Positions 1 through 64,000 of a DNA stretch of 64,000 bases are shown here, piece after piece (position 1 is the stretch's first letter; the number at the start of each line of letters is the position of its first letter). The notes beneath the pieces were generated by a model. It was not told the DNA's origin, ran no database searches, and worked only from the letters and a program-made list of their open reading frames with translations. A program made the translations under genes and the position numbers. The DNA lies in contig JAVEXP010000003.1 of NCBI GenBank assembly GCA_034003985.1, positions 58,643 through 122,642 on the forward strand. The letters run 5' to 3'. Source of the stretch: Patescibacteria group bacterium. Its GTDB lineage: Bacteria; Patescibacteriota; Patescibacteriia; Buchananbacterales; UBA6539.

Positions 1-174
1 TTTCTTAGTCAATCGTCGCAAACTGTTATCGTGAACCACAACCGGATGTTTATCTTTAGTAATTCTAATGTCCATTTCCACCATATCAACTCCCAATTCC
101 AAGGCTTTACGAAAAGAGGAAATGGTATTTTCCGGTGCATAAGCCTTAGCGCCCCGATGACCGATTTTTAACAT
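1..174 (-). CDS. Glycerophosphodiester phosphodiesterase (GDPD family), N-terminal part only; gene continues past the left window edge
   Basis: Reverse-strand translation from ATG (revcomp of 172-174) gives MLKIGHRGAKAYAPENTISSFRKALELGVDMVEMDIRITKDKHPVVVHDNSLRRL. This is the canonical GDPD N-terminal HR(G) catalytic motif and the E..D.R divalent-cation motif. Confidence 0.65.
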   Translation of the reverse strand, partial: MLKIGHRGAKAYAPENTISSFRKALELGVDMVEMDIRITKDKHPVVVHDNSLRRLTKK

Positions 175-206
175 AATAATTCAAAGACTCTTTCAATAAT
201 AAACAC

Positions 207-280
207 TGGACAATGCTGGACTCGAACCAGCGACCTTCGCGATGTGAACGCGACGCTCTAACCAACTGAGCTAATTGTCC
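207..280 (-). tRNA. tRNA-Val (anticodon CAC)
   Basis: Revcomp folds as a cloverleaf: acceptor GGACAAT/ATTGTCC, D-arm AGCTCAGTTGGTTAGAGC, anticodon stem TCGCG/CGCGA with loop TTCACAT, T-arm GGTTCGAGTCC, discriminator A. CCA is not encoded. Confidence 0.8.
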
Positions 281-282
281 CT

Positions 283-345
283 GGTCATGACGGGCAGGTG
301 TGAACGCGACGCTCTAACCAACTGAACTGGCAATCGCTGATAACG
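283..345 (-). pseudogene. Degenerate duplicate of the 5' half of tRNA-Val (D-arm plus anticodon arm only, no T-arm)
   Basis: A 26-nt exact repeat gtgaacgcgacgctctaaccaactga occurs at 245-270 and again at 299-324. In the second copy the D-stem is mutated (AGTT instead of GAGC) and no TpsiC arm follows. Confidence 0.5.
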
Positions 346-560
346 GGCCGGGACTAAACTAATTGCCCAAACTTTAAGTAATAACTACGGAAAAAAAATA
401 AAGCGTTGGGTTCACGGTACACCTTCAATATTACGCTAACTTGGTGTATGCCCACAATAAATATGTTATCATTGAGAATATAACACAAAAAATTCAATAA
501 TTCAAGTCAAAAAAATATTGCCAACAGCTTGGTTTTGTGTCACAATAATAGCACCAAACT

Positions 561-1982
561 ATGATAACGCGTCCGGATCCAAATTTCTTGAGCGAGGAAG
601 ATAAAATCATCAAACCTCAGCGGCAAAAACTTAAAATTATCAGTAAAATAGCCATCTATTTACTGATAATTTTTGTTATCCTGTTTATTTTTTTTGGCAT
701 CGGCATGATCAGTTCCGGTGAAAATCTTTCCAAAACTTTGGGCAATGCCAGCTTATGGGGCCAGATCAGACATTTGATTGGCAGCGATGACAAAGCGCTG
801 CAGGGCGAAGATCGCGACCGAATCAACATTTTACTAATGGGCATGGGCGGACTGGAACACGATGGGCCATATCTGACCGATACAATCATGGTCGCCAGCT
901 ACAAACCCTCAACCAATCAAGTAGCAATGATCTCCCTGCCCCGTGACCTACTAGTCCAAATCCCGGGTTTTGGCTGGTATAAAATTAACCACGCCAATGC
1001 CTATGGTGAAATGAAAGAAGCTGGCCAGGGCGGCGAACTGGCTAAACAAGTTGTCAGCCAAACTTTGAATATACCGATTGACTATTATGTCCGAATTGAT
1101 TTTGCCGGCTTTAAACAAATTATTGACGATTTGGGAGGAATTACCGTTGAAGTCGAAAACCTCCTGGATGACGAAAATTACCCGATCCCCGGTCAAGAGA
1201 CGGCCACAACATCCAAACGCTACGAACATCTTTATATTGAGCCAGGGCGGCAACACATGAACGGTGACTTAGCCTTGAAATATGTTCGCAGCCGCCAAGC
1301 CAAAGGAATTGAGGGCTCTGATTTTGCCAGAAGTAAAAGGCAGCAACAAGTCTTAATGGCAGTTAAAAACAAAGGATTGTCATTTACTACCCTTGTTAAT
1401 CCTCACCGGATTGGCAAACTGATGGATACTTTAAGCCAACATCTGGCTACTGATTTTAAAGTTTGGGAAATCATCCGGCTATTCAATCTCGGCAAAGATA
1501 TTGAACCAGAAAATGTCGTCCGACAGGTTTTTGACGACGGGCCCGACGGGGTTCTTTATTCAACCATCCTGGAAAATGGCGCTTATGTCTTAAAACCCAA
1601 GGCCGGCAATTTTTCTGAAATGCAAATGATTGTTAATAACATTTTTGATCCGGATAAAATTGAGGCCCTAACCCCAAAAATGGTCGAAATCCAAAATGGC
1701 ACCAAAATCAGCGGTCTGGCTTTCCAAACTTCCCAATATCTCCAGAGCTTAGGATATCAAGTGGTCAAGATCGGCAATGCCCCAACTCAAGATTACCAAA
1801 AAACCGTTGTTTACAATCTGACGGAAAATCAAAATGACCCTACGGCCCAAACCATTGCTGAATTAATCAAGGCCCAATTGGCGACTGCCCTGCCAAGTTG
1901 GCTGACTGCCACCGACACCAAAGCCGTTGGCGGCCGGACCGAAATTCTGATAATCTTAGGACAGGACCGCAAAGACTTATGA
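561..1982 (+). CDS. LytR-CpsA-Psr (LCP) family cell-envelope phosphotransferase with an N-terminal TM anchor
   Basis: The 473-aa ORF has an N-terminal hydrophobic helix. Its LCP core reads INILLMGMGGLEHDGPYLTDTIMVASY...ISLPRDLLVQIPGFGWYKINHANAYG...YYVRIDFAGFKQIIDDLGGITV. A LytR_C-like C-terminal region follows. Confidence 0.8.
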   Translation: MITRPDPNFLSEEDKIIKPQRQKLKIISKIAIYLLIIFVILFIFFGIGMISSGENLSKTLGNASLWGQIRHLIGSDDKALQGEDRDRINILLMGMGGLEHDGPYLTDTIMVASYKPSTNQVAMISLPRDLLVQIPGFGWYKINHANAYGEMKEAGQGGELAKQVVSQTLNIPIDYYVRIDFAGFKQIIDDLGGITVEVENLLDDENYPIPGQETATTSKRYEHLYIEPGRQHMNGDLALKYVRSRQAKGIEGSDFARSKRQQQVLMAVKNKGLSFTTLVNPHRIGKLMDTLSQHLATDFKVWEIIRLFNLGKDIEPENVVRQVFDDGPDGVLYSTILENGAYVLKPKAGNFSEMQMIVNNIFDPDKIEALTPKMVEIQNGTKISGLAFQTSQYLQSLGYQVVKIGNAPTQDYQKTVVYNLTENQNDPTAQTIAELIKAQLATALPSWLTATDTKAVGGRTEILIILGQDRKDL

Positions 1983-3388
1983 ACCAAAAAATAACCATCA
2001 ATCAAAAATTACCAACGGTGGTAATCGTTGGTCGGATCAATGTCGGCAAATCAACCCTGTTTAACCGATTAACGGAAACCAGCAAGGCAATTATTTCACC
2101 GATTGAGGGCACAACCCGCGACTACAATCTAGGACAAGTGGCCTGGCGCAAAAAAATCTTTAACTTGATCGACAGCGGCGGAGTTAATATTGATATTCTC
2201 CAAAATAGCATCGTCAATCTGATTAACGAAAAACCGCTCCAAAACCTTAAACCAAATATAATTGAACAAGAAATAATCAAACAAACCAAAACTGCGCTAG
2301 CCAAAGCTAATTTAATAATTATGGTCACCGACGGCAAAACCGGCGTATTGCCCGAAGACCGACAGTTGGCGATAACTTTAAAAAAAATGGCCAAGCCGGT
2401 GATTTTGGTGGTCAATAAAATTGATCGGCAATCTCAGGCCGCTAGTACCGCCGAATTTTTCAAACTGGGACTCGGCAAACCTTGGCCGGTATCGGCCGCC
2501 AGCGGCAGCCAAGTCGGCGACTTTTTGGACGAATTGGTAAAACAAATAAAATGGCCGCGGGGACGGCAACCCAATGTTAAGGATCAAACGGCAATAAAAG
2601 TGGCTTTAATCGGCAAACCAAATGTTGGCAAATCATCATTGGTCAATAAAATGTTAGGTGAAGAACGAGTAATTGTTTCACCGCTGGCACAAACCACCAG
2701 AGAACCTCAGGATACCGAAATTATTTTTGACAAACAACACATTATTATAATTGATACGGCCGGACTGAGAAAAAAAACCAAGGTGCACGAAACTTTGGAG
2801 AAAATCGCCACCAAAAAAACTCAAAGGATGATTGAACAAGCCGACATCGTTTTATTGGTGACCGAAGCCAACGAGCCGCTGGCTAAACAAGACGCTTACC
2901 TGGCCGGATTATTGAAAGACCAGGGAGTGGGAGTAATTGTTGTCGCCAACAAATGGGACTTAATTGCGAACAAGACTACCAACACCGACCAACAGGTAAA
3001 AAATTATTACCAGGGTGAATTTGCCTATTTAAGTTTTGCACCATTGATTTTCGTCTCCGCTCAAACCGGCAAAAATGTCGACAAAATTCTGCCGCTGATT
3101 TTGGAAGTAAATCAAGAAAGCACCAAAAAAGTAAGCCCCGAAGATCTGGAAAAATTGACAACCGCGTTAGTTAGACATCACCGCCCGGCCCAAGCCAAAG
3201 GCAACAGCCGACCAAAAATTTATGGCCTGACCCAAAGCGGCGTCAAACCACCGACTTTCACAATTACCGTTGGACCCAGACAAAGCCTCCACTTTTCTTA
3301 TATACGATTCATCGAAAATCAATTGCGCCACAACTTTGGCTTTAAGGGTATTCCTGTTAGAATAAGGACAAGAAGCCTAAAACAATAA
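1979..3388 (+). CDS. der: Ribosome-biogenesis GTPase Der (EngA), two tandem GTPase domains plus a KH-like domain
   Basis: The ATG overlaps the upstream TGA stop (ATGA). Two P-loops are present (GRINVGKSTLFN and GKPNVGKSSLVN), with DTAG and NKxD motifs in each domain. Confidence 0.9.
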   Translation: MNQKITINQKLPTVVIVGRINVGKSTLFNRLTETSKAIISPIEGTTRDYNLGQVAWRKKIFNLIDSGGVNIDILQNSIVNLINEKPLQNLKPNIIEQEIIKQTKTALAKANLIIMVTDGKTGVLPEDRQLAITLKKMAKPVILVVNKIDRQSQAASTAEFFKLGLGKPWPVSAASGSQVGDFLDELVKQIKWPRGRQPNVKDQTAIKVALIGKPNVGKSSLVNKMLGEERVIVSPLAQTTREPQDTEIIFDKQHIIIIDTAGLRKKTKVHETLEKIATKKTQRMIEQADIVLLVTEANEPLAKQDAYLAGLLKDQGVGVIVVANKWDLIANKTTNTDQQVKNYYQGEFAYLSFAPLIFVSAQTGKNVDKILPLILEVNQESTKKVSPEDLEKLTTALVRHHRPAQAKGNSRPKIYGLTQSGVKPPTFTITVGPRQSLHFSYIRFIENQLRHNFGFKGIPVRIRTRSLKQ

Positions 3389-3389
3389 T

Positions 3390-3959
3390 ATGAAGCTGAT
3401 CGCCGGATTGGGAAATCCCGGAACAAAATATGAAAACACCTGGCACAATGTCGGTTTTTTAATGATTGACGAATTACACAAAAATTATGCCGGGGTTGAG
3501 GCTGAATTTAAAAACAGCAAAAAATTCAAATCCTTGGTATACGAATGCAACCAAGTTGAAGATAAAATAATTCTGGCCAAACCTCAAACTTTCATGAATA
3601 ATTCCGGCCAAGCCGTCAGTATTTTAGCCGGCTTTTACAAGATAGCTAAAAATGACTTGTGGGTGATTCACGATGATATTGATTTACCGTTAGGAACAAT
3701 TCGCATTTCCCAAAATGCTTCGGCTGCTGGCCATCGCGGAGTCCAATCAATCATTGATCAACTAAACACTCAGGAATTTGTACGATTTCGAATTGGCATC
3801 AGACCAACAGACCTACGGCAACCGACCGAAGAGTATGTCTTGCAAAATATCAACAAGCAAGGTAAATTGGAAATCGAACAGGCTGCGAAATTACTGCTAG
3901 GAGCAATCGAAATAAGTTTAAGCCAGGGAATTTCGGAAGCCATGAACGAATTTAATTAA
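3390..3959 (+). CDS. pth: Peptidyl-tRNA hydrolase
   Basis: The N-terminus MKLIAGLGNPGTKYENTWHNVGF matches the Pth signature GLGNPG..Y..TRHN.GF. The 189-aa length is typical. Confidence 0.9.
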   Translation: MKLIAGLGNPGTKYENTWHNVGFLMIDELHKNYAGVEAEFKNSKKFKSLVYECNQVEDKIILAKPQTFMNNSGQAVSILAGFYKIAKNDLWVIHDDIDLPLGTIRISQNASAAGHRGVQSIIDQLNTQEFVRFRIGIRPTDLRQPTEEYVLQNINKQGKLEIEQAAKLLLGAIEISLSQGISEAMNEFN

Positions 3960-4011
3960 CTAAAAATTTTAAAAAACATAGCGCCAAACCAAAGGCGTTT
4001 TTTTATTAAAA

Positions 4012-4148
4012 AAGTAGCTTCCAAAAACCTGCATACCAGCGTAAGAGGACTTAATCGAAAAACGATAAGCCGCTTAGCTTGTGGCCTGGACAGATTAGGA
4101 GGGTTAATCTGACCGTGGCCGCTGGTAGACAGGTTTTCAAAAGCTACT
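4012..4148 (+). ncRNA. Candidate structured small RNA or cis-regulatory leader of unknown class
   Basis: Nested long-range complementarity is visible. AGTAGCTT (4012-4019) pairs with AAGCTACT (4141-4148). AAAACCTG pairs with CAGGTTTT, and ACCAGCG pairs with CGCTGGT. Internal hairpins CTTAATCG/CGATAAG and GGACAGATT/AATCTGACC give a three-way junction. No ORF with an RBS is present. Confidence 0.4.
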
Positions 4149-4208
4149 ATCCATATAACAGATATCATACATTAACACAGTTAGTTAAAAAAGTCAAGGA
4201 TAAATAAA

Positions 4209-5312
4209 ATGACTAAATTATCAAAAAATGATGACTTGCCTTATTGGGTTGGCTTTAGTTTGATTAGTAATTTGGGGCCTAAAAATTGGCAACGAATAAT
4301 AAGATATTTTCCCGATTTGAAAACCGCCTGGCAAGCCGAGGTCAAAGAAATAATAAAAGCCGGACTAAACGAAAAACTGGCCAATGAAATTCATTCAAAA
4401 AGATTAGAGATTGAACCCGACCTGGAATGGCAAAAATTAATTGATCAAAAAATTAAGGTAACAACCTGCCTGGATGAGCAATACCCAAAATTATTAAAGG
4501 AAATTTATGACCCTCCTCCCCTCCTTTATTACCGAGGTAATTTTAATTTAAATCAGGATTTTTGTTTGGCAGTTGTCGGCAGCCGCCGGATTGGCAATTA
4601 CGGAAAACAAGTCACCGAGGAATTAGTCGGCCAGTTGAGCCAGCGCGGATTGACTATTGTCTCAGGCCTGGCTTTGGGAGTTGACGCCTGCGCCCATCAA
4701 GCCGCTATCAATAATCACGGCAAAACAGTGGCGGTTTTGGGTTCAGGTCTCCAACGGATTTATCCGGCAAGCAACACAAAACTGGCTGAACAAATAATTA
4801 ATAGGAACGGCGCGATTATTTCGGAATTCCCGTTGGGTACCTTGCCATTAAAATATAACTTCCCCCGGCGCAACCGAATTATTTCCGGCTTAAGCCTAGG
4901 GGTTTTGATTACTCAAGCCAAAGAAAAATCCGGTGCCTTAATTACCGCCGATTACGCTTTGGAACATAACCGCGAAGTCTTTGCGGTGCCGGGAAATATT
5001 TTTCAGGAAGGCAGCTTTGGACCGCACCGTTTAATCAAGGCGGGAGCCAAACTGGTTGAAACAGCTCAAGATATTTTGGAAGTTTTGAATTTAGAAAGTA
5101 TTAAAGAATTAAAAATTGCCAATCAGGTTTTGCCCACCAACTCCACCGAAGAAAAAATAATTGAGATTTTAAAAACCGAACAAATGCACATTGACAAAAT
5201 AGCAAGATACGCTAGACTTGATATCAGTATTATTAATGCCACTTTAAGTGTCATGGAAATGAAAGGTTTGATAAAACATTTGGGCGGCAGTAACTACGCA
5301 AAAACCAGATGA
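4209..5312 (+). CDS. dprA: DNA-processing protein DprA (Smf)
   Basis: The Rossmann-like DprA core reads LAVVGSRRIGNYGKQVTEELVGQLSQRGLTIVSGLALGVDACAHQAAI...TVAVLGSGL..IYPASN. A C-terminal winged-helix-like tail follows. Confidence 0.85.
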   Translation: MTKLSKNDDLPYWVGFSLISNLGPKNWQRIIRYFPDLKTAWQAEVKEIIKAGLNEKLANEIHSKRLEIEPDLEWQKLIDQKIKVTTCLDEQYPKLLKEIYDPPPLLYYRGNFNLNQDFCLAVVGSRRIGNYGKQVTEELVGQLSQRGLTIVSGLALGVDACAHQAAINNHGKTVAVLGSGLQRIYPASNTKLAEQIINRNGAIISEFPLGTLPLKYNFPRRNRIISGLSLGVLITQAKEKSGALITADYALEHNREVFAVPGNIFQEGSFGPHRLIKAGAKLVETAQDILEVLNLESIKELKIANQVLPTNSTEEKIIEILKTEQMHIDKIARYARLDISIINATLSVMEMKGLIKHLGGSNYAKTR

Positions 5313-6097
5313 AAAAAATAACTCAACAAGATAAAATATATCTGCTATTCGCTTTGTTTATCGGAGCGCTATTAAGCGCCAATTTTTTGGGCGCTAAAAT
5401 AACAGCTTTTAGCTTGCCAATAATTCTAGCCTGGCCGCTAAACATTATTTTTTGGCCGCTGATATTTATCATTAATTTGGCAGCCAGTCCATTTGGCAGC
5501 TACTCCCTGTTTGAATCACCGATACTGGCTTATAATTTTTTTGATGTTGTCCATGTGTCAGTGGGAATTTTAACCGTACCAATAATGTTTTTGGTAACCG
5601 ATATTGTTGAAGAGGTTCTGGGCAAAGAAACAGCTAAAAAATTTATCAACGCCGCGTTAATCGTGATGATCTTCACCGTCATAATCACCGCCGTTTCAGT
5701 TTGGCTACCCGCCGACCCCAGTCGCCAATATTTTTCCCAGGAAGCCTACGCCAACATCTTTGCCGTGACTATCAGAATGAGTATTGCCTCAATTATTGCT
5801 TTTATTCTGGCTCAATATCATGATCTTTGGGCCTTCAATTTTTGGAAAGAAAAAACCGGCGGGCGCTGGTTATGGCTGCGCAACAATGCTTCGACCATTG
5901 TTTCCCAGTTGATTGATTCAACCGCTTTCATGTTTATTGCTTTTTACGGCTTAACACCAAAATTCAATATTCTTTATATTATCTCATTAATCATCCCCTA
6001 CTGGATTTTCAAAATTCTCTTTGCATTAATAGACACTCCGTTTGCCTATCTGGGAGTCAGATGGTTGAAGACCGAAAAAAACAATAAACAAAATTAA
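5309..6097 (+). CDS. Queuosine-precursor transporter (YhhQ/Vut_1 family) integral membrane protein
   Basis: The protein has multiple TM helices. FLVTDIVEEVLGKETA and AQYHDLWAFNFWKEKTGGRWLWLRNNASTIVSQLIDSTAFMFIAFYG mirror YhhQ motifs (FLATDLTVRIFG; LDVHVFNRLRQ..WW.APTASTLFGNVSDTLAFFFIAFW). Confidence 0.65.
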   Translation: MKKITQQDKIYLLFALFIGALLSANFLGAKITAFSLPIILAWPLNIIFWPLIFIINLAASPFGSYSLFESPILAYNFFDVVHVSVGILTVPIMFLVTDIVEEVLGKETAKKFINAALIVMIFTVIITAVSVWLPADPSRQYFSQEAYANIFAVTIRMSIASIIAFILAQYHDLWAFNFWKEKTGGRWLWLRNNASTIVSQLIDSTAFMFIAFYGLTPKFNILYIISLIIPYWIFKILFALIDTPFAYLGVRWLKTEKNNKQN

Positions 6098-7390
6098 ATG
6101 AAGGCTAACAACTTTCAAGCTTACTTGGCGGCGGTAAAATATTTGGAATCAATCCAAAATATCGCCCAAGACGATTATTTCATCAAAAAAACCGGGCGCT
6201 CAATTTTTTTAAAACGCATGGGCGCGTTACTAAAAGAGTTAGGCAATCCTCACTTGGGCGTAAATTATATCCATATTGGCGGCACCTCAGGCAAAGGTTC
6301 GGTGGCCAACATGATCCAGTCAATCCTAACTCAAGCCGGATATAAAACCGGCTTATTTACTTCACCTTACCCAACCACTTCAATCGAAAAGATAAAAATT
6401 AACAAGCAGTTAATTAGTCCTGATGAGTTTGCCAAGCTGACGGAAAAAATAAAACCAGCAGTCGACCGGGTTTACCTTAGATCGCCTTATGGCCGACCTT
6501 CCTACTTTGAAATTTTTACGGCCATTGGTTTTTTGTATTTTAAACAACATCATTGCGACTATGTCGTTTTGGAAGTCGGCTTGGGCGGGCGACACGATGC
6601 GACCAACATTATCCCTCAGGCCGATATCACGGTAATCAATCGAATTGGCTACGATCATACTGAAATCCTAGGAAAAACTTTAAGTCAAATTGCCAAAGAA
6701 AAAGCCGCCATCATCAAGCCCCGAACCATTTTTTTTACCACCAATCAAAATAGCCCAAAAGTCCTAAACATTTTTAAAGAAGCTTGCCGAAAAAATCAAG
6801 TACCATTTAATGTGGTAAAAACGCCAACAACACGGTATCAGCTCAAACTTTTGGGAGAACACCAACAAGACAATGCCCAAATTGCCGAGCAGGTCGCCAG
6901 ATATTTGAAAATTGACAATCAAACGATCAGAACCGGTTTAAGCAAGGTAAAAATGTCTTGTCGAACCGAAATTATCCAAACTAAACCGCTGGTAATTTTG
7001 GACGGCGCTCACAATCAATCAAAAATTAAAACCACTTTACAAATTATTGATAATTTGACATACCAAAAACTTTATCTTATTATTGCCTTAACCAATGAAC
7101 GAAACGCTACGGAAATTTTCAAAGAAATCAGCACCAAGGCTGATCAAATAATAATTACCCGCCATTTATCGCCAAGTCGTCGATGCTACCCGCCAAAAAA
7201 AATAGCGGCGAAGTTGAAAAGTAAAAAGCCGATTATGATATTTCTGGATCCGTTTCAAGCACTCAAACAAGCTTTAAATCAAGCGAACAAAAATGATTTA
7301 ATCTTGGTAACCGGATCATTTTATTTGGCAGGGCTGCTGCGCCAACATTGGCGAGATGAATCTAAAATATTAACTGAACGAAAAATATAA
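6098..7390 (+). CDS. folC: Folylpolyglutamate synthase / dihydrofolate synthase (Mur ligase family)
   Basis: A P-loop-like HIGGTSGKGSVANMIQSIL and the VLEVGLGGRHDATNII Mur-ligase central-domain motif are present. The 430-aa size fits. Confidence 0.8.
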   Translation: MKANNFQAYLAAVKYLESIQNIAQDDYFIKKTGRSIFLKRMGALLKELGNPHLGVNYIHIGGTSGKGSVANMIQSILTQAGYKTGLFTSPYPTTSIEKIKINKQLISPDEFAKLTEKIKPAVDRVYLRSPYGRPSYFEIFTAIGFLYFKQHHCDYVVLEVGLGGRHDATNIIPQADITVINRIGYDHTEILGKTLSQIAKEKAAIIKPRTIFFTTNQNSPKVLNIFKEACRKNQVPFNVVKTPTTRYQLKLLGEHQQDNAQIAEQVARYLKIDNQTIRTGLSKVKMSCRTEIIQTKPLVILDGAHNQSKIKTTLQIIDNLTYQKLYLIIALTNERNATEIFKEISTKADQIIITRHLSPSRRCYPPKKIAAKLKSKKPIMIFLDPFQALKQALNQANKNDLILVTGSFYLAGLLRQHWRDESKILTERKI

Positions 7391-9612
7391 TGAAGGGAAA
7401 AAATTTGGTGATTGTTGAATCACCGACCAAGGCCAAAACTATTTCAAAATTTTTGGGGTCCGAATACAAAATCGAATCCTCTTTTGGTCATATCCGCGAT
7501 CTGCCAAAAAGCAAACTGGGAGTTGATGTTGAACACAACTTTGAACCCCAATATGTCATTCCCACCAAATCGCGCCAGCGAGCCAATGAATTAAAAAAAC
7601 TGGCCGACAAAGCCCAGACGATTTATTTCGCAACTGACGAAGACCGCGAAGGCGAAGCCATCTCCTGGCATTTGGTTAATATTTTTAAGACTCCCCAGGA
7701 TAAAGTTAAAAGAATTGTTTTTCACGAAATTACCGAAGAAGCAATCAAAGAAGCTTTAAAAAATCCGCGGACATTGGATTTGAATTTAGTTGACGCCCAA
7801 CAGGCCAGACGAGTCTTGGACCGGCTGGTCGGCTACCAGCTCTCCCCGTTCTTATGGAAAAAGGTGGCGCGCGGCCTTTCGGCCGGACGGGTTCAATCAG
7901 TGGCAGTCAGACTGATTGTTGAACGCGAACGAGAAATTCAAGCTTTTAAACCAGAAGAATATTGGAGTATTGAAAGTATTTTTGAAGCCCAGGGCACAAA
8001 GTTTGAATCTAAACTCCATAAAATTAAAGATCAGGTTATTGATAAGCTGGAGATCAAAAATCAGGCTCAGGCTGAAAATATTATTAAAGATTTAACAGGC
8101 GCCAAATACCAAATCGAAAAAGTCGAAAAACGCCAAACCAAAAAGCGGCCGCTACCGCCTTTTACCACTTCCACCTTACAACAGGCGGCTAACGCCCGCT
8201 TAGGTTTTTCGGCCAAACAAACGATGATGCTGGCCCAACAATTATATGAAGGTATCGAGCTTGGTTCCGGCGGCGTTGGTTTAATCACCTACATGCGAAC
8301 CGACTCTTTGAATTTGGCCCAAAAATTCCTAGACGAAGCCGGCAATTATATTAAAGATAAATTCGGCAATAATTACCACGACGAACCCAAACGATACAAA
8401 GCCAAATCAAAGTTGGCCCAAGAAGCTCATGAAGCAATCAGGCCAACTCTGGCCGAAAATGCACCGGAAAAAATCAAACCACATTTAAATGAAAGGCAGT
8501 TCAAGCTGTATCAGTTGATTTGGCAGCGAGCCATTGCCAGCCAAATGGCTGACGCGATCACCGACAACACCACTGTTGACATCAAAGCGGCCGATACGGT
8601 TTACACTTTCCGCAGCACCGGTTCGGTTATAAAATTTGACGGCTTTTTGAAAGTTTACCCAACCAACACCAAAGAAAATATTTTGCCCGATGTTGAAGAA
8701 AAAGATCAAGTCAATTTGGTTGAGCTTAAGCCGGAACAGCATTTCACCCAACCACCGGCCAGATATTCGGAAGCCACGCTGGTCAAAGCTTTGGAAGAAT
8801 ACGGCATTGGCCGACCGTCAACTTACGCGCCGACCATTTCCACCGTCCAAGATCGAGGGTATGTTGAAAAAGAAGACAAGCGCCTTAAACCAACCGACAT
8901 TGCTTATTTGGTAAACGATTTGCTGGTTGAACACTTCCCCGAAATTGTCGACTATAAATTCACAGCCAATATGGAGGATGACTTGGACGAAATTGCCGAG
9001 GGTAAAAAGAAATGGCAGCCGATTATCCACGAATTCTGGGGGCCGTTTAAAACCAACTTGGACAAAAAAGAATTGGAATTAGACAAAAAGAAATTGACCG
9101 AAGAAAAAACCGATGAAGTTTGCGAGAAATGCGGTAAACCAATGGTAATTAAAATTGGACGGTATGGAAAATTCTTAGCTTGCACCGGCTATCCGGACTG
9201 TAAAAATACCAAGCAGCTTGGCGGCGAAGGCAATGAACCACAAACTCCAGAAGTAACCGGCGAGACCTGCCCGGACTGCGGCAAGCCGTTAGTCAAACGC
9301 CGTGGACGCTTTGGCGAGTTTGTCGGCTGCAGCGGTTATCCTGATTGTAAATATATTAAAAAAGAAGCAGCTCAAACTTTTGGCACTTGCCCGAAATGCG
9401 GCAAAGGTAAAATTGTTGGCAAACGCAGCCGCCGCGGATTTTTCTATGCTTGCGACCAGTACCCGGAATGTAAAAATGCCTTATGGGGCAAGCCACACAT
9501 TAAAGAAGGAAAAACTGAACCAGAGACTTGCCCGGACTGCGGCGCAATTTTAGTGGAAGGCGGCAAAGACGCAATTAAATGTAGCAATAAAGATTGCAGC
9601 TATAAAGAATAA
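7390..9612 (+). CDS. topA: DNA topoisomerase I with multiple C-terminal C4 zinc ribbons
   Basis: A Toprim N-terminus (VIVESPTKAKTI) and the active-site region ITYMRTDS are present. There are four or five C-terminal CxxC..CxxC zinc-ribbon repeats (CEKCGKPM..CTGYPDCKN, CPDCGKPL..CSGYPDCKY, CPKCGKGK..CDQYPECKN, CPDCGAIL). Confidence 0.9.
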   Translation: MKGKNLVIVESPTKAKTISKFLGSEYKIESSFGHIRDLPKSKLGVDVEHNFEPQYVIPTKSRQRANELKKLADKAQTIYFATDEDREGEAISWHLVNIFKTPQDKVKRIVFHEITEEAIKEALKNPRTLDLNLVDAQQARRVLDRLVGYQLSPFLWKKVARGLSAGRVQSVAVRLIVEREREIQAFKPEEYWSIESIFEAQGTKFESKLHKIKDQVIDKLEIKNQAQAENIIKDLTGAKYQIEKVEKRQTKKRPLPPFTTSTLQQAANARLGFSAKQTMMLAQQLYEGIELGSGGVGLITYMRTDSLNLAQKFLDEAGNYIKDKFGNNYHDEPKRYKAKSKLAQEAHEAIRPTLAENAPEKIKPHLNERQFKLYQLIWQRAIASQMADAITDNTTVDIKAADTVYTFRSTGSVIKFDGFLKVYPTNTKENILPDVEEKDQVNLVELKPEQHFTQPPARYSEATLVKALEEYGIGRPSTYAPTISTVQDRGYVEKEDKRLKPTDIAYLVNDLLVEHFPEIVDYKFTANMEDDLDEIAEGKKKWQPIIHEFWGPFKTNLDKKELELDKKKLTEEKTDEVCEKCGKPMVIKIGRYGKFLACTGYPDCKNTKQLGGEGNEPQTPEVTGETCPDCGKPLVKRRGRFGEFVGCSGYPDCKYIKKEAAQTFGTCPKCGKGKIVGKRSRRGFFYACDQYPECKNALWGKPHIKEGKTEPETCPDCGAILVEGGKDAIKCSNKDCSYKE

Positions 9613-9626
9613 AAATCAGCTAAACA

Positions 9627-9655
9627 AAAAATCCCGCGACAGCGGGATTTTTTGT
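9627..9655 (+). terminator. Rho-independent terminator of topA
   Basis: Stem ATCCCGC, loop GACA, stem GCGGGAT, followed by a TTTTTT run. Confidence 0.7.
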
Positions 9656-10063
9656 ATCCTTAACAAAAGTTTAGTTAGGTCATAAAATTGCGGCCATTGA
9701 ATAAGACACGACGGACAGCGCCAGATAAACCGGCAAAACAATTGTTGCGGTCAGCACGGTAAAGGCGCGAGTAATGTCAAAATCCATGTCTTGAGCCTGC
9801 TGGAGTTGTTGGCAATCCATAAATTTTTGTTTTTATTTTTTAGTTTCAATTTTTAAGGTTCAAAAAACACGGCTAAACCAAAGTTGTAATTGCGTCCGAA
9901 AGCCGTGTTCTACTTTTTTGGTTTTTTGTTTTATTTAGCCCACAAAATGTTTAGGGGCAAACGCTGCTGGTATTAACCAGTCAGGCAATCTAAAAAGATA
10001 GGGGTTCCCTATCTCAATATAATCAGTATAGCACATCTAAATTTTTTTGTCAAGATTTTAAAA

Positions 10064-10105
10064 TAAAAAAAGACCGGCGCATCGCTTGTTTGCAACGCGC
10101 CGGCA
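10064..10105 (-). terminator. Rho-independent terminator of the GC-rich secreted-protein gene
   Basis: GC-rich stem GACCGGCGC...GCGCCGGC with a 16-nt loop, followed on the minus strand by a T-run (A-run 10064-10071 on the + strand). Confidence 0.65.
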
Positions 10106-10155
10106 CTAAAGAGTTTGACTGTTTTTCGACCTTCAAAGGGTCGATAGCAGCACTG

Positions 10156-11571
10156 CTACTGAATGGGAATGGTGAGGTGAGCCAACGGCTCTACCTCGTT
10201 GCCCGCGCCGTCGGTAAATACCGGCGGACGATTGATGCAGGGGACCTGCCCGCACATTTCGGCGACGGTGTCGGACTGCACCAAGAACAACTCCAGACGA
10301 ACCGCGTCCGAATCCGGCGCAAACGAGATGTCCCAGGTTCCACCGACAATCGGCGAGTAGGCCTCGTCGCCGAAGTTCGGCTTGGCGTAATACGCCTCGT
10401 AGGTTCCGCCGTCACCGTCCGGGTGCTGGGTTACCGAGAACAGCACCAGATCGGCGCAGTTGGCCAAGGACTCAAGGTCCGGGCCAAAAATAACGCCATG
10501 CGACTGCGTGCCGTCGACTTCCGTCGAGAATAAAGTGTACTCGTTGAGATACACCTGCTCGCACGGAAGCAGCTCTCCTTCGCCTTCTCCTTCGCCTTCG
10601 CCCTCACCGGACACATCTTCCTCAAACACGGCTCGCACGGTCTTGTCGCCATCCACGGTTAAGGTGGTAGGATTGGTGGTGCCGGAGACATCCCCCTCCC
10701 AGTGGTCAAAGCGCCAACCAAAGCCATGAATGGCCCAGACTTGCACTTCGGTGCCAGCAGAAAAGTCACACACATGGGCATAGCCACATGGTGCGGGGTC
10801 CGTGGATATTGATCCATCGCCAACGACTTCCTTGGTGACGGTAAAGGTTTGGGTCTCACCTTCGCCCTCACCGGACTCAACACCGGTGACGGTAACGCTC
10901 TGGGAGCCCAACTGGCCGCAGTCATTGCTGACCACGACATACCAAGTCTGAGCCTGGTTGGTAACCCCCACCGAGAGAGGACTGGCGTCTATCGGGCCGA
11001 GAGACAAACCATCTTCTACCCGCCGCCATGAATACATCAGCGTTGGCGTTCCAGTTGCCTCAACATCCAGCGTCACCGTTTCGCCGACCATGGCTTCAAC
11101 CGACTGAGGTTGAACCGTGATTTGTGGCGCTTCGCACTCACCTTCGCCCTCACCTTCCGAGGAACAAGGGCCGGTGGAAACCCAGATCTGAACGGTCACA
11201 CCCGCTTCCACCTCCTGGCCCTGCCCGGGAGAACAGGCAAAAACCACTCCCGGCGCGACATAGTCATGACATTCGTGGGTCACGCTCGTTTGGAAACCGA
11301 GCAGCTCCAACGAAGTCCGAGCCTGGGCTTCCGTCAGTCCCAGCAACACGGGCACCATCACGGCATCCGACTGCCCGGGGCAAAAGCCGTCTTCTGTGGC
11401 TTCGGTCGGGCAATAGTGATACCCGTCCGAGTTGAAGAACTGGATGACGCGCAACAGCTCCGAGAGTTCGATGCGGCTGTCCTCGTTGATATCCGCATCA
11501 TGAAACACCTGAGCCTGCGCCGGGGCCATCATGAAGACGGCCGTCATCACTGCCAAGAACAATTTTCTCAT
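10156..11571 (-). CDS. GC-rich secreted multi-domain surface protein: signal peptide, EF-hand/dockerin-like Ca-binding motif, PASTA domain, I-set Ig-like domain and InlB B-repeat domain, joined by (GE)n linkers
   Basis: A signal peptide MRKLFLAVMTAVFMMAPAQA is preceded by an AAAGGGAAAG RBS. The Ca-binding motif reads DADINEDSRIELSELLRVIQFF. The PASTA-like region reads LGLTEAQARTSLELLGFQTSV...VTVQIWVS. The Ig-like domain reads PQITVQPQSVEAMVGETVTLDVEATGTPTLMYSWRR...WYVVVSNDCGQLGS. The InlB-B-repeat-like domain reads GDGSISTDPAPCGYAHVCDFSAGTEVQVWAIHGFGWRFDHWEGDVSGTTNPTTLTVDGDKTVRAVF. SGEGEGEGEGEGE linkers join the domains. Codon usage is strongly GC3-biased, unlike neighbouring genes. Confidence 0.7.
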   Translation of the reverse strand: MRKLFLAVMTAVFMMAPAQAQVFHDADINEDSRIELSELLRVIQFFNSDGYHYCPTEATEDGFCPGQSDAVMVPVLLGLTEAQARTSLELLGFQTSVTHECHDYVAPGVVFACSPGQGQEVEAGVTVQIWVSTGPCSSEGEGEGECEAPQITVQPQSVEAMVGETVTLDVEATGTPTLMYSWRRVEDGLSLGPIDASPLSVGVTNQAQTWYVVVSNDCGQLGSQSVTVTGVESGEGEGETQTFTVTKEVVGDGSISTDPAPCGYAHVCDFSAGTEVQVWAIHGFGWRFDHWEGDVSGTTNPTTLTVDGDKTVRAVFEEDVSGEGEGEGEGEGELLPCEQVYLNEYTLFSTEVDGTQSHGVIFGPDLESLANCADLVLFSVTQHPDGDGGTYEAYYAKPNFGDEAYSPIVGGTWDISFAPDSDAVRLELFLVQSDTVAEMCGQVPCINRPPVFTDGAGNEVEPLAHLTIPIQ

Positions 11572-12296
11572 CGCACTTTCCCTTTTTGTTACTAACCAGA
11601 CCACCACGACAAACCCTATTGCCGCAACGGACTAGCCATTTCTGAATTGTATATGGGCACTAACCAAGCACTCCTAGAATTTAATTTCTAGGACTTAGTT
11701 AGAATCTTACTTTTTATCATAAAATCAATATTTTGTCAATAGCAAGCATTATAAATCACTAATTTTAGCAAATTTACTCCATAATAAAAGCGGCCGAAAG
11801 AGAGTTAAACCCCGAAACTTTGTTGATGCTAGGGTGCTCCTTTCGAGCCGCAAAATCATAATACCATAAAAATTGGCTGATACAAAAATAACGGGTCGTT
11901 GGCGATTTGCCGCTGACCCGTGATTTGACCTGTTGTCTCAGTTTTTTCCCGTTTTTAAAGCGGTGCGGGCGCCGCTTCTATTTTTTTGTCTGCACTCTAG
12001 GGCAATCAAGATGGGCAGATCTCTAGCCCATAGCGCAAACGCGGATAGCTTAGCGATCCGCTAAATCGCCAGGCAAATTAAGAGAGGCTCAAGCCTCTCC
12101 CCCGGGGCCGCCTGGCCCTCCCCGAGTTACTGGGTGCTCTTGTGCATGGACCCTCCTCCCTCATCAGTTGTTGAAAGCTTCACCAAAACCACAGCAATTA
12201 GCAGACTAACAAAAAACACCAACCAAGTCAATAATATTTACAGCTATGGTAAAGACGGCTAAGATAAAAGCAACCACACTAAACGGAGGAGTGCCA

Positions 12297-12473
12297 ATGA
12301 AGAATACTGATGATGGCGACAAATCATTGGATTTTTACAGCCTACTGGAAGAGGGAATGTTTGCGGAGGGACAACAGTGGCCTTGGTTTGAATGCCCAGA
12401 TTTGCGGTTCAGACATCAGCTGAACCAAAAGACCTTGAGATCAATTCCTCAGACAGCAGACTATTCAAACTAA
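12297..12473 (+). CDS. Small hypothetical protein (58 aa) in a GC-elevated region
   Basis: ATG is preceded by GGAGGAG at a 6-nt spacing. The product is MKNTDDGDKSLDFYSLLEEGMFAEGQQWPWFECPDLRFRHQLNQKTLRSIPQTADYSN. A perfect 13-bp hairpin follows immediately (12480-12508). No recognisable domain. Confidence 0.35.
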   Translation: MKNTDDGDKSLDFYSLLEEGMFAEGQQWPWFECPDLRFRHQLNQKTLRSIPQTADYSN

Positions 12474-12479
12474 ACTAAT

Positions 12480-12508
12480 GGGCCCGGTTGGCAAAGCCAA
12501 CCGGGCCC
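12480..12508. terminator. Perfect 13-bp GC-rich hairpin (GGGCCCGGTTGGC-aaa-GCCAACCGGGCCC), likely a bidirectional terminator or insulator
   Basis: Read directly from the sequence. No strong T-run on the + side. Confidence 0.5.
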
Positions 12509-12739
12509 TCATTAATTGAACGAAAAGAAACCAACAAAAAAATAAGTTATAAAGAAAACACCTCGAAGTAAAACCACAAGGTGTTTCCCAAGTTTCTAGG
12601 TTATACCTAGCATCAACAAACCAATCCTAGCACAACTCTTAATTTTTGTCAAGCTTTAACCGAATTTAAAATCATCCATCAAAATTGCTTTTTGGGCTTA
12701 AGTCTTTTACAATAACTAAGGCGAATAAATAAAAAATCC

Positions 12740-14263
12740 ATGCCAACAATTGATGATTTGATAAAAGCCCTAAAAAACGGCGATGGTCAAAGAAACCAGC
12801 CAAAAATCCCCTTCCCCAACTTCAATCGGAATAACAAGAATGGGTATGATTTTGATTTCATTAAATTAGCCTACGAATACTCCGAGCAGGCCCATCATGG
12901 TCAAACGCGCAAATCCGGCGAGCCATATATTCAGCATCCTTTGCGAACCGCCATTCAATTGGCCAACATGAAGCTTGACCAAGCAACAATTATCGCCGGA
13001 TTATTACATGATGTTCCCGAGGACACTGACTACAGTTTGGTTGATATTGAGAAAAATTTTGGCCCCGAAATCGCCAAATTGGTTGGCGGCATCACCAAAC
13101 TTGGCATCATTAAATATCGTGGGATTGAGAAATATGCGGAAAATCTGCGCAAGATGTTTGTCTCCATGGCCCAGGACATCAGAATCATCCTGATTAAGAT
13201 GGCCGATCGACTGGACAACTTGCGAACCCTTGATGCCTTGCCCAAAGAAAAACAAAAACGGATTGCGGCTGAAAGCCTGGAAATCTATGCCCCGATTGCC
13301 AACCGTTTGGGTATGGGATCAATCAAAGGTGAAATTGAAGACTTGGCTTTTCCTTATGTTTACCCGGAAAAGTACCAATGGCTGGAACAAGAAATCATAC
13401 CAGCCATTAAAGTTGAAATGGAATACATCCAAAAAGTAATCAAAACCATTGAAAAAGAACTCAGACAAAATAAAATCAAGATTGTTTCGATTCATGGCCG
13501 GGCCAAACGGCTTTACAGCCTCTACCGCAAATTGATCAGGCCGCAATACGACGGCGATGTCTCCAAAATTTATGATTTGGTGGCTCTAAGAATACTGGTC
13601 CCAACCGTCGGCGATTGTTATCACGCTTTGGGAATTGTCCATGAAAATTGGAAACCTCTGCCGGGCAGAATTAAGGACTACATTTCCCAGCCAAAACCAA
13701 ACGGTTATCAATCACTACACTCCACCGTTTTTGGTCCGGAGGGCAAGATTGTCGAAGTTCAAATCAGGACTCCAGAAATGCACCATCAAGCCGAGTTTGG
13801 TATCGCCGCCCACTGGCACTACAAAGAAACCAATCATAGATCAAAAAAACTTGGCGACAAGGGCTATACCCTGCCAAAAAAATTGGACTGGGTCCAAGAT
13901 TTGGTAAAATGGCAGGAAGAAATCAGGGACAACGAACAATATCTTAAAGCTCTGACTTTGGATTTTTTCCAGAATCGAATTTTTGTTTTCACTCCCAAGG
14001 GTGATGTCATTGACCTGCCTGAAAATGCCACGCCGGTTGATTTTGCTTATCATGTCCACAGTTGGATCGGCGATCATTGTGTTGGCGCCAAAATCAACGG
14101 CCAAATAACCAGTCTGGATGATAAATTAAAAAACGGCGATGTCGTCGAAATCATCACCGATAAAAATCGCAAAGGCCCCAGCCGGGACTGGCTTAAATTT
14201 GTCAAAACCGGCGCAGCCAAAGGAAAAATCAAATCAAAATACCTCAGCCAGATAATCGACTGA
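12740..14263 (+). CDS. rel: Short RelA/SpoT-homolog (p)ppGpp synthetase/hydrolase with HD, synthetase and TGS domains, lacking the C-terminal ACT/regulatory region
   Basis: The HD motif HHGQTRKSGEPYIQHPLRTA...LLHDVPEDT is followed by the synthetase region RAKRLYSLYRKL...DLVALRILV and the TGS domain FVFTPKGDVIDLPENATPVDFAYHVHSWIGDHCVGAKINGQ. The 507-aa length ends about 40 aa after TGS. Confidence 0.8.
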   Translation: MPTIDDLIKALKNGDGQRNQPKIPFPNFNRNNKNGYDFDFIKLAYEYSEQAHHGQTRKSGEPYIQHPLRTAIQLANMKLDQATIIAGLLHDVPEDTDYSLVDIEKNFGPEIAKLVGGITKLGIIKYRGIEKYAENLRKMFVSMAQDIRIILIKMADRLDNLRTLDALPKEKQKRIAAESLEIYAPIANRLGMGSIKGEIEDLAFPYVYPEKYQWLEQEIIPAIKVEMEYIQKVIKTIEKELRQNKIKIVSIHGRAKRLYSLYRKLIRPQYDGDVSKIYDLVALRILVPTVGDCYHALGIVHENWKPLPGRIKDYISQPKPNGYQSLHSTVFGPEGKIVEVQIRTPEMHHQAEFGIAAHWHYKETNHRSKKLGDKGYTLPKKLDWVQDLVKWQEEIRDNEQYLKALTLDFFQNRIFVFTPKGDVIDLPENATPVDFAYHVHSWIGDHCVGAKINGQITSLDDKLKNGDVVEIITDKNRKGPSRDWLKFVKTGAAKGKIKSKYLSQIID

Positions 14264-15104
14264 CTAAATTATCCAGTTCTTCGCTTGAAAAAAATTCAAT
14301 CACAATTTGTCCGGATTCTCCGGATTTTTTGACATTAACCTTAGTGCCTAACGCGGCCTGCAGCCGGTCTTCCAAGGCGGTAATATTGGGATCCTTGGCC
14401 CGGCGAACATGGCGGCGAACAACAATTTTTTTGGCCTGATTTTCTGCGGCTCTAACCGTCAAATCCTGTTTCAAAACTTTCTGAAAAAATTTCAAGCGTT
14501 CCTGGGGAGGCAGACCAACAATCAAGCGCGCCGTGCTAAAGTTAATTTTACCGCTGGCTAAAGCTTTCTGAATTTCTGTCGGCAAAGTCAGCAACCGCAA
14601 AATATTGGTAACCGCCGAGCGGCTTTTGCCGACCCGCTTTGCCGCTTCTTCCTGAGTCAGACTAAATTCATCAATCAAGCGCTGATAAGCCACGGCTTCT
14701 TCAATCGGGGTTAAATCCTTACGCTGAATATTTTCAACTAAGGCTAATTCAAGCTTCTGCTGTTCGGCTAAATTACGAATGATGGCTGGAACCGTCTTTA
14801 ATTCCAAAATTTGAGAGGCGCGCAATCGTCGTTCACCGGCAATCACTTCATAATTATCACCACTGGGAACCAAGATTAACGGCTGTAAAATACCATGTTC
14901 CTTAATGGAATTGGTAAGCTCTTCCAAACTCTCATGATCAAAACTACTGCGCGGCTGTAAAGGATTAGCCTTAATTTTATTAATTGGCACTTGGGCAATT
15001 GATTCAGAAATCAGAATTTTTGAATCCTGCGGGATGATTTGTTTGTCGATTTTAGGCGGAATTAAGGAGCCTAGCCCCTTGCCTAGACCTTGAGGTTTTG
15101 CCAT
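14244..15104 (-). CDS. parB: Chromosome partitioning protein ParB (Spo0J)
   Basis: ParB box GILQPLILVP...YEVIAGERRLRASQILELKTVPAIIRNL with an HTH. The 3' end overlaps rel convergently by 20 bp. Confidence 0.9.
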   Translation of the reverse strand: MAKPQGLGKGLGSLIPPKIDKQIIPQDSKILISESIAQVPINKIKANPLQPRSSFDHESLEELTNSIKEHGILQPLILVPSGDNYEVIAGERRLRASQILELKTVPAIIRNLAEQQKLELALVENIQRKDLTPIEEAVAYQRLIDEFSLTQEEAAKRVGKSRSAVTNILRLLTLPTEIQKALASGKINFSTARLIVGLPPQERLKFFQKVLKQDLTVRAAENQAKKIVVRRHVRRAKDPNITALEDRLQAALGTKVNVKKSGESGQIVIEFFSSEELDNLVSRLSG

Positions 15105-15107
15105 AGT

Positions 15108-15881
15108 TTAAAAAATATAATTTTCTTGCTCAATTATTTCCCCGGCAAGCTGCTCGTAAGCCTTGCCACCAGGAGAACTTGAATCATAAGATAAAATTGT
15201 CTGACCATAACTAGGCGATTCGGTCAGCCGGACATTGCGCGGAACGATGGTACTAAACAACCGGTGCGGAAAATGTTGACGCAGCTCTTCCAAAACCTGA
15301 AAAGAAAGCTTGTTGCGCTTGTCATACATGGTAACCACGGCACCCAAGATGGTTAATTCCGGCCGTAAATTTTCCTTAACCAGATTAACGGTGTTAAGCA
15401 ATTGACCCAAGCCTTCCAAAGCCAAATATTCGGCCTGGACCGGGATCATCACTTCTTTAGCCGCCACTAAGCCGTTAATAGTCAATAGATCCAAAGACGG
15501 CGGACAGTCAATCAAGATATAATCATAGTCGTTGCTGACTTCCAGCAAAGAATCGCGCAGCTTATACTCTCGATTTTCCGCGCCGACTAGTTCAACCCGG
15601 GCACCGGCTAAATCCTGAGTCGAGGGGGCCAATTTATAACCCTGATGATGAGTACCAACCGTAATTTCCCGAAATGAAACGGGACTAAAAAGCGTATGGT
15701 ACACCCCTTTTTCCAACCCGGCAGGATTAACACCAAGGCCGGAGGTGGCATTGGCCTGCGGATCAAGATCAACTAACAAAACAAACTTACCCAGCCAAGC
15801 CAAGTAAGCTCCTAAGTTTACTGCAGTGGTCGTCTTACCAACACCACCTTTTTGATTAACGATCGCAATAATCCTTGCCAT
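15108..15881 (-). CDS. parA: Chromosome partitioning ATPase ParA (Soj)
   Basis: A deviant Walker A (IIAIVNQKGGVGKTTTAVNLGAYLA) and typical ParA downstream motifs are present. The gene lies directly upstream of parB. Confidence 0.9.
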   Translation of the reverse strand: MARIIAIVNQKGGVGKTTTAVNLGAYLAWLGKFVLLVDLDPQANATSGLGVNPAGLEKGVYHTLFSPVSFREITVGTHHQGYKLAPSTQDLAGARVELVGAENREYKLRDSLLEVSNDYDYILIDCPPSLDLLTINGLVAAKEVMIPVQAEYLALEGLGQLLNTVNLVKENLRPELTILGAVVTMYDKRNKLSFQVLEELRQHFPHRLFSTIVPRNVRLTESPSYGQTILSYDSSSPGGKAYEQLAGEIIEQENYIF

Positions 15882-15887
15882 AGCTTA

Positions 15888-15938
15888 ATTATAGTTGAAA
15901 AATAAACCTTTGACAATTATTATTTTTTTCATTATACT
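15888..15938. promoter_or_regulatory. Overlapping divergent consensus sigma70 promoters
   Basis: The + strand promoter is TTGACA (15910-15915), 17-nt spacer, TATACT (15933-15938). The minus-strand promoter for parA is TTGTCA (revcomp of 15911-15916), 17-nt spacer, TATAAT (revcomp of 15888-15893). Its -10 ends 6 nt before the parA ATG at 15881, with no SD upstream, implying a leaderless parA mRNA. Confidence 0.55.
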
Positions 15939-16139
15939 GTGTTTTGTAGTCGCTTAAGGCTCTTTTTGGTCTTTAGCTCCAATTTAAAATCGAACGGCGA
16001 CACCCTTTTCTGATAAGCCAATTGATAGCCCTTTTAAACTTATTTTAGTCGAACCTTATAAAAGCAGAAAGGAAGCCGGGAATAGAGAAAAATATCTCAA
16101 GTCAGGAAGCGGAAAAGAATTTTTAGAAAGCTTAATCAA

Positions 16140-16225
16140 GCCCGAGTGGCGGAACTGGTAGACGCGCACGACTCAAAATCGTGTGGACTCTGTCCGTGAG
16201 AGTTCGAGTCTCTCCTCGGGCACCA
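16140..16225 (+). tRNA. tRNA-Leu (anticodon CAA) with a long variable arm and encoded CCA
   Basis: Acceptor GCCCGAG/CTCGGGC, anticodon stem CACGA/TCGTG, loop CTCAAAA, variable-arm hairpin GGACTCTGTCC, T-arm GAGTTCGAGTCTC, ending ACCA. Confidence 0.85.
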
Positions 16226-16235
16226 TAAAAATCTT

Positions 16236-16727
16236 ATGGAGCCAACACCGATCGTAAACAAAATAATAAGCCAGCCGTTTGTCATCAGCGGTTGTATTAT
16301 TAAAAACGGCGATCAATTTTTACTGGTTCAGGAAGCCCGCAAAGAAAGGGGCAAGTGGAACCAACCGGCCGGTTGGCTCGACTTTGGCGAAAAAATTATT
16401 GATGGCGCCAAACGCGAAGCCAAAGAAGAAACCGGTTTAGAAATTAAAATTACTGGGCTTCTGGGAATTTATTCCCTGATCAAACACCAAGACGGCAAGA
16501 TTTATCACGCGGTAAAATTTATTTTCGCCGCTGAAGCGTTGACTAATGATATAAAATTCGATCCCGAGGAGCTAATAGCTGTAAAATGGTTTAGCCTTGA
16601 TGAAATAAAAAAGTTAAAAGCAGAAAGGATTCTAAGAGATCACGACATTATTAATGAAATCCAAGATTACCTTGACGGTAAAATTTATCCGACAGAAATA
16701 GTTGATAAATATTACGAACAAGTTTGA
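16236..16727 (+). CDS. NUDIX hydrolase
   Basis: Nudix box GEKIIDGAKREAKEETGLEI (GX5EX7REUXEEXGU) in a 163-aa protein. Confidence 0.8.
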   Translation: MEPTPIVNKIISQPFVISGCIIKNGDQFLLVQEARKERGKWNQPAGWLDFGEKIIDGAKREAKEETGLEIKITGLLGIYSLIKHQDGKIYHAVKFIFAAEALTNDIKFDPEELIAVKWFSLDEIKKLKAERILRDHDIINEIQDYLDGKIYPTEIVDKYYEQV

Positions 16728-16753
16728 CAATTGAACAGATTACTATTATACTG

Positions 16754-16828
16754 GCAAAATCGACGCGGGATAGAGCAGTAGCAGCTCGCCAGGCCCATAA
16801 CCTGGAGGTCGGGGGTGCAAATCCCCCT
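16754..16828 (+). tRNA. tRNA-Met (anticodon CAT), initiator-like (C1:A72 mismatch) with encoded CCA
   Basis: Acceptor CGCGGGA/TCCCGCA leaves C1 opposite A72, the bacterial initiator hallmark. Anticodon stem CCAGG/CCTGG with loop CCCATAA, T-arm GGGGGTGCAAATCCCCC. Confidence 0.75.
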
Positions 16829-16872
16829 CCCGCAACCAAATAAAAATAATTTACCCGATATAAAGACTTCGC

Positions 16873-16949
16873 GGCGAGGTAGCTCAGTTGGTTAGAGCGA
16901 AGGAATCATAACCCTTAGGTCGTGGGTTCGAATCCCACCCTCGCTACCA
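16873..16949 (+). tRNA. tRNA with CAT anticodon (elongator Met or Ile2-lysidine type) with encoded CCA
   Basis: Acceptor GGCGAGG/CCTCGCT, D-arm AGCTCAGTTGGTTAGAGC, anticodon loop ATCATAA, T-arm GTGGGTTCGAATCCCAC. Met versus Ile2 cannot be decided from the sequence alone. Confidence 0.7.
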
Positions 16950-17067
16950 GACCCAAAAAATCAGCAATAAATCAGCAATTCTCTAGGTCAGGGGATTTTT
17001 TTGTTGTCCAAAAAAAATAAATTTGATAAAATATAAAAGTAATCAACAACTAACCAACTTAATAAAT

Positions 17068-17544
17068 ATGTATTTAACAATCCACGCGGCCGCCGGCGCC
17101 CTAATTGGCACCTATGTTGAAAACTCGCTAATTTCATTCATTGTGGGGTTTATGTCTCACTTCTTTTTAGATATGCTCCCGCACAAAGACGGCGAATTGC
17201 CGACCAAAACCCACAGCGCCAAAGCTTTGAGAAAACTGTATTTCAGTAAAATTGTCGGATTGATTTACTTTGACATCTCTATGGCTATCATCGTCGCTGG
17301 CGCATTATTTACCAATAATATCCAATTTTTAACTAAGCCAATCATTTGGGGAATGATCGGCGCGATTTTACCCGATGTTTTCCAAGCTTTAAGCTTTTTC
17401 TTTGCCAAAAATAAGATTCTTCGCAAATTCAACGAGTTTCACAATTTCATCCATTACTCTCCCCAGCAGCCGATTTCTTTTATTAATGGCCATCTCACCC
17501 AGCTAGCCACCTTGATTATTTTGATCAGGCCGTTGCTGATCTAA
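17068..17544 (+). CDS. Membrane-bound metal-dependent hydrolase-like protein (YdjM/DUF457-like), paralog 1
   Basis: MYLTIHAAAGALIG...SHFFLDMLPHKDG and GAILPDVF resemble the YdjM H..G/SH.L.DMLT/LPD motifs. The protein has three or four TM helices. The ORF-track start at 17023 is probably upstream of the real ATG (MYLTIH). Confidence 0.4.
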   Translation: MYLTIHAAAGALIGTYVENSLISFIVGFMSHFFLDMLPHKDGELPTKTHSAKALRKLYFSKIVGLIYFDISMAIIVAGALFTNNIQFLTKPIIWGMIGAILPDVFQALSFFFAKNKILRKFNEFHNFIHYSPQQPISFINGHLTQLATLIILIRPLLI

Positions 17545-17583
17545 TCAAACAATAACCGACCGGAATCACCGGGATCTTTACTT

Positions 17584-18054
17584 ATGTTTTTAACCGTCCA
17601 TACCGCCGCAGGCATTATTATCGGCGAAACCGTAGGCAATCCCTGGCTGGCTTTCCTCGCCGGCTTCATCTCTCATTTTATACTGGATGCCATTCCCCAC
17701 GGTGACAATACACTAATAACCAACCGACCTAAATTCGCCAAGAACACGATTGATCTGCTGGTTAAATTATTAATAATCGACCTGGGTTTTTTGGTTCTAA
17801 TTTTTGGCGCACTATATTTGGAAGGAGAAATTTTACTGACCTGGCCTTTGATAATGGCAGTTGCCGGCACGATCTTGCCCGATTTCATTCAAGGAGTATA
17901 TTTTTTAACCAAAACCAAAAAATTAGAGAAATATTTCGCTTTTCACGAAAGAATGCATACGGTTATGAATGGTCTGACCGTATCATTTAGAACCGGAATG
18001 ATAATTCAATTCTCCGTATTGATGATATTACTATTCATTATCTATTTGATTTGA
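17584..18054 (+). CDS. Membrane-bound metal-dependent hydrolase-like protein (YdjM/DUF457-like), paralog 2 (tandem duplicate)
   Basis: MFLTVHTAAGIIIG...SHFILDAIPHGDN...GTILPDFIQ is collinear with the upstream paralog. Confidence 0.4.
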   Translation: MFLTVHTAAGIIIGETVGNPWLAFLAGFISHFILDAIPHGDNTLITNRPKFAKNTIDLLVKLLIIDLGFLVLIFGALYLEGEILLTWPLIMAVAGTILPDFIQGVYFLTKTKKLEKYFAFHERMHTVMNGLTVSFRTGMIIQFSVLMILLFIIYLI

Positions 18055-18141
18055 AAAACCTGCATCACCCCACATCCCCACTTGGATATATATATAATAA
18101 AAAATGCCTGATTGCTCGGGCAAATTTTTATTATATATAAG

Positions 18142-19410
18142 TTAGATGTCTAAAATCTTGATGAATTCTTGTTTGTTCTTGAATGGGCCGATCAGAACCA
18201 AATTAAGATGTGATTTTTTAATCAGATCATTGGCTACCTGCAAAACCTGCTTTTTGCTGACGGCAAAAATTTTTTTCAAACGCTCTTCGGGAGAATCCAG
18301 ATTATTGAAAAATAATTTTTGCTTGGCATACCAATCGGCAATATGTTCGGAATCTTCCAGGTCCAAAACCATTTTACCTTTCAAAAATTCCTTGGCATTA
18401 TTAAGCTCTTTGGCACTGACGCCATGGTCTTTCAGCTTCCTTAATTCGGCCAAAATGACTTCAATGGCCTGTTTAATTCTGGCTTTATCAAGCCCGGCCT
18501 GAATCATCAAAGTACCGACATCTTCATAGGCGCTAACATCGGATTTAACGAAATAAGCCAATCCCCGGCGTTCGCGCACCTCTAAAAATAACCGCGAACT
18601 CATATTGCCTCCCAGGATAACCGACAGCAGATAAAGCGGATAAATTTTAGTGTTTTTAAAACTGTAGGCCAAAAAACCCAAGCCCAATTGAACTTGACTG
18701 CTGGATCGGTAAACCAAATTGAGCTGGGGCTTAGATTGATTAATTTTCAGCCGCTGATATGATCTGTTGGAATGACGAGTGCCAGAATAACTGAAATATT
18801 TGTCGGCCAATTGGGAAACTTGTCTTCGGGTAATATTGCCGGAAACTGCCAGTACCAAATTTTTAGCTTGATAAAAATTATTTTTAAAAGCCAAAATCTT
18901 TTGGCGACTAACCTTTTGGATTACTTCCTTGGGCCCGGAAATTAAACGACCAAGCGGGTGGTCACCAAAAACAGTTTGTTCAAAAATTGAAGCAAGCAGC
19001 AGTAGCGGATTGTCGTGGTACATATTAATTTCTTCAATAATCACTCCCCTTTCCTTATCAATTTCTTGACCGTCAAATTTGGAATTAAACAGCATATCGG
19101 ACAAAATATCAAAAGCTAATTCCAAATGTTCCCGGCTAACTTTGATGTAATAACCAGTATGGTCTTTGGCCGTAAAAGCGTTATACTCGGCGCCAACGGC
19201 ATCCAATTCCCTGGTCAAGTCCAAACTGGTGGGGCGCTTAACCGTACCCTTAAACATCAAATGCTCAATAAAGTGCGAAACCCCGTTAAGATCTTTTGAT
19301 TCATAACGAGAGCCAACCGGCACCAATACTAAAACCGTCACCGCTTTAGTTTCTTTAAGCGGCGCCGTAATAAGATTTAATCCGTTTTTTAGTTTAGTTT
19401 TTTTAACCAT
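18142..19410 (-). CDS. Zinc metallopeptidase, M16 (insulinase/pitrilysin) family
   Basis: The inverted zincin motif HFIEHLMFKGT (HxxEH) sits near the N-terminus of a 422-aa two-lobed protein. Confidence 0.8.
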   Translation of the reverse strand: MVKKTKLKNGLNLITAPLKETKAVTVLVLVPVGSRYESKDLNGVSHFIEHLMFKGTVKRPTSLDLTRELDAVGAEYNAFTAKDHTGYYIKVSREHLELAFDILSDMLFNSKFDGQEIDKERGVIIEEINMYHDNPLLLLASIFEQTVFGDHPLGRLISGPKEVIQKVSRQKILAFKNNFYQAKNLVLAVSGNITRRQVSQLADKYFSYSGTRHSNRSYQRLKINQSKPQLNLVYRSSSQVQLGLGFLAYSFKNTKIYPLYLLSVILGGNMSSRLFLEVRERRGLAYFVKSDVSAYEDVGTLMIQAGLDKARIKQAIEVILAELRKLKDHGVSAKELNNAKEFLKGKMVLDLEDSEHIADWYAKQKLFFNNLDSPEERLKKIFAVSKKQVLQVANDLIKKSHLNLVLIGPFKNKQEFIKILDI

Positions 19411-20788
19411 TAAGCTTGCCTAATAAGTAAGCGGCTAATTGGTCAACCTTAACCCGTTCCTGGCTCATGCTATCGCGATCGCGAACCGTGACGGATTTAT
19501 CGTTTAGAGTATCAAAATCAATGGTAATACAGTAAGGAGTGCCAATTTCGTCCTGGCGGCGATAGCGGCGACCAATACTTTGGGTTTCATCGTAAGTGAT
19601 GGAAAAATATTTGCGCAAATCGTCAGCAAGTTCCTTTGATAAATTAGTCAATTCTTCCTTCTTGGATAACGGCAAAACGGCTGCCTGATATGGCGCCAAA
19701 TCTTTTGGCAATTTCAAGACTACCCGGGTTTCGGTCTTGCCGTCTGCTGTTGGCGCCGCTTCTTCGGTAAAAGCTGAAACCAAAACGGCCAATAAGGTCC
19801 GGTCTACTCCCCAAGTAGGCTCAATCACATGGGGAATAAATTTTTCATTAGTCTTAGGATCGGTATAAGACAAGTCCTGACCGCTCAACTCGGCATGACT
19901 TTTTAAATCGTAATCAGTCCGGTAGGCCAAACCATAAAGTTCGTCCTGACCAAACGGAAACATAAAATCAATATCAACTGTCCGTTTTGAATAATGAGCC
20001 AACTCGTCTTTACCGATTTCCCGATAGACCACCGATTGCTGACTGATACCCAATGAATCAATCCAGGCTTTCATTTCATTAAGCCAATGCTCAAAATATT
20101 TTTCCCAATCTTGCTCCTTGATGAAATATTCAATTTCCATCTGCTCAAATTCCCTGGTACGAAAAGTAAAATTGCCGGGAGTAATTTCATTGCGAAAAGC
20201 CTTACCAATTTGAGCAATTCCAAAAGGAAAGCCGGTGCGGGTTGAATCAATGACATTTTTAAAATCGACAAACATCGCCTGAGCGGTCTCGGGCCGCAAG
20301 TAAGCCACCGCCGTATCGTCTTCCACTGGACCGACAAAAGTCTTAAACATCAAATTAAATTTCCGAACCGGCGTCAGCTCTCCCCCGCACTCCGGACATT
20401 CTTTCAATTCCTGAGGAGCTTCTTTCATTGTCCCTAAATCCGGTTTAATGCCCTTAACTTCCAGAAGATGGTCGGCGCGAAAGCGCTTTTTGCATTTTTT
20501 ACAATCAACCAACGGGTCGGTAAAATTTTTCAAATGGCCGGAAGCTTGCCAGACCTTGGGATTCATAATCAAAGCAGCATCAATTCCCACAATATCACAG
20601 CGGCCGTGAACAAACCGTCGCCACCACTTCCGTTTGATATTGTTTTTTAATTCAACGCCCAACGGGCCGTAATCCCAAGTATTAGCAAACCCGCCGTAAA
20701 TTTCGGAGGATGGATAAATAAACCCTCGCTGTTTAGTAAGGGAAATGATTTTATCCATCAGCTGATTGTCGATTATTTTTTTTGCCAT
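19403..20788 (-). CDS. glyQS: Glycine--tRNA ligase (dimeric GlyQS type)
   Basis: The N-terminus KQRGFIYPSSEIYGGFANTWDYGPLGVELKNNIKRKWW and the class II aaRS core with a C-terminal anticodon-binding domain are typical of alpha2 GlyRS. 461 aa. Confidence 0.9.
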   Translation of the reverse strand: MAKKIIDNQLMDKIISLTKQRGFIYPSSEIYGGFANTWDYGPLGVELKNNIKRKWWRRFVHGRCDIVGIDAALIMNPKVWQASGHLKNFTDPLVDCKKCKKRFRADHLLEVKGIKPDLGTMKEAPQELKECPECGGELTPVRKFNLMFKTFVGPVEDDTAVAYLRPETAQAMFVDFKNVIDSTRTGFPFGIAQIGKAFRNEITPGNFTFRTREFEQMEIEYFIKEQDWEKYFEHWLNEMKAWIDSLGISQQSVVYREIGKDELAHYSKRTVDIDFMFPFGQDELYGLAYRTDYDLKSHAELSGQDLSYTDPKTNEKFIPHVIEPTWGVDRTLLAVLVSAFTEEAAPTADGKTETRVVLKLPKDLAPYQAAVLPLSKKEELTNLSKELADDLRKYFSITYDETQSIGRRYRRQDEIGTPYCITIDFDTLNDKSVTVRDRDSMSQERVKVDQLAAYLLGKLNG

Positions 20789-20836
20789 AGACCAAGCTTA
20801 ACTTAAAACGACTTTTTTTTCAAGGCCTAATTCTGA

Positions 20837-21400
20837 CTAGATTAAAAAATTCACAACTACGGCGCTAACCACCGCCACGGTAATATTGTCGTCAATTTTT
20901 AACGGCAAACTTTCGGCGATGGCCGCGACAACCGCCGTTTTAAAGCTGACGCTAACAAGCTGGCTGGTGACCAAAATTGGATCAAACCATTTGAGCACCA
21001 CCCCCGCGCCGAGGGCGCCAAAAACGACAAAGGCCAAGCTGCCAGCATAACTCTTGGTTAAATTCCAAGGCAACTTTCTAGTCTTGAAATTACGGCCGAT
21101 CAAAGTGGCCATGCCGTCGCCCAAAGCCAAAATACCCCAACTTACAGCCACCACTTTCAGGGGAAAAATTAAAATCAAAGTCAACAAAACCAAAAAATAA
21201 GTCACCGCGCCGTTACGGTATTGTTTTTCGAAATGGCGATAGAAGTGAGAACGAATTTTCAAACGAGGAAAAATGAATAATACCAGCACCAGTAAAAAAA
21301 TTAAAATTAAAAGCGACTGGAAAACCGACAAAAATTTTAAGACAAAGGCCAGGCCAAATAGCAGAATATGAACGGCTTGTCGCTTGGTTTCATTATGCAT
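20837..21400 (-). CDS. CTP-dependent polyprenol/dolichol kinase-like integral membrane protein (SEC59/VTE5/CTP_transf_1-like)
   Basis: A polytopic membrane protein with ILALGDGMATLIGRNFKTRKLP, matching the GDGxA...GRxxG motif of phytol/dolichol kinases. Confidence 0.45.
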   Translation of the reverse strand: MHNETKRQAVHILLFGLAFVLKFLSVFQSLLILIFLLVLVLFIFPRLKIRSHFYRHFEKQYRNGAVTYFLVLLTLILIFPLKVVAVSWGILALGDGMATLIGRNFKTRKLPWNLTKSYAGSLAFVVFGALGAGVVLKWFDPILVTSQLVSVSFKTAVVAAIAESLPLKIDDNITVAVVSAVVVNFLI

Positions 21401-21403
21401 AAA

Positions 21404-24400
21404 TTATCCAAAGATGCTGGGTGAAGGTTTATCTTTTGAGGCGGGTTTGTCTTTGGGCGACTCGGATGAAACACCGGGCGTTTCCGGCTTGGTTGCCGAT
21501 TCAACTTGGCCTGGTTTAACCGTCGGGGTTTGAGTTAAAGTTTGATCCTGACCCAAAGATTCGATTTTCTGGTCAAGGGTCTTGGCAATATCCTCAACCT
21601 GATCTTCCAGGCCATCAAGATCTTCCTGGCGTTCATCAATTTCTTCATGCAACTCATCCAACTGTCTTTTGGTCTTGAGCAGCTCTTCCAATGATTCACG
21701 GCCAACACCGCTACTTAAACTATCTACCCGTTTGGCCAAATCTTGGTCGGCTACTGGTTCAGTCGAACTCTCTGGTGCAAGCGGTTTAGATATTAAAGAT
21801 ACTGAAGACAAATTGGCCGACTGACCAATCTTTGGTTGGACACTGGTCTCTGGTTGATAACCTGTCGATTCCGTCGAAACGACAGTCGGCGTACTCGGAG
21901 CTGACGGCTGAACCAGGTCTTGACCTTTTTCCAAAGGAATATCTAAACCAATAACGGTTTCACGATCTTTGCTCACTAAATTAACATCAGCGGTCTGGCC
22001 TTTCCGATAGCCCGGCTTTTCGGCGGTAACATAATAAACATTATTATTAACCAAAAAGGAATAGCGGCCGCGGTTATCGGTTACCCGGGTCTCTAAAAGT
22101 TTGTTGTATTGCTTGTCATAAATACGGGCAATGGCGCGCGCCAATGGTTTTTTGGTTGCCCGATCATAAACAATACCCCAATTCTTGGGTGGCCGTTCAT
22201 AGCCCAAACGACGAAACAAAACATAAAGCAAGCAGTGAACGCCAAACAAACTAAAAGTCAGCGGACCGGGGCTGACAACCATTGAAATAGCCGCCAGCGG
22301 TACGGCGGTAAAAGCCGCGGCATATTGAATCTTGCGCAAATAATGCTGAATAATAATCCGAAAAACCGGCTTTTCGCTGACCTGCGGGTCAATTGGAATG
22401 TTGACGGTAATATCGGCCCGGGCAGTGGTAACTTCCACCACCTCGCCATGATAAACATCAAGATAAGTGACATCTTCTTTAACATCCTTCAGATATTGCG
22501 TCGGAAAATCAAACTTCGGCTTAGTTACGGTCAAATAGTAACGGCCTGGTTCGGTCAAAAAACTGTAGCGCCCCTGTTTATCAGTTACCCGGGACTGAAT
22601 CAACCGACCGTTTTCTTTGTTGTAAAGACGAACAATCGCCAAATCAACCGGCTGTTTGGTCAAGGCATTGTAAACCACTCCCCACTTCCGCCGTTTTTTT
22701 CTGAATAATGCAGCAAACGGCTGGGTGATAAAAAATTGAAGATAAGAAAAGAAATTGATGAAAGAAAAAGTGGCAAAAGTATTAACGGCAACAGCCGTAA
22801 CGACTACCGGCGCCACCACCTCGTTGGCCTGTTCGACTAGCGGGTTATCAAAAACCTCCTCTTCCAAAAATGCCTGAATATTGACAATCACTTCGGTTAA
22901 ATTCAGCTCGTTGTTGTCTTGAGGGCTTTCACAGCCCGGATCAGCTGGAAAATCAACCAATGAATCCTGATCGTTATCCAACCCATCAACGCAAGCTGAA
23001 AGTCTTAGTGAAAAATCCGGCGGAATGCCGCAGTCGACAGCACAAGACCAGTTAGTCTCAACTTCTTCGCAAACTCGATTGCCACAGCAAGGAATGGTAG
23101 CCAAACAGCTGCAACTACTGACATCAAGATACTGACAAGTACCGCAAGCCAACTCGCAACCGGCCAGACAGGAACGCGAAACCGGCGGTTTACCCAAATC
23201 CAAACCACAGCCGTTCAAATCGGAAACGGTTCTGGTTTGAACGCCGTTGATACACTCGCTCCAGGCCGTAACGGTCCAATTTGGGGTACAAATCACCACG
23301 CAATCCGCAGGACAATTATCATGATTTTCCGTCAATTCACAGACACCATTGCCACAAAACGGCACAATGTCTTCACAAATACACTGATCCAAATTGATCT
23401 GCTGACCGCTGCCACAAGTCAAGCCTTGGCAAACATCGCCACAGCTGCGGGTTAACGCCGGCTGATTGATCGGAATCGGACAGGCATTGCGGTCAAAACA
23501 ATCCCGCGCCTGAATGCCAGACGGCGGACAAACCGCCGGCTGCCAGTCAGTACACTGCCAATCGGACAGACAACTGACTGAACAATCCTGAGGACAAGTA
23601 TAAGGATCTTCCAGTGGCGGTTCACAAACACCATTGCCACATTGCGAAGGAATTGGTTGGCAAGAACAATTCTGGGGATTTAACTGAAAATTGGGAGGGC
23701 AAGTCACTCCGGCACAAGCGTCACAACCGATGGTCTCTTCGGGCAAGGGTTGATCGTTCCAGCAATTATTAATTTTTTGGCAGCTGCGAGTCTTTTGATT
23801 ATTGACACAAGGAACCTGATCCCAATCCGCGGGAGTACAAAGCCATTCGGCTTGACAGGGACAATCAGGGTCAGCAATGTCAACAAAGCCGTCGGCATCA
23901 TCATCAATGCCGTTGGAACAATTTTCAACCGCTCCCAAGGTCTGAAAGGAGCCGGTAACTGAATCTTGAGCGCTGGCCGCGACAGCGGTAATCCGATAAT
24001 AATGAACAGTCGATGACTGCAAACCAATAATATTATAACTGAAATTTTGACCAGTTAAACCGCTAACCGAACCATCACTGACCGAAACATTGGTCCCCCA
24101 TTCCAAAGTCGAATCAGCCACTTGGCAAGCCACGACCCAGCTGACAGTAGCCGAATTGGTAGTCGGCGTGGCCAAAACATTAGTAATATTTAATTCCCGC
24201 CGGCAGGTACTGGAACAACAATCACCGGAGACCAAGTTACCGTCGTCGCATTCTTCACCGGCTTCGACAATGCCGTTGCCGCAGCCAACTTCCACTTGGC
24301 AGATAGCCGAACAGCCGTCACCGGAAACCAAATTGCCGTCGTCGCATTCTTCACCGGCTTCGACAATGCCGTTGCCACAAGCCACGCTGATGCAAGGTTG

Positions 24401-25243
24401 AGTGCCGGAAATAACATTACAACCATCAGTACAGACAAACGAACGCTGGTTATTAATACATTCACCATAACTGCAAACTTGGTCACCGGGAATGCATTCT
24501 CCTTTGTTGTGAGCCAAATAATCCTGGGCATAATAATTATGATTGCCACCAACTTCCAAGTTGTAGACATCAACTTCAAGAACTTGCGGGATGATGCTGA
24601 CAATCGGCACAATTCGACCGTCTTTAGTCAGCAAATTATCGCCGAGCTTGGCAAAACCAATCGGCTGCCACTGACCATTAATGTAAAATGGATGATTGGG
24701 AGTTACTTTGATTTCATCATTGATAATCAGGTAACCACCGGTCTGATGCTTAAAAATTTGAGTAACCAAACGATTTTCCTGTCGGCCGGTGGTTTCATTA
24801 TAGGAAACCACCACATCACCTACTTCAACATCTTCAATGTTTTTGGTCACACCGCCGGCCAAAGCAATGTCAGTATCGCCCAAGAAACAAGCCGGCGCGC
24901 CGCAAACGCAATTGACGCAAGATGCGCCACCACTACAATCAGCGTCACTCTCACATTCTTCCGCTAAACTGATCGGGTTTTTGCAAATGGCGTCACAATA
25001 AGTGCCATTTTGAATGGAGCCGTCACCACAACTTTCCGTCAAAGTATTGCCATCGTCACAAGACTCGCCGGCATCAACATTACCGTCGCCGCAAGCTGGG
25101 CCGACATTAAGATTGGGCACTTCGGCGCTGACATTAACATTGGCGGCAAAAACCGTCGACAAACTGAAATTAATAAAAAACAAGCCAAAACTAAGGCTCA
25201 GAAAAAAACTAAAAATAAAATATTTTTTGGCCATTGACTTCAT
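21404..25243 (-). CDS. Giant (1279-aa) secreted Cys-rich surface protein: signal peptide, Myxococcus-type cysteine-rich repeats (CGDG/CGNG...E.CDDGN), a bacterial intein-like (Hint/BIL) domain, an Fn3-like domain, further Cys-rich modules, two TM segments each followed by a CarboxypepD_reg-like beta-sandwich, and a coiled-coil/ST-rich tail
   Basis: The signal peptide is [26 protein letters not shown]. The Cys-rich repeats read [16 protein letters not shown] and 2x [21 protein letters not shown]. The Hint domain spans residues 119-246 (nt 24506-24889): CFLGDTDI (block A), VTPNHPFYI (block B), [21 protein letters not shown] (blocks F/G), followed by Lys rather than C/S/T. The CarboxypepD_reg-like segments read [41 protein letters not shown] and [41 protein letters not shown]. 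Confidence 0.75.
24188..24379. repeat. Two tandem ~96-bp near-identical repeats inside the giant gene, encoding duplicated Cys-rich modules
   Basis: Unit 1 encodes [32 protein letters not shown] and unit 2 encodes [27 protein letters not shown]. At the DNA level, accggagaccaagttaccgtcgtcgcattcttcaccggcttcgacaatgccgttgcc repeats with about four substitutions. Confidence 0.8.
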
Positions 25244-26193
25244 GATCGCTTGCTTGGCTGATGTTTTATTTTTTTAATTTTCTTATTAAGACAAAGAAAA
25301 ACAATCAAACCAACCAGCAGCAGTAAGACCACGGAAAGCAAGCGCCAAGGGATAAACCAAAAATCAACAGTCCGGACAACCGGCTCGGCTGAACCATAAG
25401 CAAATGTTAAACTGGCCTGAATTTTTCCTACTGCCAAATATTCAAACTCCTGCTTGGCACTCAACCAAAAATTTTGCCAAGCCGAACCGGCAAAACCACT
25501 ACCCCAAGCCACCTCAAACCGTCTGACCGTATCCGGCAAAACGGCTTTATGATCGGGATTAAGCGGCAAGCTGGCCAATTGTCCAAACCACCCGCGCAGT
25601 TCAATCACGCCAGTCGGACGCTGATGGATATTGCCGTTATTGGCAAACCGCACCAAAAAATTAAGCGGCAGCTCCCAAAAAATATTTTTAGCCTCAGCCG
25701 GGGCGAAATCCAAAACTTCACCGCTCTCGACCAAATCGCCCTCGACTTTCAAAAAAATCAGCGTTCCAACTTTACTATTTACCGCCAAGGAATCGACTTG
25801 TTTATCCGGAGATTGCTGCCAAAAAATAACAGCGTAATAACCGCCTGGAACGGCCTTGGCGGGGATAGAGACGGTAAACGGCACAATTGCCACCTGACGG
25901 GGCTGTAACAGAATTGAATCGGTTGGAACGGTAAACCAGTCAAGATATAATCGCCGCTGATCAGGTGGCAAATAAATCGGCGTACCGACTTCATCACTAC
26001 TGGTAAAAGCTTCAATACTGGAAACCAAAACTAAATCCTCATCAGTCTCGTTATATAATTTAACAACCCCCTGAAGTGTTTCGCCGGGCGCACCGGTCAA
26101 TTCAACCACCGGCGAAAAAACCGTCGCGGCCCAAACCGGGGTGGCCAGTAACCAAGAACCAAAAATAATGGAAAATAAAAAAAACTTTTTCAT
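25240..26193 (-). CDS. Cell-surface protein with DUF916/DUF3324-like architecture: signal peptide, ~280-aa ectodomain, C-terminal TM anchor and a basic tail
   Basis: Signal peptide MKKFFLFSIIFGSWLLATPVWA and C-terminal anchor LLSVVLLLLVGLIVFLCLNKKIKKIKHQ. The size and topology match the CscA-like DUF916 proteins of WxL surface clusters. Confidence 0.45.
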   Translation of the reverse strand: MKKFFLFSIIFGSWLLATPVWAATVFSPVVELTGAPGETLQGVVKLYNETDEDLVLVSSIEAFTSSDEVGTPIYLPPDQRRLYLDWFTVPTDSILLQPRQVAIVPFTVSIPAKAVPGGYYAVIFWQQSPDKQVDSLAVNSKVGTLIFLKVEGDLVESGEVLDFAPAEAKNIFWELPLNFLVRFANNGNIHQRPTGVIELRGWFGQLASLPLNPDHKAVLPDTVRRFEVAWGSGFAGSAWQNFWLSAKQEFEYLAVGKIQASLTFAYGSAEPVVRTVDFWFIPWRLLSVVLLLLVGLIVFLCLNKKIKKIKHQPSKRS

Positions 26194-26199
26194 GACGGA

Positions 26200-26922
26200 T
26201 TAAAAATTAGCAGTAGCCGCGAAAGTTAAAGTAGTTGAATAATTGCCTTGAGCAGTAGCCGTTGAGACATTGGCAATGTAAGAAATCGTAAAAGTCGTTT
26301 GGTTGACTAAGCTGGATGCCGAAGCCACCACATCACCGCTGTTAAAGGCAAATTGGTCGGCAGTATCATAGGGACTAGCTGCCGCGCCGATTGGTGCGCT
26401 GCCCGAAGGGTCCGCACCGATAGACGGCGCATTGTTGGCCACCAAGTTGATGCCAAACTGTTCGGCACCAATCGTGCTAGGCGAGGCTGTTGCGCCGATC
26501 GCTGCGATAGTATTAACACCGCTGGTCAAAGTCGAACCGCTAACGGTGACGGCGAAACCATTGGTGGCATTGGTATTAATAATCATGGTGTGACTGTCAC
26601 TTTTAGTGGCCGAGTCGCTTAAAGTACCCAAATCAACAGCCGGGTCAGGAATGGCAAAACTCAAAAATTCACCAGGATACATTTCCTGAAAGCCAACTTT
26701 GGCGCCATAATTTGCCGAGGTTGAAGTAGCCGACAAAATAATGGCTTCGCCAATGGTATCATGAAGCGAATAAGTATCCGAGGTACTGGTGGACAAACCA
26801 CCAGAACTAAAAACATCGGCATAAATTACATAATTGTCACTTTCCATGCGCGCCCAAATATTTAACGGACACAACAAGGCCCCAAGACTTAAAAACAAAA
26901 AATAGGTTAAAAATTTGTTCAT
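26200..26922 (-). CDS. Small secreted Ser/Thr/Ala-rich beta-rich protein (possible fibre or WxL-like partner of the surface cluster)
   Basis: Signal peptide MNKFLTYFLFLSLGALLCPLNIWA. The mature 215 aa are low-complexity and S/T/A/G-rich, ending TTLTFAATANF. There is no catalytic motif. Confidence 0.35.
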   Translation of the reverse strand: MNKFLTYFLFLSLGALLCPLNIWARMESDNYVIYADVFSSGGLSTSTSDTYSLHDTIGEAIILSATSTSANYGAKVGFQEMYPGEFLSFAIPDPAVDLGTLSDSATKSDSHTMIINTNATNGFAVTVSGSTLTSGVNTIAAIGATASPSTIGAEQFGINLVANNAPSIGADPSGSAPIGAAASPYDTADQFAFNSGDVVASASSLVNQTTFTISYIANVSTATAQGNYSTTLTFAATANF

Positions 26923-27020
26923 AAATTAATTAAGTTACTGTTGATATTATACTAAAATTTTGACTTTAAATCAAAATGACCCCGCCATAGGCGGGGTCAT
27001 TAAAAATTTAACTGAAACGA

Positions 27021-27572
27021 TTACTGAGCGGCTGAATTTTTCTGACTGTTAACATAGTCATTAATCGCTTGGACAACCCGCGAGTCGTCTTTCAAATCTT
27101 CCATAATCACCACATGATCACGATTAATCACCATTTCATCGCGCGGGCCATGAAGTTCATTACCCAGCTTGATTAAGGTTAAACGCTGCTGGGTTTCCTG
27201 ATTGGTAGTATCTCCTTCCTGGCTGCGTTGCAAAGGCTGGGTTACCACCTGCAAATAATAGATATCGGTTAAAACCACCAAGTCATTGGTAATTTTGTCG
27301 ACTTTACCGAAATAAACCTGACCATTAGTCAGAAATACTGCCTGCCACTGGGCCCGCAGGCTGGAACCACCGGGTAACCAATTGCTACCAACTCCGGTAT
27401 AGCTGGCGATCAAATAGATACCGCCGCCGATAATTACTAAAACGACAATTAAAGTTACTAAACCTTTGAGCCAGGAGCCGCCGGTTTCTTGACCCGGTCG
27501 TTTGGCAACTGGAGTGGTACTTGAAGATTGATCCATAGTTTTTAAATTTTTTGGTGGCACGGGATAAGCCAT
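27021..27572 (-). CDS. Hypothetical single-pass membrane protein (N-in; ~120-aa extracytoplasmic domain)
   Basis: TM helix LVTLIVVLVIIGGGIYLIASY. No recognisable motif. First gene of the minus-strand surface cluster. Confidence 0.4.
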   Translation of the reverse strand: MAYPVPPKNLKTMDQSSSTTPVAKRPGQETGGSWLKGLVTLIVVLVIIGGGIYLIASYTGVGSNWLPGGSSLRAQWQAVFLTNGQVYFGKVDKITNDLVVLTDIYYLQVVTQPLQRSQEGDTTNQETQQRLTLIKLGNELHGPRDEMVINRDHVVIMEDLKDDSRVVQAINDYVNSQKNSAAQ

Positions 27573-27681
27573 GTTTACCTCCTTAGAATTATAATGTTGG
27601 GAATCTAGTCATTCCCAGCTAATTAAATATTTAATATTTTGATTATACAGGTAAATTAATAACTTGAAAAGCCCTGACCGA

Positions 27682-28743
27682 CTATTCCAAATCATCCTTA
27701 AGTTTAGCCAACTCTGACTTCTTAATAAAATCACTAACAATCACCCAAACTACCGTCGCAGCCGGAATAGCCAAAATCAAACCGATAATGCCGGCAATCC
27801 GGGTGCCAATCAACATAACGATAATAATAATAACCGGGTTCAAACCGACTGATTTTTTCATCACCTGGGGAACAATAATGTTATTTTCCACTTGCTGGAT
27901 GACAATATACAAAATCAAAACCGCCAACCCGCGACCAAACGAAACCGGCGGTACGGCAAAGCCCAAAAAAACTGCCGGAATTGCCCCCAAAATCGGTCCG
28001 ATATAAGGCACCAGTTCGGTAATGCCGGCGACCAGCGCCAAAACCAAAGCATACTTGGGTAACAGAATAATCAACCCAATGAAAGATAACACGCCGATAA
28101 TCAATCCCAAAATCAGCTGCCCCCTGGCCCAATCGCCGATCTTTTTTTGAATAGCAGTAAACAATTGACTCAAATGATCATGATACCGCGCCGGTGCAAT
28201 GGCCCGCAGAACCCGATCCATTACATCTTTTTCCACCACCAAATAAAAAGTAATAACCAAGATCATGATAAAGTTAACCAGATTTTCGAAGATGGCGATA
28301 ATAAAACCATAAACACCAGTGGCTGCCTGTTGCAAACCTGACTGTAGACCCTTCAAGCCGCTCATGACATTATCCAACAACCCTTGCTGCTGTGAGTATT
28401 CTTTAATGCTCAGATAATTTTGAGAAATTTGTTCCCAGAAACCCGGAAAATTTTGAATGAACAAACCAATCTGTTCAGCAATTGGCGGGATTAACAACCT
28501 AATAACCAACACCAGAAATAAAAATAAAATCAGGTAAATTAAAAAAATCCCCAAGGCGCGGGGGATCTTCTTTTTTTCCAAATAACTGACTGGCGGTTCA
28601 ATCAAAGCGGCAAAAATGATGGCGATAAAAACCATCAACAAAATGTCACCGATGAAATAAGCAAACAACACTACGGCAATAATTCCCAAAAATTTCAGGA
28701 TCGTTAGCGTTGAAATATTAATGGTGATATTTTTTTCGTCCAT
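27682..28743 (-). CDS. AI-2E family transporter (PerM/YdiK/TqsA-like, UPF0118)
   Basis: An 8-TM protein with the family signature ITELVPYIGPILGAIPAVFLGF. Confidence 0.7.
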   Translation of the reverse strand: MDEKNITINISTLTILKFLGIIAVVLFAYFIGDILLMVFIAIIFAALIEPPVSYLEKKKIPRALGIFLIYLILFLFLVLVIRLLIPPIAEQIGLFIQNFPGFWEQISQNYLSIKEYSQQQGLLDNVMSGLKGLQSGLQQAATGVYGFIIAIFENLVNFIMILVITFYLVVEKDVMDRVLRAIAPARYHDHLSQLFTAIQKKIGDWARGQLILGLIIGVLSFIGLIILLPKYALVLALVAGITELVPYIGPILGAIPAVFLGFAVPPVSFGRGLAVLILYIVIQQVENNIIVPQVMKKSVGLNPVIIIIVMLIGTRIAGIIGLILAIPAATVVWVIVSDFIKKSELAKLKDDLE

Positions 28744-28830
28744 TGTAATTAAACTCCTTTCAAAGCATCTTAATTATAATAAATTATACTTGCTAATGTC
28801 AATTAAAAAAGATATGATAACTGAGATTAG

Positions 28831-29289
28831 ATGCCCCAAATTACCACCAACAAACAAGCACTACATGATTACCAGGTTCTCGACAAGGCCGAAGCTGGCA
28901 TTGTTTTATCTGGCCCGGAAGTCAAAGCTGTTAAAAACGGCCAGATTAATTTGAAAGGTAGTCATATTTCAATTGACCCCAAAAGCGAAGTTTGGCTGAT
29001 TGGCACCCACATTTCTCCCTATAAGCCAGCCAGCGCCAACCAAAAGGACTACCGGCCAACCAGGGATCGCAAGCTACTATTGAACCATAAGGAAATCGAC
29101 CAACTGCGAGGCAAAAGTAAAGAAAAAGGCTTGACAATTCTACCTATTTCTGTATATACTAGAGGAAGTCTGATCAAAGTCGAAATTGCCGTGGTTCGAG
29201 GGAAAAAACATTACGACAAGCGCGAAACCATCAAACGACGGGAAATTGACCGAGAAATCAGAAGAAAGGTCAGACATTCGTCAAGATAA
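28831..29289 (+). CDS. smpB: SsrA-binding protein SmpB
   Basis: NKQALHDYQVLDKAEAGIVLSGPEVKAVKNGQINLKGSHISI...TRDRKLLLNHKEI..KGLTILPISVY..G.IKVEIAVVRGKK with a basic C-terminal tail. The gene sits immediately 5' of tmRNA. Confidence 0.9.
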   Translation: MPQITTNKQALHDYQVLDKAEAGIVLSGPEVKAVKNGQINLKGSHISIDPKSEVWLIGTHISPYKPASANQKDYRPTRDRKLLLNHKEIDQLRGKSKEKGLTILPISVYTRGSLIKVEIAVVRGKKHYDKRETIKRREIDREIRRKVRHSSR

Positions 29290-29298
29290 CAATATCAA

Positions 29299-29690
29299 GG
29301 GGATGCCTAAAATCGATAGGATGCAGACCTTGGACAGTCAAGCCGAGGGTTGATTATTTGCCTCGCCAAACCCAAATAGTCATCAAAAATAAGTGCCAAA
29401 TCACTTATGGCTAGGGTCAAGAGCGCTTTTAGCTCTCTTAGTCTAGCCCCCGCTTTGGCCTAAAACCCAAAGCCATCGGCCCGACAATGCCTAATAGTCG
29501 GTCACCGGTGTCAATTATTAGGCTGCAGCCGTTTGGTGTTTCAGTAAACGGCCCAAGTCTAAACTGAGACTTTAAAGCTTGGGGTTTTGTCAATTTTTGA
29601 CTTGAGCTTTGAACTTAAAAATTGACTAAGCTTGTAGAGCTGTTTACGATCACTTTCTAGACAGGGGTGCGAATCCCCTCATCTCCACCA
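29299..29690 (+). ncRNA. ssrA: tmRNA (SsrA)
   Basis: The 5' end GGGGATGCCTAAAATCGATAGG... and the 3' end ...GACAGGGGTGCGAATCCCCTCATCTCCACCA form a tRNA-Ala-like acceptor stem (GGGGATG/CATCTCC, G3:U70 pair), a T-arm and CCA. An internal ORF ends ...SLSLAPALA followed by TAA. The 392-nt length is typical. Confidence 0.85.
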
Positions 29691-29718
29691 TTACCAATCA
29701 TTATTAATTTTCAAAATC

Positions 29719-30270
29719 TTGAGAATTTCAAGAAAAAAAATCAAGTACAAACCGAGTCAACAGAAAAAATACCGGGCCAATGATCGGATTAAAAGTCCGC
29801 AAATCAGGCTGATTGACGAAAACGGACAAAACATCGGGATTGTCGATACTGACGAAGCTCGAGAAATGGCCCAAGACCGAGGTCTGGATCTGGTAGAAGT
29901 TTCGCCGCTGGCCAACCCGCCAGTGGTCAAAATTGTCGATTATAGCAAATTGAAATATCAGGAAGAAAAAGAACGACGCAAAGAAAAAGCCAAACAGAAA
30001 AAAGTCGAAATCAAAGGGATTAGACTGTCACTAAGAATCAGTGATCACGATAAAGAAGTGAGAATCAAGCAGGCCGAAAGATTTCTTAAACAAGACGACA
30101 AAGTTAAGCTGGAATTAGCACTCAAAGGCCGGGAACGGCAGCACAAAGATTTGGCTAGTGAGATTGTTAATAAATTCATTAAATCTTTAAACGAATTAGT
30201 GGAAGTAACAGTTGAACAGCCGCTGAATATCCAGGGCGGCAAGCTTTCAATTGTTATCGCTAAAAAATAA
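29719..30270 (+). CDS. infC: Translation initiation factor IF-3
   Basis: Non-ATG (TTG) start as is common for infC. ANDRIKSPQIRLIDENGQNIGIVDTDEAREMAQDRGLDLVEVSPLANPPVVKIVDYSKLKYQ, then the C-domain EIKGIRLSLRISDHD. Confidence 0.85.
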   Translation: MRISRKKIKYKPSQQKKYRANDRIKSPQIRLIDENGQNIGIVDTDEAREMAQDRGLDLVEVSPLANPPVVKIVDYSKLKYQEEKERRKEKAKQKKVEIKGIRLSLRISDHDKEVRIKQAERFLKQDDKVKLELALKGRERQHKDLASEIVNKFIKSLNELVEVTVEQPLNIQGGKLSIVIAKK

Positions 30271-30322
30271 TTAAAGGCCAAGTAACAGCCAATTTGCTGT
30301 TTTTTAATTTTCAACCAAAATT

Positions 30323-30526
30323 ATGAAACTAAAAACTCATAAAACTACGGCTAAAAAAGTGAAGGTCACTAAAGCCAAAAAAAATCGCAAGCTAATCACC
30401 AAACATGCCGGACAAGATCATTTTAATGCCCGCGATACCGGGAAAGTCGGCCGGCGCAAACGGCGCAATCAGAGCTTAGCCAAAGCGGACAGCAAGAACA
30501 TCAAACGCCTATTACCTTATTCATAA
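30323..30526 (+). CDS. rpmI: 50S ribosomal protein L35
   Basis: MKLKTHKTTAKKVKVTKAKKN... is short and basic. Canonical infC-rpmI-rplT order. Confidence 0.85.
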   Translation: MKLKTHKTTAKKVKVTKAKKNRKLITKHAGQDHFNARDTGKVGRRKRRNQSLAKADSKNIKRLLPYS

Positions 30527-30551
30527 GATAAATTCTCAATAAGTTAACATT

Positions 30552-30899
30552 ATGCCCAGAGTGAAACGAGGAACAACTCATGTCGCTAAACGCAAACGAG
30601 TCCTGAGCAAAACCAAAGGCTATAAGTGGGGCCGCAAAAACATCGGTCGCTTAGCCAAAACCGCCGCCAAAAAAGCCGGCGCCCAAGCGCTCAGTGATCG
30701 ACGCAAGAAAAAGCGGGTTAATCGGTCGTTGTGGTTGATTAAAATCAACGCGGCTTGCCGAGAAAACGATCTGTCCTATTCTAAGCTCATCAAACTGTTG
30801 AAGGACAACAAGATCGAAATCGACCGCAAAATCTTAGCCGAAATGGCTGCCAAACAGCCCAAAGTGTTCAAGCAAGTTGTTGAACAAATCAAAAAATAA
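30552..30899 (+). CDS. rplT: 50S ribosomal protein L20
   Basis: MPRVKRGTTHVAKRKRVLSKTKGYKWGRKN... Confidence 0.9.
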   Translation: MPRVKRGTTHVAKRKRVLSKTKGYKWGRKNIGRLAKTAAKKAGAQALSDRRKKKRVNRSLWLIKINAACRENDLSYSKLIKLLKDNKIEIDRKILAEMAAKQPKVFKQVVEQIKK

Positions 30900-30925
30900 T
30901 ATAATGGGTCTTGTGACCCATTTAC

Positions 30926-31002
30926 GGGGGCGTAGCTCAGTTGGTTAGAGCGTCTGCCTGTCACGCAGAAGGTCGAGGGTTCGAGCCCCTTCGTCCCCGC
31001 CA
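30926..31002 (+). tRNA. tRNA-Asp (anticodon GTC) with encoded CCA
   Basis: Acceptor GGGGGCG/CGTCCCC, anticodon stem TCTGC/GCAGA with loop CTGTCAC, T-arm GAGGGTTCGAGCCCCTT, discriminator G plus CCA. Confidence 0.85.
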
Positions 31003-31003
31003 T

Positions 31004-31032
31004 TAAAAAATCGCCTACTGGGCGGTTTTTTG
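31004..31032 (+). terminator. Rho-independent terminator after the rplT/tRNA-Asp unit
   Basis: CGCC-tact-GGGCG stem followed by TTTTTTG. Confidence 0.55.
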
Positions 31033-31067
31033 CTATACTTAGGACACGATAATTAATAATAAAAATT

Positions 31068-31631
31068 ATGGGAAGATTTAACCGAAACGACAAACCAGGC
31101 GGCAGAAGAGACTTTGGCGACAGAAAGAATGATAAACCAATGTACAAGGCAATCTGTAATAACTGCGGCAAAAATTGCGAGGTGCCATTCAAACCAAGTG
31201 GTGACCGACCGGTTTTATGCAGTGACTGTTTCTCCAATAGTCGTGGCAATGATCGACCTAAACATTACGACCGCTCTGGTAATAAAAATTTTGGTCGCGA
31301 TAAAACAATGTATATTGCAACTTGTGATAATTGCGGCGACAAATGTGAAGTACCTTTTCGACCAACTGGTGATAAGCCGGTTTATTGCAATAAATGCTTT
31401 AACCAAATAAACGATTCGAATAGGGGTAGGAATGAAAATGAAACCACCAAACAGCTAAACACCCAATTAACTACCCTGAACAACAAGTTGGATAAAATTT
31501 TAGAAATTCTATCTCAAAAATCAGCAGTTGAAACTAAATCAACTGCCAAACCAAAGAAAGCGACCATAAAAGAAAAAAAAGTATCAACCACCAGTAAAAA
31601 GAAAACTACTGCCACCAAGAAGAAGAAATAA
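31068..31631 (+). CDS. Tandem CxxC...CxxC zinc-ribbon protein with a coiled-coil and Lys/Thr-rich C-terminal tail (function unknown)
   Basis: Two copies of C-N-x-C-G-(K/D)-x-C-E-V-P-F-(K/R)-P-x-G-D-(R/K)-P-V-x-C-x-x-C-F (CNNCGKNCEVPFKPSGDRPVLCSDCF and CDNCGDKCEVPFRPTGDKPVYCNKCF), then LNTQLTTLNNKLDKILEIL and a K/T-rich tail. Confidence 0.5.
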   Translation: MGRFNRNDKPGGRRDFGDRKNDKPMYKAICNNCGKNCEVPFKPSGDRPVLCSDCFSNSRGNDRPKHYDRSGNKNFGRDKTMYIATCDNCGDKCEVPFRPTGDKPVYCNKCFNQINDSNRGRNENETTKQLNTQLTTLNNKLDKILEILSQKSAVETKSTAKPKKATIKEKKVSTTSKKKTTATKKKK

Positions 31632-31974
31632 CTGGTATTGATTTTTTCCCGTTTGTCTCCGTTACGCAAATTTATCCACTTAACACCCCCCGTTGTTATT
31701 ATATCAATCAAAGTGTGAATAAAAATAAATTATTATTTTCTATTATCACAATACTATTCGGGTTGTTTTTGATTGTCTTTGGCGGGGCTGACGACAGTCC
31801 TGGGGCGCAACTGCTTGGACTGGTAATAATTGCCATCAATATTGCGATAATAATCAAAAATAAACGAACTCTCAAACCCAAGCCATAACCGCCTAACAAA
31901 TGGACATCGTATAATTTTTTCCATTTGTTATTATTGAATAACCCAATAGGCTGTTTGGTGGTAAAATTAAACCT

Positions 31975-32874
31975 ATGAAACTAGGTCGGCAGCGACAAGG
32001 CGAATTATTTATTTTTTCCGAAGCGACCCTCTGGGCGCTTTTTCCGATTGTCACCGTTTTTTCTTACAGCAGTCTGTCACCGCTGATGTCGTTAGCGGGC
32101 AGCACGATTTTTAGCATCTTATTTTTTGCACTGGCGGTTGGCTTAAAAAAGCGCTGGCGAGAATTCAAGAACAAAGAAGCAATGAAAGATGTGCTATGGA
32201 TTGCTCTAATCATTGGAGTTGGCTATTATTCCTTAATCTTTTTGGGTCTGAATTATACCAGTCCGGGCAACGCCAGTATTATTGCCTTTACCGCCGAAAT
32301 TTTGTTTAGTTTTATTTTTTTTCATCTTTGGCGCAAGGACTATATTCCACTCAACCACTTGATGGGTGCAATGCTGATGGCCACGGCGGCGGGAATAGTC
32401 CTCTACCCCAATACCACCAGCCTGAACCACGGCGACCTGCTAATTCTACTGGCCGCCGCTGTTCCCCCGCTTGGTAATTTTTTCCAGCAACGCGCCCGAA
32501 AAAAAATCAGCAGCGAAAGCATTATGCTGGGGCGCAGCCTAATTAGCGCGGTGGCAATAATGGCGCTGGCCTTAATTTTTGGCGGACCGGTAAAAATAAT
32601 TGATCTCAAAACTTCCATCCTATTCTTATTAATCAATGGTTTTTTGTTGATGGGATTATCGAAAATTTTATGGATTGAAGGAATCCACCGCATATCGGTC
32701 ACCAAGGCAACCTCGCTAAGCACTATCGCGCCGATACTGACAATTCTATTTTCCTGGTTTTTCTTACAGCAATCGCCCACCGGCGGACAACTGCTGGCAA
32801 TTATTCCAATGATTCTTGGGGTCGGTTTTCTGGCTACACCGGCCAAAGAACCGACCATGTCTGATACTAGATAA
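31975..32874 (+). CDS. DMT-superfamily (EamA-like) transporter
   Basis: Ten predicted TM helices in two ~140-aa halves. 299 aa. Confidence 0.5.
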   Translation: MKLGRQRQGELFIFSEATLWALFPIVTVFSYSSLSPLMSLAGSTIFSILFFALAVGLKKRWREFKNKEAMKDVLWIALIIGVGYYSLIFLGLNYTSPGNASIIAFTAEILFSFIFFHLWRKDYIPLNHLMGAMLMATAAGIVLYPNTTSLNHGDLLILLAAAVPPLGNFFQQRARKKISSESIMLGRSLISAVAIMALALIFGGPVKIIDLKTSILFLLINGFLLMGLSKILWIEGIHRISVTKATSLSTIAPILTILFSWFFLQQSPTGGQLLAIIPMILGVGFLATPAKEPTMSDTR

Positions 32875-33008
32875 ATAATTCAATTTCAACGAAGTGATAA
32901 AATTACCGCTAACGGGCTTGAGCGGTTTTTTTGATTTGACAAACAATATTTTCGGTGATAATTTGACCTTGGTTTCAAGGGATCAAACACTTACTGGGAG
33001 GATTGAAG

Positions 33009-33485
33009 ATGAGTATGAAAACCTTGGACATTGGGCCGGATGAAGCAGAGTGCCAAACAAAATATGGCTGCTTTGCAATCTTTTTCGAAAGGCAAAAACA
33101 CGACCTGCCAATCAATTGTCTAGTGACGCCAACTCTGGAAGACCAAAGGCTGACGGAATCCAAGTTGGTAGCCATCGAAGAAATAATGATGCGGGCAGAA
33201 GATGGCAAAACTCGGCATGGCTGGCTTTACCTGTTTATATCGCAGTTAAAGCCCCAGACTCGCAACCTGAGATGCACCACCATTGTTGCCACCTGGCAAC
33301 GGGCGCAATGCTACCGGCAATATGGATATGTCACCCTGCCCGGCACGGATTCAAGCATCTTTCCGGTTGGAACAGCCATATGGTTGAAATGTTTTGGTGA
33401 AGATTTGGGCATGGGTAAAATCGTGGCCGTCCAGAAATTCCGCCCCATCTGGACCTATCTGTTCATCGTCGCTCGCGAGCAGTAA
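33009..33485 (+). CDS. Hypothetical protein with elevated GC (~50%); orphan without recognisable motifs
   Basis: Strong RBS GGGAGG 7 nt before ATG. Product MSMKTLDIGPDEAECQTKYGCFAIFFERQKHDLPINCLV... A terminator CCGAGGGT...ACCCTCGG+T7 follows at 33506-33545. Upstream promoter TTGACA-17-TAATTT at 32936-32964. Confidence 0.4.
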   Translation: MSMKTLDIGPDEAECQTKYGCFAIFFERQKHDLPINCLVTPTLEDQRLTESKLVAIEEIMMRAEDGKTRHGWLYLFISQLKPQTRNLRCTTIVATWQRAQCYRQYGYVTLPGTDSSIFPVGTAIWLKCFGEDLGMGKIVAVQKFRPIWTYLFIVAREQ

Positions 33486-33759
33486 GGCCAAGTCACGCCT
33501 TAAACCGAGGGTCTGCACACCAAGTACACCCTCGGAATTTTTTTAACAATTAGACAAGGCAAAATTACAACTCACCGCGATGATTGACATTAACAAGTTG
33601 TTATGATATCATTAGACTGCTTCCTGATAAATATAATTCTTGAAGTTCTGAGGCTTGCGGAAATCAAATTCCACAGATGTCACAGAGTATAGTTATGTAG
33701 AAATGTAGTCGAATTTCTAATTGCTATGGCAAACTAATTCACTATATTTCTACAGAACT

Positions 33760-33960
33760 ATGCAAGGAACCATAAAAAAATTATTAGGTGAAAAGAAATG
33801 TGGCTTTATCAGCCAAGAAGGTGTCGAAAAGGATGTATTTTTCAGTGACGCGAAGTTGGATGGGGTTAAATACGAAGACCTTAAAGAGGGTGATACTGTC
33901 ACTTTTGATGTTGAAGAAGGTGAAAAAGGACCAGCGGCCGTCAAAGTAAAGAAAGTCTAG
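33760..33960 (+). CDS. Cold-shock domain protein (CspA family), with a divergent RNP1 motif
   Basis: MQGTIKKLLGEKKCGFISQEGVEKDVFFSDAKLDG..YEDLKEGDTVTFDVEEGEKGPAAVKVKKV is collinear with CspA (MNGTVKWFNAEKGFGFI...VFVHFSAI...GQ.V.F....G.KGP.A..V). KCGFI replaces KGFGFI. Confidence 0.7.
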   Translation: MQGTIKKLLGEKKCGFISQEGVEKDVFFSDAKLDGVKYEDLKEGDTVTFDVEEGEKGPAAVKVKKV

Positions 33961-34037
33961 CCTTTTATAAGTTTCTCAAAAAATCGCCCGAGTGGCGATT
34001 TTTTGAGAATATCAAATCAAATCAGTAATTTAAAAGT

Positions 34038-34220
34038 ATGCTTAAAAAATCAAAAGAATTCGCCACTGGCGAATCAAGATATTGCCAAAAATGCGGCCGA
34101 GAGTCTCATCACTTAATAACCATCGCCGACGGCACTAAAGGAATAGATCAGTTAAAGTACTGTCCGAACTGCGCCGAGAAATTTAAACGATCAAAAAAAA
34201 CTTCCGATAAAACTGACTAA
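34038..34220 (+). CDS. Small zinc-ribbon protein (60 aa)
   Basis: CQKCG...x18...CPNC plus a basic tail. Hypothetical. Confidence 0.35.
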   Translation: MLKKSKEFATGESRYCQKCGRESHHLITIADGTKGIDQLKYCPNCAEKFKRSKKTSDKTD

Positions 34221-34344
34221 TGAACTTTAAGGACGCCCTATTATTTTTTGACGATCGGTTTTAAATTTAATTATCGTAGACACCAACCACATCAACCAAG
34301 GAGTGGTTTTTTGTTACTGCAAATGTTATGATTAGTTATATCAT

Positions 34345-35154
34345 ATGGAAAAAACCCGAAAAAAAATCGGTTTGGCCTTGGGTAGCGGCGGCATCCGCGG
34401 TCTCAGTCATATTGGCGTAATCAAGACTTTGTTAAAACACCAAATTCCAATTGACTACATTGCCGGCAGCAGTATTGGCGCCTGGGTTGGTGCACACTAC
34501 GCGCTGTTTCAAGATATTGAAAAATTGGAAGAATACACTCTGGAAAGAAAGAAAGAAAAATTTCTCTCCTTTCTGGAACCAACTCTAAGAGGCGGTTTAG
34601 TGAAGGGCAAAAAAATCGAAAAGCTGCTGACTGAATGGCTAAACGACGCTTCATTTACCGATACTAAAACTCCCCTTCAGGTTGTCGCCACCGATTTAGT
34701 CAGCGGTCAAGATATTGTATTTTATGAAGGCAAACTGGCCGTTGCGGTCCGAGCCAGTATGTCGGTACCAACCCTGTTTAAACCGATGAAATGGTCTGAT
34801 AAATTATTAGTTGATGGCGGCATCAGTAATCCAGTGCCGGATGATGTGGTACGAAGCATGGGCGCTGATATTGTCATCGCTGTCAATTTAGATAATTACA
34901 TCAAAAATAAAAAATTCACCGAAAAAGAAAGCCAGAGTCTAAGCGCTTCGGCTCAGCGCAGTCTAAATATTTTGCGTTATCATCTTTCGCGCTATTCAAT
35001 TGCTTCGGCCGACATTGTGATTGAACCATACACGCCAGTTGTAGGCATTCGCAGTTTTCGTGATTATTTTGATCAAAAAATTAATACCACTTTAGTCCAA
35101 AGCGGGATTGAAGAAACCGAAAAAGCCATTATTCAAATTAAAGGCCTGCTGTAA
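34345..35154 (+). CDS. Patatin-like phospholipase
   Basis: Oxyanion-hole GSGGIRG, nucleophile elbow GSSIG (GxSxG) and catalytic DGG (LVDGGISNPVP). Confidence 0.85.
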   Translation: MEKTRKKIGLALGSGGIRGLSHIGVIKTLLKHQIPIDYIAGSSIGAWVGAHYALFQDIEKLEEYTLERKKEKFLSFLEPTLRGGLVKGKKIEKLLTEWLNDASFTDTKTPLQVVATDLVSGQDIVFYEGKLAVAVRASMSVPTLFKPMKWSDKLLVDGGISNPVPDDVVRSMGADIVIAVNLDNYIKNKKFTEKESQSLSASAQRSLNILRYHLSRYSIASADIVIEPYTPVVGIRSFRDYFDQKINTTLVQSGIEETEKAIIQIKGLL

Positions 35155-35213
35155 TTTTTTCAAGTCCGACAAATAATCGCCGAGACAGCGATTTTTTGCT
35201 ATAATTAAAATCT

Positions 35214-36437
35214 ATGAAAAAAATAATTTCCGTTTTATTAATATTAATCGCTTCCCTAGGCTGGCTGTCAGCGGCGGGAGCAGCGGAAACTGATCTCAGT
35301 AACCGATTAGCCGGACGAATTTTACTGCAAGTCGAAAGCTACGGCCGGGCCTGGTATGTTGACCCCCTAACCCTAACGCGTTATTATCTCCAGGACGGCA
35401 ACGAAGCTTATTTTTTAATGCGCACTAAGGCTTTGGGTATCACCAATCAAAATTTAAATAAAATTCCTACTAAAAAAGGGCAGCGCGCCGATCAGGCGTT
35501 GGTTAATCGCCTCAAGGGCCAGATATTGTTGCAAGTCGAAGAGCACGGCGAAGCTTGGTATGTTGATCCAATTGACGGTTTACGCCATTATCTGGCCGAT
35601 GGCCAGGCAGCCTTTGAGTTGATGAAGGCCAAAGGCTTAGGAATCAGCAATGCCGATTTGGCAAAAATTCCAATAAATCAAGAACAAATTGTTCATGATA
35701 CGACATTTAACGATGTAGCCTATGCCAAGTTTGATGGTGATATTTTTTCAGACGAGTATAACGCCAATCAAATCTTGCCCTTGGCTTCTTTGTCAAAATT
35801 AATGACTGCTCTAGTCTTTTTAGACACCAATCCTGACTGGAACAGACAAATTACTATCACCCAGGAAGAAATCGACTATCCCAAAACTCTGGCCGGAAAC
35901 GACAATACCAGTGAAGTCGACTTGTCAGCCGGCGATACACTCAGCGTCAATGATTTGTGGGTGGCGATGTTAGTGGCTTCGTCCAATCAGGCGGCCGTAA
36001 CTTTGGCCGACAATTCTGGGTTCAACCGAAGCGAATTTGCCCAAAAGATGAACGACAAGGCCGCGGAATTGGGATTAACCAAAACCAAATTTTATGACCC
36101 CTCGGGTTTAGACGCCCACAATGTAACCACCGCTCAAGAGATGGCCAAGATTGCTTGGGCGGCGTTCAACCAACCAAAGATTGTCGAACCTCACCAATAT
36201 CAAAATTATGCCATCAAGGTTGTTACCAACCGGGGAGAAACCAAAACAGTGACAGTCGCCGATCGCAATTACAGCCTGCAACAATTCATACCTCAGGCTT
36301 CAAAAACCGGCTACCTAGTTGAAGCCCAGCGAACCGTGGCATTAAAAAAAGATAATCAAATAATCGTGGTAATGCACGCCTTGAGTATGAACCAGAGAAA
36401 TGATATTATCAAAAAGCTAATCAACAATTCTTTATGA
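35214..36437 (+). CDS. D-alanyl-D-alanine carboxypeptidase (peptidase S11/PBP5-like) with two N-terminal ~50-aa repeats
   Basis: Signal peptide, then the repeats RILLQVESYGRAWYVDPLTL.. and QILLQVEEHGEAWYVDPIDG.., then SxxK (ASLSKLM), SxN (SSNQAA) and KTG (ASKTGYL) motifs. Confidence 0.75.
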   Translation: MKKIISVLLILIASLGWLSAAGAAETDLSNRLAGRILLQVESYGRAWYVDPLTLTRYYLQDGNEAYFLMRTKALGITNQNLNKIPTKKGQRADQALVNRLKGQILLQVEEHGEAWYVDPIDGLRHYLADGQAAFELMKAKGLGISNADLAKIPINQEQIVHDTTFNDVAYAKFDGDIFSDEYNANQILPLASLSKLMTALVFLDTNPDWNRQITITQEEIDYPKTLAGNDNTSEVDLSAGDTLSVNDLWVAMLVASSNQAAVTLADNSGFNRSEFAQKMNDKAAELGLTKTKFYDPSGLDAHNVTTAQEMAKIAWAAFNQPKIVEPHQYQNYAIKVVTNRGETKTVTVADRNYSLQQFIPQASKTGYLVEAQRTVALKKDNQIIVVMHALSMNQRNDIIKKLINNSL

Positions 36438-36670
36438 TTATCAAAATTTTAGGATCAGGCTGCCCAAATTGCCAGAAACTTGAAAGTTTGGCCGGTCAGG
36501 CAGCCACCGAATTGGGACTAGATGCCAAAATCGAAAAGGTTACCGACTTTGCCCAGATTGCAGCCTATGGCGCAATGGCTATGCCGGCCCTGGTAATTGA
36601 CGACCAACTCAAACTGGCCGGCCGACTACCAAAACTAGAAGAATTAAAAAATCTATTAGCCAATGCTTAA
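36434..36670 (+). CDS. Thioredoxin-fold redox-active disulfide protein 2-like (CPNC)
   Basis: MIIKILGSGCPNCQKLE... (78 aa) is translationally coupled to the downstream DUF318 permease, a conserved gene pair. Confidence 0.7.
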   Translation: MIIKILGSGCPNCQKLESLAGQAATELGLDAKIEKVTDFAQIAAYGAMAMPALVIDDQLKLAGRLPKLEELKNLLANA

Positions 36671-37625
36671 AGCGACAATTGATTATTTAACTTTTGAATT
36701 ACTAAAATTAAATCCCGCTTCGCCGCTGGGACAAAGTGTTAATTTTTTTATTTACGACAGCATTAAAATCCTGCTATTACTTCTGATTGTCACTAATTTG
36801 ATGAGCTTGATTCGTTATTACTTGCCATTGGAAAAAATTCGCGATTTTCTTAGTACCAATAAATTACACGGCTTGGAATATTTTTTGGCAGCAGGCTTTG
36901 GAGCAATCACGCCATTTTGTTCCTGTTCGTCCATTCCCCTGTTTATCGGCTTTTTGGGCGCCGGAATTCCCCTGGGCGTTACTCTGGCGTTCCTGATTAC
37001 CTCACCACTAGTCAATGAAGTGGGATTAGCCTTATTCATCGGATTATTCGGCTGGAAAATAACTATCATTTACGCGGTCAGTGGCATCATTATCGGGGTT
37101 AGCGGCGGTTACATTTTAGGAAAATTAAAACTGGAAAAATATGTTGCTTCGTTTGTTCGGGAGACCAAAATTAATCAAGCGGCAGTCAAAACAACGGCTA
37201 AAAAATCAATTAGGCAGATTGCTAAAATAATCTGGCAAGAAGCTCAAGGGATTATTGTTAAAATTTTGCCCTATATTCTGGCTGGGGTAGCAATCGGGGC
37301 AATTATTCACGGCTATGTCCCCCATGGTTATTTTGAAAAATACCTCGGTAAGGAAAATTTTTGGGCGGTACCGCTGGCCGTTATTTTAGCAGTACCACTT
37401 TACTCCGATCATAGCGGGATAATCCCGATTATCAAGGTACTAATAGACAAAGGTATCCCCTTGGGAACGGCGATGGCTTTCATGATGGCCACAGTCGGAC
37501 TGTCCCTGCCCGAAGCAATGATCCTAAAAAAAATAATGCGCTGGCAATTACTGACAACTTTTTTCGGGGTTGTTACTTTAGGAATAATCATTTTAGGCTA
37601 TCTCTTTAATCTGATAATTTTCTGA
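36663..37625 (+). CDS. Predicted permease (DUF318/ArsP-like) with a CxC metal/thiol motif
   Basis: Ten TM helices; TPFCSCSSIPLFIGF is the conserved motif. Confidence 0.65.
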   Translation: MLKATIDYLTFELLKLNPASPLGQSVNFFIYDSIKILLLLLIVTNLMSLIRYYLPLEKIRDFLSTNKLHGLEYFLAAGFGAITPFCSCSSIPLFIGFLGAGIPLGVTLAFLITSPLVNEVGLALFIGLFGWKITIIYAVSGIIIGVSGGYILGKLKLEKYVASFVRETKINQAAVKTTAKKSIRQIAKIIWQEAQGIIVKILPYILAGVAIGAIIHGYVPHGYFEKYLGKENFWAVPLAVILAVPLYSDHSGIIPIIKVLIDKGIPLGTAMAFMMATVGLSLPEAMILKKIMRWQLLTTFFGVVTLGIIILGYLFNLIIF

Positions 37626-37683
37626 TTGGCTAGAAAACGCCGCCGGAACCCCAACGGTGTTTTTGAATAGCAAAAAATCAAAC

Positions 37684-37731
37684 TTGACAGCCAAAAATAA
37701 AAATATTACAATATCCCCATATAGGGGATAT
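37684..37731 (+). promoter_or_regulatory. Sigma70 promoter (TTGACA-17-TACAAT) overlapped by a 21-bp perfect palindrome ATATCCCCATATAGGGGATAT (candidate CsoR operator)
   Basis: -35 at 37684-37689, -10 at 37707-37712. The palindrome at 37711-37731 begins inside the -10. G/C-tract inverted repeats are the typical CsoR operator type, and csoR is the next gene. Confidence 0.6.
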
Positions 37732-37765
37732 TTTTAATAAAACTAAAATCAGTATTAAGAACCGT

Positions 37766-38038
37766 ATGGACAAAAGACACAAAACAACAACCAAAGACAG
37801 AGCGCTCCACCGGATTAAAATTATCAAGGGCCATCTTGATTCAGTGGAAAAGATGATTCAACAAAATCAATATTGCGTTGACATAGTTCACCAATCCCGA
37901 GCCGTCCAAAAAGCCTTACAAAAATTGGATTTATTAATTATTAACAACCACCTAAATCATTGCGTGGTCAAACAAATTAAAAACGGCCAGGAAGCCAAAA
38001 GTACCGCCGAGCTTCTACGGTTGTTTGAATATCGCTAA
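37766..38038 (+). CDS. csoR: CsoR/RcnR-family metal-sensing transcriptional repressor
   Basis: ALHRIKIIKGHLDSVEKMIQQNQYCVDIVHQSRAVQKAL...NNHLNHCV carries the C-H-C ligand set of Cu(I)-sensing CsoR. Confidence 0.8.
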   Translation: MDKRHKTTTKDRALHRIKIIKGHLDSVEKMIQQNQYCVDIVHQSRAVQKALQKLDLLIINNHLNHCVVKQIKNGQEAKSTAELLRLFEYR

Positions 38039-39470
38039 AAATATGGACAAAAATTATAAAGAAAAAACTTTATATATCAGCGGCATGCATTGCCCATCAT
38101 GCGAAATACTAATTGAAAAAAAGTTGCTAAAAAAAGAAGGTGTTGAAGCAGTTGAAGCATCGTTGAACAATTCTTCGGTACAAATTGTTTCGACCAACAA
38201 CACCGAAATTAACTTAGACGAACTCAATCGGGAATTTGCTGAATTGGGCTATTGCTTCAGCACCAAACCACTTGCCAAAAAAAATCATCACCTATTCTTT
38301 AAAAATCCTGACGGCAAATGGAAAATCAATCATCAGCAAGCTAAAAAACTATTCAAGAGCTTCCTGATTGCGGGCGGTTTCCTGATAATTTTTATAATAA
38401 TTGAAAAGGCCCAAGTCGGGAAATTTGTCTCAATTAAACCAGGGGCAACACTTTCGGCATTCTTCCTACTGGGGTTGACCGCTGGCGTTTCCAGCTGCGC
38501 CGCACTGGTTGGTGGCGTTTTATTATCTCTGACCAAGCATTGGCATGAACAAAACATTGATGCCGAGACCAACCTCGGTCGGGCAAAGCCACACTTAATG
38601 TTTCATTTTGGCCGAGTCAGCTCATTTTTTATTCTGGGCGGCATTCTAGGCTCAATTGGTGAGGTGATCACCTTTAACAACACAACGGTCTATGCTTTGT
38701 TGGTAATTGCGATTTCAGTGGTCATGTTACTTTCGGCCTTGCAGATGCTTAATGTTTCTTGGGCTAAAAAATTCTATTTTCGAATGCCCAAATTCATCAC
38801 TAGGGCGGCGGCCAAAGACCAAACCAACAAAACCGGTTTTGGGCCATTATTTGAGGGCGCTTTGACTTTCTTTCTGCCCTGCGGCTTCACTCTCATTGCC
38901 CAAGGAGCGGCTTTGGCCAGCGGGAATTTTCTTTTCGGCGCTTTAATAATGCTTTATTTTGCTTTTGGTACAATGCCGATGTTAATCGGCATCAGTCTTA
39001 GCGGTCTAAAATTCACCAGTAAACCTCATCTGACTGCCAAATTTTCAACAGTGGCGGGAATCTTAGTACTGTTTTTTGCCTTATACAATATCAATGGCCA
39101 ATTCAATGTTTTGGGATTACCCAGTCTCAACGACACTCCCCTGTTTAATGGACCACCGACAACCAAAACTTTGGACTTAGCAAAAAATAATCAAACTGAC
39201 GAACAAATAATTTCTTTAATCGCCAAAGACTTTAATTATATCCCTAATGGGCCAACCGAAATCAAAGCCGGCGTGCCGACCAAATTGATTGTCGATAATC
39301 AAGGAATTTTGGGGTGCGGCTCTTTTCTAGCCTCGCGCGGACTGATTAACGGTTTTGTGTCGCTGGCCAAAGGCCAAAATATCATTGATTTAGGAACACC
39401 GAAACCCGGCACTTACAAAATTACCTGTTCAATGGGAATGGTCCATCCGGTAACAATCAACATTAATTAA
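38025..39470 (+). CDS. Membrane protein with an N-terminal HMA (MxCxxC) domain, a DsbD/CcdA-like transmembrane core and a C-terminal cupredoxin-like beta-sandwich; part of the copper operon
   Basis: GMHCPSCEILIEKKL (HMA). The TM core has one Cys in each of two helices (GVSSCAALVGG; FFLPCGFTLIA). The C-terminus is ...GILGCGSF...YKITCSMGMVHPVTI. Overlaps csoR by 14 nt. Confidence 0.5.
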   Translation: MNIAKNMDKNYKEKTLYISGMHCPSCEILIEKKLLKKEGVEAVEASLNNSSVQIVSTNNTEINLDELNREFAELGYCFSTKPLAKKNHHLFFKNPDGKWKINHQQAKKLFKSFLIAGGFLIIFIIIEKAQVGKFVSIKPGATLSAFFLLGLTAGVSSCAALVGGVLLSLTKHWHEQNIDAETNLGRAKPHLMFHFGRVSSFFILGGILGSIGEVITFNNTTVYALLVIAISVVMLLSALQMLNVSWAKKFYFRMPKFITRAAAKDQTNKTGFGPLFEGALTFFLPCGFTLIAQGAALASGNFLFGALIMLYFAFGTMPMLIGISLSGLKFTSKPHLTAKFSTVAGILVLFFALYNINGQFNVLGLPSLNDTPLFNGPPTTKTLDLAKNNQTDEQIISLIAKDFNYIPNGPTEIKAGVPTKLIVDNQGILGCGSFLASRGLINGFVSLAKGQNIIDLGTPKPGTYKITCSMGMVHPVTININ

Positions 39471-39471
39471 T

Positions 39472-39687
39472 ATGGATCAAGTTTTAACCATTAACGGCAT
39501 GCATTGCAATGCCTGCCGAAATCTAATTCGGATGGAATTGGCAGACAACGGTTACGCCGACAAGATTAAATCCATCAAAATTGTTAGCTCCAACCAAGGA
39601 AAAATTGAACTTCAAGAAGTTTCAATCGCCGAACAGGCGGCGATAAAAAAAATAATAAATAATCTGGCCCAATATTCCATTACTTAA
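39472..39687 (+). CDS. copZ: Copper chaperone CopZ (single HMA domain)
   Basis: LTINGMHCNACRNLI in a 71-aa protein. Confidence 0.8.
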   Translation: MDQVLTINGMHCNACRNLIRMELADNGYADKIKSIKIVSSNQGKIELQEVSIAEQAAIKKIINNLAQYSIT

Positions 39688-39692
39688 ATAAT

Positions 39693-42134
39693 ATGATCAA
39701 AAAAATTTTTCCCATCGTTGGAATGCATTGCGCTTCGTGTAAAATGCTAATCGAAAAAATGGTCGGTAAACTTGACGGCGTAACATCCGTAACAGTTAAT
39801 TACGCCACCGAGAAAATGGCCGTTGAATATGACGAAAATAAAATTAACATTGTCGATCTGGCCGGAGCGGTGGGTAAAGCCGGATCATATCAACTAGTCA
39901 CCGATGAACACAACCAAACGGTTCTAACTCCTAACAATCTAGCTAACCGACCGCAGGCCAAAATGCATGACCACGCTTCGGTTTTAAAACAAAAAGAATA
40001 TCAATTACTAAAAATTAAGGTAATATTAATCGGTTTGGGCGTAATACCTTTTGCGATCATTATGGCTAATATGATTCTGGCGGCTTTAGGTTTAAGCCGA
40101 GGTTGGCATGCACCGCTAGGATACCTTAATATCGAATCATTAAGCTACCGCCTAAATTTGCTCTGGTTTTTGGAATTTTTATTAGCCACACCGATTATAT
40201 TTATCGGCGGGTGGCAATTCTTCAGCAGTGCGCTCAGCGCCCTTAAAGCCAAAGCCGCCAACATGGATACGCTGATTGCCCTGGGCACTTTCACCGCCTG
40301 GTTGTTTTCGACAATCGTCACTTTCACCCCCGACATTCTTGGCGGGATTAAAACCGAAGTATTCTACGAAGCGGCCGTTTTTATTGTCTTTTTTATCCTG
40401 CTGGGGAGACTACTGGAAGCCCGGGCCAAGGGCCAGGCCAATGACGCAATTAAAAAACTGCTCGCTTTGCAGGCCAAAGAGGCAACCGTGATTAGAGACG
40501 GACGAGAAATTAAAATTCCAATTGACCAAGTGATTATCGGGGACAAAATTATGGTTAAGCCCGGAGAAAAAATCCCGGTTGACGGTATCATTGTCGAAGG
40601 CGCCAGCACCATTGACGAATCAATGATCAGCGGCGAATCAATGCCGGTAGATAAAACAATCGGCCAGCAGGTAATTGGAGCAACCATCAACAAAACCGGG
40701 GCTTTTATTTTCGAGGCCAAAAAAATCGGTGCCGATACCATTTTGGCACAAATCATTAATCTGGTTGAACAGGCTCAAGCGACTACCGCGCCAATCCAGC
40801 GACGGGCCGATAAAATCTCGGCCATATTTGTCCCAACCGTAACGGTAATTGCCGTAATCGCCTTTTGGTTTTGGTGGCTGGCAGCGCCAAGACTGGGGCT
40901 ACTAACAAGCGATCAGCCAATTATTCAATTGGCGGTTTTCATTGCCACCACGATTTTAATCATCGCCTGTCCCTGCGCTCTGGGACTAGCCACGCCGACC
41001 GCCGTAATGGTAGGTACTGGCAAAGCCGCGGGGCGAGGAATTTTAATCAAAGATGCCAGTGCTTTAGAAATAGTCCACAAAGTTAACACCGTTGTTTTTG
41101 ACAAAACCGGCACGCTAACCAAGGGACAACCGGAAGTAACCGAGGTGGTGATTGCCCCTGGCACAAATCAGGCCAGGCTTTTTCAACAAGCCTACGCCAT
41201 TGAAAAATTATCAGAACATCCCTTATCAACAGCCATTACTAGATACACCGAAACCAAAATTAAACCCTTGGCCGAAAAAGTCAAAAATTTTTCCGCGATT
41301 GCCGGTCAAGGGATTAAAGCTCAATTGGATCAAACGGAAATTTTACTTGGCAACCAAAGATTAATGTCAGAAAATAACATCAGATCTAATCCGCAAATTG
41401 ACCAAGCGGCCAAACAATTAGTTAAATCCGGCAAGACCATAATTTTAATGGCCGTTGCGGGAAATTTACAAGCCGTCTTTGGACTGGCCGATGTTGTCAA
41501 AACCGACTCTCGGCTCGCCATTGAAAAATTACAGCGCCTGGGAATGAAAACAATAATGTTAACCGGTGACAACTTAAAAACCGCCCAAACGATTGCCAAA
41601 CAATTGGGAATTGATGATGTTATTGCCGATGTCTTACCTCAAGATAAGAGTGACATTATTAAAAAATTACAAAACCACGATCAAATGGTGGCAATGGTTG
41701 GTGACGGTATTAACGACGCACCAGCCCTAGCCCAGGCAGATGTGGGAATCGCCATGGGCAACGGTACCGATATTGCAATTGAAGCCGGTGACATTATTTT
41801 AGTCAAGGGTTCATTGGATAAAGTCGCCGAAGCCATAACTATGTCAAAATTAACTTTAATTACCATCAAACAAAATCTGTTTTGGGCGTTTGGCTATAAT
41901 ATCGTTGCCATTCCGCTGGCAGCCGGGGTACTCTATCCAGTATCGGGATTATTGTTATCCCCCATCATTGCCAGCGCGGCCATGGCTTTTAGTTCAATAT
42001 CAGTGGTCTTAAACAGTCTCCGATTAAAAACCTTGACTTTAACTAATCGCTATTTTTCTGATGCCGTTTTTTATCTCTTCATCGTCATATTCTTGGCGGC
42101 AGCCGGCTATGCCGGAACTCTACTAACTGACTAA
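39693..42134 (+). CDS. copA: Copper-translocating P1B-type ATPase
   Basis: N-terminal HMA GMHCASCKML, transmembrane CPC (IIACPCALGLATP), DKTGTLT, GDGINDAPAL. 813 aa. Confidence 0.9.
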   Translation: MIKKIFPIVGMHCASCKMLIEKMVGKLDGVTSVTVNYATEKMAVEYDENKINIVDLAGAVGKAGSYQLVTDEHNQTVLTPNNLANRPQAKMHDHASVLKQKEYQLLKIKVILIGLGVIPFAIIMANMILAALGLSRGWHAPLGYLNIESLSYRLNLLWFLEFLLATPIIFIGGWQFFSSALSALKAKAANMDTLIALGTFTAWLFSTIVTFTPDILGGIKTEVFYEAAVFIVFFILLGRLLEARAKGQANDAIKKLLALQAKEATVIRDGREIKIPIDQVIIGDKIMVKPGEKIPVDGIIVEGASTIDESMISGESMPVDKTIGQQVIGATINKTGAFIFEAKKIGADTILAQIINLVEQAQATTAPIQRRADKISAIFVPTVTVIAVIAFWFWWLAAPRLGLLTSDQPIIQLAVFIATTILIIACPCALGLATPTAVMVGTGKAAGRGILIKDASALEIVHKVNTVVFDKTGTLTKGQPEVTEVVIAPGTNQARLFQQAYAIEKLSEHPLSTAITRYTETKIKPLAEKVKNFSAIAGQGIKAQLDQTEILLGNQRLMSENNIRSNPQIDQAAKQLVKSGKTIILMAVAGNLQAVFGLADVVKTDSRLAIEKLQRLGMKTIMLTGDNLKTAQTIAKQLGIDDVIADVLPQDKSDIIKKLQNHDQMVAMVGDGINDAPALAQADVGIAMGNGTDIAIEAGDIILVKGSLDKVAEAITMSKLTLITIKQNLFWAFGYNIVAIPLAAGVLYPVSGLLLSPIIASAAMAFSSISVVLNSLRLKTLTLTNRYFSDAVFYLFIVIFLAAAGYAGTLLTD

Positions 42135-42273
42135 ACCAACTCCTTTTAAAAAAATGCCAAAGGGGCGGTTTTTTTGGTATTTAAAAAATGTCCTTGACAA
42201 GATTAAAATTTTAAGATAATATAATTATGGGTATATATTCATAATTAATAATCCATAGAAAGGTGGTGATTTT

Positions 42274-42504
42274 ATGCCTTATTTTGATGGTACTGGCCCT
42301 TTGGGAAACGGTGCAATGGGACGCGGGTTGGGACCCTGCGGTCGCGGACTAAACCGCGGTCGCGGCGGATTCAGCCGACGGTTTTGGCATCGCAACTGGA
42401 CCAAACAGGACGAGCTCAAATCTCTGGACGAGGAAGAAAAAACGCTCAAAGAAGAACTAGCAGCCATTAGCCAGGAGCGCGAAAACCTGACAAACCAAAA
42501 ATAA
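42274..42504 (+). CDS. DUF5320-like small protein (Gly-rich N-terminus with a Cys, then a coiled coil)
   Basis: MPYFDGTGPLGNGAMGRGLGPCGRGLNRGRGG...LKSLDEEEKTLKEELAAISQERENL. Upstream promoter TTGACA-17-TAATAT at ~42201-42229. Confidence 0.45.
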   Translation: MPYFDGTGPLGNGAMGRGLGPCGRGLNRGRGGFSRRFWHRNWTKQDELKSLDEEEKTLKEELAAISQERENLTNQK

Positions 42505-42595
42505 AGAAGGCTTGGGAGACTGCTCCCCCTTTTTTAGGGGGAGCAGGCAAGCCTTCTTAGTCAACAGAGTATCACTTTATTTAATAATTTTCAAT

Positions 42596-42874
42596 ATGCC
42601 AAGACCAAGAAAATGCCGCCGGATAAGATGGCGCGGAGACGCCAATTACTTTAAGCCGCTGGGAATACCCATGCGCCATTTGACCGAGATTGAACTGACC
42701 GCCGAGGAAATCGAGGCTGTCCGACTGAAAGATTATTTGGGATTAGATCAAACCGAGGCAGCTAAAAAAATGAATACTTCCCAAAGCACTTTCCAACGAA
42801 TTTTGACCTCGGCCAGAAAAAAAATCGCTCAAGCGATTACCACTGGTCAAGCAATTAAAATTAATATTAAATAA
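42596..42874 (+). CDS. DUF134 (UPF0251) family putative DNA-binding protein
   Basis: MPRPRKCRRIRWRGDANYFKPLGIPMRHLTEIELTAEEIEAVRLKDYLGLDQTEAAKKMNTSQSTFQRILTSARKKIAQAI contains a sigma-70 region-4-like HTH. The ORF-track start at 42512 (TTG) runs through the upstream palindrome and is probably not real. Confidence 0.6.
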   Translation: MPRPRKCRRIRWRGDANYFKPLGIPMRHLTEIELTAEEIEAVRLKDYLGLDQTEAAKKMNTSQSTFQRILTSARKKIAQAITTGQAIKINIK

Positions 42875-42881
42875 CAAAAAC

Positions 42882-43151
42882 ATGAAAGTCTTAAAATTCG
42901 GCGCTGTCTGGTGTCCAGGCTGCGTCATTATGAAACCGCGCTGGCAGGAAATTGAGGCTGAACTGCCCTGGCTAAAAACCGAATATTATGAATATGACGA
43001 CCATCCGGAATTAATAGAACAATACCAAATCGGCCAAGAAATTCCCGTATTTATATTCCTGGATAAAGATGGCAAAGAATTTGCCAGATTTAAAGGAGAA
43101 ATCAGTAAAAAAGAGTTGATTGAATTTGTTAAAAATAATAAAAACAAATAG
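42882..43151 (+). CDS. Thioredoxin-family protein (variant WCPGC active site)
   Basis: KFGAVWCPGCVIMKPRW... in an 89-aa protein. Confidence 0.7.
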   Translation: MKVLKFGAVWCPGCVIMKPRWQEIEAELPWLKTEYYEYDDHPELIEQYQIGQEIPVFIFLDKDGKEFARFKGEISKKELIEFVKNNKNK

Positions 43152-43153
43152 CT

Positions 43154-43786
43154 CTATTCTTTGGGCTGTAAGATTTCAGTTGAGCCGGTAATCAGGACGA
43201 GCTTTGACCCCCCATCAGCCAATTTAATGGTCAGACTGGTATCGTCTTTTTTTAATATTTCACCTTGAACCATCATTGAACTCTGACTGGTCCTGGCCTG
43301 AATACCATTTGGCCGGGAATTACCCTGCTGGGCAAAACGCGATCGCATTTGTTCGCGTTGCTCATCGGTCAAATCTTCAAAATCCGGCATTTGACCGTTG
43401 GCTTTGGCGACAGCCTGTTGGCGATCCTGGGATCCGACACCTTGATCAGGCTGAGGGCGAATATCGGAGTTAATCATTCCCAAACCAGGCGGGAGCATAT
43501 TTTCAGCAGCGCCGACAATAATCCTGCTGGCGGTGATGCTGCCATCGTCATTACTAGCACCCGTAATCACCACTTGGTTGCCAATAACCAACTGCGAAAA
43601 ATCTGTGATGGTAAAATTTTCTTCAAAATTGAACCGGACGGCTCGATCGGTAGAAGTGGCTTGATCCAAAAAATTGTTTAAATCGCCTTGGCTATTATTA
43701 CCAGCATTCTGGCTGGCAGTTGCACAACCACTAATAAGCAACAGTCCGGAGGCCAAAGTTAAGTAAAAAAAGTTAACCTTTTTCAT
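43154..43786 (-). CDS. Hypothetical lipoprotein
   Basis: Lipobox LLLISGC at residues 17-21. Q/S/N/D-rich mature region. Confidence 0.5.
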   Translation of the reverse strand: MKKVNFFYLTLASGLLLISGCATASQNAGNNSQGDLNNFLDQATSTDRAVRFNFEENFTITDFSQLVIGNQVVITGASNDDGSITASRIIVGAAENMLPPGLGMINSDIRPQPDQGVGSQDRQQAVAKANGQMPDFEDLTDEQREQMRSRFAQQGNSRPNGIQARTSQSSMMVQGEILKKDDTSLTIKLADGGSKLVLITGSTEILQPKE

Positions 43787-43898
43787 TTCCTAAGTTAGTT
43801 AATAATAAAATAAAAAAGTAAGGATTAAAATTGCCAAGGCGGCAAGCAACAATACGGCGAAAGCCTTGAATTTATTGCCGGATTGATCATCAAAATCG

Positions 43899-45125
43899 TT
43901 ATTCATATCGCAAGGCCTGAATCGGGTCAAGCTTGGCCGCCCGGCGCGCCGGATAATAACCAAAAATAATACCGATGCCAGAAGACACCCCAACGGCCAG
44001 AATAATTGACGAAACATTAACCACTGTAGTGGTGCCGCTTAATTTGGTAATTAAAATTGACGCCAGCCAACCAAGAAAAATGCCAATGACACCGCCAACA
44101 AAAGTCAAAGCCATTGATTCAGCCAAAAATTGGAAACTGATGTCCCGTCGCTTAGCGCCAAGCGATTTACGCAAACCGATTTCCCTGGTGCGTTCGGTAA
44201 CGGTGGTCAGCATCATATTCATAATGCCAATTCCGCCGACCAATAAAGAAATGCCGGCGATCGCTCCCAACAACAAAGTCAGGGTGCCGCTGACTGAAGA
44301 CAAAGCGCTCAAGACATCGGCTTGATTGACAATGGTAAAATCGGCGCTGGCGGCGTCAGCGATTTTGTGCCTAGTTAAAAGCAAATTGGTAACTTCTTCC
44401 TGAGCAGCATCCATTAAATCCTCTTGGCTAATTTCGATATTAATATTACTAACCGATTCACTGCCAGTAAGATAACGCTGGGCCGTAGAAATCGGAATAT
44501 AAATCAAGTCGTCGGAACTGCCAAACCCGGTTCCACCCTTGGAAGTGGTCACACCAATAACCGTAAACTCCAATCCCTCAATGCGAATTTTTTTACCGAC
44601 CGGGTCGGCATCTTGGCCGAACAAATCATCTCTGGTAGTCGGGCCTAAAACCGCGACCTTGGAATTTCGGCTGACATGCTGATCAGTGATGAAAGTCCCC
44701 AAATCAACAGCCACGGTTTTAATTTCACCATAGGCCGGAGTGATACCATAAATGCTGGTGTTAGTATTGGTACCTTCGGTTGTAGCAACTTGTTTGCGGG
44801 AAGAAACCGTTGGCGCAATGGCTTTGATATTGCTGACTTCTTGGGCAATGGCATTGGAATCATCAATGGTCAAGGTAGTTGCCGAACCAAAGCCGCCGCG
44901 CACCACCGAACCGGCAGTCCGCTGCGAACCAGGCGAGACCACCAACAAATTAGTGCCCAGCGATTGAATATTGGACTGAATATCAGCCGTCGCGCCTTGG
45001 CCGATTGAAATCATCGCAATCACTGAGCCAATGCCAATGACAATCCCTAAAATCGTCAAAGCTGAACGAGACTTATTGGAATACAGGGCCAAATAGGTTT
45101 CTTGAAACAAATCAGAAACTAGCAT
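43899..45125 (-). CDS. ABC transporter permease (FtsX/MacB-like, with a periplasmic domain)
   Basis: N-terminal TM, a ~220-aa extracytoplasmic MacB_PCD-like region, and a C-terminal FtsX 3-TM bundle (GIMNMMLTTVTERTREIGLRKSLGA). Confidence 0.8.
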   Translation of the reverse strand: MLVSDLFQETYLALYSNKSRSALTILGIVIGIGSVIAMISIGQGATADIQSNIQSLGTNLLVVSPGSQRTAGSVVRGGFGSATTLTIDDSNAIAQEVSNIKAIAPTVSSRKQVATTEGTNTNTSIYGITPAYGEIKTVAVDLGTFITDQHVSRNSKVAVLGPTTRDDLFGQDADPVGKKIRIEGLEFTVIGVTTSKGGTGFGSSDDLIYIPISTAQRYLTGSESVSNINIEISQEDLMDAAQEEVTNLLLTRHKIADAASADFTIVNQADVLSALSSVSGTLTLLLGAIAGISLLVGGIGIMNMMLTTVTERTREIGLRKSLGAKRRDISFQFLAESMALTFVGGVIGIFLGWLASILITKLSGTTTVVNVSSIILAVGVSSGIGIIFGYYPARRAAKLDPIQALRYE

Positions 45126-45127
45126 GG

Positions 45128-45856
45128 TTATTTATCCTTTAATAAATTCTCACTTTGACGATCAACCGCAATTAATCCATCTTTGATTTCAATCACCCGA
45201 TCAGCATGTTCGGCAACATACTTCTCGTGAGTGATTAACACAATGGTATGACCTTTCTCACGGTTAAGGCGTTGAAAAGTTTCTAAAACGATATCACCGG
45301 TTTTGGAATCCAAATTGCCGGTCGGCTCATCTGCCAAAATCAAATCCGGTTCGTTGACCAGCGCCCGAGCAATGGCCACCCGCTGCATCTGTCCGCCGGA
45401 CAATTGATTGGAAAGATGGTGCCAGCGATTTTCCTCCAAACCCGAAGCCTGCAAAGCGACTTTGGCTTTGGCCAAGCGCTGAACCTTAGGAGTTGCCCGG
45501 TCATAAATTAAAGGCAACATGACATTGCGCAACACCGTTGAACGGGAAAGTAAATTAAACGATTGAAATACAAAACCAATTTTTTGCGAGCGGATTTCGG
45601 CCAGTTTATCATTGGATAAAGTCAACATATCCTGGCCGTTAAGAAAATAACAGCCGGAAGTCGGACGATCCAAAGCGCCTAAAATATGCATCAAGGTCGA
45701 CTTGCCGGAACCAGACGGACCGACAATCGCCACAAATTCACCCGGTTTAATTTCGAATGACACTTCTTTTAGAACTTTCAATTCAATGTCACCGGTATTA
45801 TAAATTTTAGTCAGCTTTTCGCATTTAATCATATTATCGCGGCGGGCCAGTGGCAC
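45128..45856 (-). CDS. ABC transporter ATP-binding protein (MacB/LolD-type)
   Basis: Walker [11 protein letters not shown], signature [15 protein letters not shown], Walker [12 protein letters not shown]. Confidence 0.9.
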
Positions 45857-47612
45857 CGTTAAGCTGCATCATGCTGCGCATTGCGTCATTGTTAGAACTG
45901 TTGGAATTTGAATTTGACGAAGAAGTAACGCCACTAGATCCGCCGATAGTTTGGGTAATGACCTGATCACCTTCAGTCAAACCGTCAACAATTTCAATCA
46001 TTGTATCATTACTTAAACCAGTGGTAACGGCCACTCGTTGAGGTTGACTATCAACCAAAACTTCGACATAACTGCTATTGCCAACGGTCTTGACGGCGCT
46101 CAAAGGAACCATTAAAACATCCTGACTGGAATCAACAATAATATTGGCACTTAAAGTCATGCCCGGTTTAATTCTATCGTCTTGAACATCAAAGCCAATC
46201 TTGATGCCATAACTTACCACCCCGGAAGCGACCGTACCCAAAGTATCAACCTCGGCTACTTCGCCAGTAATCATCAAATTATCGATGGCATCAAATTCCA
46301 AAATCGCGCGCTGGCCAAGTTTAACTTTGGCGGCATCAATTTCATTCAAAGTAATTTCGGCCAATTTGGTGGTAGTAATTAAAGTGGCAACCGTCGTGCC
46401 GGAGCTAACGGTGTCCCCTTTACTGACATTCACTTCGGCAAGAACGCCGTCAAAAGGCGCCCGGACATAATAATCAGCCAACTCCTGCCGGGCATCAAGC
46501 AATGAATTTTCTTTTTGCTTGATAGCCAACTTCTGGGATTTAATATCAAGCTCATCGGTACCGGCCAGCAACTCGGCTAAAGTACCTTCCTGTTCGGCAA
46601 TTGTCCGATCAGCATCAACGATGTCTTTTTGATAATTGATGATACTATTTTTAGCAGACAATATTGATGAAATATGACTATTGACTTTACTGGTATAACT
46701 TTCCAAGTTGTTTTGATGGGTAGCAGTCGCGCCTGGAACCTGAACATCCTTGCTGGTTAAGGTGTCTTCAAAAAAATCAATTAAATTTTTCATATTCTTA
46801 ACCGATTCCGAAACATCTTTGATAGTGTTATAAGTCTGAAGAATTAAGGCTTCAATTTCTTCGTTGTTGGAATAACGGCTAGAGTTTTTATAGTCCTCAA
46901 AATTCTGCTCATATTCCTGACGGGCTTTATCATAGCTAGCAATGGCTTTATCGACATACTCATCAACCTTATACTCCTGGCCGTTACCGACATAACGCTT
47001 GGCCAGAGTTTTGTAATAATCAATATTCCACTGATCGTTACTAAAATCATTACCAAAAATAACGCCATCCAACCCCGCCATCAAACTTGGCAAATCCAAA
47101 AAAACATTAGCCACATCATTAAAACCATTTTCGTAAGAAAGCGCGAGATTTTCTGCAATCTCCAACTTGTTTTCCTTGGCTTGTTCAAGGTTATTTTGGG
47201 CTTTGGCCACTTCCAATTCATCGGCGGGCGCCGTTAATTTTTCCAATGAAATTTTGGCGCTTTCCAAATTGGCTTGAGCATCGCGAATTGATTTTAAAGC
47301 CGAAACATTATCCAACTGAGCGATTAATTCGCCGGATTTTACTTCCTGGCCGTTTACTACTCCCAAGTAAAGCACTTTGCCCGATGCCTCGGGTTTGATT
47401 TCAACCTGATTAGAAACAGCCACTTGGCCAGTACCAGAAACGGCAACGCTGATCGTCCCCTTTTCAGCAGCGGCGGCAACATACTGAACGGTAATATCCG
47501 ACTCACCCTTGAAATATTGCCAAGCATACCAACTGCCGAAGCCAACCAAAGCCGAAGCAACGACGGGAATAATTATTTTTTTAGAAAAAATCTTTTTTAG
47601 GATAGGTTTCAT
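45834..47612 (-). CDS. HlyD/MacA-family periplasmic adaptor (membrane fusion protein) with a long coiled coil and an S/N-rich C-terminal tail
   Basis: N-terminal TM, biotinyl/lipoyl-like and coiled-coil hairpin segments, a beta-barrel domain and a tail GSSGVTSSSNSNSNSSNND. Forms a MacAB-like operon with the two downstream genes. Confidence 0.7.
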   Translation of the reverse strand: MKPILKKIFSKKIIIPVVASALVGFGSWYAWQYFKGESDITVQYVAAAAEKGTISVAVSGTGQVAVSNQVEIKPEASGKVLYLGVVNGQEVKSGELIAQLDNVSALKSIRDAQANLESAKISLEKLTAPADELEVAKAQNNLEQAKENKLEIAENLALSYENGFNDVANVFLDLPSLMAGLDGVIFGNDFSNDQWNIDYYKTLAKRYVGNGQEYKVDEYVDKAIASYDKARQEYEQNFEDYKNSSRYSNNEEIEALILQTYNTIKDVSESVKNMKNLIDFFEDTLTSKDVQVPGATATHQNNLESYTSKVNSHISSILSAKNSIINYQKDIVDADRTIAEQEGTLAELLAGTDELDIKSQKLAIKQKENSLLDARQELADYYVRAPFDGVLAEVNVSKGDTVSSGTTVATLITTTKLAEITLNEIDAAKVKLGQRAILEFDAIDNLMITGEVAEVDTLGTVASGVVSYGIKIGFDVQDDRIKPGMTLSANIIVDSSQDVLMVPLSAVKTVGNSSYVEVLVDSQPQRVAVTTGLSNDTMIEIVDGLTEGDQVITQTIGGSSGVTSSSNSNSNSSNNDAMRSMMQLNGATGPPR

Positions 47613-47843
47613 ATAAATTTTTATATTTTAACCCCCACTAGTCTGTAGCCACTAGCGAGGGTTAAAATATATGCTACAGCTAAATTTTGCCGGTTAATTA
47701 TTAAGCTTATTTGACTGATTATTTTTTAAACTACTTACTATAATACGCAAAAATATCAATTTTATTTCAAGGGGCAGTAAATTACAAACCTTTGAATTTT
47801 TGATATAATAAATCAGGGAAACTAAATAACTTAAACTAATACC

Positions 47844-50378
47844 ATGTCATTTGGGCAATACACAACAGCCAGCCAGGCCGAGTTATTCAAAATATTGGAC
47901 ACTAAACCAGGCGGCCTGACCGAAATGGAAGTCGCCAGGCGCCATAAAAAAAACGGCCTCAACACCATTGAGTCGGAAAAAGTCAGTTGGTTTATCATTT
48001 TGGCCAGGCAATTCAAATCATCCTTCATCTATTTATTGGCGCTGGCTGGGGCCACTTCTTTTTTATTGAATCAAGCCACGGAAGGAATAATGATTATCAT
48101 TTTTGTAGGCATTAATGTCGCTTTAGGATTTTGCCAAGAATATAAATCGGAAAAAAATTTAAAAATCCTTAAAAACTGCGCGGCCCAAGAAAGCAAGGTA
48201 ATTCGCAACAGCAAAGAAAAAATAGTTGATACCAGACAATTAGCAGTCGGCGACATCATCACTTTTGAAACCGGCGACTTGATCGGCGCTGATGCCAGAA
48301 TTTTAGAAGCAACCAGTCTGACAATTGACGAATCGGCGCTAAGCGGTGAATCAAATCCAGTGGCAAAGCAAGCCGAGGTCTTAAAGCATGAAGTGGCCGA
48401 AATTTATCAAGCTAAAAATATCACCTTTGCCGGAACCACGGTTACTACCGGCAGCGGGTGCGGAGTAGTGATTGCCAGCGGGAAGCAGATGCAGTTTGGC
48501 CGGATTTCAAGCCTGACGGTTAAAACCAAGCGCCAAAGCGCATTTCAAAACAATATCAACAAAATCAGCAGTTTTATTCTCAAGCTGATTATCACAACCC
48601 TAATAGTTGTTTTTATCGCCAACCTGGCAATTAAAGGTGAACAGGCCAATATCGGCGAATTGTTAATTTTTGCCATCGCCCTGGCAGTCAGCGTGGTACC
48701 GGAAGCGCTGCCGGTGGTAACCACTTTTTCGTTTACCCGCGGGGCGGTAAAGTTGGCCAAAAAGAAGGTAGTGGTCAAACGCTTGTCGGCAATTGAAGAT
48801 TTGGGCGGTATTGAAGTATTGTGTACAGACAAAACCGGCACCCTGACTGAAAATAAAATGCGGGTGGCCGAAATCTACGGTTCCGACCAAAGCCAAACGG
48901 TTTGGTATGCCACCTTGGCCAACGATTCACTAAAAGGCGGCAAGCAAATTTCGGCTAATGCTTTTGATTTAGCTTTGGAAAACAGCTTAACCGCCACCCA
49001 GACAAAAAATTTAGCCCGGGCAAAAAAAATCGCCAAACTGCCGTTTGATCCGGACAGACGGCGCAACAGCGCTTTGGTTAAAATTAATAATCGCCGTTTA
49101 CTTATTGTTCGAGGAGCGCCCGAAGCGATAATTGAACATTGTCGACTAACCAGAACCAATCGAACGGCAATTAATCGCTGGGTCAAGCAGCAAGGCCAAT
49201 TGGGCCGGCGAATTTTAACGGTAGCACTCAATCCCCGCCTCGTCAAAGACGAATATGCCGCCCCAGCAGAAACTCAAAACTTGGAACTGATTGGCGCAAT
49301 TTCATTCATTGACCCGATCAAACCAACGGCCAAAAAAGCGGTAAGCCAAGCCGAGGAACTGGGCGTTGATGTTAAAATTTTAACCGGTGATTCCCGAGAG
49401 GTGGCCACCGATGTCGCTTTGCAAGTCGGCTTAATAACCAACCAAAGTCAAGTAATCACCGGCGAAGAGCTGGAAAAAATGAATCCAGCCCAAGTGAAAA
49501 AGACCATTATGAATTATGAGGTGTTCGCCCGAGTCTCGCCAGAACAAAAATACCGAATTATTCAGCTAATGCAGGAACAAAAGCAGGTAGGATTTTTAGG
49601 TGAAGGAATCAATGACGCGCCAGCCCTAAAAATTGCCAATGTTGCTATTGCTGTTGTCGGCGCCGCTGACATCGCCAAAGAAGCCGCCGACATTATCCTG
49701 CTCCAAAAAAATTTGAATATTATCATCGAAGGCATCAGCGAAGGCCGAAAAATATTTTCCAACACCATCAAATACATCAAATCGACACTAGCTTCCAACT
49801 TTGGAAACTTTTTTGCCGTCGCCTCGGCCTCGCTGCTGATCGATTTTTTACCAATGCTGCCGCTGCAAATTCTACTGCTGAACCTGCTCTCTGATTTCCC
49901 AATGATTGCTGTCGCCGCCGACAATGTTGATCCCGAAGAACTAAAACAGCCTGGTGGTTACAACATCAAAGACATCGCTTTACTGGCGCTGGTTTTGGGA
50001 ATGGTCAGCACAATTTTTGATTTTTTGTTTTTCGGTTTATTTTACAAAATCTCCCCGACCGTGCTACAAACCAACTGGTTTATCGGCAGCATTCTGACTG
50101 AATTGGTGCTAATATTTTCCATCCGCAGCAAAAAGAAATTTTATTCGGCCACTCGACCATCAAAAATTTTATTCTGGCTTACTTTCGTTACGATCATCAT
50201 TACCGTGGCTTTACCCTTCACCACTTTCGCCCAAAAAATATTCAAATTTACTGCCCCCAACATTTTCCATCTTTTGATGATTGCCGTCATCGTCTTAGTC
50301 TACTTCCTAATCAATGAAAAAATTAAAACCTACTATTTTCGGCTAACCAATAACCGGGCCAACCAGCAAACCATATGA
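47844..50378 (+). CDS. Cation-transporting P-type ATPase (P2/P3-type, Ca2+/Mg2+-like)
   Basis: CTDKTGTLTENKM phosphorylation site, TGDSREVA, GDGINDAPALK and ten TM helices. 844 aa. Confidence 0.85.
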   Translation: MSFGQYTTASQAELFKILDTKPGGLTEMEVARRHKKNGLNTIESEKVSWFIILARQFKSSFIYLLALAGATSFLLNQATEGIMIIIFVGINVALGFCQEYKSEKNLKILKNCAAQESKVIRNSKEKIVDTRQLAVGDIITFETGDLIGADARILEATSLTIDESALSGESNPVAKQAEVLKHEVAEIYQAKNITFAGTTVTTGSGCGVVIASGKQMQFGRISSLTVKTKRQSAFQNNINKISSFILKLIITTLIVVFIANLAIKGEQANIGELLIFAIALAVSVVPEALPVVTTFSFTRGAVKLAKKKVVVKRLSAIEDLGGIEVLCTDKTGTLTENKMRVAEIYGSDQSQTVWYATLANDSLKGGKQISANAFDLALENSLTATQTKNLARAKKIAKLPFDPDRRRNSALVKINNRRLLIVRGAPEAIIEHCRLTRTNRTAINRWVKQQGQLGRRILTVALNPRLVKDEYAAPAETQNLELIGAISFIDPIKPTAKKAVSQAEELGVDVKILTGDSREVATDVALQVGLITNQSQVITGEELEKMNPAQVKKTIMNYEVFARVSPEQKYRIIQLMQEQKQVGFLGEGINDAPALKIANVAIAVVGAADIAKEAADIILLQKNLNIIIEGISEGRKIFSNTIKYIKSTLASNFGNFFAVASASLLIDFLPMLPLQILLLNLLSDFPMIAVAADNVDPEELKQPGGYNIKDIALLALVLGMVSTIFDFLFFGLFYKISPTVLQTNWFIGSILTELVLIFSIRSKKKFYSATRPSKILFWLTFVTIIITVALPFTTFAQKIFKFTAPNIFHLLMIAVIVLVYFLINEKIKTYYFRLTNNRANQQTI

Positions 50379-50824
50379 AAAAAATCGGATTATTAACCAG
50401 CGGCGTTGTCCTAATCATTGTTATCAGCGGTTTGATCTTGACAATTAAGCCCTCAATCGCCCCGACAATGCCAACTAACCAACCGCCAAACCCAACGGCC
50501 AACGACTTAATTGAAGTTAACCAACCAAAGCCCAATACTGCCATAACATCACCCTACCGGGTTGACGGGCAAGCACGGGGGCATTGGTTTTTTGAAGCAA
50601 CATTCCCAATCATCTTAACGGACAACCAAGGAAACATCTTGGCCAGCAGTTATGCTACTGCCCAAGATGACTGGATGACAACCGAGTTTGTCCCTTTCAG
50701 TGGTGAAATAATTTTTACCAAACCAACCAGCACTACTCAAGGTCAGTTGATATTTAAAAAAGATAATCCATCGGGCTTAAGCGAATACGACGAACAAATT
50801 GCCATCCCGATTACTTTTGAATAA
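50375..50824 (+). CDS. Membrane-anchored Gmad2-like Ig-fold protein
   Basis: An N-terminal TM, then ITSPYRVDGQARGHWFFEATFPIILTDNQGNILASSYATAQDDWMTTEFVPFSGEIIF, resembling the GerM/Gmad2 Ig-like domain. ATGA overlap with the upstream ATPase. Confidence 0.4.
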   Translation: MKKIGLLTSGVVLIIVISGLILTIKPSIAPTMPTNQPPNPTANDLIEVNQPKPNTAITSPYRVDGQARGHWFFEATFPIILTDNQGNILASSYATAQDDWMTTEFVPFSGEIIFTKPTSTTQGQLIFKKDNPSGLSEYDEQIAIPITFE

Positions 50825-50873
50825 ATCAAAAAGCCGCTCGATCATGATGAATGCGTAACGGCTTTTTTAATTA

Positions 50874-51902
50874 TTAGTCCCACTGCAAATTGCCAGAGGT
50901 TTGATATTCGTTAACCCTGGTTTCAAAAAAATTCTTTTCTTTGCGAGCGTCAATAATTTCACTCATCCAAGGAAATGGATTAGCTGTATTATAAACTTTT
51001 GCCAAACCAATGCGCTCCAACCGCCGATCAGCGATATATTTAAGATAGTCTTCAACAATATCGGCGCGCAATCCCAAAATGCCCTTGGGCAAAGCATCGT
51101 AAGCATACTTAGTTTCCAAAGCGACTGCCTTAACAATATTATCCTTGATGTTCTGCTGGAATTCCGCCGTCCAAATATCGGGATTTTCGTTGACAATCGT
51201 ATTGATTAAATCGGTGCCAAAAGCCAGATGAACCGATTCATCACGCAGAATAAACTGGAATTGCTCACCAACGCCGATCATTTTATTATGGCGCAATAAA
51301 GAAAGCATCATCGCAAAACCGGCGTAAAAAAAGATGCCCTCCATAATGACATAAAACCCAACCAAATCATGGACAAACCGTTGAATATTGGCCACCCCGA
51401 CGGTGTTAAAATTCGGATCCAGTACGGATTTGGTCATATCAACCACAAAATCGTCCTTTTCTTTGATGCTGGGAATTTTTTCGTACATCGTATAAATTTC
51501 GTCCGGATCGAGACCTAAAGAATCACAACAATAAATAAAAGTATCGGTATGAACTGCCTCTTCGTAAGCCTGGCGCAACATATACTGGCGGCATTCGGGA
51601 TTGGTGACATGACGATAAATCGCCAAAACAATATTATTGGCGGTTAAACTTTCAGCGGTGGAAAAAAATCCCAAATTCCATAAAATCATTCGTCGCTCAT
51701 CGGCCGTTAAGGCTTTAGGGCCCTGGCGTTTCCACAATTCAATATCATCCTGCATTGGAACTTCTTCGGGGACCCAGTTATTGGCCACCCCGTTTTTGTA
51801 ATGCAATCGCGCCCAGGGATACTTCAAAGGTAAAATTTTATTGGGATCGGTGGTTGAGTTGTTAATTATTCCTACAGGCATAAAATTGATAATTATTGAC
51901 AA
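50874..51902 (-). CDS. nrdB: Ribonucleotide reductase class Ia beta subunit (R2)
   Basis: Di-iron/tyrosyl ligand regions EAVHTDTFIYC and FEGIFFYAGFAMMLSL; C-terminal tail for R1 binding. 342 aa. Confidence 0.85.
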   Translation of the reverse strand: MSIIINFMPVGIINNSTTDPNKILPLKYPWARLHYKNGVANNWVPEEVPMQDDIELWKRQGPKALTADERRMILWNLGFFSTAESLTANNIVLAIYRHVTNPECRQYMLRQAYEEAVHTDTFIYCCDSLGLDPDEIYTMYEKIPSIKEKDDFVVDMTKSVLDPNFNTVGVANIQRFVHDLVGFYVIMEGIFFYAGFAMMLSLLRHNKMIGVGEQFQFILRDESVHLAFGTDLINTIVNENPDIWTAEFQQNIKDNIVKAVALETKYAYDALPKGILGLRADIVEDYLKYIADRRLERIGLAKVYNTANPFPWMSEIIDARKEKNFFETRVNEYQTSGNLQWD

Positions 51903-54706
51903 GATTCACAAGTTGGATCGTCGATTTTACAAAGCAATAAATTGTTGTTGGCAACCTCGGCAGGGCTGGCCGAAGCCAGAACCACTGGTTCAACCGAAGG
52001 CCTGATGGTTAGATCTTCGGCCTGATGAGCAATATTGGACATACTTTTTTGTTTATCTAAATCCAAAGCGCTTTGCTCCACAGCAGTAGCCCCCAAGGTT
52101 CGCAAATAATAAGTAGTTTTCAACCCCAGCCGCCAAGCCAGCTGATACATATCGGCAATCTTCTTGCCAGAATTACCCTTAAAAAACAAGTTCAATGACT
52201 GACTTTGATCAATCCACTTGCCGCGATAAGCGGCGGCTTGAATTAACCAATCAGCTTCAATTTCAAAAACTTCTTTATATTTGTCCTGCAAAACTTCGGG
52301 GATTTGTTTAAGGTCGCCAATACTGCCCTCGTGACCCTTAATCATCGCCAAAATTTCTTCGTTCCATAATTGTCGTTTTTTAAGATCAGCAACCAAATAA
52401 GGATTAACAATAATAAACTCACCGCTCATGTTGGATTTGACATAAACATTCTTATAGATTGGTTCAATGCTGGGAAAACACCCGGCGATATTGGCGATCG
52501 TCGCCGTCGGGGCAATAGCCATACAGTTGGAATTACGCATGCCATATTTGGCAACAGCCTGGCGAACCGGTTGCCAGTCCAGTTTGCCCTGACGCTTGAC
52601 TTCAATTGTTTCACCCCGTTCTTGTTCCAATAAATCGAGGGTATCAACCGGAAATATCCCCCGATCCCATTTGGAACCGCGGTAGCTTTGGTAAGCCCCC
52701 CGCTCTTGAGCCAATTGGCTGGAAGCTAAAATAGCATAGTAAGAAATAACTTCCTGGGAATAGTCAGCAAAATCGATACATTCAGGCGAGCTGAAATTAA
52801 TGTCCAACAAATACAAAGCGTCTTGAAAACCCATCAGCCCCAGGCCTACTGGCCGATGGCGCAAATTGGAATTTTTACCCTCAACAGTCGGATAAAAATT
52901 GATATCAATAACATTATCCAACATTCTCATGGCGGTAGTGACGGTATCTTTCAATAACTCAATATCAAGCTGTTTGTTTTTAAGGTGTCGCGCCAAATTA
53001 ACGGAACCAAGATTACAGACTGCTGTTTCATCAGCCGTAGTATTCAAAGTAATCTCAGTACAGAGGTTGGAACTATGAACCACTCCCACATGATCCTGCG
53101 GTGACCGAATATTAGATGGATCTTTCCAGGTCATCCAGGGATGACCGGTTTCAAACAACATCATAATCATCTTCTTCCAAAGCTCGCGGGCTTTGATTTT
53201 TTGGAACAAGCGTAATTTACCCTGGCTGGCCAAGGTTTCGTAATGCGTGTAGCGAGAAACAAAATTACGACCGTAAGCATGGTGCAAATCAGAGGTTTCC
53301 TCGGGCGAAAACAAAATCCAGTCCTGATCAGCCATCACCCGCTGCATAAATAAATCAGGGATCCAGGCGGCAGTATTCATGTCGTGAGTGCGCCGCCGCT
53401 CATCGCCGGTGTTCTTGCGCAGTTCCAAAAAATCGGGAAAATCACAATGCCACGCTTCCAAGTAGGCGCAAGTCGCGCCACGCCGACGGCCGGATCGATT
53501 TATGGCGACAGTGGTATCATTGGCAATCTTTAAGAATGGAATTACACCCTGGCTTTCAACGCCCGTCCCTTTAATCAAAGCACCGGTAGCGCGCAGATTG
53601 GTCCAGTCGTTAGCCACTCCGCCAGACCATTTCGACATTTGGGCGTTATCGCCAACACACTTAAAGATGTGGTCCAACGAATCCTCAACCGTTGTCAGAT
53701 AACAAGAACTGAGTTGCGGCTGGTTGGTACCGGCATGAAACAAGGTTGGGGTTGAAGGAACAAAACGCAAGGAAGAAATTAAATCATAGAACTGCAAGGC
53801 CCGAGCTTCGGCCTCGTCTTCATTAACCGCCAAACCCATGGCCACCCGCAGCCAAAAAGCCTGAGGCGTTTCCAAAATGCTTTTGGTTTTGGGATTGGAA
53901 ATAAAATAACGATCATATAAAGTTTGACCGCCAAGATAAAAAAACAAATCATCACGCTCAAGTTTAAGCTGTCGGCTTAAAGCTTCGAGATTGAAATTAA
54001 GCAAACGCGGATCAAGCCGGCCGATTTGGACTCCCATCTTAAGATTATTGATAAAAGCCTGACGATATTGTTGATCAAGATTTTTATAGTCTAATTTCTG
54101 ACCAATGACCTCGCGATAAAGCGAATCAAACAACAACCGAACGGCAACTCGGGAATAAGCCGGATCGCGCTCAATTAAACTGCGGGCGGCCAGCACTCTG
54201 GCTTTGGCGATTTCAGCAGTCTTAATGCCATCAAACAAATTGGCCTCGGTCTGTTTAACCATTAAATCAATATCAACTTCGGATTCGAAGCCCTTGACTA
54301 CCCAGCCAAAAGAGTTCTTAAGTTTTTTTAGGGAAAATTTTTCCTTTTGGCCGGAGCGCTTAACAACCGTCAGATCGCTTCGTTCAATCTTTTCCTGAAG
54401 ATCCTGACGCTGCTGATCTCTGACCTTAGAATGCTCATAACGATAAATAATATAACTTCTGGCAACCTCAAAAAAACCACTGGCCATCAGTTTTTTCTCG
54501 ACAATATTTTGGACATCCTCAACCCCGGGCATAGCATCAACAAACCGATTAGCCAATTCCAAAACCGCATCGTCAACGATTATTTCAAGTTGTTCTTCGG
54601 TAACATCTTGCCCAAGGGCAGCAAAGGCTTGGCGCAAGGCATTAACAATTTTTTTAGAATCAAAATCAACAATCCGGCCATCACGCTTTTTGATTTGAGC
54701 AATCAT
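51893..54706 (-). CDS. nrdA: Ribonucleotide reductase class Ia alpha subunit (R1) with an N-terminal ATP-cone
   Basis: ATP-cone MIAQIKKRDGRIVDFDSKKIVNALRQA; catalytic region with the conserved Cys/Asn/Glu set (NLCTEI) and C-terminal redox cysteines. 937 aa. Overlaps nrdB by 10 nt. Confidence 0.9.
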   Translation of the reverse strand: MIAQIKKRDGRIVDFDSKKIVNALRQAFAALGQDVTEEQLEIIVDDAVLELANRFVDAMPGVEDVQNIVEKKLMASGFFEVARSYIIYRYEHSKVRDQQRQDLQEKIERSDLTVVKRSGQKEKFSLKKLKNSFGWVVKGFESEVDIDLMVKQTEANLFDGIKTAEIAKARVLAARSLIERDPAYSRVAVRLLFDSLYREVIGQKLDYKNLDQQYRQAFINNLKMGVQIGRLDPRLLNFNLEALSRQLKLERDDLFFYLGGQTLYDRYFISNPKTKSILETPQAFWLRVAMGLAVNEDEAEARALQFYDLISSLRFVPSTPTLFHAGTNQPQLSSCYLTTVEDSLDHIFKCVGDNAQMSKWSGGVANDWTNLRATGALIKGTGVESQGVIPFLKIANDTTVAINRSGRRRGATCAYLEAWHCDFPDFLELRKNTGDERRRTHDMNTAAWIPDLFMQRVMADQDWILFSPEETSDLHHAYGRNFVSRYTHYETLASQGKLRLFQKIKARELWKKMIMMLFETGHPWMTWKDPSNIRSPQDHVGVVHSSNLCTEITLNTTADETAVCNLGSVNLARHLKNKQLDIELLKDTVTTAMRMLDNVIDINFYPTVEGKNSNLRHRPVGLGLMGFQDALYLLDINFSSPECIDFADYSQEVISYYAILASSQLAQERGAYQSYRGSKWDRGIFPVDTLDLLEQERGETIEVKRQGKLDWQPVRQAVAKYGMRNSNCMAIAPTATIANIAGCFPSIEPIYKNVYVKSNMSGEFIIVNPYLVADLKKRQLWNEEILAMIKGHEGSIGDLKQIPEVLQDKYKEVFEIEADWLIQAAAYRGKWIDQSQSLNLFFKGNSGKKIADMYQLAWRLGLKTTYYLRTLGATAVEQSALDLDKQKSMSNIAHQAEDLTIRPSVEPVVLASASPAEVANNNLLLCKIDDPTCESCQ

Positions 54707-54982
54707 ATAATTTAACCTCCTTAAAAATTTAATTACAAGCTTAGGCTGACAAAAAAATAAGACAGGAAACCTAGGCCATCTTATTTTAAACCAGTACCGG
54801 CCAAAATCATTCCGGCGGGTTTGTTAATTATATAAAATATTTTTCAATAAGACAAACACCTAGTAAAATACTAGGAAATTGTTAAAAATGGCAAAGTAAT
54901 CCACAACTCAAGCATTGGATCAAAAAACCCGCCGGTTTGGCCGGCGGGCTGGAAATCATAATGACCGAAGAGAAAATTGCGA

Positions 54983-55468
54983 TTATTCAACAATCAGCTT
55001 GCCAATCATACCCATTTGGCGATGCTGCCCAACGCTACAATAATATTCAAAAGTACCAGCCTGATCAGCAATAAACTCAACCGATGATGAATCACCAGTC
55101 ATTACCTGTTTGGTGGCAGCCCCAAATTCATCGACCACCCAATCATGGAATCCGTCGGTACTAGTAAAATTAATAACCACACGATCTCCCTTTTTCACTG
55201 TGATTTCAGTCTGGGAAAAGGCAAAATTGGTACCGCTGATATTAAAAACTTTAGCCTCATTAGCAGTCGGTTCATCAAGCTGGTCGACCATCTGATCTTC
55301 TGTGATTGAATTATTCACTTCATCAATCATCATTACGCCACGACCCTGATCGTCGGCCAGGGTTTCACTAATATCCGCATCGCTTTGGATAGTAATGTCG
55401 GAAATACTACAACCAGCAACCAGCCCCGATAATCCGATGATGGCTGCCAATAAAAAATATGTCTTCAT
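54983..55468 (-). CDS. Cupredoxin (plastocyanin/azurin-like) lipoprotein
   Basis: Lipobox LVAGC. Type-1 Cu ligand pattern H(DWVVDE)...C-SVGQ-H-RQ-M (FHDW... YYCSVGQHRQMGM). The terminator CCCGCCGG-tttgg-CCGGCGGG+T7 lies at ~54920-54950 on the minus strand. Confidence 0.55.
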   Translation of the reverse strand: MKTYFLLAAIIGLSGLVAGCSISDITIQSDADISETLADDQGRGVMMIDEVNNSITEDQMVDQLDEPTANEAKVFNISGTNFAFSQTEITVKKGDRVVINFTSTDGFHDWVVDEFGAATKQVMTGDSSSVEFIADQAGTFEYYCSVGQHRQMGMIGKLIVE

Positions 55469-55647
55469 ATTTTATTATTTATTATTAAGTAATAATTTAA
55501 TTAATGACGGTTTATACATTTTACCCTATGATGACATAATGTCAAATTATTAAATTCCATTAAACCAAATAGAAAACCAGCCGCTTCGTTTCGCAACGAT
55601 GCGGCTGGCGCAAATTGGTCTGGCCACCAGCCAAGTGTCCACAGTGT

Positions 55648-57132
55648 TCACTTGGTGGGCGGCACGGCCTTATTGGTGTTGAACCACTCATCGTGACTGG
55701 CGCGAAGATCTTGCGTCAGCCCGTCGATGTGGTCCGTTTGGGATCCCCAATTGCTTGGGTACCCAAGCCGGGAGCGAATGCGAGACTGGCGGGTCTCCAA
55801 GCGCCGAGACTGATCGGCACCCAGTTCGACTCGGTCGACCTTGACCAAGCGGCCATCTCGTTCACCCGTGAATTCCAGGTGTTCGAGCGGCAGCTGGATC
55901 TGCTTAGGCGCAACCGCGATCTGCCCGCTAGCCTTGGGGTCGACAACCGACACGAAGGTCAGCCAAACCCCGTCGTTCCAAGACTGTTGATAGGTTCCCG
56001 GGGGCAGGAACCAACCATCGGCTTGGGCCTTGGAAGTTTTGGCCTCTTCCTCGTCGTTGAGGCCGACCCAGTCCTTCCCCTTCTCCCAAAGGCCGAGGGG
56101 AGAAACAATGGACTTGTGAGCCGGTTTGGGATCGGGAATGGTTGGCGCGCTGCCGGGGTTGCGAAGGATGGAATAAACCATTCCAACGACTACGCCAAGC
56201 AGCAAAACAGCCAAGACCAGCCACAATTTTGGCCGGTGGTGAGTTGCCACCGTTCGGCCCTGATCATCCAGATTGACCAGAACCAGAGGTTCAGCGGTGC
56301 CACCAGGGCGATCATCTTCGCCCCAGAACTCTTCGGCGCTGGCACCACCGGTTCCCAACGGCTGGGGACCAAGGTCCGAAGCGTGCCCGAAGGGATCGGC
56401 CAAGGCTTCCTTGTCAGGATCACCTGACTCGCCTCCCCAGACATCATCGAAACGAGGGTGCGGTCCAGAGTCTCGCCCCAGGTCGGAATCAGAAAAGGGT
56501 GGAAGCGATTCAGGGCCATTATCCTGGTGGAGTTCACCATCACTTCCTTCGTCAAAAACCGGCAGCCCCTCTTCATCGGCATGGTCGACATCCTGGTTGG
56601 CATCACCAGGGTCGAGTGTCGGTTCAGGCCACAGAGAATCCGGATCTTCAGCCTCAACAGCTTCTTGTTGGCCTTCGGCTTGTTCCGAATCAGATCCCAA
56701 CCCTGCAAGCAGAGCATCCAAATCCTCTGGCGAAAGCGAAGTCGGTTCAAGGTCATCCTCCTGAGGCGGAGGGCCAGTTTCTTCATCAAGAACCGGCAAA
56801 CCCTCTTCGGCAGGTTCGACATCCTGGTTGGCATCACCAGGGCCGAGCGTCGGTTCGGGCTCGGGTGGTAGTGGGAGCGTGTCCCAAATCAGATAATTTG
56901 CCAGCACCTCGCTGTTGACATACGGCAAATTCTGAAAGGCCACATCTTTTTCCACCTCTTCAAAGACATAGCCCCAACCGTCATCTTGGAGTCCAGCGAC
57001 TTCTGTGGTAAAGATGTCGCCAAACCCCTGAGCAGCCAAGTAAGTTTTGATCTCCTCGTCGGATTTGAAACCGTCGAGAATCTCTCCCTTTCCGGCCGCC
57101 CGAAAAACCTCAATTACTTGTTGAGCCTGCAT
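55648..57132 (-). CDS. GC-rich hypothetical membrane protein: N-terminal cytosolic domain, tandem acidic Pro-rich repeats, one TM helix and a ~190-aa extracytoplasmic domain
   Basis: RBS AAGGAG overlaps the upstream gene's stop. The repeats read EPTLGPGDANQDVEPAEEGLPVLDEE and EPTLDPGDANQDVDHADEEGLPVFDEG. TM helix LWLVLAVLLLGVVVGMVYSIL. The terminator CCAGCCGC..GCGGCTGG+T-run lies at ~55575-55612. ~60% GC. Confidence 0.6.
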   Translation of the reverse strand: MQAQQVIEVFRAAGKGEILDGFKSDEEIKTYLAAQGFGDIFTTEVAGLQDDGWGYVFEEVEKDVAFQNLPYVNSEVLANYLIWDTLPLPPEPEPTLGPGDANQDVEPAEEGLPVLDEETGPPPQEDDLEPTSLSPEDLDALLAGLGSDSEQAEGQQEAVEAEDPDSLWPEPTLDPGDANQDVDHADEEGLPVFDEGSDGELHQDNGPESLPPFSDSDLGRDSGPHPRFDDVWGGESGDPDKEALADPFGHASDLGPQPLGTGGASAEEFWGEDDRPGGTAEPLVLVNLDDQGRTVATHHRPKLWLVLAVLLLGVVVGMVYSILRNPGSAPTIPDPKPAHKSIVSPLGLWEKGKDWVGLNDEEEAKTSKAQADGWFLPPGTYQQSWNDGVWLTFVSVVDPKASGQIAVAPKQIQLPLEHLEFTGERDGRLVKVDRVELGADQSRRLETRQSRIRSRLGYPSNWGSQTDHIDGLTQDLRASHDEWFNTNKAVPPTK

Positions 57133-57143
57133 GGTTCATCTCC

Positions 57144-58025
57144 TTATTCCGCGGCGCGGATTGTCAGGACAACGACTTGCTTGCTTGGGGCCAAGCCCGA
57201 CAAGCGAAACTGAACAGTGGCACTACCCTTGATGTGGGGTAGTTTTTCGGTTGGGACTTCTCGCCAACCTTCACCATTCAGATTCCAGCTCAGGCCACAG
57301 CTGTCGGCAAAACCCAGACTATACTGAATCTGTTCCCGAATGGCAAACGCCAGCTTGGGCGTTTCCTGTCCGGGTGCCACCTCCACGGCCCACTTTTCCA
57401 GGACTTGCGACTCCTCTTTGGGAACTGCTTCCCAGCGCGGAGCCTGATTCTCGAGAGGTTCGTTACTGACGGCATCACGGGCCAACCAGCACAAGCTCTC
57501 TTCCTTGTAGGGTGGGAGCGCAACCCAACAGTAGGTCGTCAGATCGCCGGGGAATGTCCGCGATGCCCCGGGATAGTAGCGAACTACATCGCCGGGCTTA
57601 GCGATCTTTCCCTCAATCGGATTGTGGCGATCATCATAGACCACCGCGGCCGAGACTACCGCTCGGACCGAGTAATTGGCAATCCGGTCACCAATCTCAC
57701 CCGCGTCCAAGTTGACCCGGCTGACCTCGTGGTCGACCAGAGCGGCTTCGCGGTCCAGTTGGCTGTTGGCCAACTGCTGACGCGAGCCTCGGTAGTGTTC
57801 GACAATGGCACGAGCCTCGGGCGAGGTTGCGGCCAGCTTGTCGAGCTCGTCATTGCGGACTTGCTCAACGCTGGTCTGCTTGCCCCAGCCCGCATAGCTC
57901 TTGTACCAAGGCCAGGCTTTCGGCAAAACCAGAAACGCGCCGATCACCACCGCGATCCAAAATACCGACACCAAGAAATTCCATGTCCGTGCCTTCGCTT
58001 CAACGCTCATGACGCTTTCCTCCAC
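57144..58025 (-). CDS. GC-rich hypothetical single-pass membrane protein (293 aa)
   Basis: RBS GGTGGAGGAAAG is followed by ATG. N-terminal TM FLVSVFWIAVVIGAFLVLP. Translationally coupled to the downstream 494-aa gene (stop inside the next RBS). Confidence 0.55.
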   Translation of the reverse strand: MEESVMSVEAKARTWNFLVSVFWIAVVIGAFLVLPKAWPWYKSYAGWGKQTSVEQVRNDELDKLAATSPEARAIVEHYRGSRQQLANSQLDREAALVDHEVSRVNLDAGEIGDRIANYSVRAVVSAAVVYDDRHNPIEGKIAKPGDVVRYYPGASRTFPGDLTTYCWVALPPYKEESLCWLARDAVSNEPLENQAPRWEAVPKEESQVLEKWAVEVAPGQETPKLAFAIREQIQYSLGFADSCGLSWNLNGEGWREVPTEKLPHIKGSATVQFRLSGLAPSKQVVVLTIRAAE

Positions 58026-58130
58026 CGGAAAAGTCCGGTTTGTTTGAAGTTCCGTTCAATACCAAAATATATATTCACAGGTTGTCAAAGACCTGATTAA
58101 TCGCTAATCGCACATTGATTAGGATTATAT

Positions 58131-58159
58131 ATTTTATCATATTTTAGATAATTTGTCAA
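58131..58159 (-). promoter_or_regulatory. Near-consensus sigma70 promoter driving the GC-rich B-C operon (TTGACA-17-TAAAAT; TATGAT also present)
   Basis: Minus-strand sequence TATTGACAAATTATCTAAAATATGATAAAATAT lies in a ~300-bp stretch of <25% GC between two ~60% GC genes. Confidence 0.5.
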
Positions 58160-58329
58160 TAAATTACTTAAAAAACAAACTAAAAAATAATAATAATTTT
58201 GGCTAAAATTAAATAAATATTAATGATTAAATTTTGATTATTTAAAAAATAGTAAATTTAGCTAAAAAAGAAGGCGGGCATTCGATTGCTCGTTTGCCCG
58301 CCGTGTTAATGGAAGGATGATTGTGAGGG

Positions 58330-60162
58330 TTACTTTTTTTCACCCTCTTTACCACGGCGATCCTTGTCGCCTCCCCGTTGCTCGCCCTTGCCGCGATCTC
58401 CTCGGTCGCCCTTGCCACCACCACGGTCATCCCGCGGTTTAGTGCTGCGATCACCGGACTGCGGACGAGGACGGTCGGTGCGGGGACGCTGCTGGCCTTC
58501 GGCGCGTGGTGGAGTTGGATCACTCAATCCAGCCAATCCTCGGTAAGTTGCCATCAGACTGACAAGGTCAGTCTGGGCACCACCCGGAGTGGTCACCACC
58601 GTCAGGTTGCCAGTCTTACTGGCAATAGTCCCGGCCGCGTCAACTGCCAAGATTTCATGCCCGCCAGGCGAATTGATTGCCTTGGCGCGCTCGCTGATTG
58701 AGTACGCCTGCGCGTCAGCGAGAATCATTGTCGCCTTGGCGTCGCCAGTGGCTTCGTTGGCCTTGGCCGCGGCTTTGGCCAAAGCGGCCTTGGCATCCTG
58801 CACTGACCGGGCCAGCGATGTATTGCTGGGTTCCAGATCCGTAACCTGGGCATCGTAGAGAAGAAAACCGAATTTCTCCATGATTACCGCGGCCGGTGAT
58901 TCCGCCGGAAACGAATCGACCAGAACAATGTTTCGGCCTTGCATTTCCAAGCGGGGACGAATCGGCCGGGTATCCTGATCGTGGTTGACCGTCGGACTGT
59001 ACCCGTCAAACGGCGGAGCCACCAACTTCAGCTTCCAGGCCAAAACGCGATGGGCCTGAAGCTGGATAATCGGATTGAGTTCCAAAGCCCCGAACTCGTT
59101 CTTGGCCTTCTTCTTACTCCTGGCCTTGGCCGAGTCGGCGGCATTAGCCCCAGCTTCGCTGCCAGCATCCTCTTCCGCTTCGTCGGTCTCGTCGACATCC
59201 CGTTTGGCAAAATAGCGCAACGATGCGACCACCTGGCGCCAGCGCGCCAAAATGATGTTGCGCGTCGCTTCAATCGGGAAGTCGGCGCCAAACACTGCCA
59301 GATAAGGATCCCAAACCACCGCTCGGAGGAACAAGTCCGCCGAAATGTCGATTGGGTCAGCGGTGCCCGAATCAGGCACTACGCCGCCGGCTTTGATTTC
59401 GCGCAGCCAGTTCCAGGTGCGCTCGGTGAGGTCGAGGTAACGAACCGGCTGCTTACTGGCACTTTGGACATCGCTGTCCTTTTCATACCAAGGCGGTGCC
59501 ATCTTGTAGCGCCACGGCCAAACCGTAACGCCAAGAAAGTATAGGCCCTTACCCGGAGGTAACAGCACATACCGATCCTTGGTTTGCATCTGGGCGTTGC
59601 GAAGCCTTACCAACAGCTGGTAATGCTTGCGTTTTTCCGGGTCGCTGGTATTGATAATGATCTTCCAGATACCCTTGTCGCCCATGATAAAAGCGGCACG
59701 GTTTTCCGGGACCATCACCCACCACCAGCCCAGTTCGCCCATCGGCCGCAGCATCGGCTGGCTGCTGAAAAACACCAACAGTCCGCCGACCAAGCCAAAG
59801 CCAATCAAAGCGAGCGGGCCAAATGGGTAGTCAAACGACGAGACACCCACCAAACCCAAAACGATGAGGAAAAGACCGCCGAAGACAAAGGCAAAGTACT
59901 GCCAAAAGTCTCGGCGATAGCCGTCCAACTCGTGCCAGATTTCTTCCTCGCCAGGGTTGACCTTGCGCGAAAGACTCTTGCGCTCCACCGACCAGGCGCC
60001 AGTCAGAATGCCGGCAATGCAGATGCCGCCAGCCAGCGCCAGGCTGCCAAACGGCTGCGGGGTGAACAAAAACAACGCCACCGCAATAATCAGGGTTGCC
60101 ACCAGTTTGGCAACCAGGTTGCCGCTCTTGCTAGCAACCTTCTCATCAGACTTATTAGCCAT
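58330..60162 (-). CDS. GC-rich SPFH/band-7 (flotillin-like) membrane protein with two N-terminal TM hairpins and a C-terminal Ala-rich coiled coil plus an RGD-rich disordered tail
   Basis: Consensus RBS AAGGAGG 7 nt before ATG (revcomp 60160-60162). The SPFH-like core reads VMVPENRAAFIMGDKGIWK...YFLGVTVWPW...ISADLFLRAVVWDPYLAVFGADFPIEATRNIILARWRQVVASL (cf. YqiK IVPQGEVGVVTRFG...VDAVVYYRVTDP...LAQTTLRSVIG). The tail is RPRTDRPRPQSGDRSTKPRDDRGGGKGDRGDRGKGEQRGGDKDRRGKEGEKK. The terminator GGCGGGCA..TGCCCGCC+T7 lies at 58264-58300. Confidence 0.6.
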   Translation of the reverse strand: MANKSDEKVASKSGNLVAKLVATLIIAVALFLFTPQPFGSLALAGGICIAGILTGAWSVERKSLSRKVNPGEEEIWHELDGYRRDFWQYFAFVFGGLFLIVLGLVGVSSFDYPFGPLALIGFGLVGGLLVFFSSQPMLRPMGELGWWWVMVPENRAAFIMGDKGIWKIIINTSDPEKRKHYQLLVRLRNAQMQTKDRYVLLPPGKGLYFLGVTVWPWRYKMAPPWYEKDSDVQSASKQPVRYLDLTERTWNWLREIKAGGVVPDSGTADPIDISADLFLRAVVWDPYLAVFGADFPIEATRNIILARWRQVVASLRYFAKRDVDETDEAEEDAGSEAGANAADSAKARSKKKAKNEFGALELNPIIQLQAHRVLAWKLKLVAPPFDGYSPTVNHDQDTRPIRPRLEMQGRNIVLVDSFPAESPAAVIMEKFGFLLYDAQVTDLEPSNTSLARSVQDAKAALAKAAAKANEATGDAKATMILADAQAYSISERAKAINSPGGHEILAVDAAGTIASKTGNLTVVTTPGGAQTDLVSLMATYRGLAGLSDPTPPRAEGQQRPRTDRPRPQSGDRSTKPRDDRGGGKGDRGDRGKGEQRGGDKDRRGKEGEKK

Positions 60163-60288
60163 GCGAGTTCCTCCTTGCCTGTCAGCAGACAGGCGGGTTG
60201 ATTCAAATCGGTCGAACCGAATTTCCTTCCAGTTAAATTGCCAATGATCTATACAAACACCCATTGAATCACAATGAGGTGATTTTAT

Positions 60289-60317
60289 ATCATACCAAAA
60301 TTCTAATATTTTGTCAA
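60289..60317 (-). promoter_or_regulatory. Consensus sigma70 promoter (TTGACA-17-TATGAT) driving the SPFH gene
   Basis: Minus-strand sequence CTATTGACAAAATATTAGAATTTTGGTATGATATAAAA. The first 16 nt are identical to the promoter of the 10.2-11.6 kb GC-rich gene (11717-11739). Confidence 0.55.
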
Positions 60318-60394
60318 TAGAAAATCTAAAATTAAATAAAAACAACCCCCTAGCTAAGAGGGAGCAGATATCTGTTAATTAATTTTACACGATA

Positions 60395-60799
60395 TTATGA
60401 ACCGGCCAGCGTGCTGATAACAAAAGATACGATCGCGTAACTCATAAAAATTACCGCCAAGCCAAAAACCGCCCACATAATCATGTCTTTGCCTTTTTTA
60501 ATTTTTTCTTCATTACCCGCCGAAGTCACCCAGGTGAAACCACCTAACACGAAAACCGCCAGTGCCAACGAGCCAACCAAACCAAGCATGGCTCTAATGA
60601 CATTGCCAATAATCACCCGCGGATCAGCGGTTGGCAAAGGATTATCCAAACCGCTGGGACTGCCATACCCAGTTGGACCCAAACCTTCAGCGCCTTCTCC
60701 ATATACTGTTGGATCGCGTCCAGCCAAGACATTGGTTAAAGGAAAAAATGAAAAAACTAACATCAGAACTAGAATTGAAGCAATAAAATATTTATTCAT
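60395..60799 (-). CDS. Small secreted/membrane protein (134 aa) with a signal peptide and two C-terminal hydrophobic helices separated by a short basic loop (VirB2/TrbC-pilin-like or holin-like topology)
   Basis: MNKYFIASILVLMLVFSFFPLTNVLA; ...MLGLVGSLALAVFVLGGFTWV-TSAGNEEKIKKGKD-MIMWAVFGLAVIFMSYAIVSFVI. Confidence 0.4.
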   Translation of the reverse strand: MNKYFIASILVLMLVFSFFPLTNVLAGRDPTVYGEGAEGLGPTGYGSPSGLDNPLPTADPRVIIGNVIRAMLGLVGSLALAVFVLGGFTWVTSAGNEEKIKKGKDMIMWAVFGLAVIFMSYAIVSFVISTLAGS

Positions 60800-60816
60800 A
60801 CTATTTTAAGTATAAA

Positions 60817-61620
60817 TTAGTGCCGGCGCAGTGTCAAACCTTTAAACCGGACAAAAATCATGACCAAACTGACAATAATTAGCCCGGTGCTGAAAACAAT
60901 CGGCCAGCGCACGCCAAAAAATAACGGTGTTTGGTCCAGCCGTAAAATCTCCATCAAAATCCGAATAATGGAATAATTAATCAAATAGATAAATAGCAGG
61001 ACGCCGGATTTTAGTTTTAATTTTTGATAGATGAAAAGCAGGATTAAAAAATTAAGCAAATTCAAAATTGATTCATATAAAAAAGTCGGATGAAAATAGT
61101 GATGACTTAAATATTCCAACGGCCGATTGGCCAAATCAATGGGAATACCCCAGGACAAATCAGTTGGCCGGCCAAACAATTCCTGATTAAAATAATTGCC
61201 AAAGCGGCCAATCGCCTGGCCCAAGGGCAAGGCCACAACCAACAAATCAGCCAAAATCCAAAAATTCAAACCCTTGGTCCAACAATAAATAACCAAAGTA
61301 AAAACAGCGCCAATAATCGCTCCGTGAATGGCCAAGCCGCCGTGCCAAACGGCAAAAATTTCAAAAGGATGCGACTGATAAAAACGCAAATCCAAAAAAA
61401 CAGCGTAAATCCTGGCACCCAGCAAACTGGCAAGCAGCAAATAAAAACCAAAATCATAAATTTGATCACGGCTGATTTTCTGGTTTTTTGCCAACTTTAA
61501 AACAACCAACAGACCGGCGATTATTCCCAACACAATAAACAAACCATACCAATGAATTTTTAAAAAACCGAATTGGAATAAAATTGAATTGGGCTGAAAA
61601 TGATGCAAAAAATTTATCAT
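60817..61620 (-). CDS. lgt: Prolipoprotein diacylglyceryl transferase
   Basis: HWYGLFIVLGIIAG near the N-terminus and the Lgt signature GRFGNYFNQELFGRPT. The ORF-track start at 61731 is extended; MINFLHH at 61620 is the likely start. Confidence 0.8.
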   Translation of the reverse strand: MINFLHHFQPNSILFQFGFLKIHWYGLFIVLGIIAGLLVVLKLAKNQKISRDQIYDFGFYLLLASLLGARIYAVFLDLRFYQSHPFEIFAVWHGGLAIHGAIIGAVFTLVIYCWTKGLNFWILADLLVVALPLGQAIGRFGNYFNQELFGRPTDLSWGIPIDLANRPLEYLSHHYFHPTFLYESILNLLNFLILLFIYQKLKLKSGVLLFIYLINYSIIRILMEILRLDQTPLFFGVRWPIVFSTGLIIVSLVMIFVRFKGLTLRRH

Positions 61621-61720
61621 ATTTTCAGTATAACATGTTTTAAAGATAAAAAAATAAGGGGGAGACCGGAAGTGACTTTTCACTCCGGCTCCCCCGAGAC
61701 TGCTTGGAAATCGCGACGGG

Positions 61721-61906
61721 TTACGCCGCAACCAACTTGCGGGCGCGATGTCCGCATTTCACCTTGCTCGAGGTAAAGCGCCCATCATGAGCCTCGGCCG
61801 CAGCGCGGCGTTGGAGATTGCGGACCTCGGGTTTGGTGGTGGCGGTGGCGGTTTTGGAAATTGTCTTTCCCGACTCGTCGACGATGTTCCAGCGGACTTC
61901 AACCAT
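61721..61906 (-). CDS. Small GC-rich hypothetical protein (61 aa)
   Basis: RBS GGGAGAG before ATG. Product MVEVRWNIVDESGKTISKTATATTKPEVRNLQRRAAAEAHDGRFTSSKVKCGHRARKLVAA. A long imperfect hairpin terminator lies at 61656-61700. ~62% GC. Confidence 0.45.
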   Translation of the reverse strand: MVEVRWNIVDESGKTISKTATATTKPEVRNLQRRAAAEAHDGRFTSSKVKCGHRARKLVAA

Positions 61907-62155
61907 GATCTTCTCTCCCGTTTTGAACCTGAGTTAATGTAATGACAGAATGATTCAGACGCTCAGCGTTCAAACGGCGGATCGTGCGATTTTGCCGACA
62001 TGGCAACCCTCCTTATGGTTTTGTTTCTCCTGCCAAGGCAGCCCAGTCAGCACTGTGGACTACCTATATAAAATACACCATACCAAAAATTGACCTTAAT
62101 GTCAAGGTTAACTAAAAAACGGCGGCTGATTCCGCCTGTTTTTTAGTTAGAATAA

Positions 62156-64000
62156 TTATTGCTTGCGGCGAAGTTTCTTTTCCTGTTCCAAGACTTCCAA
62201 AGTGGTTTTAACAATCGTATCGGGATTAAGCGACATACTGTCAATCCCCTGACTGACCAAGAACTTGGCCAAATCGGGAAAGTCGGACGGCGCCTGGCCG
62301 CAGATGCCGATTTTGCGTTTGGCCTTTTTGGCAATCTTGATTACTTGAGCCAGCATTTTTTTGACCGCTTCATCGCGCTCATCATAAACATTAGCCACCA
62401 ACGAAGAATCACGGTCAACCCCCAAGACCAGTTGGGTCAAATCATTGGAGCCAATCGAAAAACCGTCAAAAATCTCAGCGAATTTTTCGGCCAAAATCAC
62501 ATTGGAAGGAATTTCACACATCACATAAATTTCCAAACCATCCTCGCCCTGCTTGAGACCGGCTTGATTGATTACCTTAATCACCTTGCGGCCTTCTTCG
62601 ACAGTGCGACAAAATGGCACCATCATTTTAACATTCTTCAAACCAAATACATCCCGGGCTTTTTTGAAGCCCTGACATTCCAGCATAAACGCTTCTTGAT
62701 ATTGCGGCGCGTAATAGCGAGAAGCGCCGCGCCAACCAATCATCGGATTGGATTCGATCGGTTCAAATTCAGTGCCACCGATCAAATTGGCATATTCGTT
62801 TGATTTAAAGTCAGACAAACGGAAAATCACATCCTTGGGATAAAAGGCTGATGCCAACTGACCGATGCCTTCGGCCAACTTGTCAACAAAATACTGACCT
62901 TTGTTTTTGTAACCAACGGTTAGTTTGGCGATTTGTTTTTTGGCGCGCTTGTCTTTCAGTTTGTCAAAATGAAGCAGCGCCAAAGGATGAATCTTAATCT
63001 GATTGGCAATAATAAATTCTTCACGGGCCAAACCGACACCATCGTTGGGAATAAACGAAGACGCAAAAGCGATGTCGGGTTGACCGATATTCATCATAAT
63101 TTTGGTTTTCGGCCGCTTGATCTGGCGAACATTGGTCTTTTTGACTTCAAACGGCAGTAAACCATCATAAACATAGCCGGTTTCACCTTCAGCGCAAGAA
63201 ATGGTCACTTTTTGCCCCGGCTTGATTTTTTTGGTCGCCTCCACCGTGCCGACAATACAAGGAATACCAAGCTCGCGGCTGACAATGGCCGCATGGCAAG
63301 TCCGGCCGCCCTTGTTGGTAATAATCCCGGCGGCAATCTTCATAATCGGCTCCCAGTCGGGATCGGTCATGTCGGTCACCAGAATCTGGCCGGCCACAAA
63401 CCGTTCAATTGCCTTGGGGCTTTTAATAATATTGGCTACGCCGTTGGCAATTTTATTGCCGACCGACGGACCCTGAACAATCACCGTCCCGCGTTTGGCC
63501 AGCTTATATTCTTCTAAAACACTCAAATTCTTAGCGGCGTGAACGGTTTCGGGACGAGCTTGAAGAATGAAAAGTTTTTTGGTTTTACCGTCCTTGGCCC
63601 ACTCAATATCCATCGGCCGCTGATAATGCTTTTCAATCAGCACTCCCCATTCGGCCAATTGCAAAATTTCTTTGTCTGTTAAAACATATTTTTGCTGTTC
63701 AGCTACGGTCGTTCGGACATCCTTGACCGGTTGACGATTGGCGGCTTTGGCATCATAAATCATCTTGATTTTTTTACTGCCAAGTTTTCTGTTAATAATT
63801 GGTTTATAGCCCTGACTTAAAGTTTCTTTAAAAACATAAAACTCGTCGGGGTTAACTTTGCCCTGAACGACATTTTCCCCCAGCCCCCAAGAACCATTGA
63901 TCAGCAGCGCGCCGCGAAAACCACTTTCGGTGTCAATCGTGAACATCACCCCGGAACAAGCCTTGTCGGAACGAACCATCAATTGAACGCCGACGGACAA
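62156..64000 (-). CDS. ppsA: Phosphoenolpyruvate synthase (pyruvate, water dikinase), C-terminal ~614 aa; the N-terminus lies beyond the right window edge
   Basis: Phosphohistidine swivel domain GGRTCHAAIVSRELGIPCIVG and C-terminal PEP-utilising TIM barrel (..MCEIPSNV.., GICGQAPSD). The bidirectional terminator GGCGG-aatcag-CCGCC with flanking T-runs lies at 62115-62147. Confidence 0.85.
   Translation of the reverse strand: MSVGVQLMVRSDKACSGVMFTIDTESGFRGALLINGSWGLGENVVQGKVNPDEFYVFKETLSQGYKPIINRKLGSKKIKMIYDAKAANRQPVKDVRTTVAEQQKYVLTDKEILQLAEWGVLIEKHYQRPMDIEWAKDGKTKKLFILQARPETVHAAKNLSVLEEYKLAKRGTVIVQGPSVGNKIANGVANIIKSPKAIERFVAGQILVTDMTDPDWEPIMKIAAGIITNKGGRTCHAAIVSRELGIPCIVGTVEATKKIKPGQKVTISCAEGETGYVYDGLLPFEVKKTNVRQIKRPKTKIMMNIGQPDIAFASSFIPNDGVGLAREEFIIANQIKIHPLALLHFDKLKDKRAKKQIAKLTVGYKNKGQYFVDKLAEGIGQLASAFYPKDVIFRLSDFKSNEYANLIGGTEFEPIESNPMIGWRGASRYYAPQYQEAFMLECQGFKKARDVFGLKNVKMMVPFCRTVEEGRKVIKVINQAGLKQGEDGLEIYVMCEIPSNVILAEKFAEIFDGFSIGSNDLTQLVLGVDRDSSLVANVYDERDEAVKKMLAQVIKIAKKAKRKIGICGQAPSDFPDLAKFLVSQGIDSMSLNPDTIVKTTLEVLEQEKKLRRKQ

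Follow-up and report, generated by a model that had tools for sequence, protein, structure and literature searches.

The A-B-C locus

Three minus-strand genes, here called A, B and C, occupy positions 55.6-60.2 kb of the window, that is, of the whole 64-kb stretch of Patescibacteria DNA that was analysed (Table 1). Their GC content is 57-58%, against about 42% for the host genome. In 300-nt windows, the region from 55.55 to 60.2 kb reaches 52-62% GC and its flanks 35-48%, with a minimum of about 30% inside the block, at 57.95-58.4 kb. The sole other equally GC-rich region within the 64 kb is a block at 10-12 kb.

Table 1. Features of the A-B-C locus and of related regions of the window (SD sequences were read from the sequence; TM, transmembrane)
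Feature	Position	Strand	Remarks
lgt, prolipoprotein diacylglyceryl transferase	60817-61620	-	conserved upstream neighbour
VirB2-like pilin gene (PF18895 T4SS_pilin)	60395-60799	-	host-like composition; conserved module neighbour
Upstream box TTTATTTAATTTTAG, copy 1	60326-60340	-	immediately 5' of A promoter
Gene A promoter	60289-60317	-	TTGACA, 17 nt, TATGAT; TG ahead of -10; 11/12 consensus matches
Gene A SD	60170-60176		AAGGAGG, 7 nt ahead of start
Gene A	58330-60162	-	610 aa; four TM helices, SPFH and coiled coil, basic tail
Gene A, TM helices	59767-60117		residues 16-132 (hydropathy)
Gene A, divergent SPFH domain and Ala-rich coiled-coil region	58738-59730		about residues 145-475
Gene A intrinsic terminator	58264-58302	-	GGCGGGCA...UGCCCGCC then UUCUUUUUU
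A/B spacer	58011-58329	-	AT-rich, 29% GC; carries box copy 2, B-C promoter and leader box
Upstream box TTTATTTAATTTTAG, copy 2	58203-58217	-	5' of B-C promoter
B-C promoter	58131-58159	-	near-consensus sigma-70; TG ahead of -10; 11/12 consensus matches
Conserved leader box GGTCTTTGACAACC	58080-58093	-	within A/B spacer
Gene B SD	58019-58023		GGAGG, 8 nt ahead of ATG 58010
Gene B	57144-58010	-	288 aa (most likely start); one N-terminal TM helix, residues 12-30
Gene C SD			AAGGAG, overlapping the B stop; B-C gap 11 nt
Gene C	55648-57132	-	494 aa; translationally coupled to B; N-terminal region of about 95 aa
Gene C repeats	56573-56629 and 56804-56860		57-nt copies, 89% identical, 231 nt apart
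Gene C, TM helix	56164-56220		residues 305-323, followed by a 170-aa C-terminal part
B-C unit intrinsic terminator	55566-55609	-	CCAGCCGC...GCGGCUGG then UUUUCUAUUU
GC-rich surface gene	10156-11571		same synonymous signature as A-B-C

Gene A and the SPFH proteins

The product of gene A matches Band_7 (PF01145) with 24.9 bits, above the cut-off of 23.6, and the same domain is matched by 22 of the 26 members of the A family, at best with an E-value of 4.7e-18. Single-protein phmmer searches of the PDB returned nothing, and the family profile was needed to reach structural relatives. The best PDB match of this profile is QmcA (8z5g, E 5.7e-12), followed by PH stomatin (6e-8 and 2e-6) and HflK/HflC (about 1e-6); another stomatin and prohibitin are also matched. 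Flotillin-2 appears weakly (E 0.003), ranking below QmcA, stomatin and HflK/C, and Pfam returned Band_7 only, with no Flot domain in A. On these profile comparisons, gene A is established as encoding a genuine, if divergent, member of the SPFH proteins, of stomatin/QmcA type. This agrees with a preliminary description of the DNA, which had proposed an SPFH/band-7 protein with a double N-terminal TM hairpin; four N-terminal TM helices are present. The tail (residues 545-610) is basic and rich in Arg, Gly, Asp and Lys, and contains a single RGD rather than being RGD-rich as described before. The AlphaFold2 model computed from the single sequence without an alignment was unusable (pLDDT 41.5).

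Genes B and C, the putative partners

Gene B most likely starts at ATG 58010, in agreement with the Logan gene call of 288 aa, rather than at GTG 58025, which had given the longer coordinates 57144-58025. Behind the TM helix the protein has a helical stretch and then a C-terminal part that is beta-rich and bears the family motif xAPGQETP. An HMM built from six homologues (alignment A3) detects the B gene of genome L011 at 2e-42 and a gene of L014 at 2e-21, but fails to detect the gene adjoining A in L012, L018 and L019. By these profile matches, B is a real family. Neither Pfam nor the PDB gave a match for gene B, its profile likewise found no PDB relative, and the single-sequence AlphaFold2 model without an alignment was again unusable (pLDDT 44).

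In gene C, residues 96-300 form an acidic and Pro-rich region with 56 Asp/Glu, 6 Lys/Arg and 24 Pro. Genes of the same architecture occupy the C position in L003, L004, L010, L011 and L014, and the sequence similarity of C across these five is not significant. Acidic tandem repeats had been ascribed to both B and C; they are acidic repeats of C, absent from B, and TRF did not call them tandem. The topologies of both proteins are weakly indicated by hydropathy and by a weak charge asymmetry of the flanks. A sub-threshold match of the L011 C N-terminus to the surface-type InlB B-repeat would fit better with an outside location of the N-terminal side of C.

The earlier view that B and C carry no recognisable domain is borne out by the lack of any Pfam match, and their translational coupling by the AAGGAG that overlaps the B stop. 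Likewise, no NfeD partner was found: PF01957 has no match at E <= 1 in B, C, the six B homologues or nine further neighbours. Band_7 has no match in B or C, leaving one SPFH gene in the module, and searches of the module against PHROGs and NCBIfam gave nothing useful.

Expression signals

The box TTTATTTAATTTTAG that precedes both promoters occurs twice in the 64 kb, against 0.08 copies expected, and TTGACAAA together with TGnTAT is conserved 5' of A in five relatives. The A/B spacer measures 230-320 nt in five genomes, with 29-40% GC, the high-GC genome included. Its non-coding boxes are conserved across genomes despite the low protein identity of A and B, which is 20-37%. Both terminators are followed by a T-run; that of gene A folds at -20.9 kcal/mol (z -4.74; equalled by none of 200 shuffles) and that of the B-C unit at -34.8 kcal/mol (z -3.2). 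The host-type expression signals of the preliminary description are thus confirmed by strong SD sequences, two intrinsic terminators and two promoters of near-consensus sigma-70 type, although the spacer, taken there to be below 25% GC, was recomputed at 29%.

A special promoter common to the GC-rich genes was rejected, because TTGACA-N17-TAnnnT is general in this genome. A CAGGT/ACCTG hairpin in the leader is weak, with one compensatory pair against three broken ones; a leader RNA structure is unsupported, since the conservation resides in the loop sequence. The Rfam scan of 55.3-60.9 kb returned no family.

Distribution and neighbourhood of the module

A word-indexed search found only the query itself and had suggested that A, B and C were orphans, a reading that was abandoned when exhaustive HMMER recovered 59 clusters related to A (E <= 1e-3) among 1.8 billion representatives, the closest with 39% identity. 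The search of species genomes for related loci, which used a 9-sequence A alignment, gave three matches to A, all in Patescibacteria; the NCBI names for gene C and for P0037 are Patescibacteria, and every recovered context of A is Patescibacteria-like. Homologues outside Patescibacteria-type contexts were not found, nor were relatives of A in IMG/VR or in the phage and plasmid collections. From these searches, A is apparently a very rare SPFH family restricted to Patescibacteria. Named Buchananbacteria MAGs span 33-56% GC, and most named relatives are low-GC.

About a dozen contexts of A were compared. The order PEP synthase (PEPS)-lgt-(VirB2-like pilin)-A-B(-C) is common to six genomes. It reads (PK)-PEPS-lgt-pilin-A-B-C in the window, L002, L004 and L011, lgt-A-B-pilin-C in L010 and lgt-A-x-pilin in L012; the short contigs of L003 and L017 are consistent with PEPS-lgt-pilin-A-B-C. 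The module is present at the orthologous PEPS-lgt-pilin site in L002, L004, L010, L011 and L012. In L014 and L015 the order is B-C-A, flanked on both sides by the same transposase ORF in L015, and in L018 A is found at a different locus. A and then B occur in every related locus with enough sequence, usually with a C-type gene next.

The pilin gene lies at most two genes from A in 10 of the 12 distinct contexts. Among genes with a Pfam annotation up to about 10 kb away, neither VirB4 nor any other T4SS gene occurs in L001, L011, L012, L018 and L019, and the link between module and pilin is one of adjacency only. In the window there is no integrase at the block edges, no tRNA within 24 kb of the block and no direct repeat flanking it. 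The idea of silent cassettes was rejected, as the window holds no paralogous module fragments elsewhere.

Composition and divergence

Recomputation of GC and GC3 along the window upheld the earlier claim of three GC-rich genes with GC3-biased codons in a low-GC host, with corrected values (57-58% for the genes, given before as about 60%, and about 42% for the host, given as about 40%). GC and GC3 are 0.58 and 0.66 for A, the same for B, and 0.57 and 0.58 for C; GC3 in 41 other ORFs is 0.38-0.58. Under host synonymous usage, the A, B and C proteins would be expected to have a GC3 of just 0.49-0.50, so the bias is synonymous and goes beyond amino-acid content. Two-fold sites of the module and of host genes show C/(C+T) values of 0.53 and 0.34 and G/(G+A) values of 0.58 and 0.29, respectively. 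The composition of A-B-C is atypical at all three codon positions as well as in synonymous usage.

The same gene order and the same compositional contrast were found again in independent genomes. In eight low-GC genomes, the GC3 of the module is 0.46-0.78 versus 0.17-0.51 for the host; in the sole high-GC genome, L003, it is 0.43-0.62 versus about 0.7. Because the contrast recurs at the same locus and reverses in L003, it is a property of the module across the clade and not a trace left by one recent import. Not every lineage has the GC excess: composition is host-like in three of them (L014, L016 and L019). The module's intergenic spacers stay AT-rich across the compared genomes, and the pilin gene embedded in it has a host-like composition, with a GC3 of 0.17 for L012 and of 0.32 for L010.

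Evolution is far more rapid in the coding regions of the module than in the neighbouring genes, and the base composition of these regions does not follow that of the host. Identity across genomes is 70-82% for PEPS, 52-79% for lgt and 42-76% for the pilin, against 19-37% for A and 12-32% for B. Even the closest pair of hosts, L002 and L004, has 82, 79 and 76% for PEPS, lgt and pilin, but 36% for A and 22% for B. Host four-fold sites are 0.33-0.52 identical, compared with about 0.28 at saturation; since they are this close to saturation, little of the GC3 excess of a single old import should be left.

Origin and maintenance of the block

The best reading of the block (probability about 0.6) is that of a three-gene envelope module that is resident in Patescibacteria and limited to them, not of a recent foreign island; lateral exchange within Patescibacteria is possible. 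The preliminary description had favoured horizontal acquisition from a high-GC, for example actinobacterial, donor. A recent import of the whole block from such a donor outside the lineage, later given host promoters, would account for the sharp GC edges and for a composition that is atypical at all codon positions and synonymously, and SPFH genes are known to move laterally (PMC2636767). However, this origin is very unlikely, given that the same module sits at the same locus in related genomes, that the non-coding boxes of the A/B spacer are conserved across them, and that in L003 the host is richer in GC than the module. Homologues come only from Patescibacteria-type contexts and none exceeds 39% identity. 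Judged as a genomic island, the block has the atypical composition, but it is present at the orthologous site, its edges carry no mobility genes, tRNA or flanking repeats, and no donor is identifiable. The sharp GC steps could also be produced by a chimeric assembly or a bin contaminated by a high-GC organism, the chance of which is negligible: a second assembly (Logan, SRR25572339), made with another assembler, is 100% identical over 13,981 nt and spans both junctions, AT-rich host-type promoters lie between the GC-rich genes, and the same arrangement is seen again in samples and projects independent of this one. The module evolves fast and is patchily distributed, much as defence genes are, and an anti-phage defence or toxin module built around the SPFH protein was considered. 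This is highly improbable, as PADLOC gave no match for A and B and only a chance-level one for C (E 0.034 to a methyltransferase model), no enzymatic domain is present, and the neighbourhood is one of conserved core genes rather than a defence island.

For a resident module, the coding-region GC excess would be maintained by a continuing process rather than left over from a single import, and there are two candidates. One is allele replacement in place from a gene pool that Patescibacteria of different GC content have in common, the cassette circulating laterally and each allele carrying the composition of its higher-GC donor. This is a tentative possibility, in favour of which are the displacement from host composition in both directions, A and B distances that do not track host distances, the IS-flanked B-C-A copy of L015 and the relocated copy of L018, the host-like copies of L014 and L019, and the 33-56% GC range of the Buchananbacteria MAG names. 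Yet all eight anomalous low-GC genomes carry GC-richer alleles; with most named relatives low-GC, alleles of low GC should be a frequent outcome of random exchange. Moreover, no genome has a donor-like, near-identical allele, and the host-like pilin and spacers would demand gene-precise replacement. The other candidate is vertical inheritance with GC-biased gene conversion (gBGC) or codon selection holding the coding regions GC-rich, either at a hypervariable surface locus with frequent recombination within populations or through a rare-codon regulon shared with the gene at 10156-11571. A link between recombination and GC3 has been reported in bacteria (PMC4450053), and the excess persists despite the near-saturated synonymous divergence of hosts, does not extend beyond coding sequence, goes together with extreme divergence of the proteins and is shared, as a synonymous signature, by that second GC-rich gene. 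Nevertheless, this explanation is also doubtful in view of the three host-like lineages and of the GC-poorer module of L003, which gBGC alone does not predict. Ordinary translational selection is ruled out, because GroEL and ribosomal protein L20 are not strongly biased.

The resident-module reading implies that a sharp-edged GC island need not mean recent foreign origin. The more surprising part is that the same genes keep a non-host composition in many genomes and in both directions, while their spacers do not, a pattern that makes gene-by-gene control of GC content testable with population data from these metagenomes. If gBGC or codon regulation at a hypervariable locus proved to be true, it would offer a clear example, from bacteria in nature, of a compositional equilibrium that is gene-specific.

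Putative function and relation to known systems

SPFH scaffolds are nearly universal. In prokaryotes they are usually paired with NfeD, and they are often missing from organisms whose genomes are reduced (PMC2636767). The module described here combines a very rare SPFH family with two putative partners of no recognised domain and is tied to the lgt/VirB2-like pilin locus. The VirB2-like pilin class belongs to a T4SS widespread in Patescibacteria (PMC12102498), and a rare Patescibacteria SPFH family at such a locus is therefore a concrete candidate for envelope machinery of episymbiosis.

In the proposed mechanism, gene A would be anchored by its four TM helices with the SPFH and coiled-coil part in the cytoplasm and, by analogy with other SPFH proteins, could oligomerise to a ring or cage enclosing a patch of membrane. 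B would be anchored at its N-terminus, with most of the protein outside the cell, and C would be bitopic, its acidic Pro-rich region lying inside the cell and a small domain on the outer side. Both may be clients or partners of A, in place of the NfeD of canonical operons, with the basic tail of A as a possible docking site for the acidic region of C. What the patch supports is probably a surface structure connected with the pilin or with the contact between the episymbiotic cell and its host. Taken together, A, B and C could form a Patescibacteria-specific, SPFH-organised platform acting with the VirB2-like pilus at host contact, its own composition being set by gBGC or shared codon-level regulation in hosts of about 33-56% GC; as a whole, this scheme is speculative and rather improbable.

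The closest known systems are QmcA-YbbJ, the archaeal stomatin-NfeD pair (PH1511-PH1510) and SPFH2-type operons (Hinderhofer et al. 2009, PMC2636767), in which, as in A, a membrane-anchored SPFH protein has a C-terminal Ala-rich coiled coil. In QmcA/stomatin-NfeD operons the SPFH gene also lies beside genes of membrane-protein partners. However, these operons need an adjacent NfeD (STOPP) with a C-terminal OB-fold, which the module lacks, and have one partner instead of two. A further differs in its four TM helices in place of one hairpin or anchor, in a large insertion within the SPFH region, in its basic low-complexity tail, and in a promoter and terminator of its own, apart from B-C. The flotillins FloA/FloT (YqiK), found with NfeD2, share with A a putatively cytoplasm-facing SPFH scaffold, a long coiled coil, a conserved C-terminal segment and the presumed role of organising membrane microdomains; A, unlike them, matches flotillin-2 weakly and has neither a Flot domain nor NfeD. 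HflK/HflC-FtsH has the SPFH fold that is predicted for A, but HflK and HflC are a paralogous SPFH pair, whereas the module has a single SPFH gene without FtsH linkage, and the cytoplasmic orientation proposed for A is opposite to theirs.

O-antigen and capsule loci of enterobacteria are hypervariable loci for surface structures, with fixed positions and atypical GC. These loci and the variable VirB2-like pilin arrays of Patescibacteria (PMC12102498) are like the module in their conserved position between conserved genes, very divergent alleles, non-host composition and surface or envelope location. Loci of the O-antigen/capsule type are typically AT-richer than the host and encode enzymes, whereas the module is GC-richer and encodes a putative scaffold with bitopic membrane proteins.

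Composition and Assembly of the Module

The GC content of the three-gene block, recomputed in 300-nt windows, reaches 52–62% across window positions 55.55–60.2 kb, compared with 35–48% in the flanks, and dips to ~30% at 57.95–58.4 kb. In 1-kb windows, similar values are found outside the module only at 10–12 kb of the 64-kb window. The third-position GC content (GC3) of genes A, B and C (see the table of features) can be compared with 0.38–0.58 in 41 other ORFs of the window and with the 0.49–0.50 expected for the same proteins under host synonymous codon frequencies. Two-fold sites have a C/(C+T) of 0.53 in the module versus 0.34 in the host, and a G/(G+A) of 0.58 versus 0.29. The bias is therefore both synonymous and amino-acid-driven, the module proteins being enriched in Ala, Gly, Pro, Asp, Glu and Trp and depleted in Lys, Ile and Asn.

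A second assembly (Logan, SRR25572339) is 100% identical to window 48330–62310, with all junctions covered. This identity, combined with the same arrangement in independent genomes and samples, indicates that the GC-rich block is not an assembly artefact, answering the concern of a chimera. The structural account in the preliminary description, including its GC-rich, GC3-biased block, its near-consensus promoters, strong Shine–Dalgarno sequences (SDs) and intrinsic terminators, was upheld, apart from several details corrected below. The other genes noted in the window are ordinary host genes (54983–55468 and 50874–54706, both minus strand, and 12740–15881): a cupredoxin with a lipoprotein-type signal, a class I ribonucleotide reductase carrying an ATP-cone, relA/spoT and parAB.

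Features of the module in the window and in related contigs
Feature	Location	Strand	Remark
Gene A	58330–60162	minus	GC3 0.66
Gene B	57144–58025, as listed in the ORF table	minus	GC3 0.66
Gene C	55648–57132	minus	GC3 0.58
Promoter of A	60317–60289	minus	11/12 consensus positions, extended -10
Promoter of B–C	58159–58131	minus	11/12 consensus positions, extended -10
15-mer TTTATTTAATTTTAG	58203–58217; 60326–60340	minus	one upstream of each module promoter
Leader of A	60163–60288	minus	hairpin CCTGTCtgctGACAGG
Leader of B–C	58011–58130	minus	hairpin ACCGGActtttCCGGT
Leader box GGTCTTTGACAACC	58078–58095	minus	conserved in B–C leader
Leader box, relatives	L002 11705–11716; L004 11675–11686; L011 11757–11768

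Proteins Encoded by the Module

Word-indexed homology searches of A, B and C returned self-matches only, and the NCBI name obtained for gene C was ‘Patescibacteria group bacterium’. With a cut-off of E ≤ 1e-3, an exhaustive HMMER search of 1.84 billion cluster representatives detected 59 relatives of A, of which the best is 39% identical. From the N-terminus, the family shares TM helices, a GWWWVxVPE motif at the domain start, a DPIDV core, an Ala-rich AKGDAxA coiled-coil region, a VGNxTVVSGG segment and a low-complexity tail. Pfam Band_7 is matched by 22 of 26 relatives, and with the family profile similarity was detected to QmcA (E 5.7e-12), Pyrococcus stomatin, HflK/C, stomatin, flotillin-2 and prohibitin. 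These matches identify A as a divergent SPFH protein, as originally assigned, closest to the stomatin/QmcA type. Its tail, previously called RGD-rich, contains a single RGD. Hydropathy predicts four TM helices within residues 16–132; since the N-terminus and the 2–3 loop are positively charged, the positive-inside rule would put the SPFH part on the cytoplasmic side. The public gene call sets the start at ATG 60264 (644 aa), in the AT-rich leader just past the -10; ATG 60162, with AAGGAGG 7 nt upstream and in agreement with the homologue starts, fits better.

B is a member of a genuine protein family, marked by a conserved xAPGQETP motif and a C-terminal part rich in beta structure; no relative was found in Pfam or PDB. 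Its most likely start, shared with the Logan gene call, is ATG 58010 (288 aa) instead of 58025. The acidic repeats ascribed to both B and C are present in C, as two 57-nt copies (89% identical, 231 nt apart), and absent from B. C-type genes are alike across genomes in architecture only: an acidic, Pro-rich and often repetitive region, a single TM helix and a small domain, in many cases with a terminal coiled coil. In line with the initial claim, NfeD was not found in B, C or the homologous and neighbouring proteins searched.

The closest known systems are the QmcA–YbbJ operon, the stomatin–NfeD operon and bacterial flotillins, from which the module differs in the identity and number of its partner genes, the TM anchor, the insertion, the tail and the transcription units. 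In the literature collection searched, no paper was found that connects SPFH proteins with Patescibacteria modules; a flotillin-domain membrane protein of Vampirococcus is mentioned once, in passing, and SPFH is not mentioned in a T4SS survey of Patescibacteria. We propose that A acts as an SPFH scaffold, with the bitopic partners B and C occupying the place of NfeD, and that A, B and C together organise a patch of the envelope with a link to the pilin/lgt locus.

Regulatory Signals

The SD is AAGGAGG for A and GGAGG for B; that of C, AAGGAG, overlaps the stop codon of B. Both terminators form a hairpin with a T-run behind it, folding at -20.9 kcal/mol (z -4.7) in one and at -34.8 kcal/mol (z -3.2) in the other. 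The A|B spacer contains 29% GC rather than the <25% first reported. Whereas A and B diverge strongly between genomes, the non-coding boxes of this spacer, namely TAATTTTAGCC, the promoter and the leader box GGTCTTTGACAACC, are well conserved. The 15-mer occurs exactly twice in the 64 kb, and L003, L004 and L011 all retain its core, TAATTTTAGCC, 5´ of the B promoter.

The leader box is found once per locus, ~35–55 nt downstream of the -10, and is probably the binding site of a regulator. A protein site is the more likely reading because the inverted repeat on either side of the box (CAGGT/ACCTG) forms a weak hairpin, in which one pair shows a compensatory change and three pairs are broken. The leaders of both transcription units measure ~115–125 nt and carry a small hairpin directly 5´ of the SD; Rfam holds no family matching them.

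The Module in Other Genomes

A scan of species genomes yielded three loci, all in Patescibacteria and two of them in Candidatus Buchananbacteria; further loci were taken from a metagenome scan and exact look-ups. The order PEP synthase–lgt–(pilin)–A–B(–C) is common to six genomes (the window, L002, L004, L010, L011 and L012), with pyruvate kinase upstream in several, and the shorter contigs L003 and L017 are consistent with it. The VirB2-like pilin gene (PF18895) either precedes A or separates B from C, and is at most two genes away from A in 10 of 12 contexts. Across genomes, the upstream flank is conserved and the downstream flank is not. Gene A occupies a different locus in L018, and the order is B–C–A in L014/L015, a lineage whose module is of host-like composition. 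In L015 the same transposase-like ORF (MTLTTMSTKELDRF...) stands at both ends of B–C–A (1–873, 4377–4790), resembling a composite transposon; the region noted in L014 is 4807–6123. No relative of A was found in IMG/VR, phage or plasmid collections.

GC3 of host and module in genomes (L, contigs with relatives of gene A)
Genome	Host GC3	Module GC3
Window	~0.45	0.58–0.66
L002	0.39	0.58–0.64
L004	0.35	0.49–0.56
L010	0.40	0.46–0.63
L011	0.39	0.67–0.69
L012	~0.2	0.48–0.55
L017	0.39 (pilin gene alone)	0.51 (A alone)
L018	~0.43	0.67–0.78
L003 (high-GC host)	~0.7	0.43–0.62 (GC-poorer than host)

Inside the module, the pilin gene stays host-like (GC3 0.32 in L010), and the A|B spacer, of 230–320 nt, has 29–40% GC in all five genomes possessing one, L003 included. 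Modules of host-like composition exist in three lineages (L014, L016 and L019).

Divergence and Origin of the Composition

It had been proposed that the module was acquired from a high-GC, possibly actinobacterial, donor. The clade-wide distribution and the recurring compositional contrast do not bear this out; the module is resident in a Patescibacteria group, and its composition is a recurring property rather than the mark of a fresh import. Among these genomes, identity is 70–82% for PEP synthase, 52–79% for lgt and 42–76% for the pilin, versus 19–37% for A and 12–32% for B. In the closest host pair, L002/L004 (82/79/76%), A and B share 36% and 22%, no closer than in far more distant pairs. 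The module is evolving rapidly, and this evolution is probably diversifying. Host four-fold sites are 0.33–0.52 identical, against ~0.28 expected at saturation, so that host synonymous sites have turned over roughly 1.5–2 times. Because of this turnover, a single ancestral import followed by neutral amelioration should leave a small residue, not a GC3 excess of 0.15–0.30.

The composition could be kept distinct from that of the host in two ways. One is the replacement of alleles from a pool common to Patescibacteria of 33–56% GC, which is favoured by the displacement of module GC from the host in both directions, by distances discordant with those of the hosts, and by the existence of an IS-flanked copy and of copies of host-like composition. 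The other is a force that still favours GC, for example biased gene conversion where a hypervariable locus recombines (PMC4450053); it is supported by the confinement of the excess to coding sequence and by the upward shift in all eight anomalous low-GC genomes, though low GC is the rule among the relatives. The module GC3 is unlikely to stem from ordinary translational selection, since the GC3 of GroEL is host-like in L012 and that of ribosomal protein L20 only mildly raised in L011.

Other GC-Elevated Genes

In the very AT-rich L012, a 10-kb GC-elevated run (10001–20579) comprises A, a 417-aa membrane protein, a VWA lipoprotein, an ABC ATPase, a MacB-like permease and a 217-aa protein, with the pilin gene mid-run at GC3 0.17. 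A housekeeping gene of L018, purA (786–1919), has a GC3 of 0.75 versus ~0.43 in the genome and may be a separate acquisition. In the window, a second GC-rich gene (10156–11571, minus; 59% GC, GC3 0.68) lies between topA and relA and encodes a secreted product that has a signal peptide, GEGEGE linkers and domains of the PASTA, Ig and InlB B-repeat types. It has the same synonymous codon signature as the module, and its promoter (~11700–11745, ATTGACAAAATATT...TATGATA) is similar to that of gene A.

Follow-up and report, generated by a model that had tools for sequence, protein, structure and literature searches.

Between a ppsA-like gene and lgt in a genome of the Patescibacteria lies a short GC-rich segment, and the question raised by this locus is what the segment encodes and how its expression is controlled. 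The hosts are uncultured, and gene regulation in this group is almost unexplored. The locus was analyzed within a 64-kb stretch of DNA (64,000 nt), referred to here as the window, and compared with corresponding loci in related lineages designated by L numbers. It had originally been predicted to be a foreign mini-cassette with a leader peptide and a small protein gene, reminiscent of attenuation or toxin-like modules.

Organization of the transcription unit

The region is an autonomous, monocistronic transcription unit with its own promoter and terminator, between which lie a leader uORF and a gene for a small protein. Promoter, 5′ stem-loop, 12-codon uORF, 61-aa ORF and hairpin terminator were all recovered on the minus strand, as had been proposed. 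The 5′ boundary of the unit is marked by the bidirectional intrinsic terminator of the ppsA-like gene (62121-62136, both strands), and the promoter of the cassette comes just after it. This promoter is of the sigma-70 type (62105-62077, minus strand) and comprises the −35 hexamer TTGACA (62105-62100), a spacer of 17 nt and the −10 hexamer TATGGT (62082-62077), which is extended by a TG at 62085-62084 (TGgTATGGT, 62085-62077). It matches the consensus at 10 of 12 positions, and both hexamers are unchanged in L002, a relative with approximately 93% identical DNA that served as the reference for substitution counts. The transcription start is expected near 62070. The operator-like palindrome assigned to the promoter by the original prediction amounts to just TTGAC-N6-GTCAA with 5-bp arms, which is below the reach of the repeat finder (6-nt seed, 8-nt minimum), and it is not conserved: it is degraded in L002 (GCCAA) and was not seen in the single other promoter read, that of L004.

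About 6 nt downstream of the predicted transcription start begins a stem-loop of 8 bp in the MFE fold (GGUAGUCC...GGGCUGCC, 62064-62037, minus strand). All eight pairs are retained in the corresponding arms of L002 (GGCAAUCC/GGAUUGUC): both partners have changed in one of them (G-C to A-U), and three others differ by a single exchange that is tolerated through G-U pairing. These G-U pairs hold only on the minus-strand RNA. This element is probably an mRNA-stabilizing hairpin. It is followed by the Shine-Dalgarno (SD) sequence of the uORF (AAGGAGGG, 62014-62007), whose AGGAGG core (62013-62008) lies 6 nt ahead of the ATG, and by the uORF itself, which encodes MSAKSHDPPFER in 12 codons from the ATG at 62001 to the TGA ending at 61963. 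The main ORF of 61 aa (61906-61721) is preceded by the SD sequence GGGAGAG (61919-61913), and 56 nt separate the stop of the uORF from the main ATG.

The unit ends with an intrinsic terminator (61695-61647, minus strand) with a 16-bp stem containing two 1-nt bulges (61695-61658), an AAAG loop and then UUAUUUUUUUAU; directly after the stem follows UUAUUUUUUU. Because of its bulges, this terminator was overlooked by a simple terminator scan. Its sole change in L002 is a bulged base, and hairpins with T-runs are also located 3′ of the small gene in L003, L004, L084-L086, L170 and L174. The gene downstream of the cassette matches the Lgt Pfam family and has an extended −10 element of its own (TGtTATACT, 61635-61627, minus strand) only 6 nt before its ATG at 61620, a layout of promoter and start which is repeated in relatives. 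For this reason, lgt is probably transcribed separately as a leaderless mRNA.

Coding status of the 61-aa ORF and a new family of small basic proteins

Judged by its pattern of substitutions, the 61-aa ORF is coding. Of its codon changes relative to L002, 9 are synonymous and 3 non-synonymous, and third positions take 10 of the 13 substitutions. The original prediction would have fallen with a convincing gene model on the plus strand or with a lack of conservation of either reading frame in relatives; both ORFs are conserved there. On the plus strand, a frame of 64 aa is indeed open at 61748-61942. Its changes relative to L002 comprise 2 synonymous and 10 non-synonymous ones, the other plus frames are interrupted by stops, and a promoter scan found no plus-strand promoter, so that a gene on this strand is extremely improbable.

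The same substitutions bear on the view that the segment is a structured non-coding RNA, either an sRNA or a cis-regulatory element, in which the ORFs are incidental. An intergenic GC excess in an AT-rich genome and fold z-scores of −2.2 (minus strand) and −5.4 (plus strand) would fit such an RNA. However, the changes occur with a period of three in one open frame, the encoded protein has significant homologues although the DNA is unalignable (see below), and the G-U pairs and compensatory changes described here fit a minus-strand mRNA only. Moreover, Rfam 15 gave two sub-threshold matches at chance level up to an E-value of 1 (E 0.45 and 0.62), both outside the cassette, and ARAGORN detected no tRNA or tmRNA in it. 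A non-coding RNA is thus very unlikely and largely refuted as an explanation.

The encoded protein has a pI of 10.6. A search of protein databases, which the original prediction had recommended, returned a relative with 95% identity as the only real match among 5.8 billion and 1.8 billion proteins (word-index search and exhaustive HMMER), and no significant match was obtained against Pfam, PHROGs, NCBIfam, PADLOC or PDB sequences. A match to a repeat protein was spurious and driven by 'TATATT', and a relationship to YegP/DUF1508 was not supported by profile search.

A family of small basic proteins with a beta-beta-alpha-beta fold, hitherto unannotated, 61 to 79 aa in length and found in Patescibacteria, was defined from L003, L084, L085, L086, L104 and L174. 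The counterpart in L174 was located by synteny, and only afterwards could homology of the window protein be demonstrated: phmmer matched it to the 74-aa protein of L174 with E 1e-6, and the L174 protein in turn matched an HMM of the other family members with E 3e-6 (database of 16,446 ORFs in both cases). HMMs built from four to five members did not detect the window protein, which joins the family because L174 bridges both sides. An HMM of eight members recovers every member; the E-value of 1e-15 given by the joint HMM for the window protein is circular, as this protein belongs to the model. A profile search of a large protein database with four family members returned just those four. Standard searches therefore treat the members of this newly defined family as orphans.

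Structure models from AF2, of moderate confidence and based on shallow alignments, show a common beta-beta-alpha-beta core with a basic tail for the window protein (E2-10, E15-22, H25-39, E44-51; pLDDT 71) and for a second family member, P0124 (E2-7, E13-18, H21-34, E38-42; pLDDT 72). The basic tail hints at a possible role of the protein in binding nucleic acids or the ribosome. Cys/His-rich proteins are among its relatives. The small ORFs of L004, L169, L170, L171, L173 and L087 showed no demonstrable tie to the family. An alternative frame in L004 carries 'GSFKVR', which is only suggestive of a relationship.

Inheritance of the locus

The order ppsA, small gene, lgt is kept in L002-L004, L083-L087, L170, L173 and L174, and Patescibacteria relatives with Lgt proteins 55-67% identical are among those sharing this layout. 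Relative to L002, the small unit is 92-93% identical, ppsA 92% and lgt 87.5%; it has diverged like its flanking genes, which argues for vertical inheritance. The atypical composition on which a foreign origin had been based (GC content 0.60 and GC3 0.69 for the 61-aa ORF versus 0.38 for lgt and 0.46 for ppsA) recurs across the lineages, with the small gene GC-richer than lgt in 10 of 11 of them and a product pI between 8.9 and 12. On these comparisons, the unit is vertically inherited rather than foreign, and its appearance as a GC-rich island comes from the gene itself and does not speak for horizontal transfer.

Atypical GC content, a small ORF and the status of a sequence-search orphan are also what would be expected of a horizontally acquired toxin-like or defence mini-cassette. 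Against it stand the syntenic position across the clade and the GC excess as a family trait, together with the lack of any cassette match in blastn searches of phages and plasmids, of any relative of the 61-aa protein in tblastn searches of viral contigs, and of significant matches in PADLOC and PHROGs. The protein is basic and appears soluble, and by inspection it has neither a hydrophobic segment nor a partner gene. The toxin-like module was accordingly abandoned as hardly credible.

A conserved Pro-Pro motif in the leader uORF

The uORF is identical to that of L002 in 38 of 39 nt and contains His-Asp-Pro-Pro as codons 6 to 9 of 12 (61986-61975, minus strand). A motif [H/R]-[G/D/S]-P-P is kept in eight lineages, which belong to one clade and are thus not phylogenetically independent cases, while the remaining residues of the uORF vary. 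In detail, HDPP is present in the lineage formed by the window and L002 and in L085, HGPP in L004, L084 and L170, HSPP in L086, HSPP directly followed by the stop in L174, and RGPP in L104. The leaders of L003, L169, L171 and L173 do not have the HxPP motif. In the relatives, the uORF is preceded by (A/G)GGAGGUGA located 4-7 nt ahead of a TTG start. Its length is 10-13 residues in most cases, 24 in L086 and at least 40 in L104, where it overlaps the main start. The start of the uORF and the main ATG are 87-95 nt apart in seven lineages; in L174 the spacing is 111 nt. The window uORF is the only short uORF of this kind in the 64 kb, and the 18,192 aa of the long ORFs of the window contain no instance of [HR][AGSD]PP.

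By its residues, the motif belongs to the RAPP-like class of ribosome-arrest motifs, and from the motif we infer that ribosomes may arrest on the window uORF. In genetic selections, R/HxPP and HGPP were strong stallers; natural arrest peptides of the RQH family carry HAPP or HGPP, with arrest compromised by exchange of His for Ala; RGPP ranks first in strength, with RDPP and RSPP permissive in part, and RAPP-like motifs depend on upstream context and species (PMC10951233, PMC7897499, PMC10987492, PMC12992588). The window leader provides the Pro-Pro with an N-terminal context of seven residues.

Pairing between the uORF and the downstream ribosome-binding site

The 3′ half of the uORF is complementary to the ribosome-binding site of the main ORF, as found by inverted-repeat search, MFE folding and duplex analysis. 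The 5′ arm of this helix (61981-61962, minus strand) comprises the last nucleotide of the Asp codon, Pro-Pro, Phe-Glu-Arg, the stop codon and one more nucleotide, and thereby covers positions 0 to +13 counted from the Pro codon in the P site. The 3′ arm (61933-61913, with CUCAGGUUCAAAACGG at 61933-61918) overlaps the main SD sequence. In the MFE fold, pairing extends over nucleotides −8 to −22 relative to the main ATG, with probabilities of 0.99-1.0 for the CGG and 0.63-0.79 for the GA at −9/−8 (61915-61914).

MFE folds computed independently for the window, L002, L084, L085 and L086 all place the Pro-Pro codons opposite nucleotides −8 to −14. Pairing of the Pro codons and the next 8 nt with the SD region of the main ORF occurs in five lineages, with compensatory changes at eight positions; each of the helix positions 6-13 is realized by two to four standard pair types (Watson-Crick, and G-U at two positions). 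Within its own locus, the duplex ranks first or close to first in L084, L085, L086 and L170, where a fraction of at most 0.0004 of the background windows equals or exceeds it. This fraction is 0.022 in the window, and the duplex is no better than background in L004, L104 and L174. Another hairpin masks the main ribosome-binding site of L004. Altogether, sequestration of the SD sequence by the leader arm was found in five to six of nine lineages. When arms and SD sequences were swapped between lineages, the combination of each arm with its own SD was the single best among 120 permutations for five lineages and the single best among 5040 for seven.

A covariance-model alignment with mixed registers gave 58% paired positions versus 53% in shuffled controls, and a slide of −1 was equally good. 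This alignment is out of structural register, so the alignment-free duplex, swap and per-position analyses were used instead. A search with the leader covariance model across 64 sources yielded no further copies.

The helix raises the possibility of plain SD masking with passive translational coupling and no programmed arrest, where passage or termination of ribosomes on the uORF transiently opens the hairpin and Pro-Pro is kept only as an anti-SD CCNCC. Pro-Pro codons (CCNCC) are inherently complementary to GGNGG, and some of the pairing and of the Pro-Pro conservation could for this reason reflect an anti-SD constraint at the RNA level. Indeed, CCG CCG and CCU CCU complement the SD cores CGG(A/G)GG and AGGAGG. 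Furthermore, L169 carries an anti-SD sequence just after a uORF devoid of Pro-Pro (MRCLHCHSG-stop) and the motif of L171 is HPS, cases which indicate that the architecture can work without Pro-Pro. A requirement for RNA pairing does not, however, account for the His or Arg two codons before the first Pro, which lies outside the helix and is kept in all eight motif-bearing lineages with synonymous variation (CAC/CAU); the Pro codons, too, differ at their third positions (CCG/CCU/CCA/CCC). Likewise, the residue in between is always small (G, D or S), matching the published rule for RAPP-like peptides, and L104 has RGPP, the strongest known staller. Passive coupling without arrest is, on this evidence, unlikely, although it is the alternative we take most seriously.

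Proposed mechanism of translational attenuation

The leader helix is followed by GGGAGAGAAGAUCAUG and thus has no U-tract, which would make the attenuation translational rather than transcriptional. A look for alternative terminator and antiterminator structures had been recommended, and no terminator-like site was found from 61963 to 61906. Of the attenuation originally read from the leader peptide and small protein, the principle is retained and the transcriptional type is discarded; the cassette also differs in this respect from attenuators of the trp/his type, which are marked by a terminator/antiterminator pair and a U-tract. We consider it probable from the sequence features that a ribosome stalled on the uORF would unmask the ribosome-binding site of the 61-aa ORF.

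According to this mechanism, the cassette would be transcribed from its own promoter into an mRNA with the 5′ stem-loop, the 12-codon uORF, the 61-aa gene and the intrinsic terminator. In the free mRNA, the main SD sequence (61919-61913) and 14 nt upstream of it would be paired with the 3′ half of the uORF, from Pro-Pro through the stop. The uORF would be initiated efficiently from its near-perfect SD sequence, and the footprint of a stalled ribosome, extending about 13-15 nt beyond the P site, would cover the entire 5′ arm and leave the downstream ribosome-binding site free for initiation. The dwell time on the Pro-Pro codons would then set the output of the 61-aa protein, and it could follow stall-resolving factors (e.g. 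EF-P or ABCF) or the supply of Pro-tRNA.

A related reading takes the leader as an ordinary polyproline pause sensor of EF-P activity or prolyl-tRNA, like mgtP/mgtL, rather than as an EF-P-refractory arrest of the RAPP type. Asp-Pro-Pro, as present in the window, is reportedly a strong EF-P-dependent XPP context (Peil 2013; Starosta 2014). In favor of this reading is also the suggestion by Fujiwara 2024 that some di-proline RQH peptides may stall better in vitro than in vivo because the in-vitro systems lack EF-P (PMC10987492). Nevertheless, generic EF-P motifs are not known to conserve His/Arg specifically at −2. EF-P did not rescue RAPP arrests in PURE systems (PMC10951233, PMC7897499, PMC10987492, PMC12992588). 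This makes a generic pause sensor quite improbable.

Comparison with known arrest peptides and attenuators

The putative arrest by the cassette leader resembles that of RAPP-like/RQH peptides such as ApdA, ApdP and uDF_RQH (Sakiyama 2021, PMC7897499; Fujiwara 2024, PMC10987492; Morici 2024, PMC10951233; EMBO J 2025, PMC12992588). Both have a [R/Q/H]-[A/G/S/D]-P-P core towards the end of an ORF that precedes the regulated gene on the same strand. Functional variants with His are documented for RQH peptides (HAPP, HGPP), as are Gly, Asp and Ser as permissive residues in the middle position, and L104 has RGPP itself. In contrast, the known members are secreted or membrane 'monitoring substrates' of about 60-300 aa which are released by pulling force, and mostly precede sec/yidC, TonB or copper genes, whereas the leaders of the Patescibacteria, hosts unlike those of the known members, have 10-13 residues and precede a gene for a basic, cytosolic-looking protein of 61-79 aa. 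With this length, the leader peptide cannot leave the ribosomal tunnel, and by inspection the uORF peptides contain no hydrophobic segment or signal sequence, in contrast to the N-terminal localization or transmembrane segment that provides the force-release signal in RQH members. RAPP-like peptides were found by mining annotated proteomes, a search which unannotated uORFs of 10-13 codons escape.

In secM-secA, stalling disrupts an SD-sequestering stem-loop, and for ApdA, ApdP and ApcA no SD-masking hairpin is predicted (PMC10951233, PMC7897499, PMC10987492, PMC12992588). Because of the latter, a RAPP-like motif combined with an evident SD-masking helix, as in the cassette, departs from the published norm. 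As in the cassette, secM-secA and mifM-yidC2 hold the SD sequence in a stem-loop with its 5′ arm under or next to the stalled ribosome, and they differ from it in length, signal dependence and target genes. The locus suggests that the RAPP-like stalling chemistry may have been miniaturized to some 12 codons, in a leader that is linked to an SD-masking helix showing covariation.

Leaders of such a small size are known from antibiotic resistance genes. ErmCL, ErmBL, CatA86L and CmlAL comprise 8-19 codons with strong ribosome-binding sites, stall around codons 5-10 and remodel an SD-masking hairpin, with purely translational regulation. Stalling on these leaders depends on an antibiotic within the tunnel and serves to control resistance genes, whereas the leader described here has a motif of the intrinsic R/HxPP type and precedes a gene that is not a resistance gene. 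The cassette shares with mgtP/mgtL (Salmonella mgtCBR/mgtA) a short leader ORF with consecutive Pro codons. The speed of translation at these codons selects alternative RNA structures in the enterobacterial leaders, which act mainly via transcription attenuation and for which we know of no conserved His/Arg-x-Pro-Pro signature.

A more far-reaching interpretation, which we regard as speculative and rather doubtful, is that the tunnel-contained His/Arg-x-Pro-Pro peptide of 10-13 residues serves by itself as a sensor of the state of the peptidyl-transferase centre, for EF-P/ABCF rescue capacity, prolyl-tRNA supply or a small molecule, and switches on a lineage-specific small basic protein acting on ribosomes or nucleic acids. 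It would constitute a translation-stress circuit specific to the CPR/Patescibacteria, which have reduced ribosomes and translation-factor sets. If correct, this would be the first natural RAPP-like mini-leader, and the phylum would gain its first described arrest-peptide circuit.

The tetrapeptide HGPP of L004, L084 and L170 is the same as that in the synthetic stallers from the selections of the Buskirk laboratory (Tanner 2009; Woolstenhulme 2013). According to later papers, the HGPP/RxPP stallers are artificial sequences in E. coli whose activity hung on the seven preceding residues, and the motif is under-represented in proteomes.

Organization of the ppsA-lgt cassette

The cassette occupies positions 61647-62105 of the minus strand, between the PEP-synthase-like gene ppsA (stop codon at 62156, bidirectional terminator at 62121-62136) and lgt (PF01790; minus strand, ATG at 61620). 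All genetic elements named in the original prediction are present. The promoter TTGACA-17 nt-TATGGT (62105-62077) has a TG extending its -10 element and agrees with the consensus at 10 of 12 positions; an 8-bp stem-loop (62064-62037) lies directly after the predicted transcription start. It is followed by the 12-codon leader ORF (uORF) MSAKSHDPPFER (62001-61963) with AGGAGG 6 nt before its start, the 61-aa main ORF (61906-61721) with the Shine-Dalgarno (SD) sequence GGGAGAG (61919-61913), and a terminator composed of a 16-bp bulged hairpin (61695-61658) and a U-run. The operator-like palindrome postulated at the promoter exists, but amounts only to TTGAC-N6-GTCAA.

The lgt gene has no SD sequence and its mRNA is probably leaderless, since an extended -10 element, TGtTATACT (61635-61627, minus strand), ends 6 nt before its ATG. 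The layout TGnTAnAnT, 6-11 nt, ATG is repeated before lgt or DUF559 genes of related loci (L004 ~3985-4003, L170 ~2975-3003, L085 upstream of 3050).

Coding status and strand

The 61-aa protein has a single relative, with 95% identity, both in 5.8 billion clustered proteins and in 1.8 billion representatives scanned exhaustively with HMMER; a second match was rejected as a repeat-protein artefact. The gene of this relative lies on L002, a contig of 3 kb that has the window's gene order ppsA, ORF, lgt. Cassette identity to this contig is 92-97%, comparable to ppsA (92%) and lgt (87.5%), so that the cassette has diverged in step with the rest of the genome.

Third codon positions of the 61-aa ORF hold 10 of the 13 substitutions, and its codon differences are 9 synonymous and 3 non-synonymous, compared with 2 and 10 for the open 64-aa antisense frame. 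L002 retains every pair of the 5' stem-loop by a double compensatory change and three single ones, which involve G-U pairs valid only for minus-strand RNA, and the sole change in the terminator falls on a bulged base. Rfam gave no credible match in the cassette (two chance-level matches lie outside it), and neither tRNA nor tmRNA was found in the region. From the substitution pattern, the strand-specific G-U pairs and the lack of Rfam, tRNA or tmRNA matches we conclude that the cassette is a protein-coding transcription unit on the minus strand; on the same grounds, a non-coding RNA is highly improbable, and there is hardly any likelihood of a plus-strand gene covering the span.

When 61645-62075 was folded against shuffles, the plus-strand transcript reached a z of -5.4 and the minus-strand mRNA -2.2; the substitution and G-U evidence is uniformly on the side of the minus strand. 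Within the 61-aa ORF, an 11-nt inverted repeat (61819-61829 with 61746-61756, 10 of 11 positions pairing) is still paired in L002, where one C-G and one U-A have each become U-G, wobble pairs valid for minus-strand RNA only. It may represent mRNA structure or coincidence, as both changes are synonymous at third positions.

Syntenic loci and a family of small basic proteins

Since sequence searches stalled, syntenic loci were fetched by means of Lgt from species-representative genomes, JGI metagenomes and a protein-contig index. The nearest organisms show 55-67% Lgt identity; several are MAGs labelled Candidatus Buchananbacteria or Patescibacteria, and some records carry other labels. In these relatives ppsA and lgt keep their order on the same strand. 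Almost all have small unannotated ORFs of 58-130 aa between the two genes, either one or a pair, and every such ORF is followed by a separate hairpin terminator; some also carry a DUF559 or FabA-like gene there.

The small proteins of five related loci (L003, L084, L085, L086 and L104) are clearly one family by BLAST (E 1e-6 to 1e-26), whose HMMs did not detect the window protein. The bridge is a 74-aa protein of Ca. Buchananbacteria (L174, GCA_013359225.1), which matches the window protein with E 1e-6 and the family HMM with E 3e-6 (database of 16,446 ORFs); an 8-member HMM built after this bridge retrieves every member. For the small ORFs of L004, L169, L170, L171 and L173, no tie to the family was established. 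The window protein and its L084 counterpart (P0124) were modelled with AlphaFold at moderate confidence (pLDDT 71-72), and both models show the order beta-hairpin, helix, strand and disordered basic tail. Foldseek against PDB and BFVD yielded no significant match, nor was the small protein matched in Pfam, NCBIfam, PADLOC or PHROGs; the family is new to annotation. Several members and neighbors (window 61721-61735; L004, L084, L085) end in non-polar -AA or -AL (KLVAA, VCSAA, ACSAL, VRRAA), and the resemblance to ssrA-like C-terminal degrons hints that these proteins may be short-lived.

The surroundings of the small gene vary. A DUF559/MTES_1575 endonuclease-like gene occurs between it and lgt in some relatives only (L003 3436-3786, L083 3046-3384, L084 1953-2291, L085 3050-3388, L087 3032-3379, L172 218-463) and is absent from the window, which suggests that this interval is a hotspot for selfish insertion. 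In some relatives, a second unannotated family of 66-86 aa, also absent from the window, lies between ppsA and the uORF (L083 2393-2641, L084 1300-1548, L085 2370-2630 and, assigned by eye only, L173 2230-2430), so that the leader is internal to the operon there; the L083/L084 members are 43% identical to that of L085 (E 7e-20). Directly upstream of lgt, L003 contains about three copies, by eye, of a ~60-nt GC-rich unit (3790-3995; GGGGAGAGGG / CCCCCTCACCCG motifs) in an otherwise AT-rich intergenic region.

Conservation of the leader peptide

In aligned upstream regions, the uORF is more conserved than the small protein. Beside the window peptide, complete leaders read MSAKSHDPPFGR (L002), MFSACEHGPPLS (L084), MVFHNGHDPPLF (L085), MGNLEHGPPRVES (L004), MEMREHGPPRF (L170) and MKDRHNHSPP (L174); those of L086 and L104 begin with MLKFHEHSPPELV and MTTRGPPIRK, respectively. 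Each is preceded at 4-7 nt by a very strong SD, (A/G)GGAGGUGA, and starts 87-95 nt before the main start (111 nt in L174). Conservation is limited to [H/R]-[G/D/S]-P-P, the remaining residues being variable; the His codon changes synonymously (CAC/CAU) and the Pro codons differ at third positions. The 64-kb window holds no second uORF of this His/Arg-x-Pro-Pro (HxPP) type, and [HR][AGSD]PP has zero occurrences in the 18,192 residues of its long ORFs.

The motif is absent from L003, L169, L171 and L173. Two of these have variant leaders that share the position and the strong SD and contain no Pro-Pro, MRCLHCHSG (L169 472-501) and MFITIHNKHPSV (L171 244-282), and on this basis the switch architecture appears to evolve while the site of stalling or termination changes. 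As read by eye from the sequence, the main SD of L169 would pair through its ACCAUCAGG with an anti-SD, CCUGAUGGU, that lies ~9 nt past the uORF stop.

A predicted helix masking the main Shine-Dalgarno sequence

In the predicted fold of the window leader, the stretch from the second Pro codon to the stop codon (61977-61962) forms a duplex with 61933-61918, and on the far side of a 2x2 internal loop lie the pairs U61981-A61914 and C61980-G61915. The SD GGGAGAG would thereby be largely sequestered. In separately folded leaders, the Pro-Pro codons pair with main-ORF nt -8 to -14 in the window, L002, L084, L085 and L086. When the duplex of the 18-nt Pro-Pro region with the 22 nt preceding the main ATG was ranked among all windows of its own locus, it came first or in the top 0.04% in L084, L085, L086 and L170, in the top 2% in the window and in the top 9% in L002. 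In a swap test, pairing was best when the 5' arm of every lineage was combined with the SD region of that lineage: this identity assignment alone ranked first among 120 permutations for five lineages and among 5040 for seven. Codon-anchored positions 6-13 after the first Pro nucleotide each show 2-4 different standard pair types (Watson-Crick, plus G-U at two positions).

The duplex is no better than background in L004, L104 and L174; the L004 ribosome-binding site is masked by a hairpin beginning at the last uORF codons, and the L104 uORF overlaps the main start. A covariance model search found no further leader copies, and on its alignment, which mixed registers, the pair count was 58% versus 53% in shuffles.

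These data bear on the main rival explanation, passive coupling, in which the Pro-Pro codons are kept merely as an anti-SD (CCNCC). It is rather unlikely, because the conserved His/Arg lies outside the helix and the middle motif residue is restricted.

Predicted arrest and leader-based control

The retained motif points to ribosome arrest on the uORF. In published work, genetic selections identify RxPP, R/HxPP and HGPP as strong stallers; proteomes strongly avoid RAPP and RGPP, with HGPP under-represented too, and at the Ala position Gly is strongest while Ser or Asp is partly permissive (PMC10951233, PMC7897499, PMC10987492, PMC12992588). The core of natural RQH-family arrest peptides is R/Q/H-A/G-P-P, and an H-to-A change compromises arrest at a HAPP peptide (PMC10987492). 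In secM-secA, a stalled ribosome disrupts an SD-masking stem-loop (PMC10951233, PMC7897499, PMC10987492, PMC12992588). By analogy, if translation of the uORF halted while Pro8 (61980-61978) occupied the P site, the ribosome would shield the 5' arm over its full length (positions 0 to +13), leaving the SD of the 61-aa ORF free. The control by a leader that was originally suggested would be translational and not transcription attenuation, since no U-tract follows the helix.

The sequence comparisons establish the anatomy, the conservation and the covariation, and from these the arrest, its release signal and the role of the small protein are inferred. The input could be a factor acting at the peptidyl-transferase centre, such as EF-P or an ABCF ATPase, the supply of prolyl-tRNA, or a small molecule. 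A generic sensor of EF-P or proline is less probable still than passive coupling; RAPP arrests are EF-P-refractory in vitro (PMC10951233, PMC7897499, PMC10987492, PMC12992588). Force-dependent release as in Sec/YidC monitoring substrates is excluded, because the uORF peptide cannot leave the exit tunnel.

By sequence, the window leader belongs with the RAPP-like arrest peptides, as a putative member, and by architecture with the SD-unmasking attenuators. Unlike the described natural RAPP-like family, it has no N-terminal localisation signal, and its target gene is outside the Sec/YidC, TonB or copper genes. It resembles short drug-responsive leaders (ErmCL and similar) in size, but its motif is intrinsic. 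In a limited literature search, no paper on arrest or leader peptides of Patescibacteria came up, and none on natural mini-uORFs of the RAPP-like motif class.

Base composition

The GC content of the 61-aa ORF is 60% (GC3 0.69) versus 38-46% in neighboring genes, which had been taken as foreign composition. The small gene exceeds lgt by 5-20 GC points in 10 of 11 lineages, its products have a pI of 8.9-12, and phages, plasmids and viral contigs gave no match. High GC is thus characteristic of the gene itself and no evidence of transfer, and a toxin or foreign cassette is most improbable.

The window contains four other large GC-rich ORFs, all on the minus strand (10156-11607, 55648-57132, 57144-58025, 58330-60345; GC 0.56-0.59 versus 0.38-0.47 in neighbors). 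Pfam identifies PASTA and Ig-like domains in one of them, matches another weakly to SPFH/Band_7 and finds nothing in the other two. These ORFs may also be clade-wide and not recent imports, because relatives hold unannotated ORFs of similar size in the same place, downstream of lgt and a T4SS_pilin-like gene.
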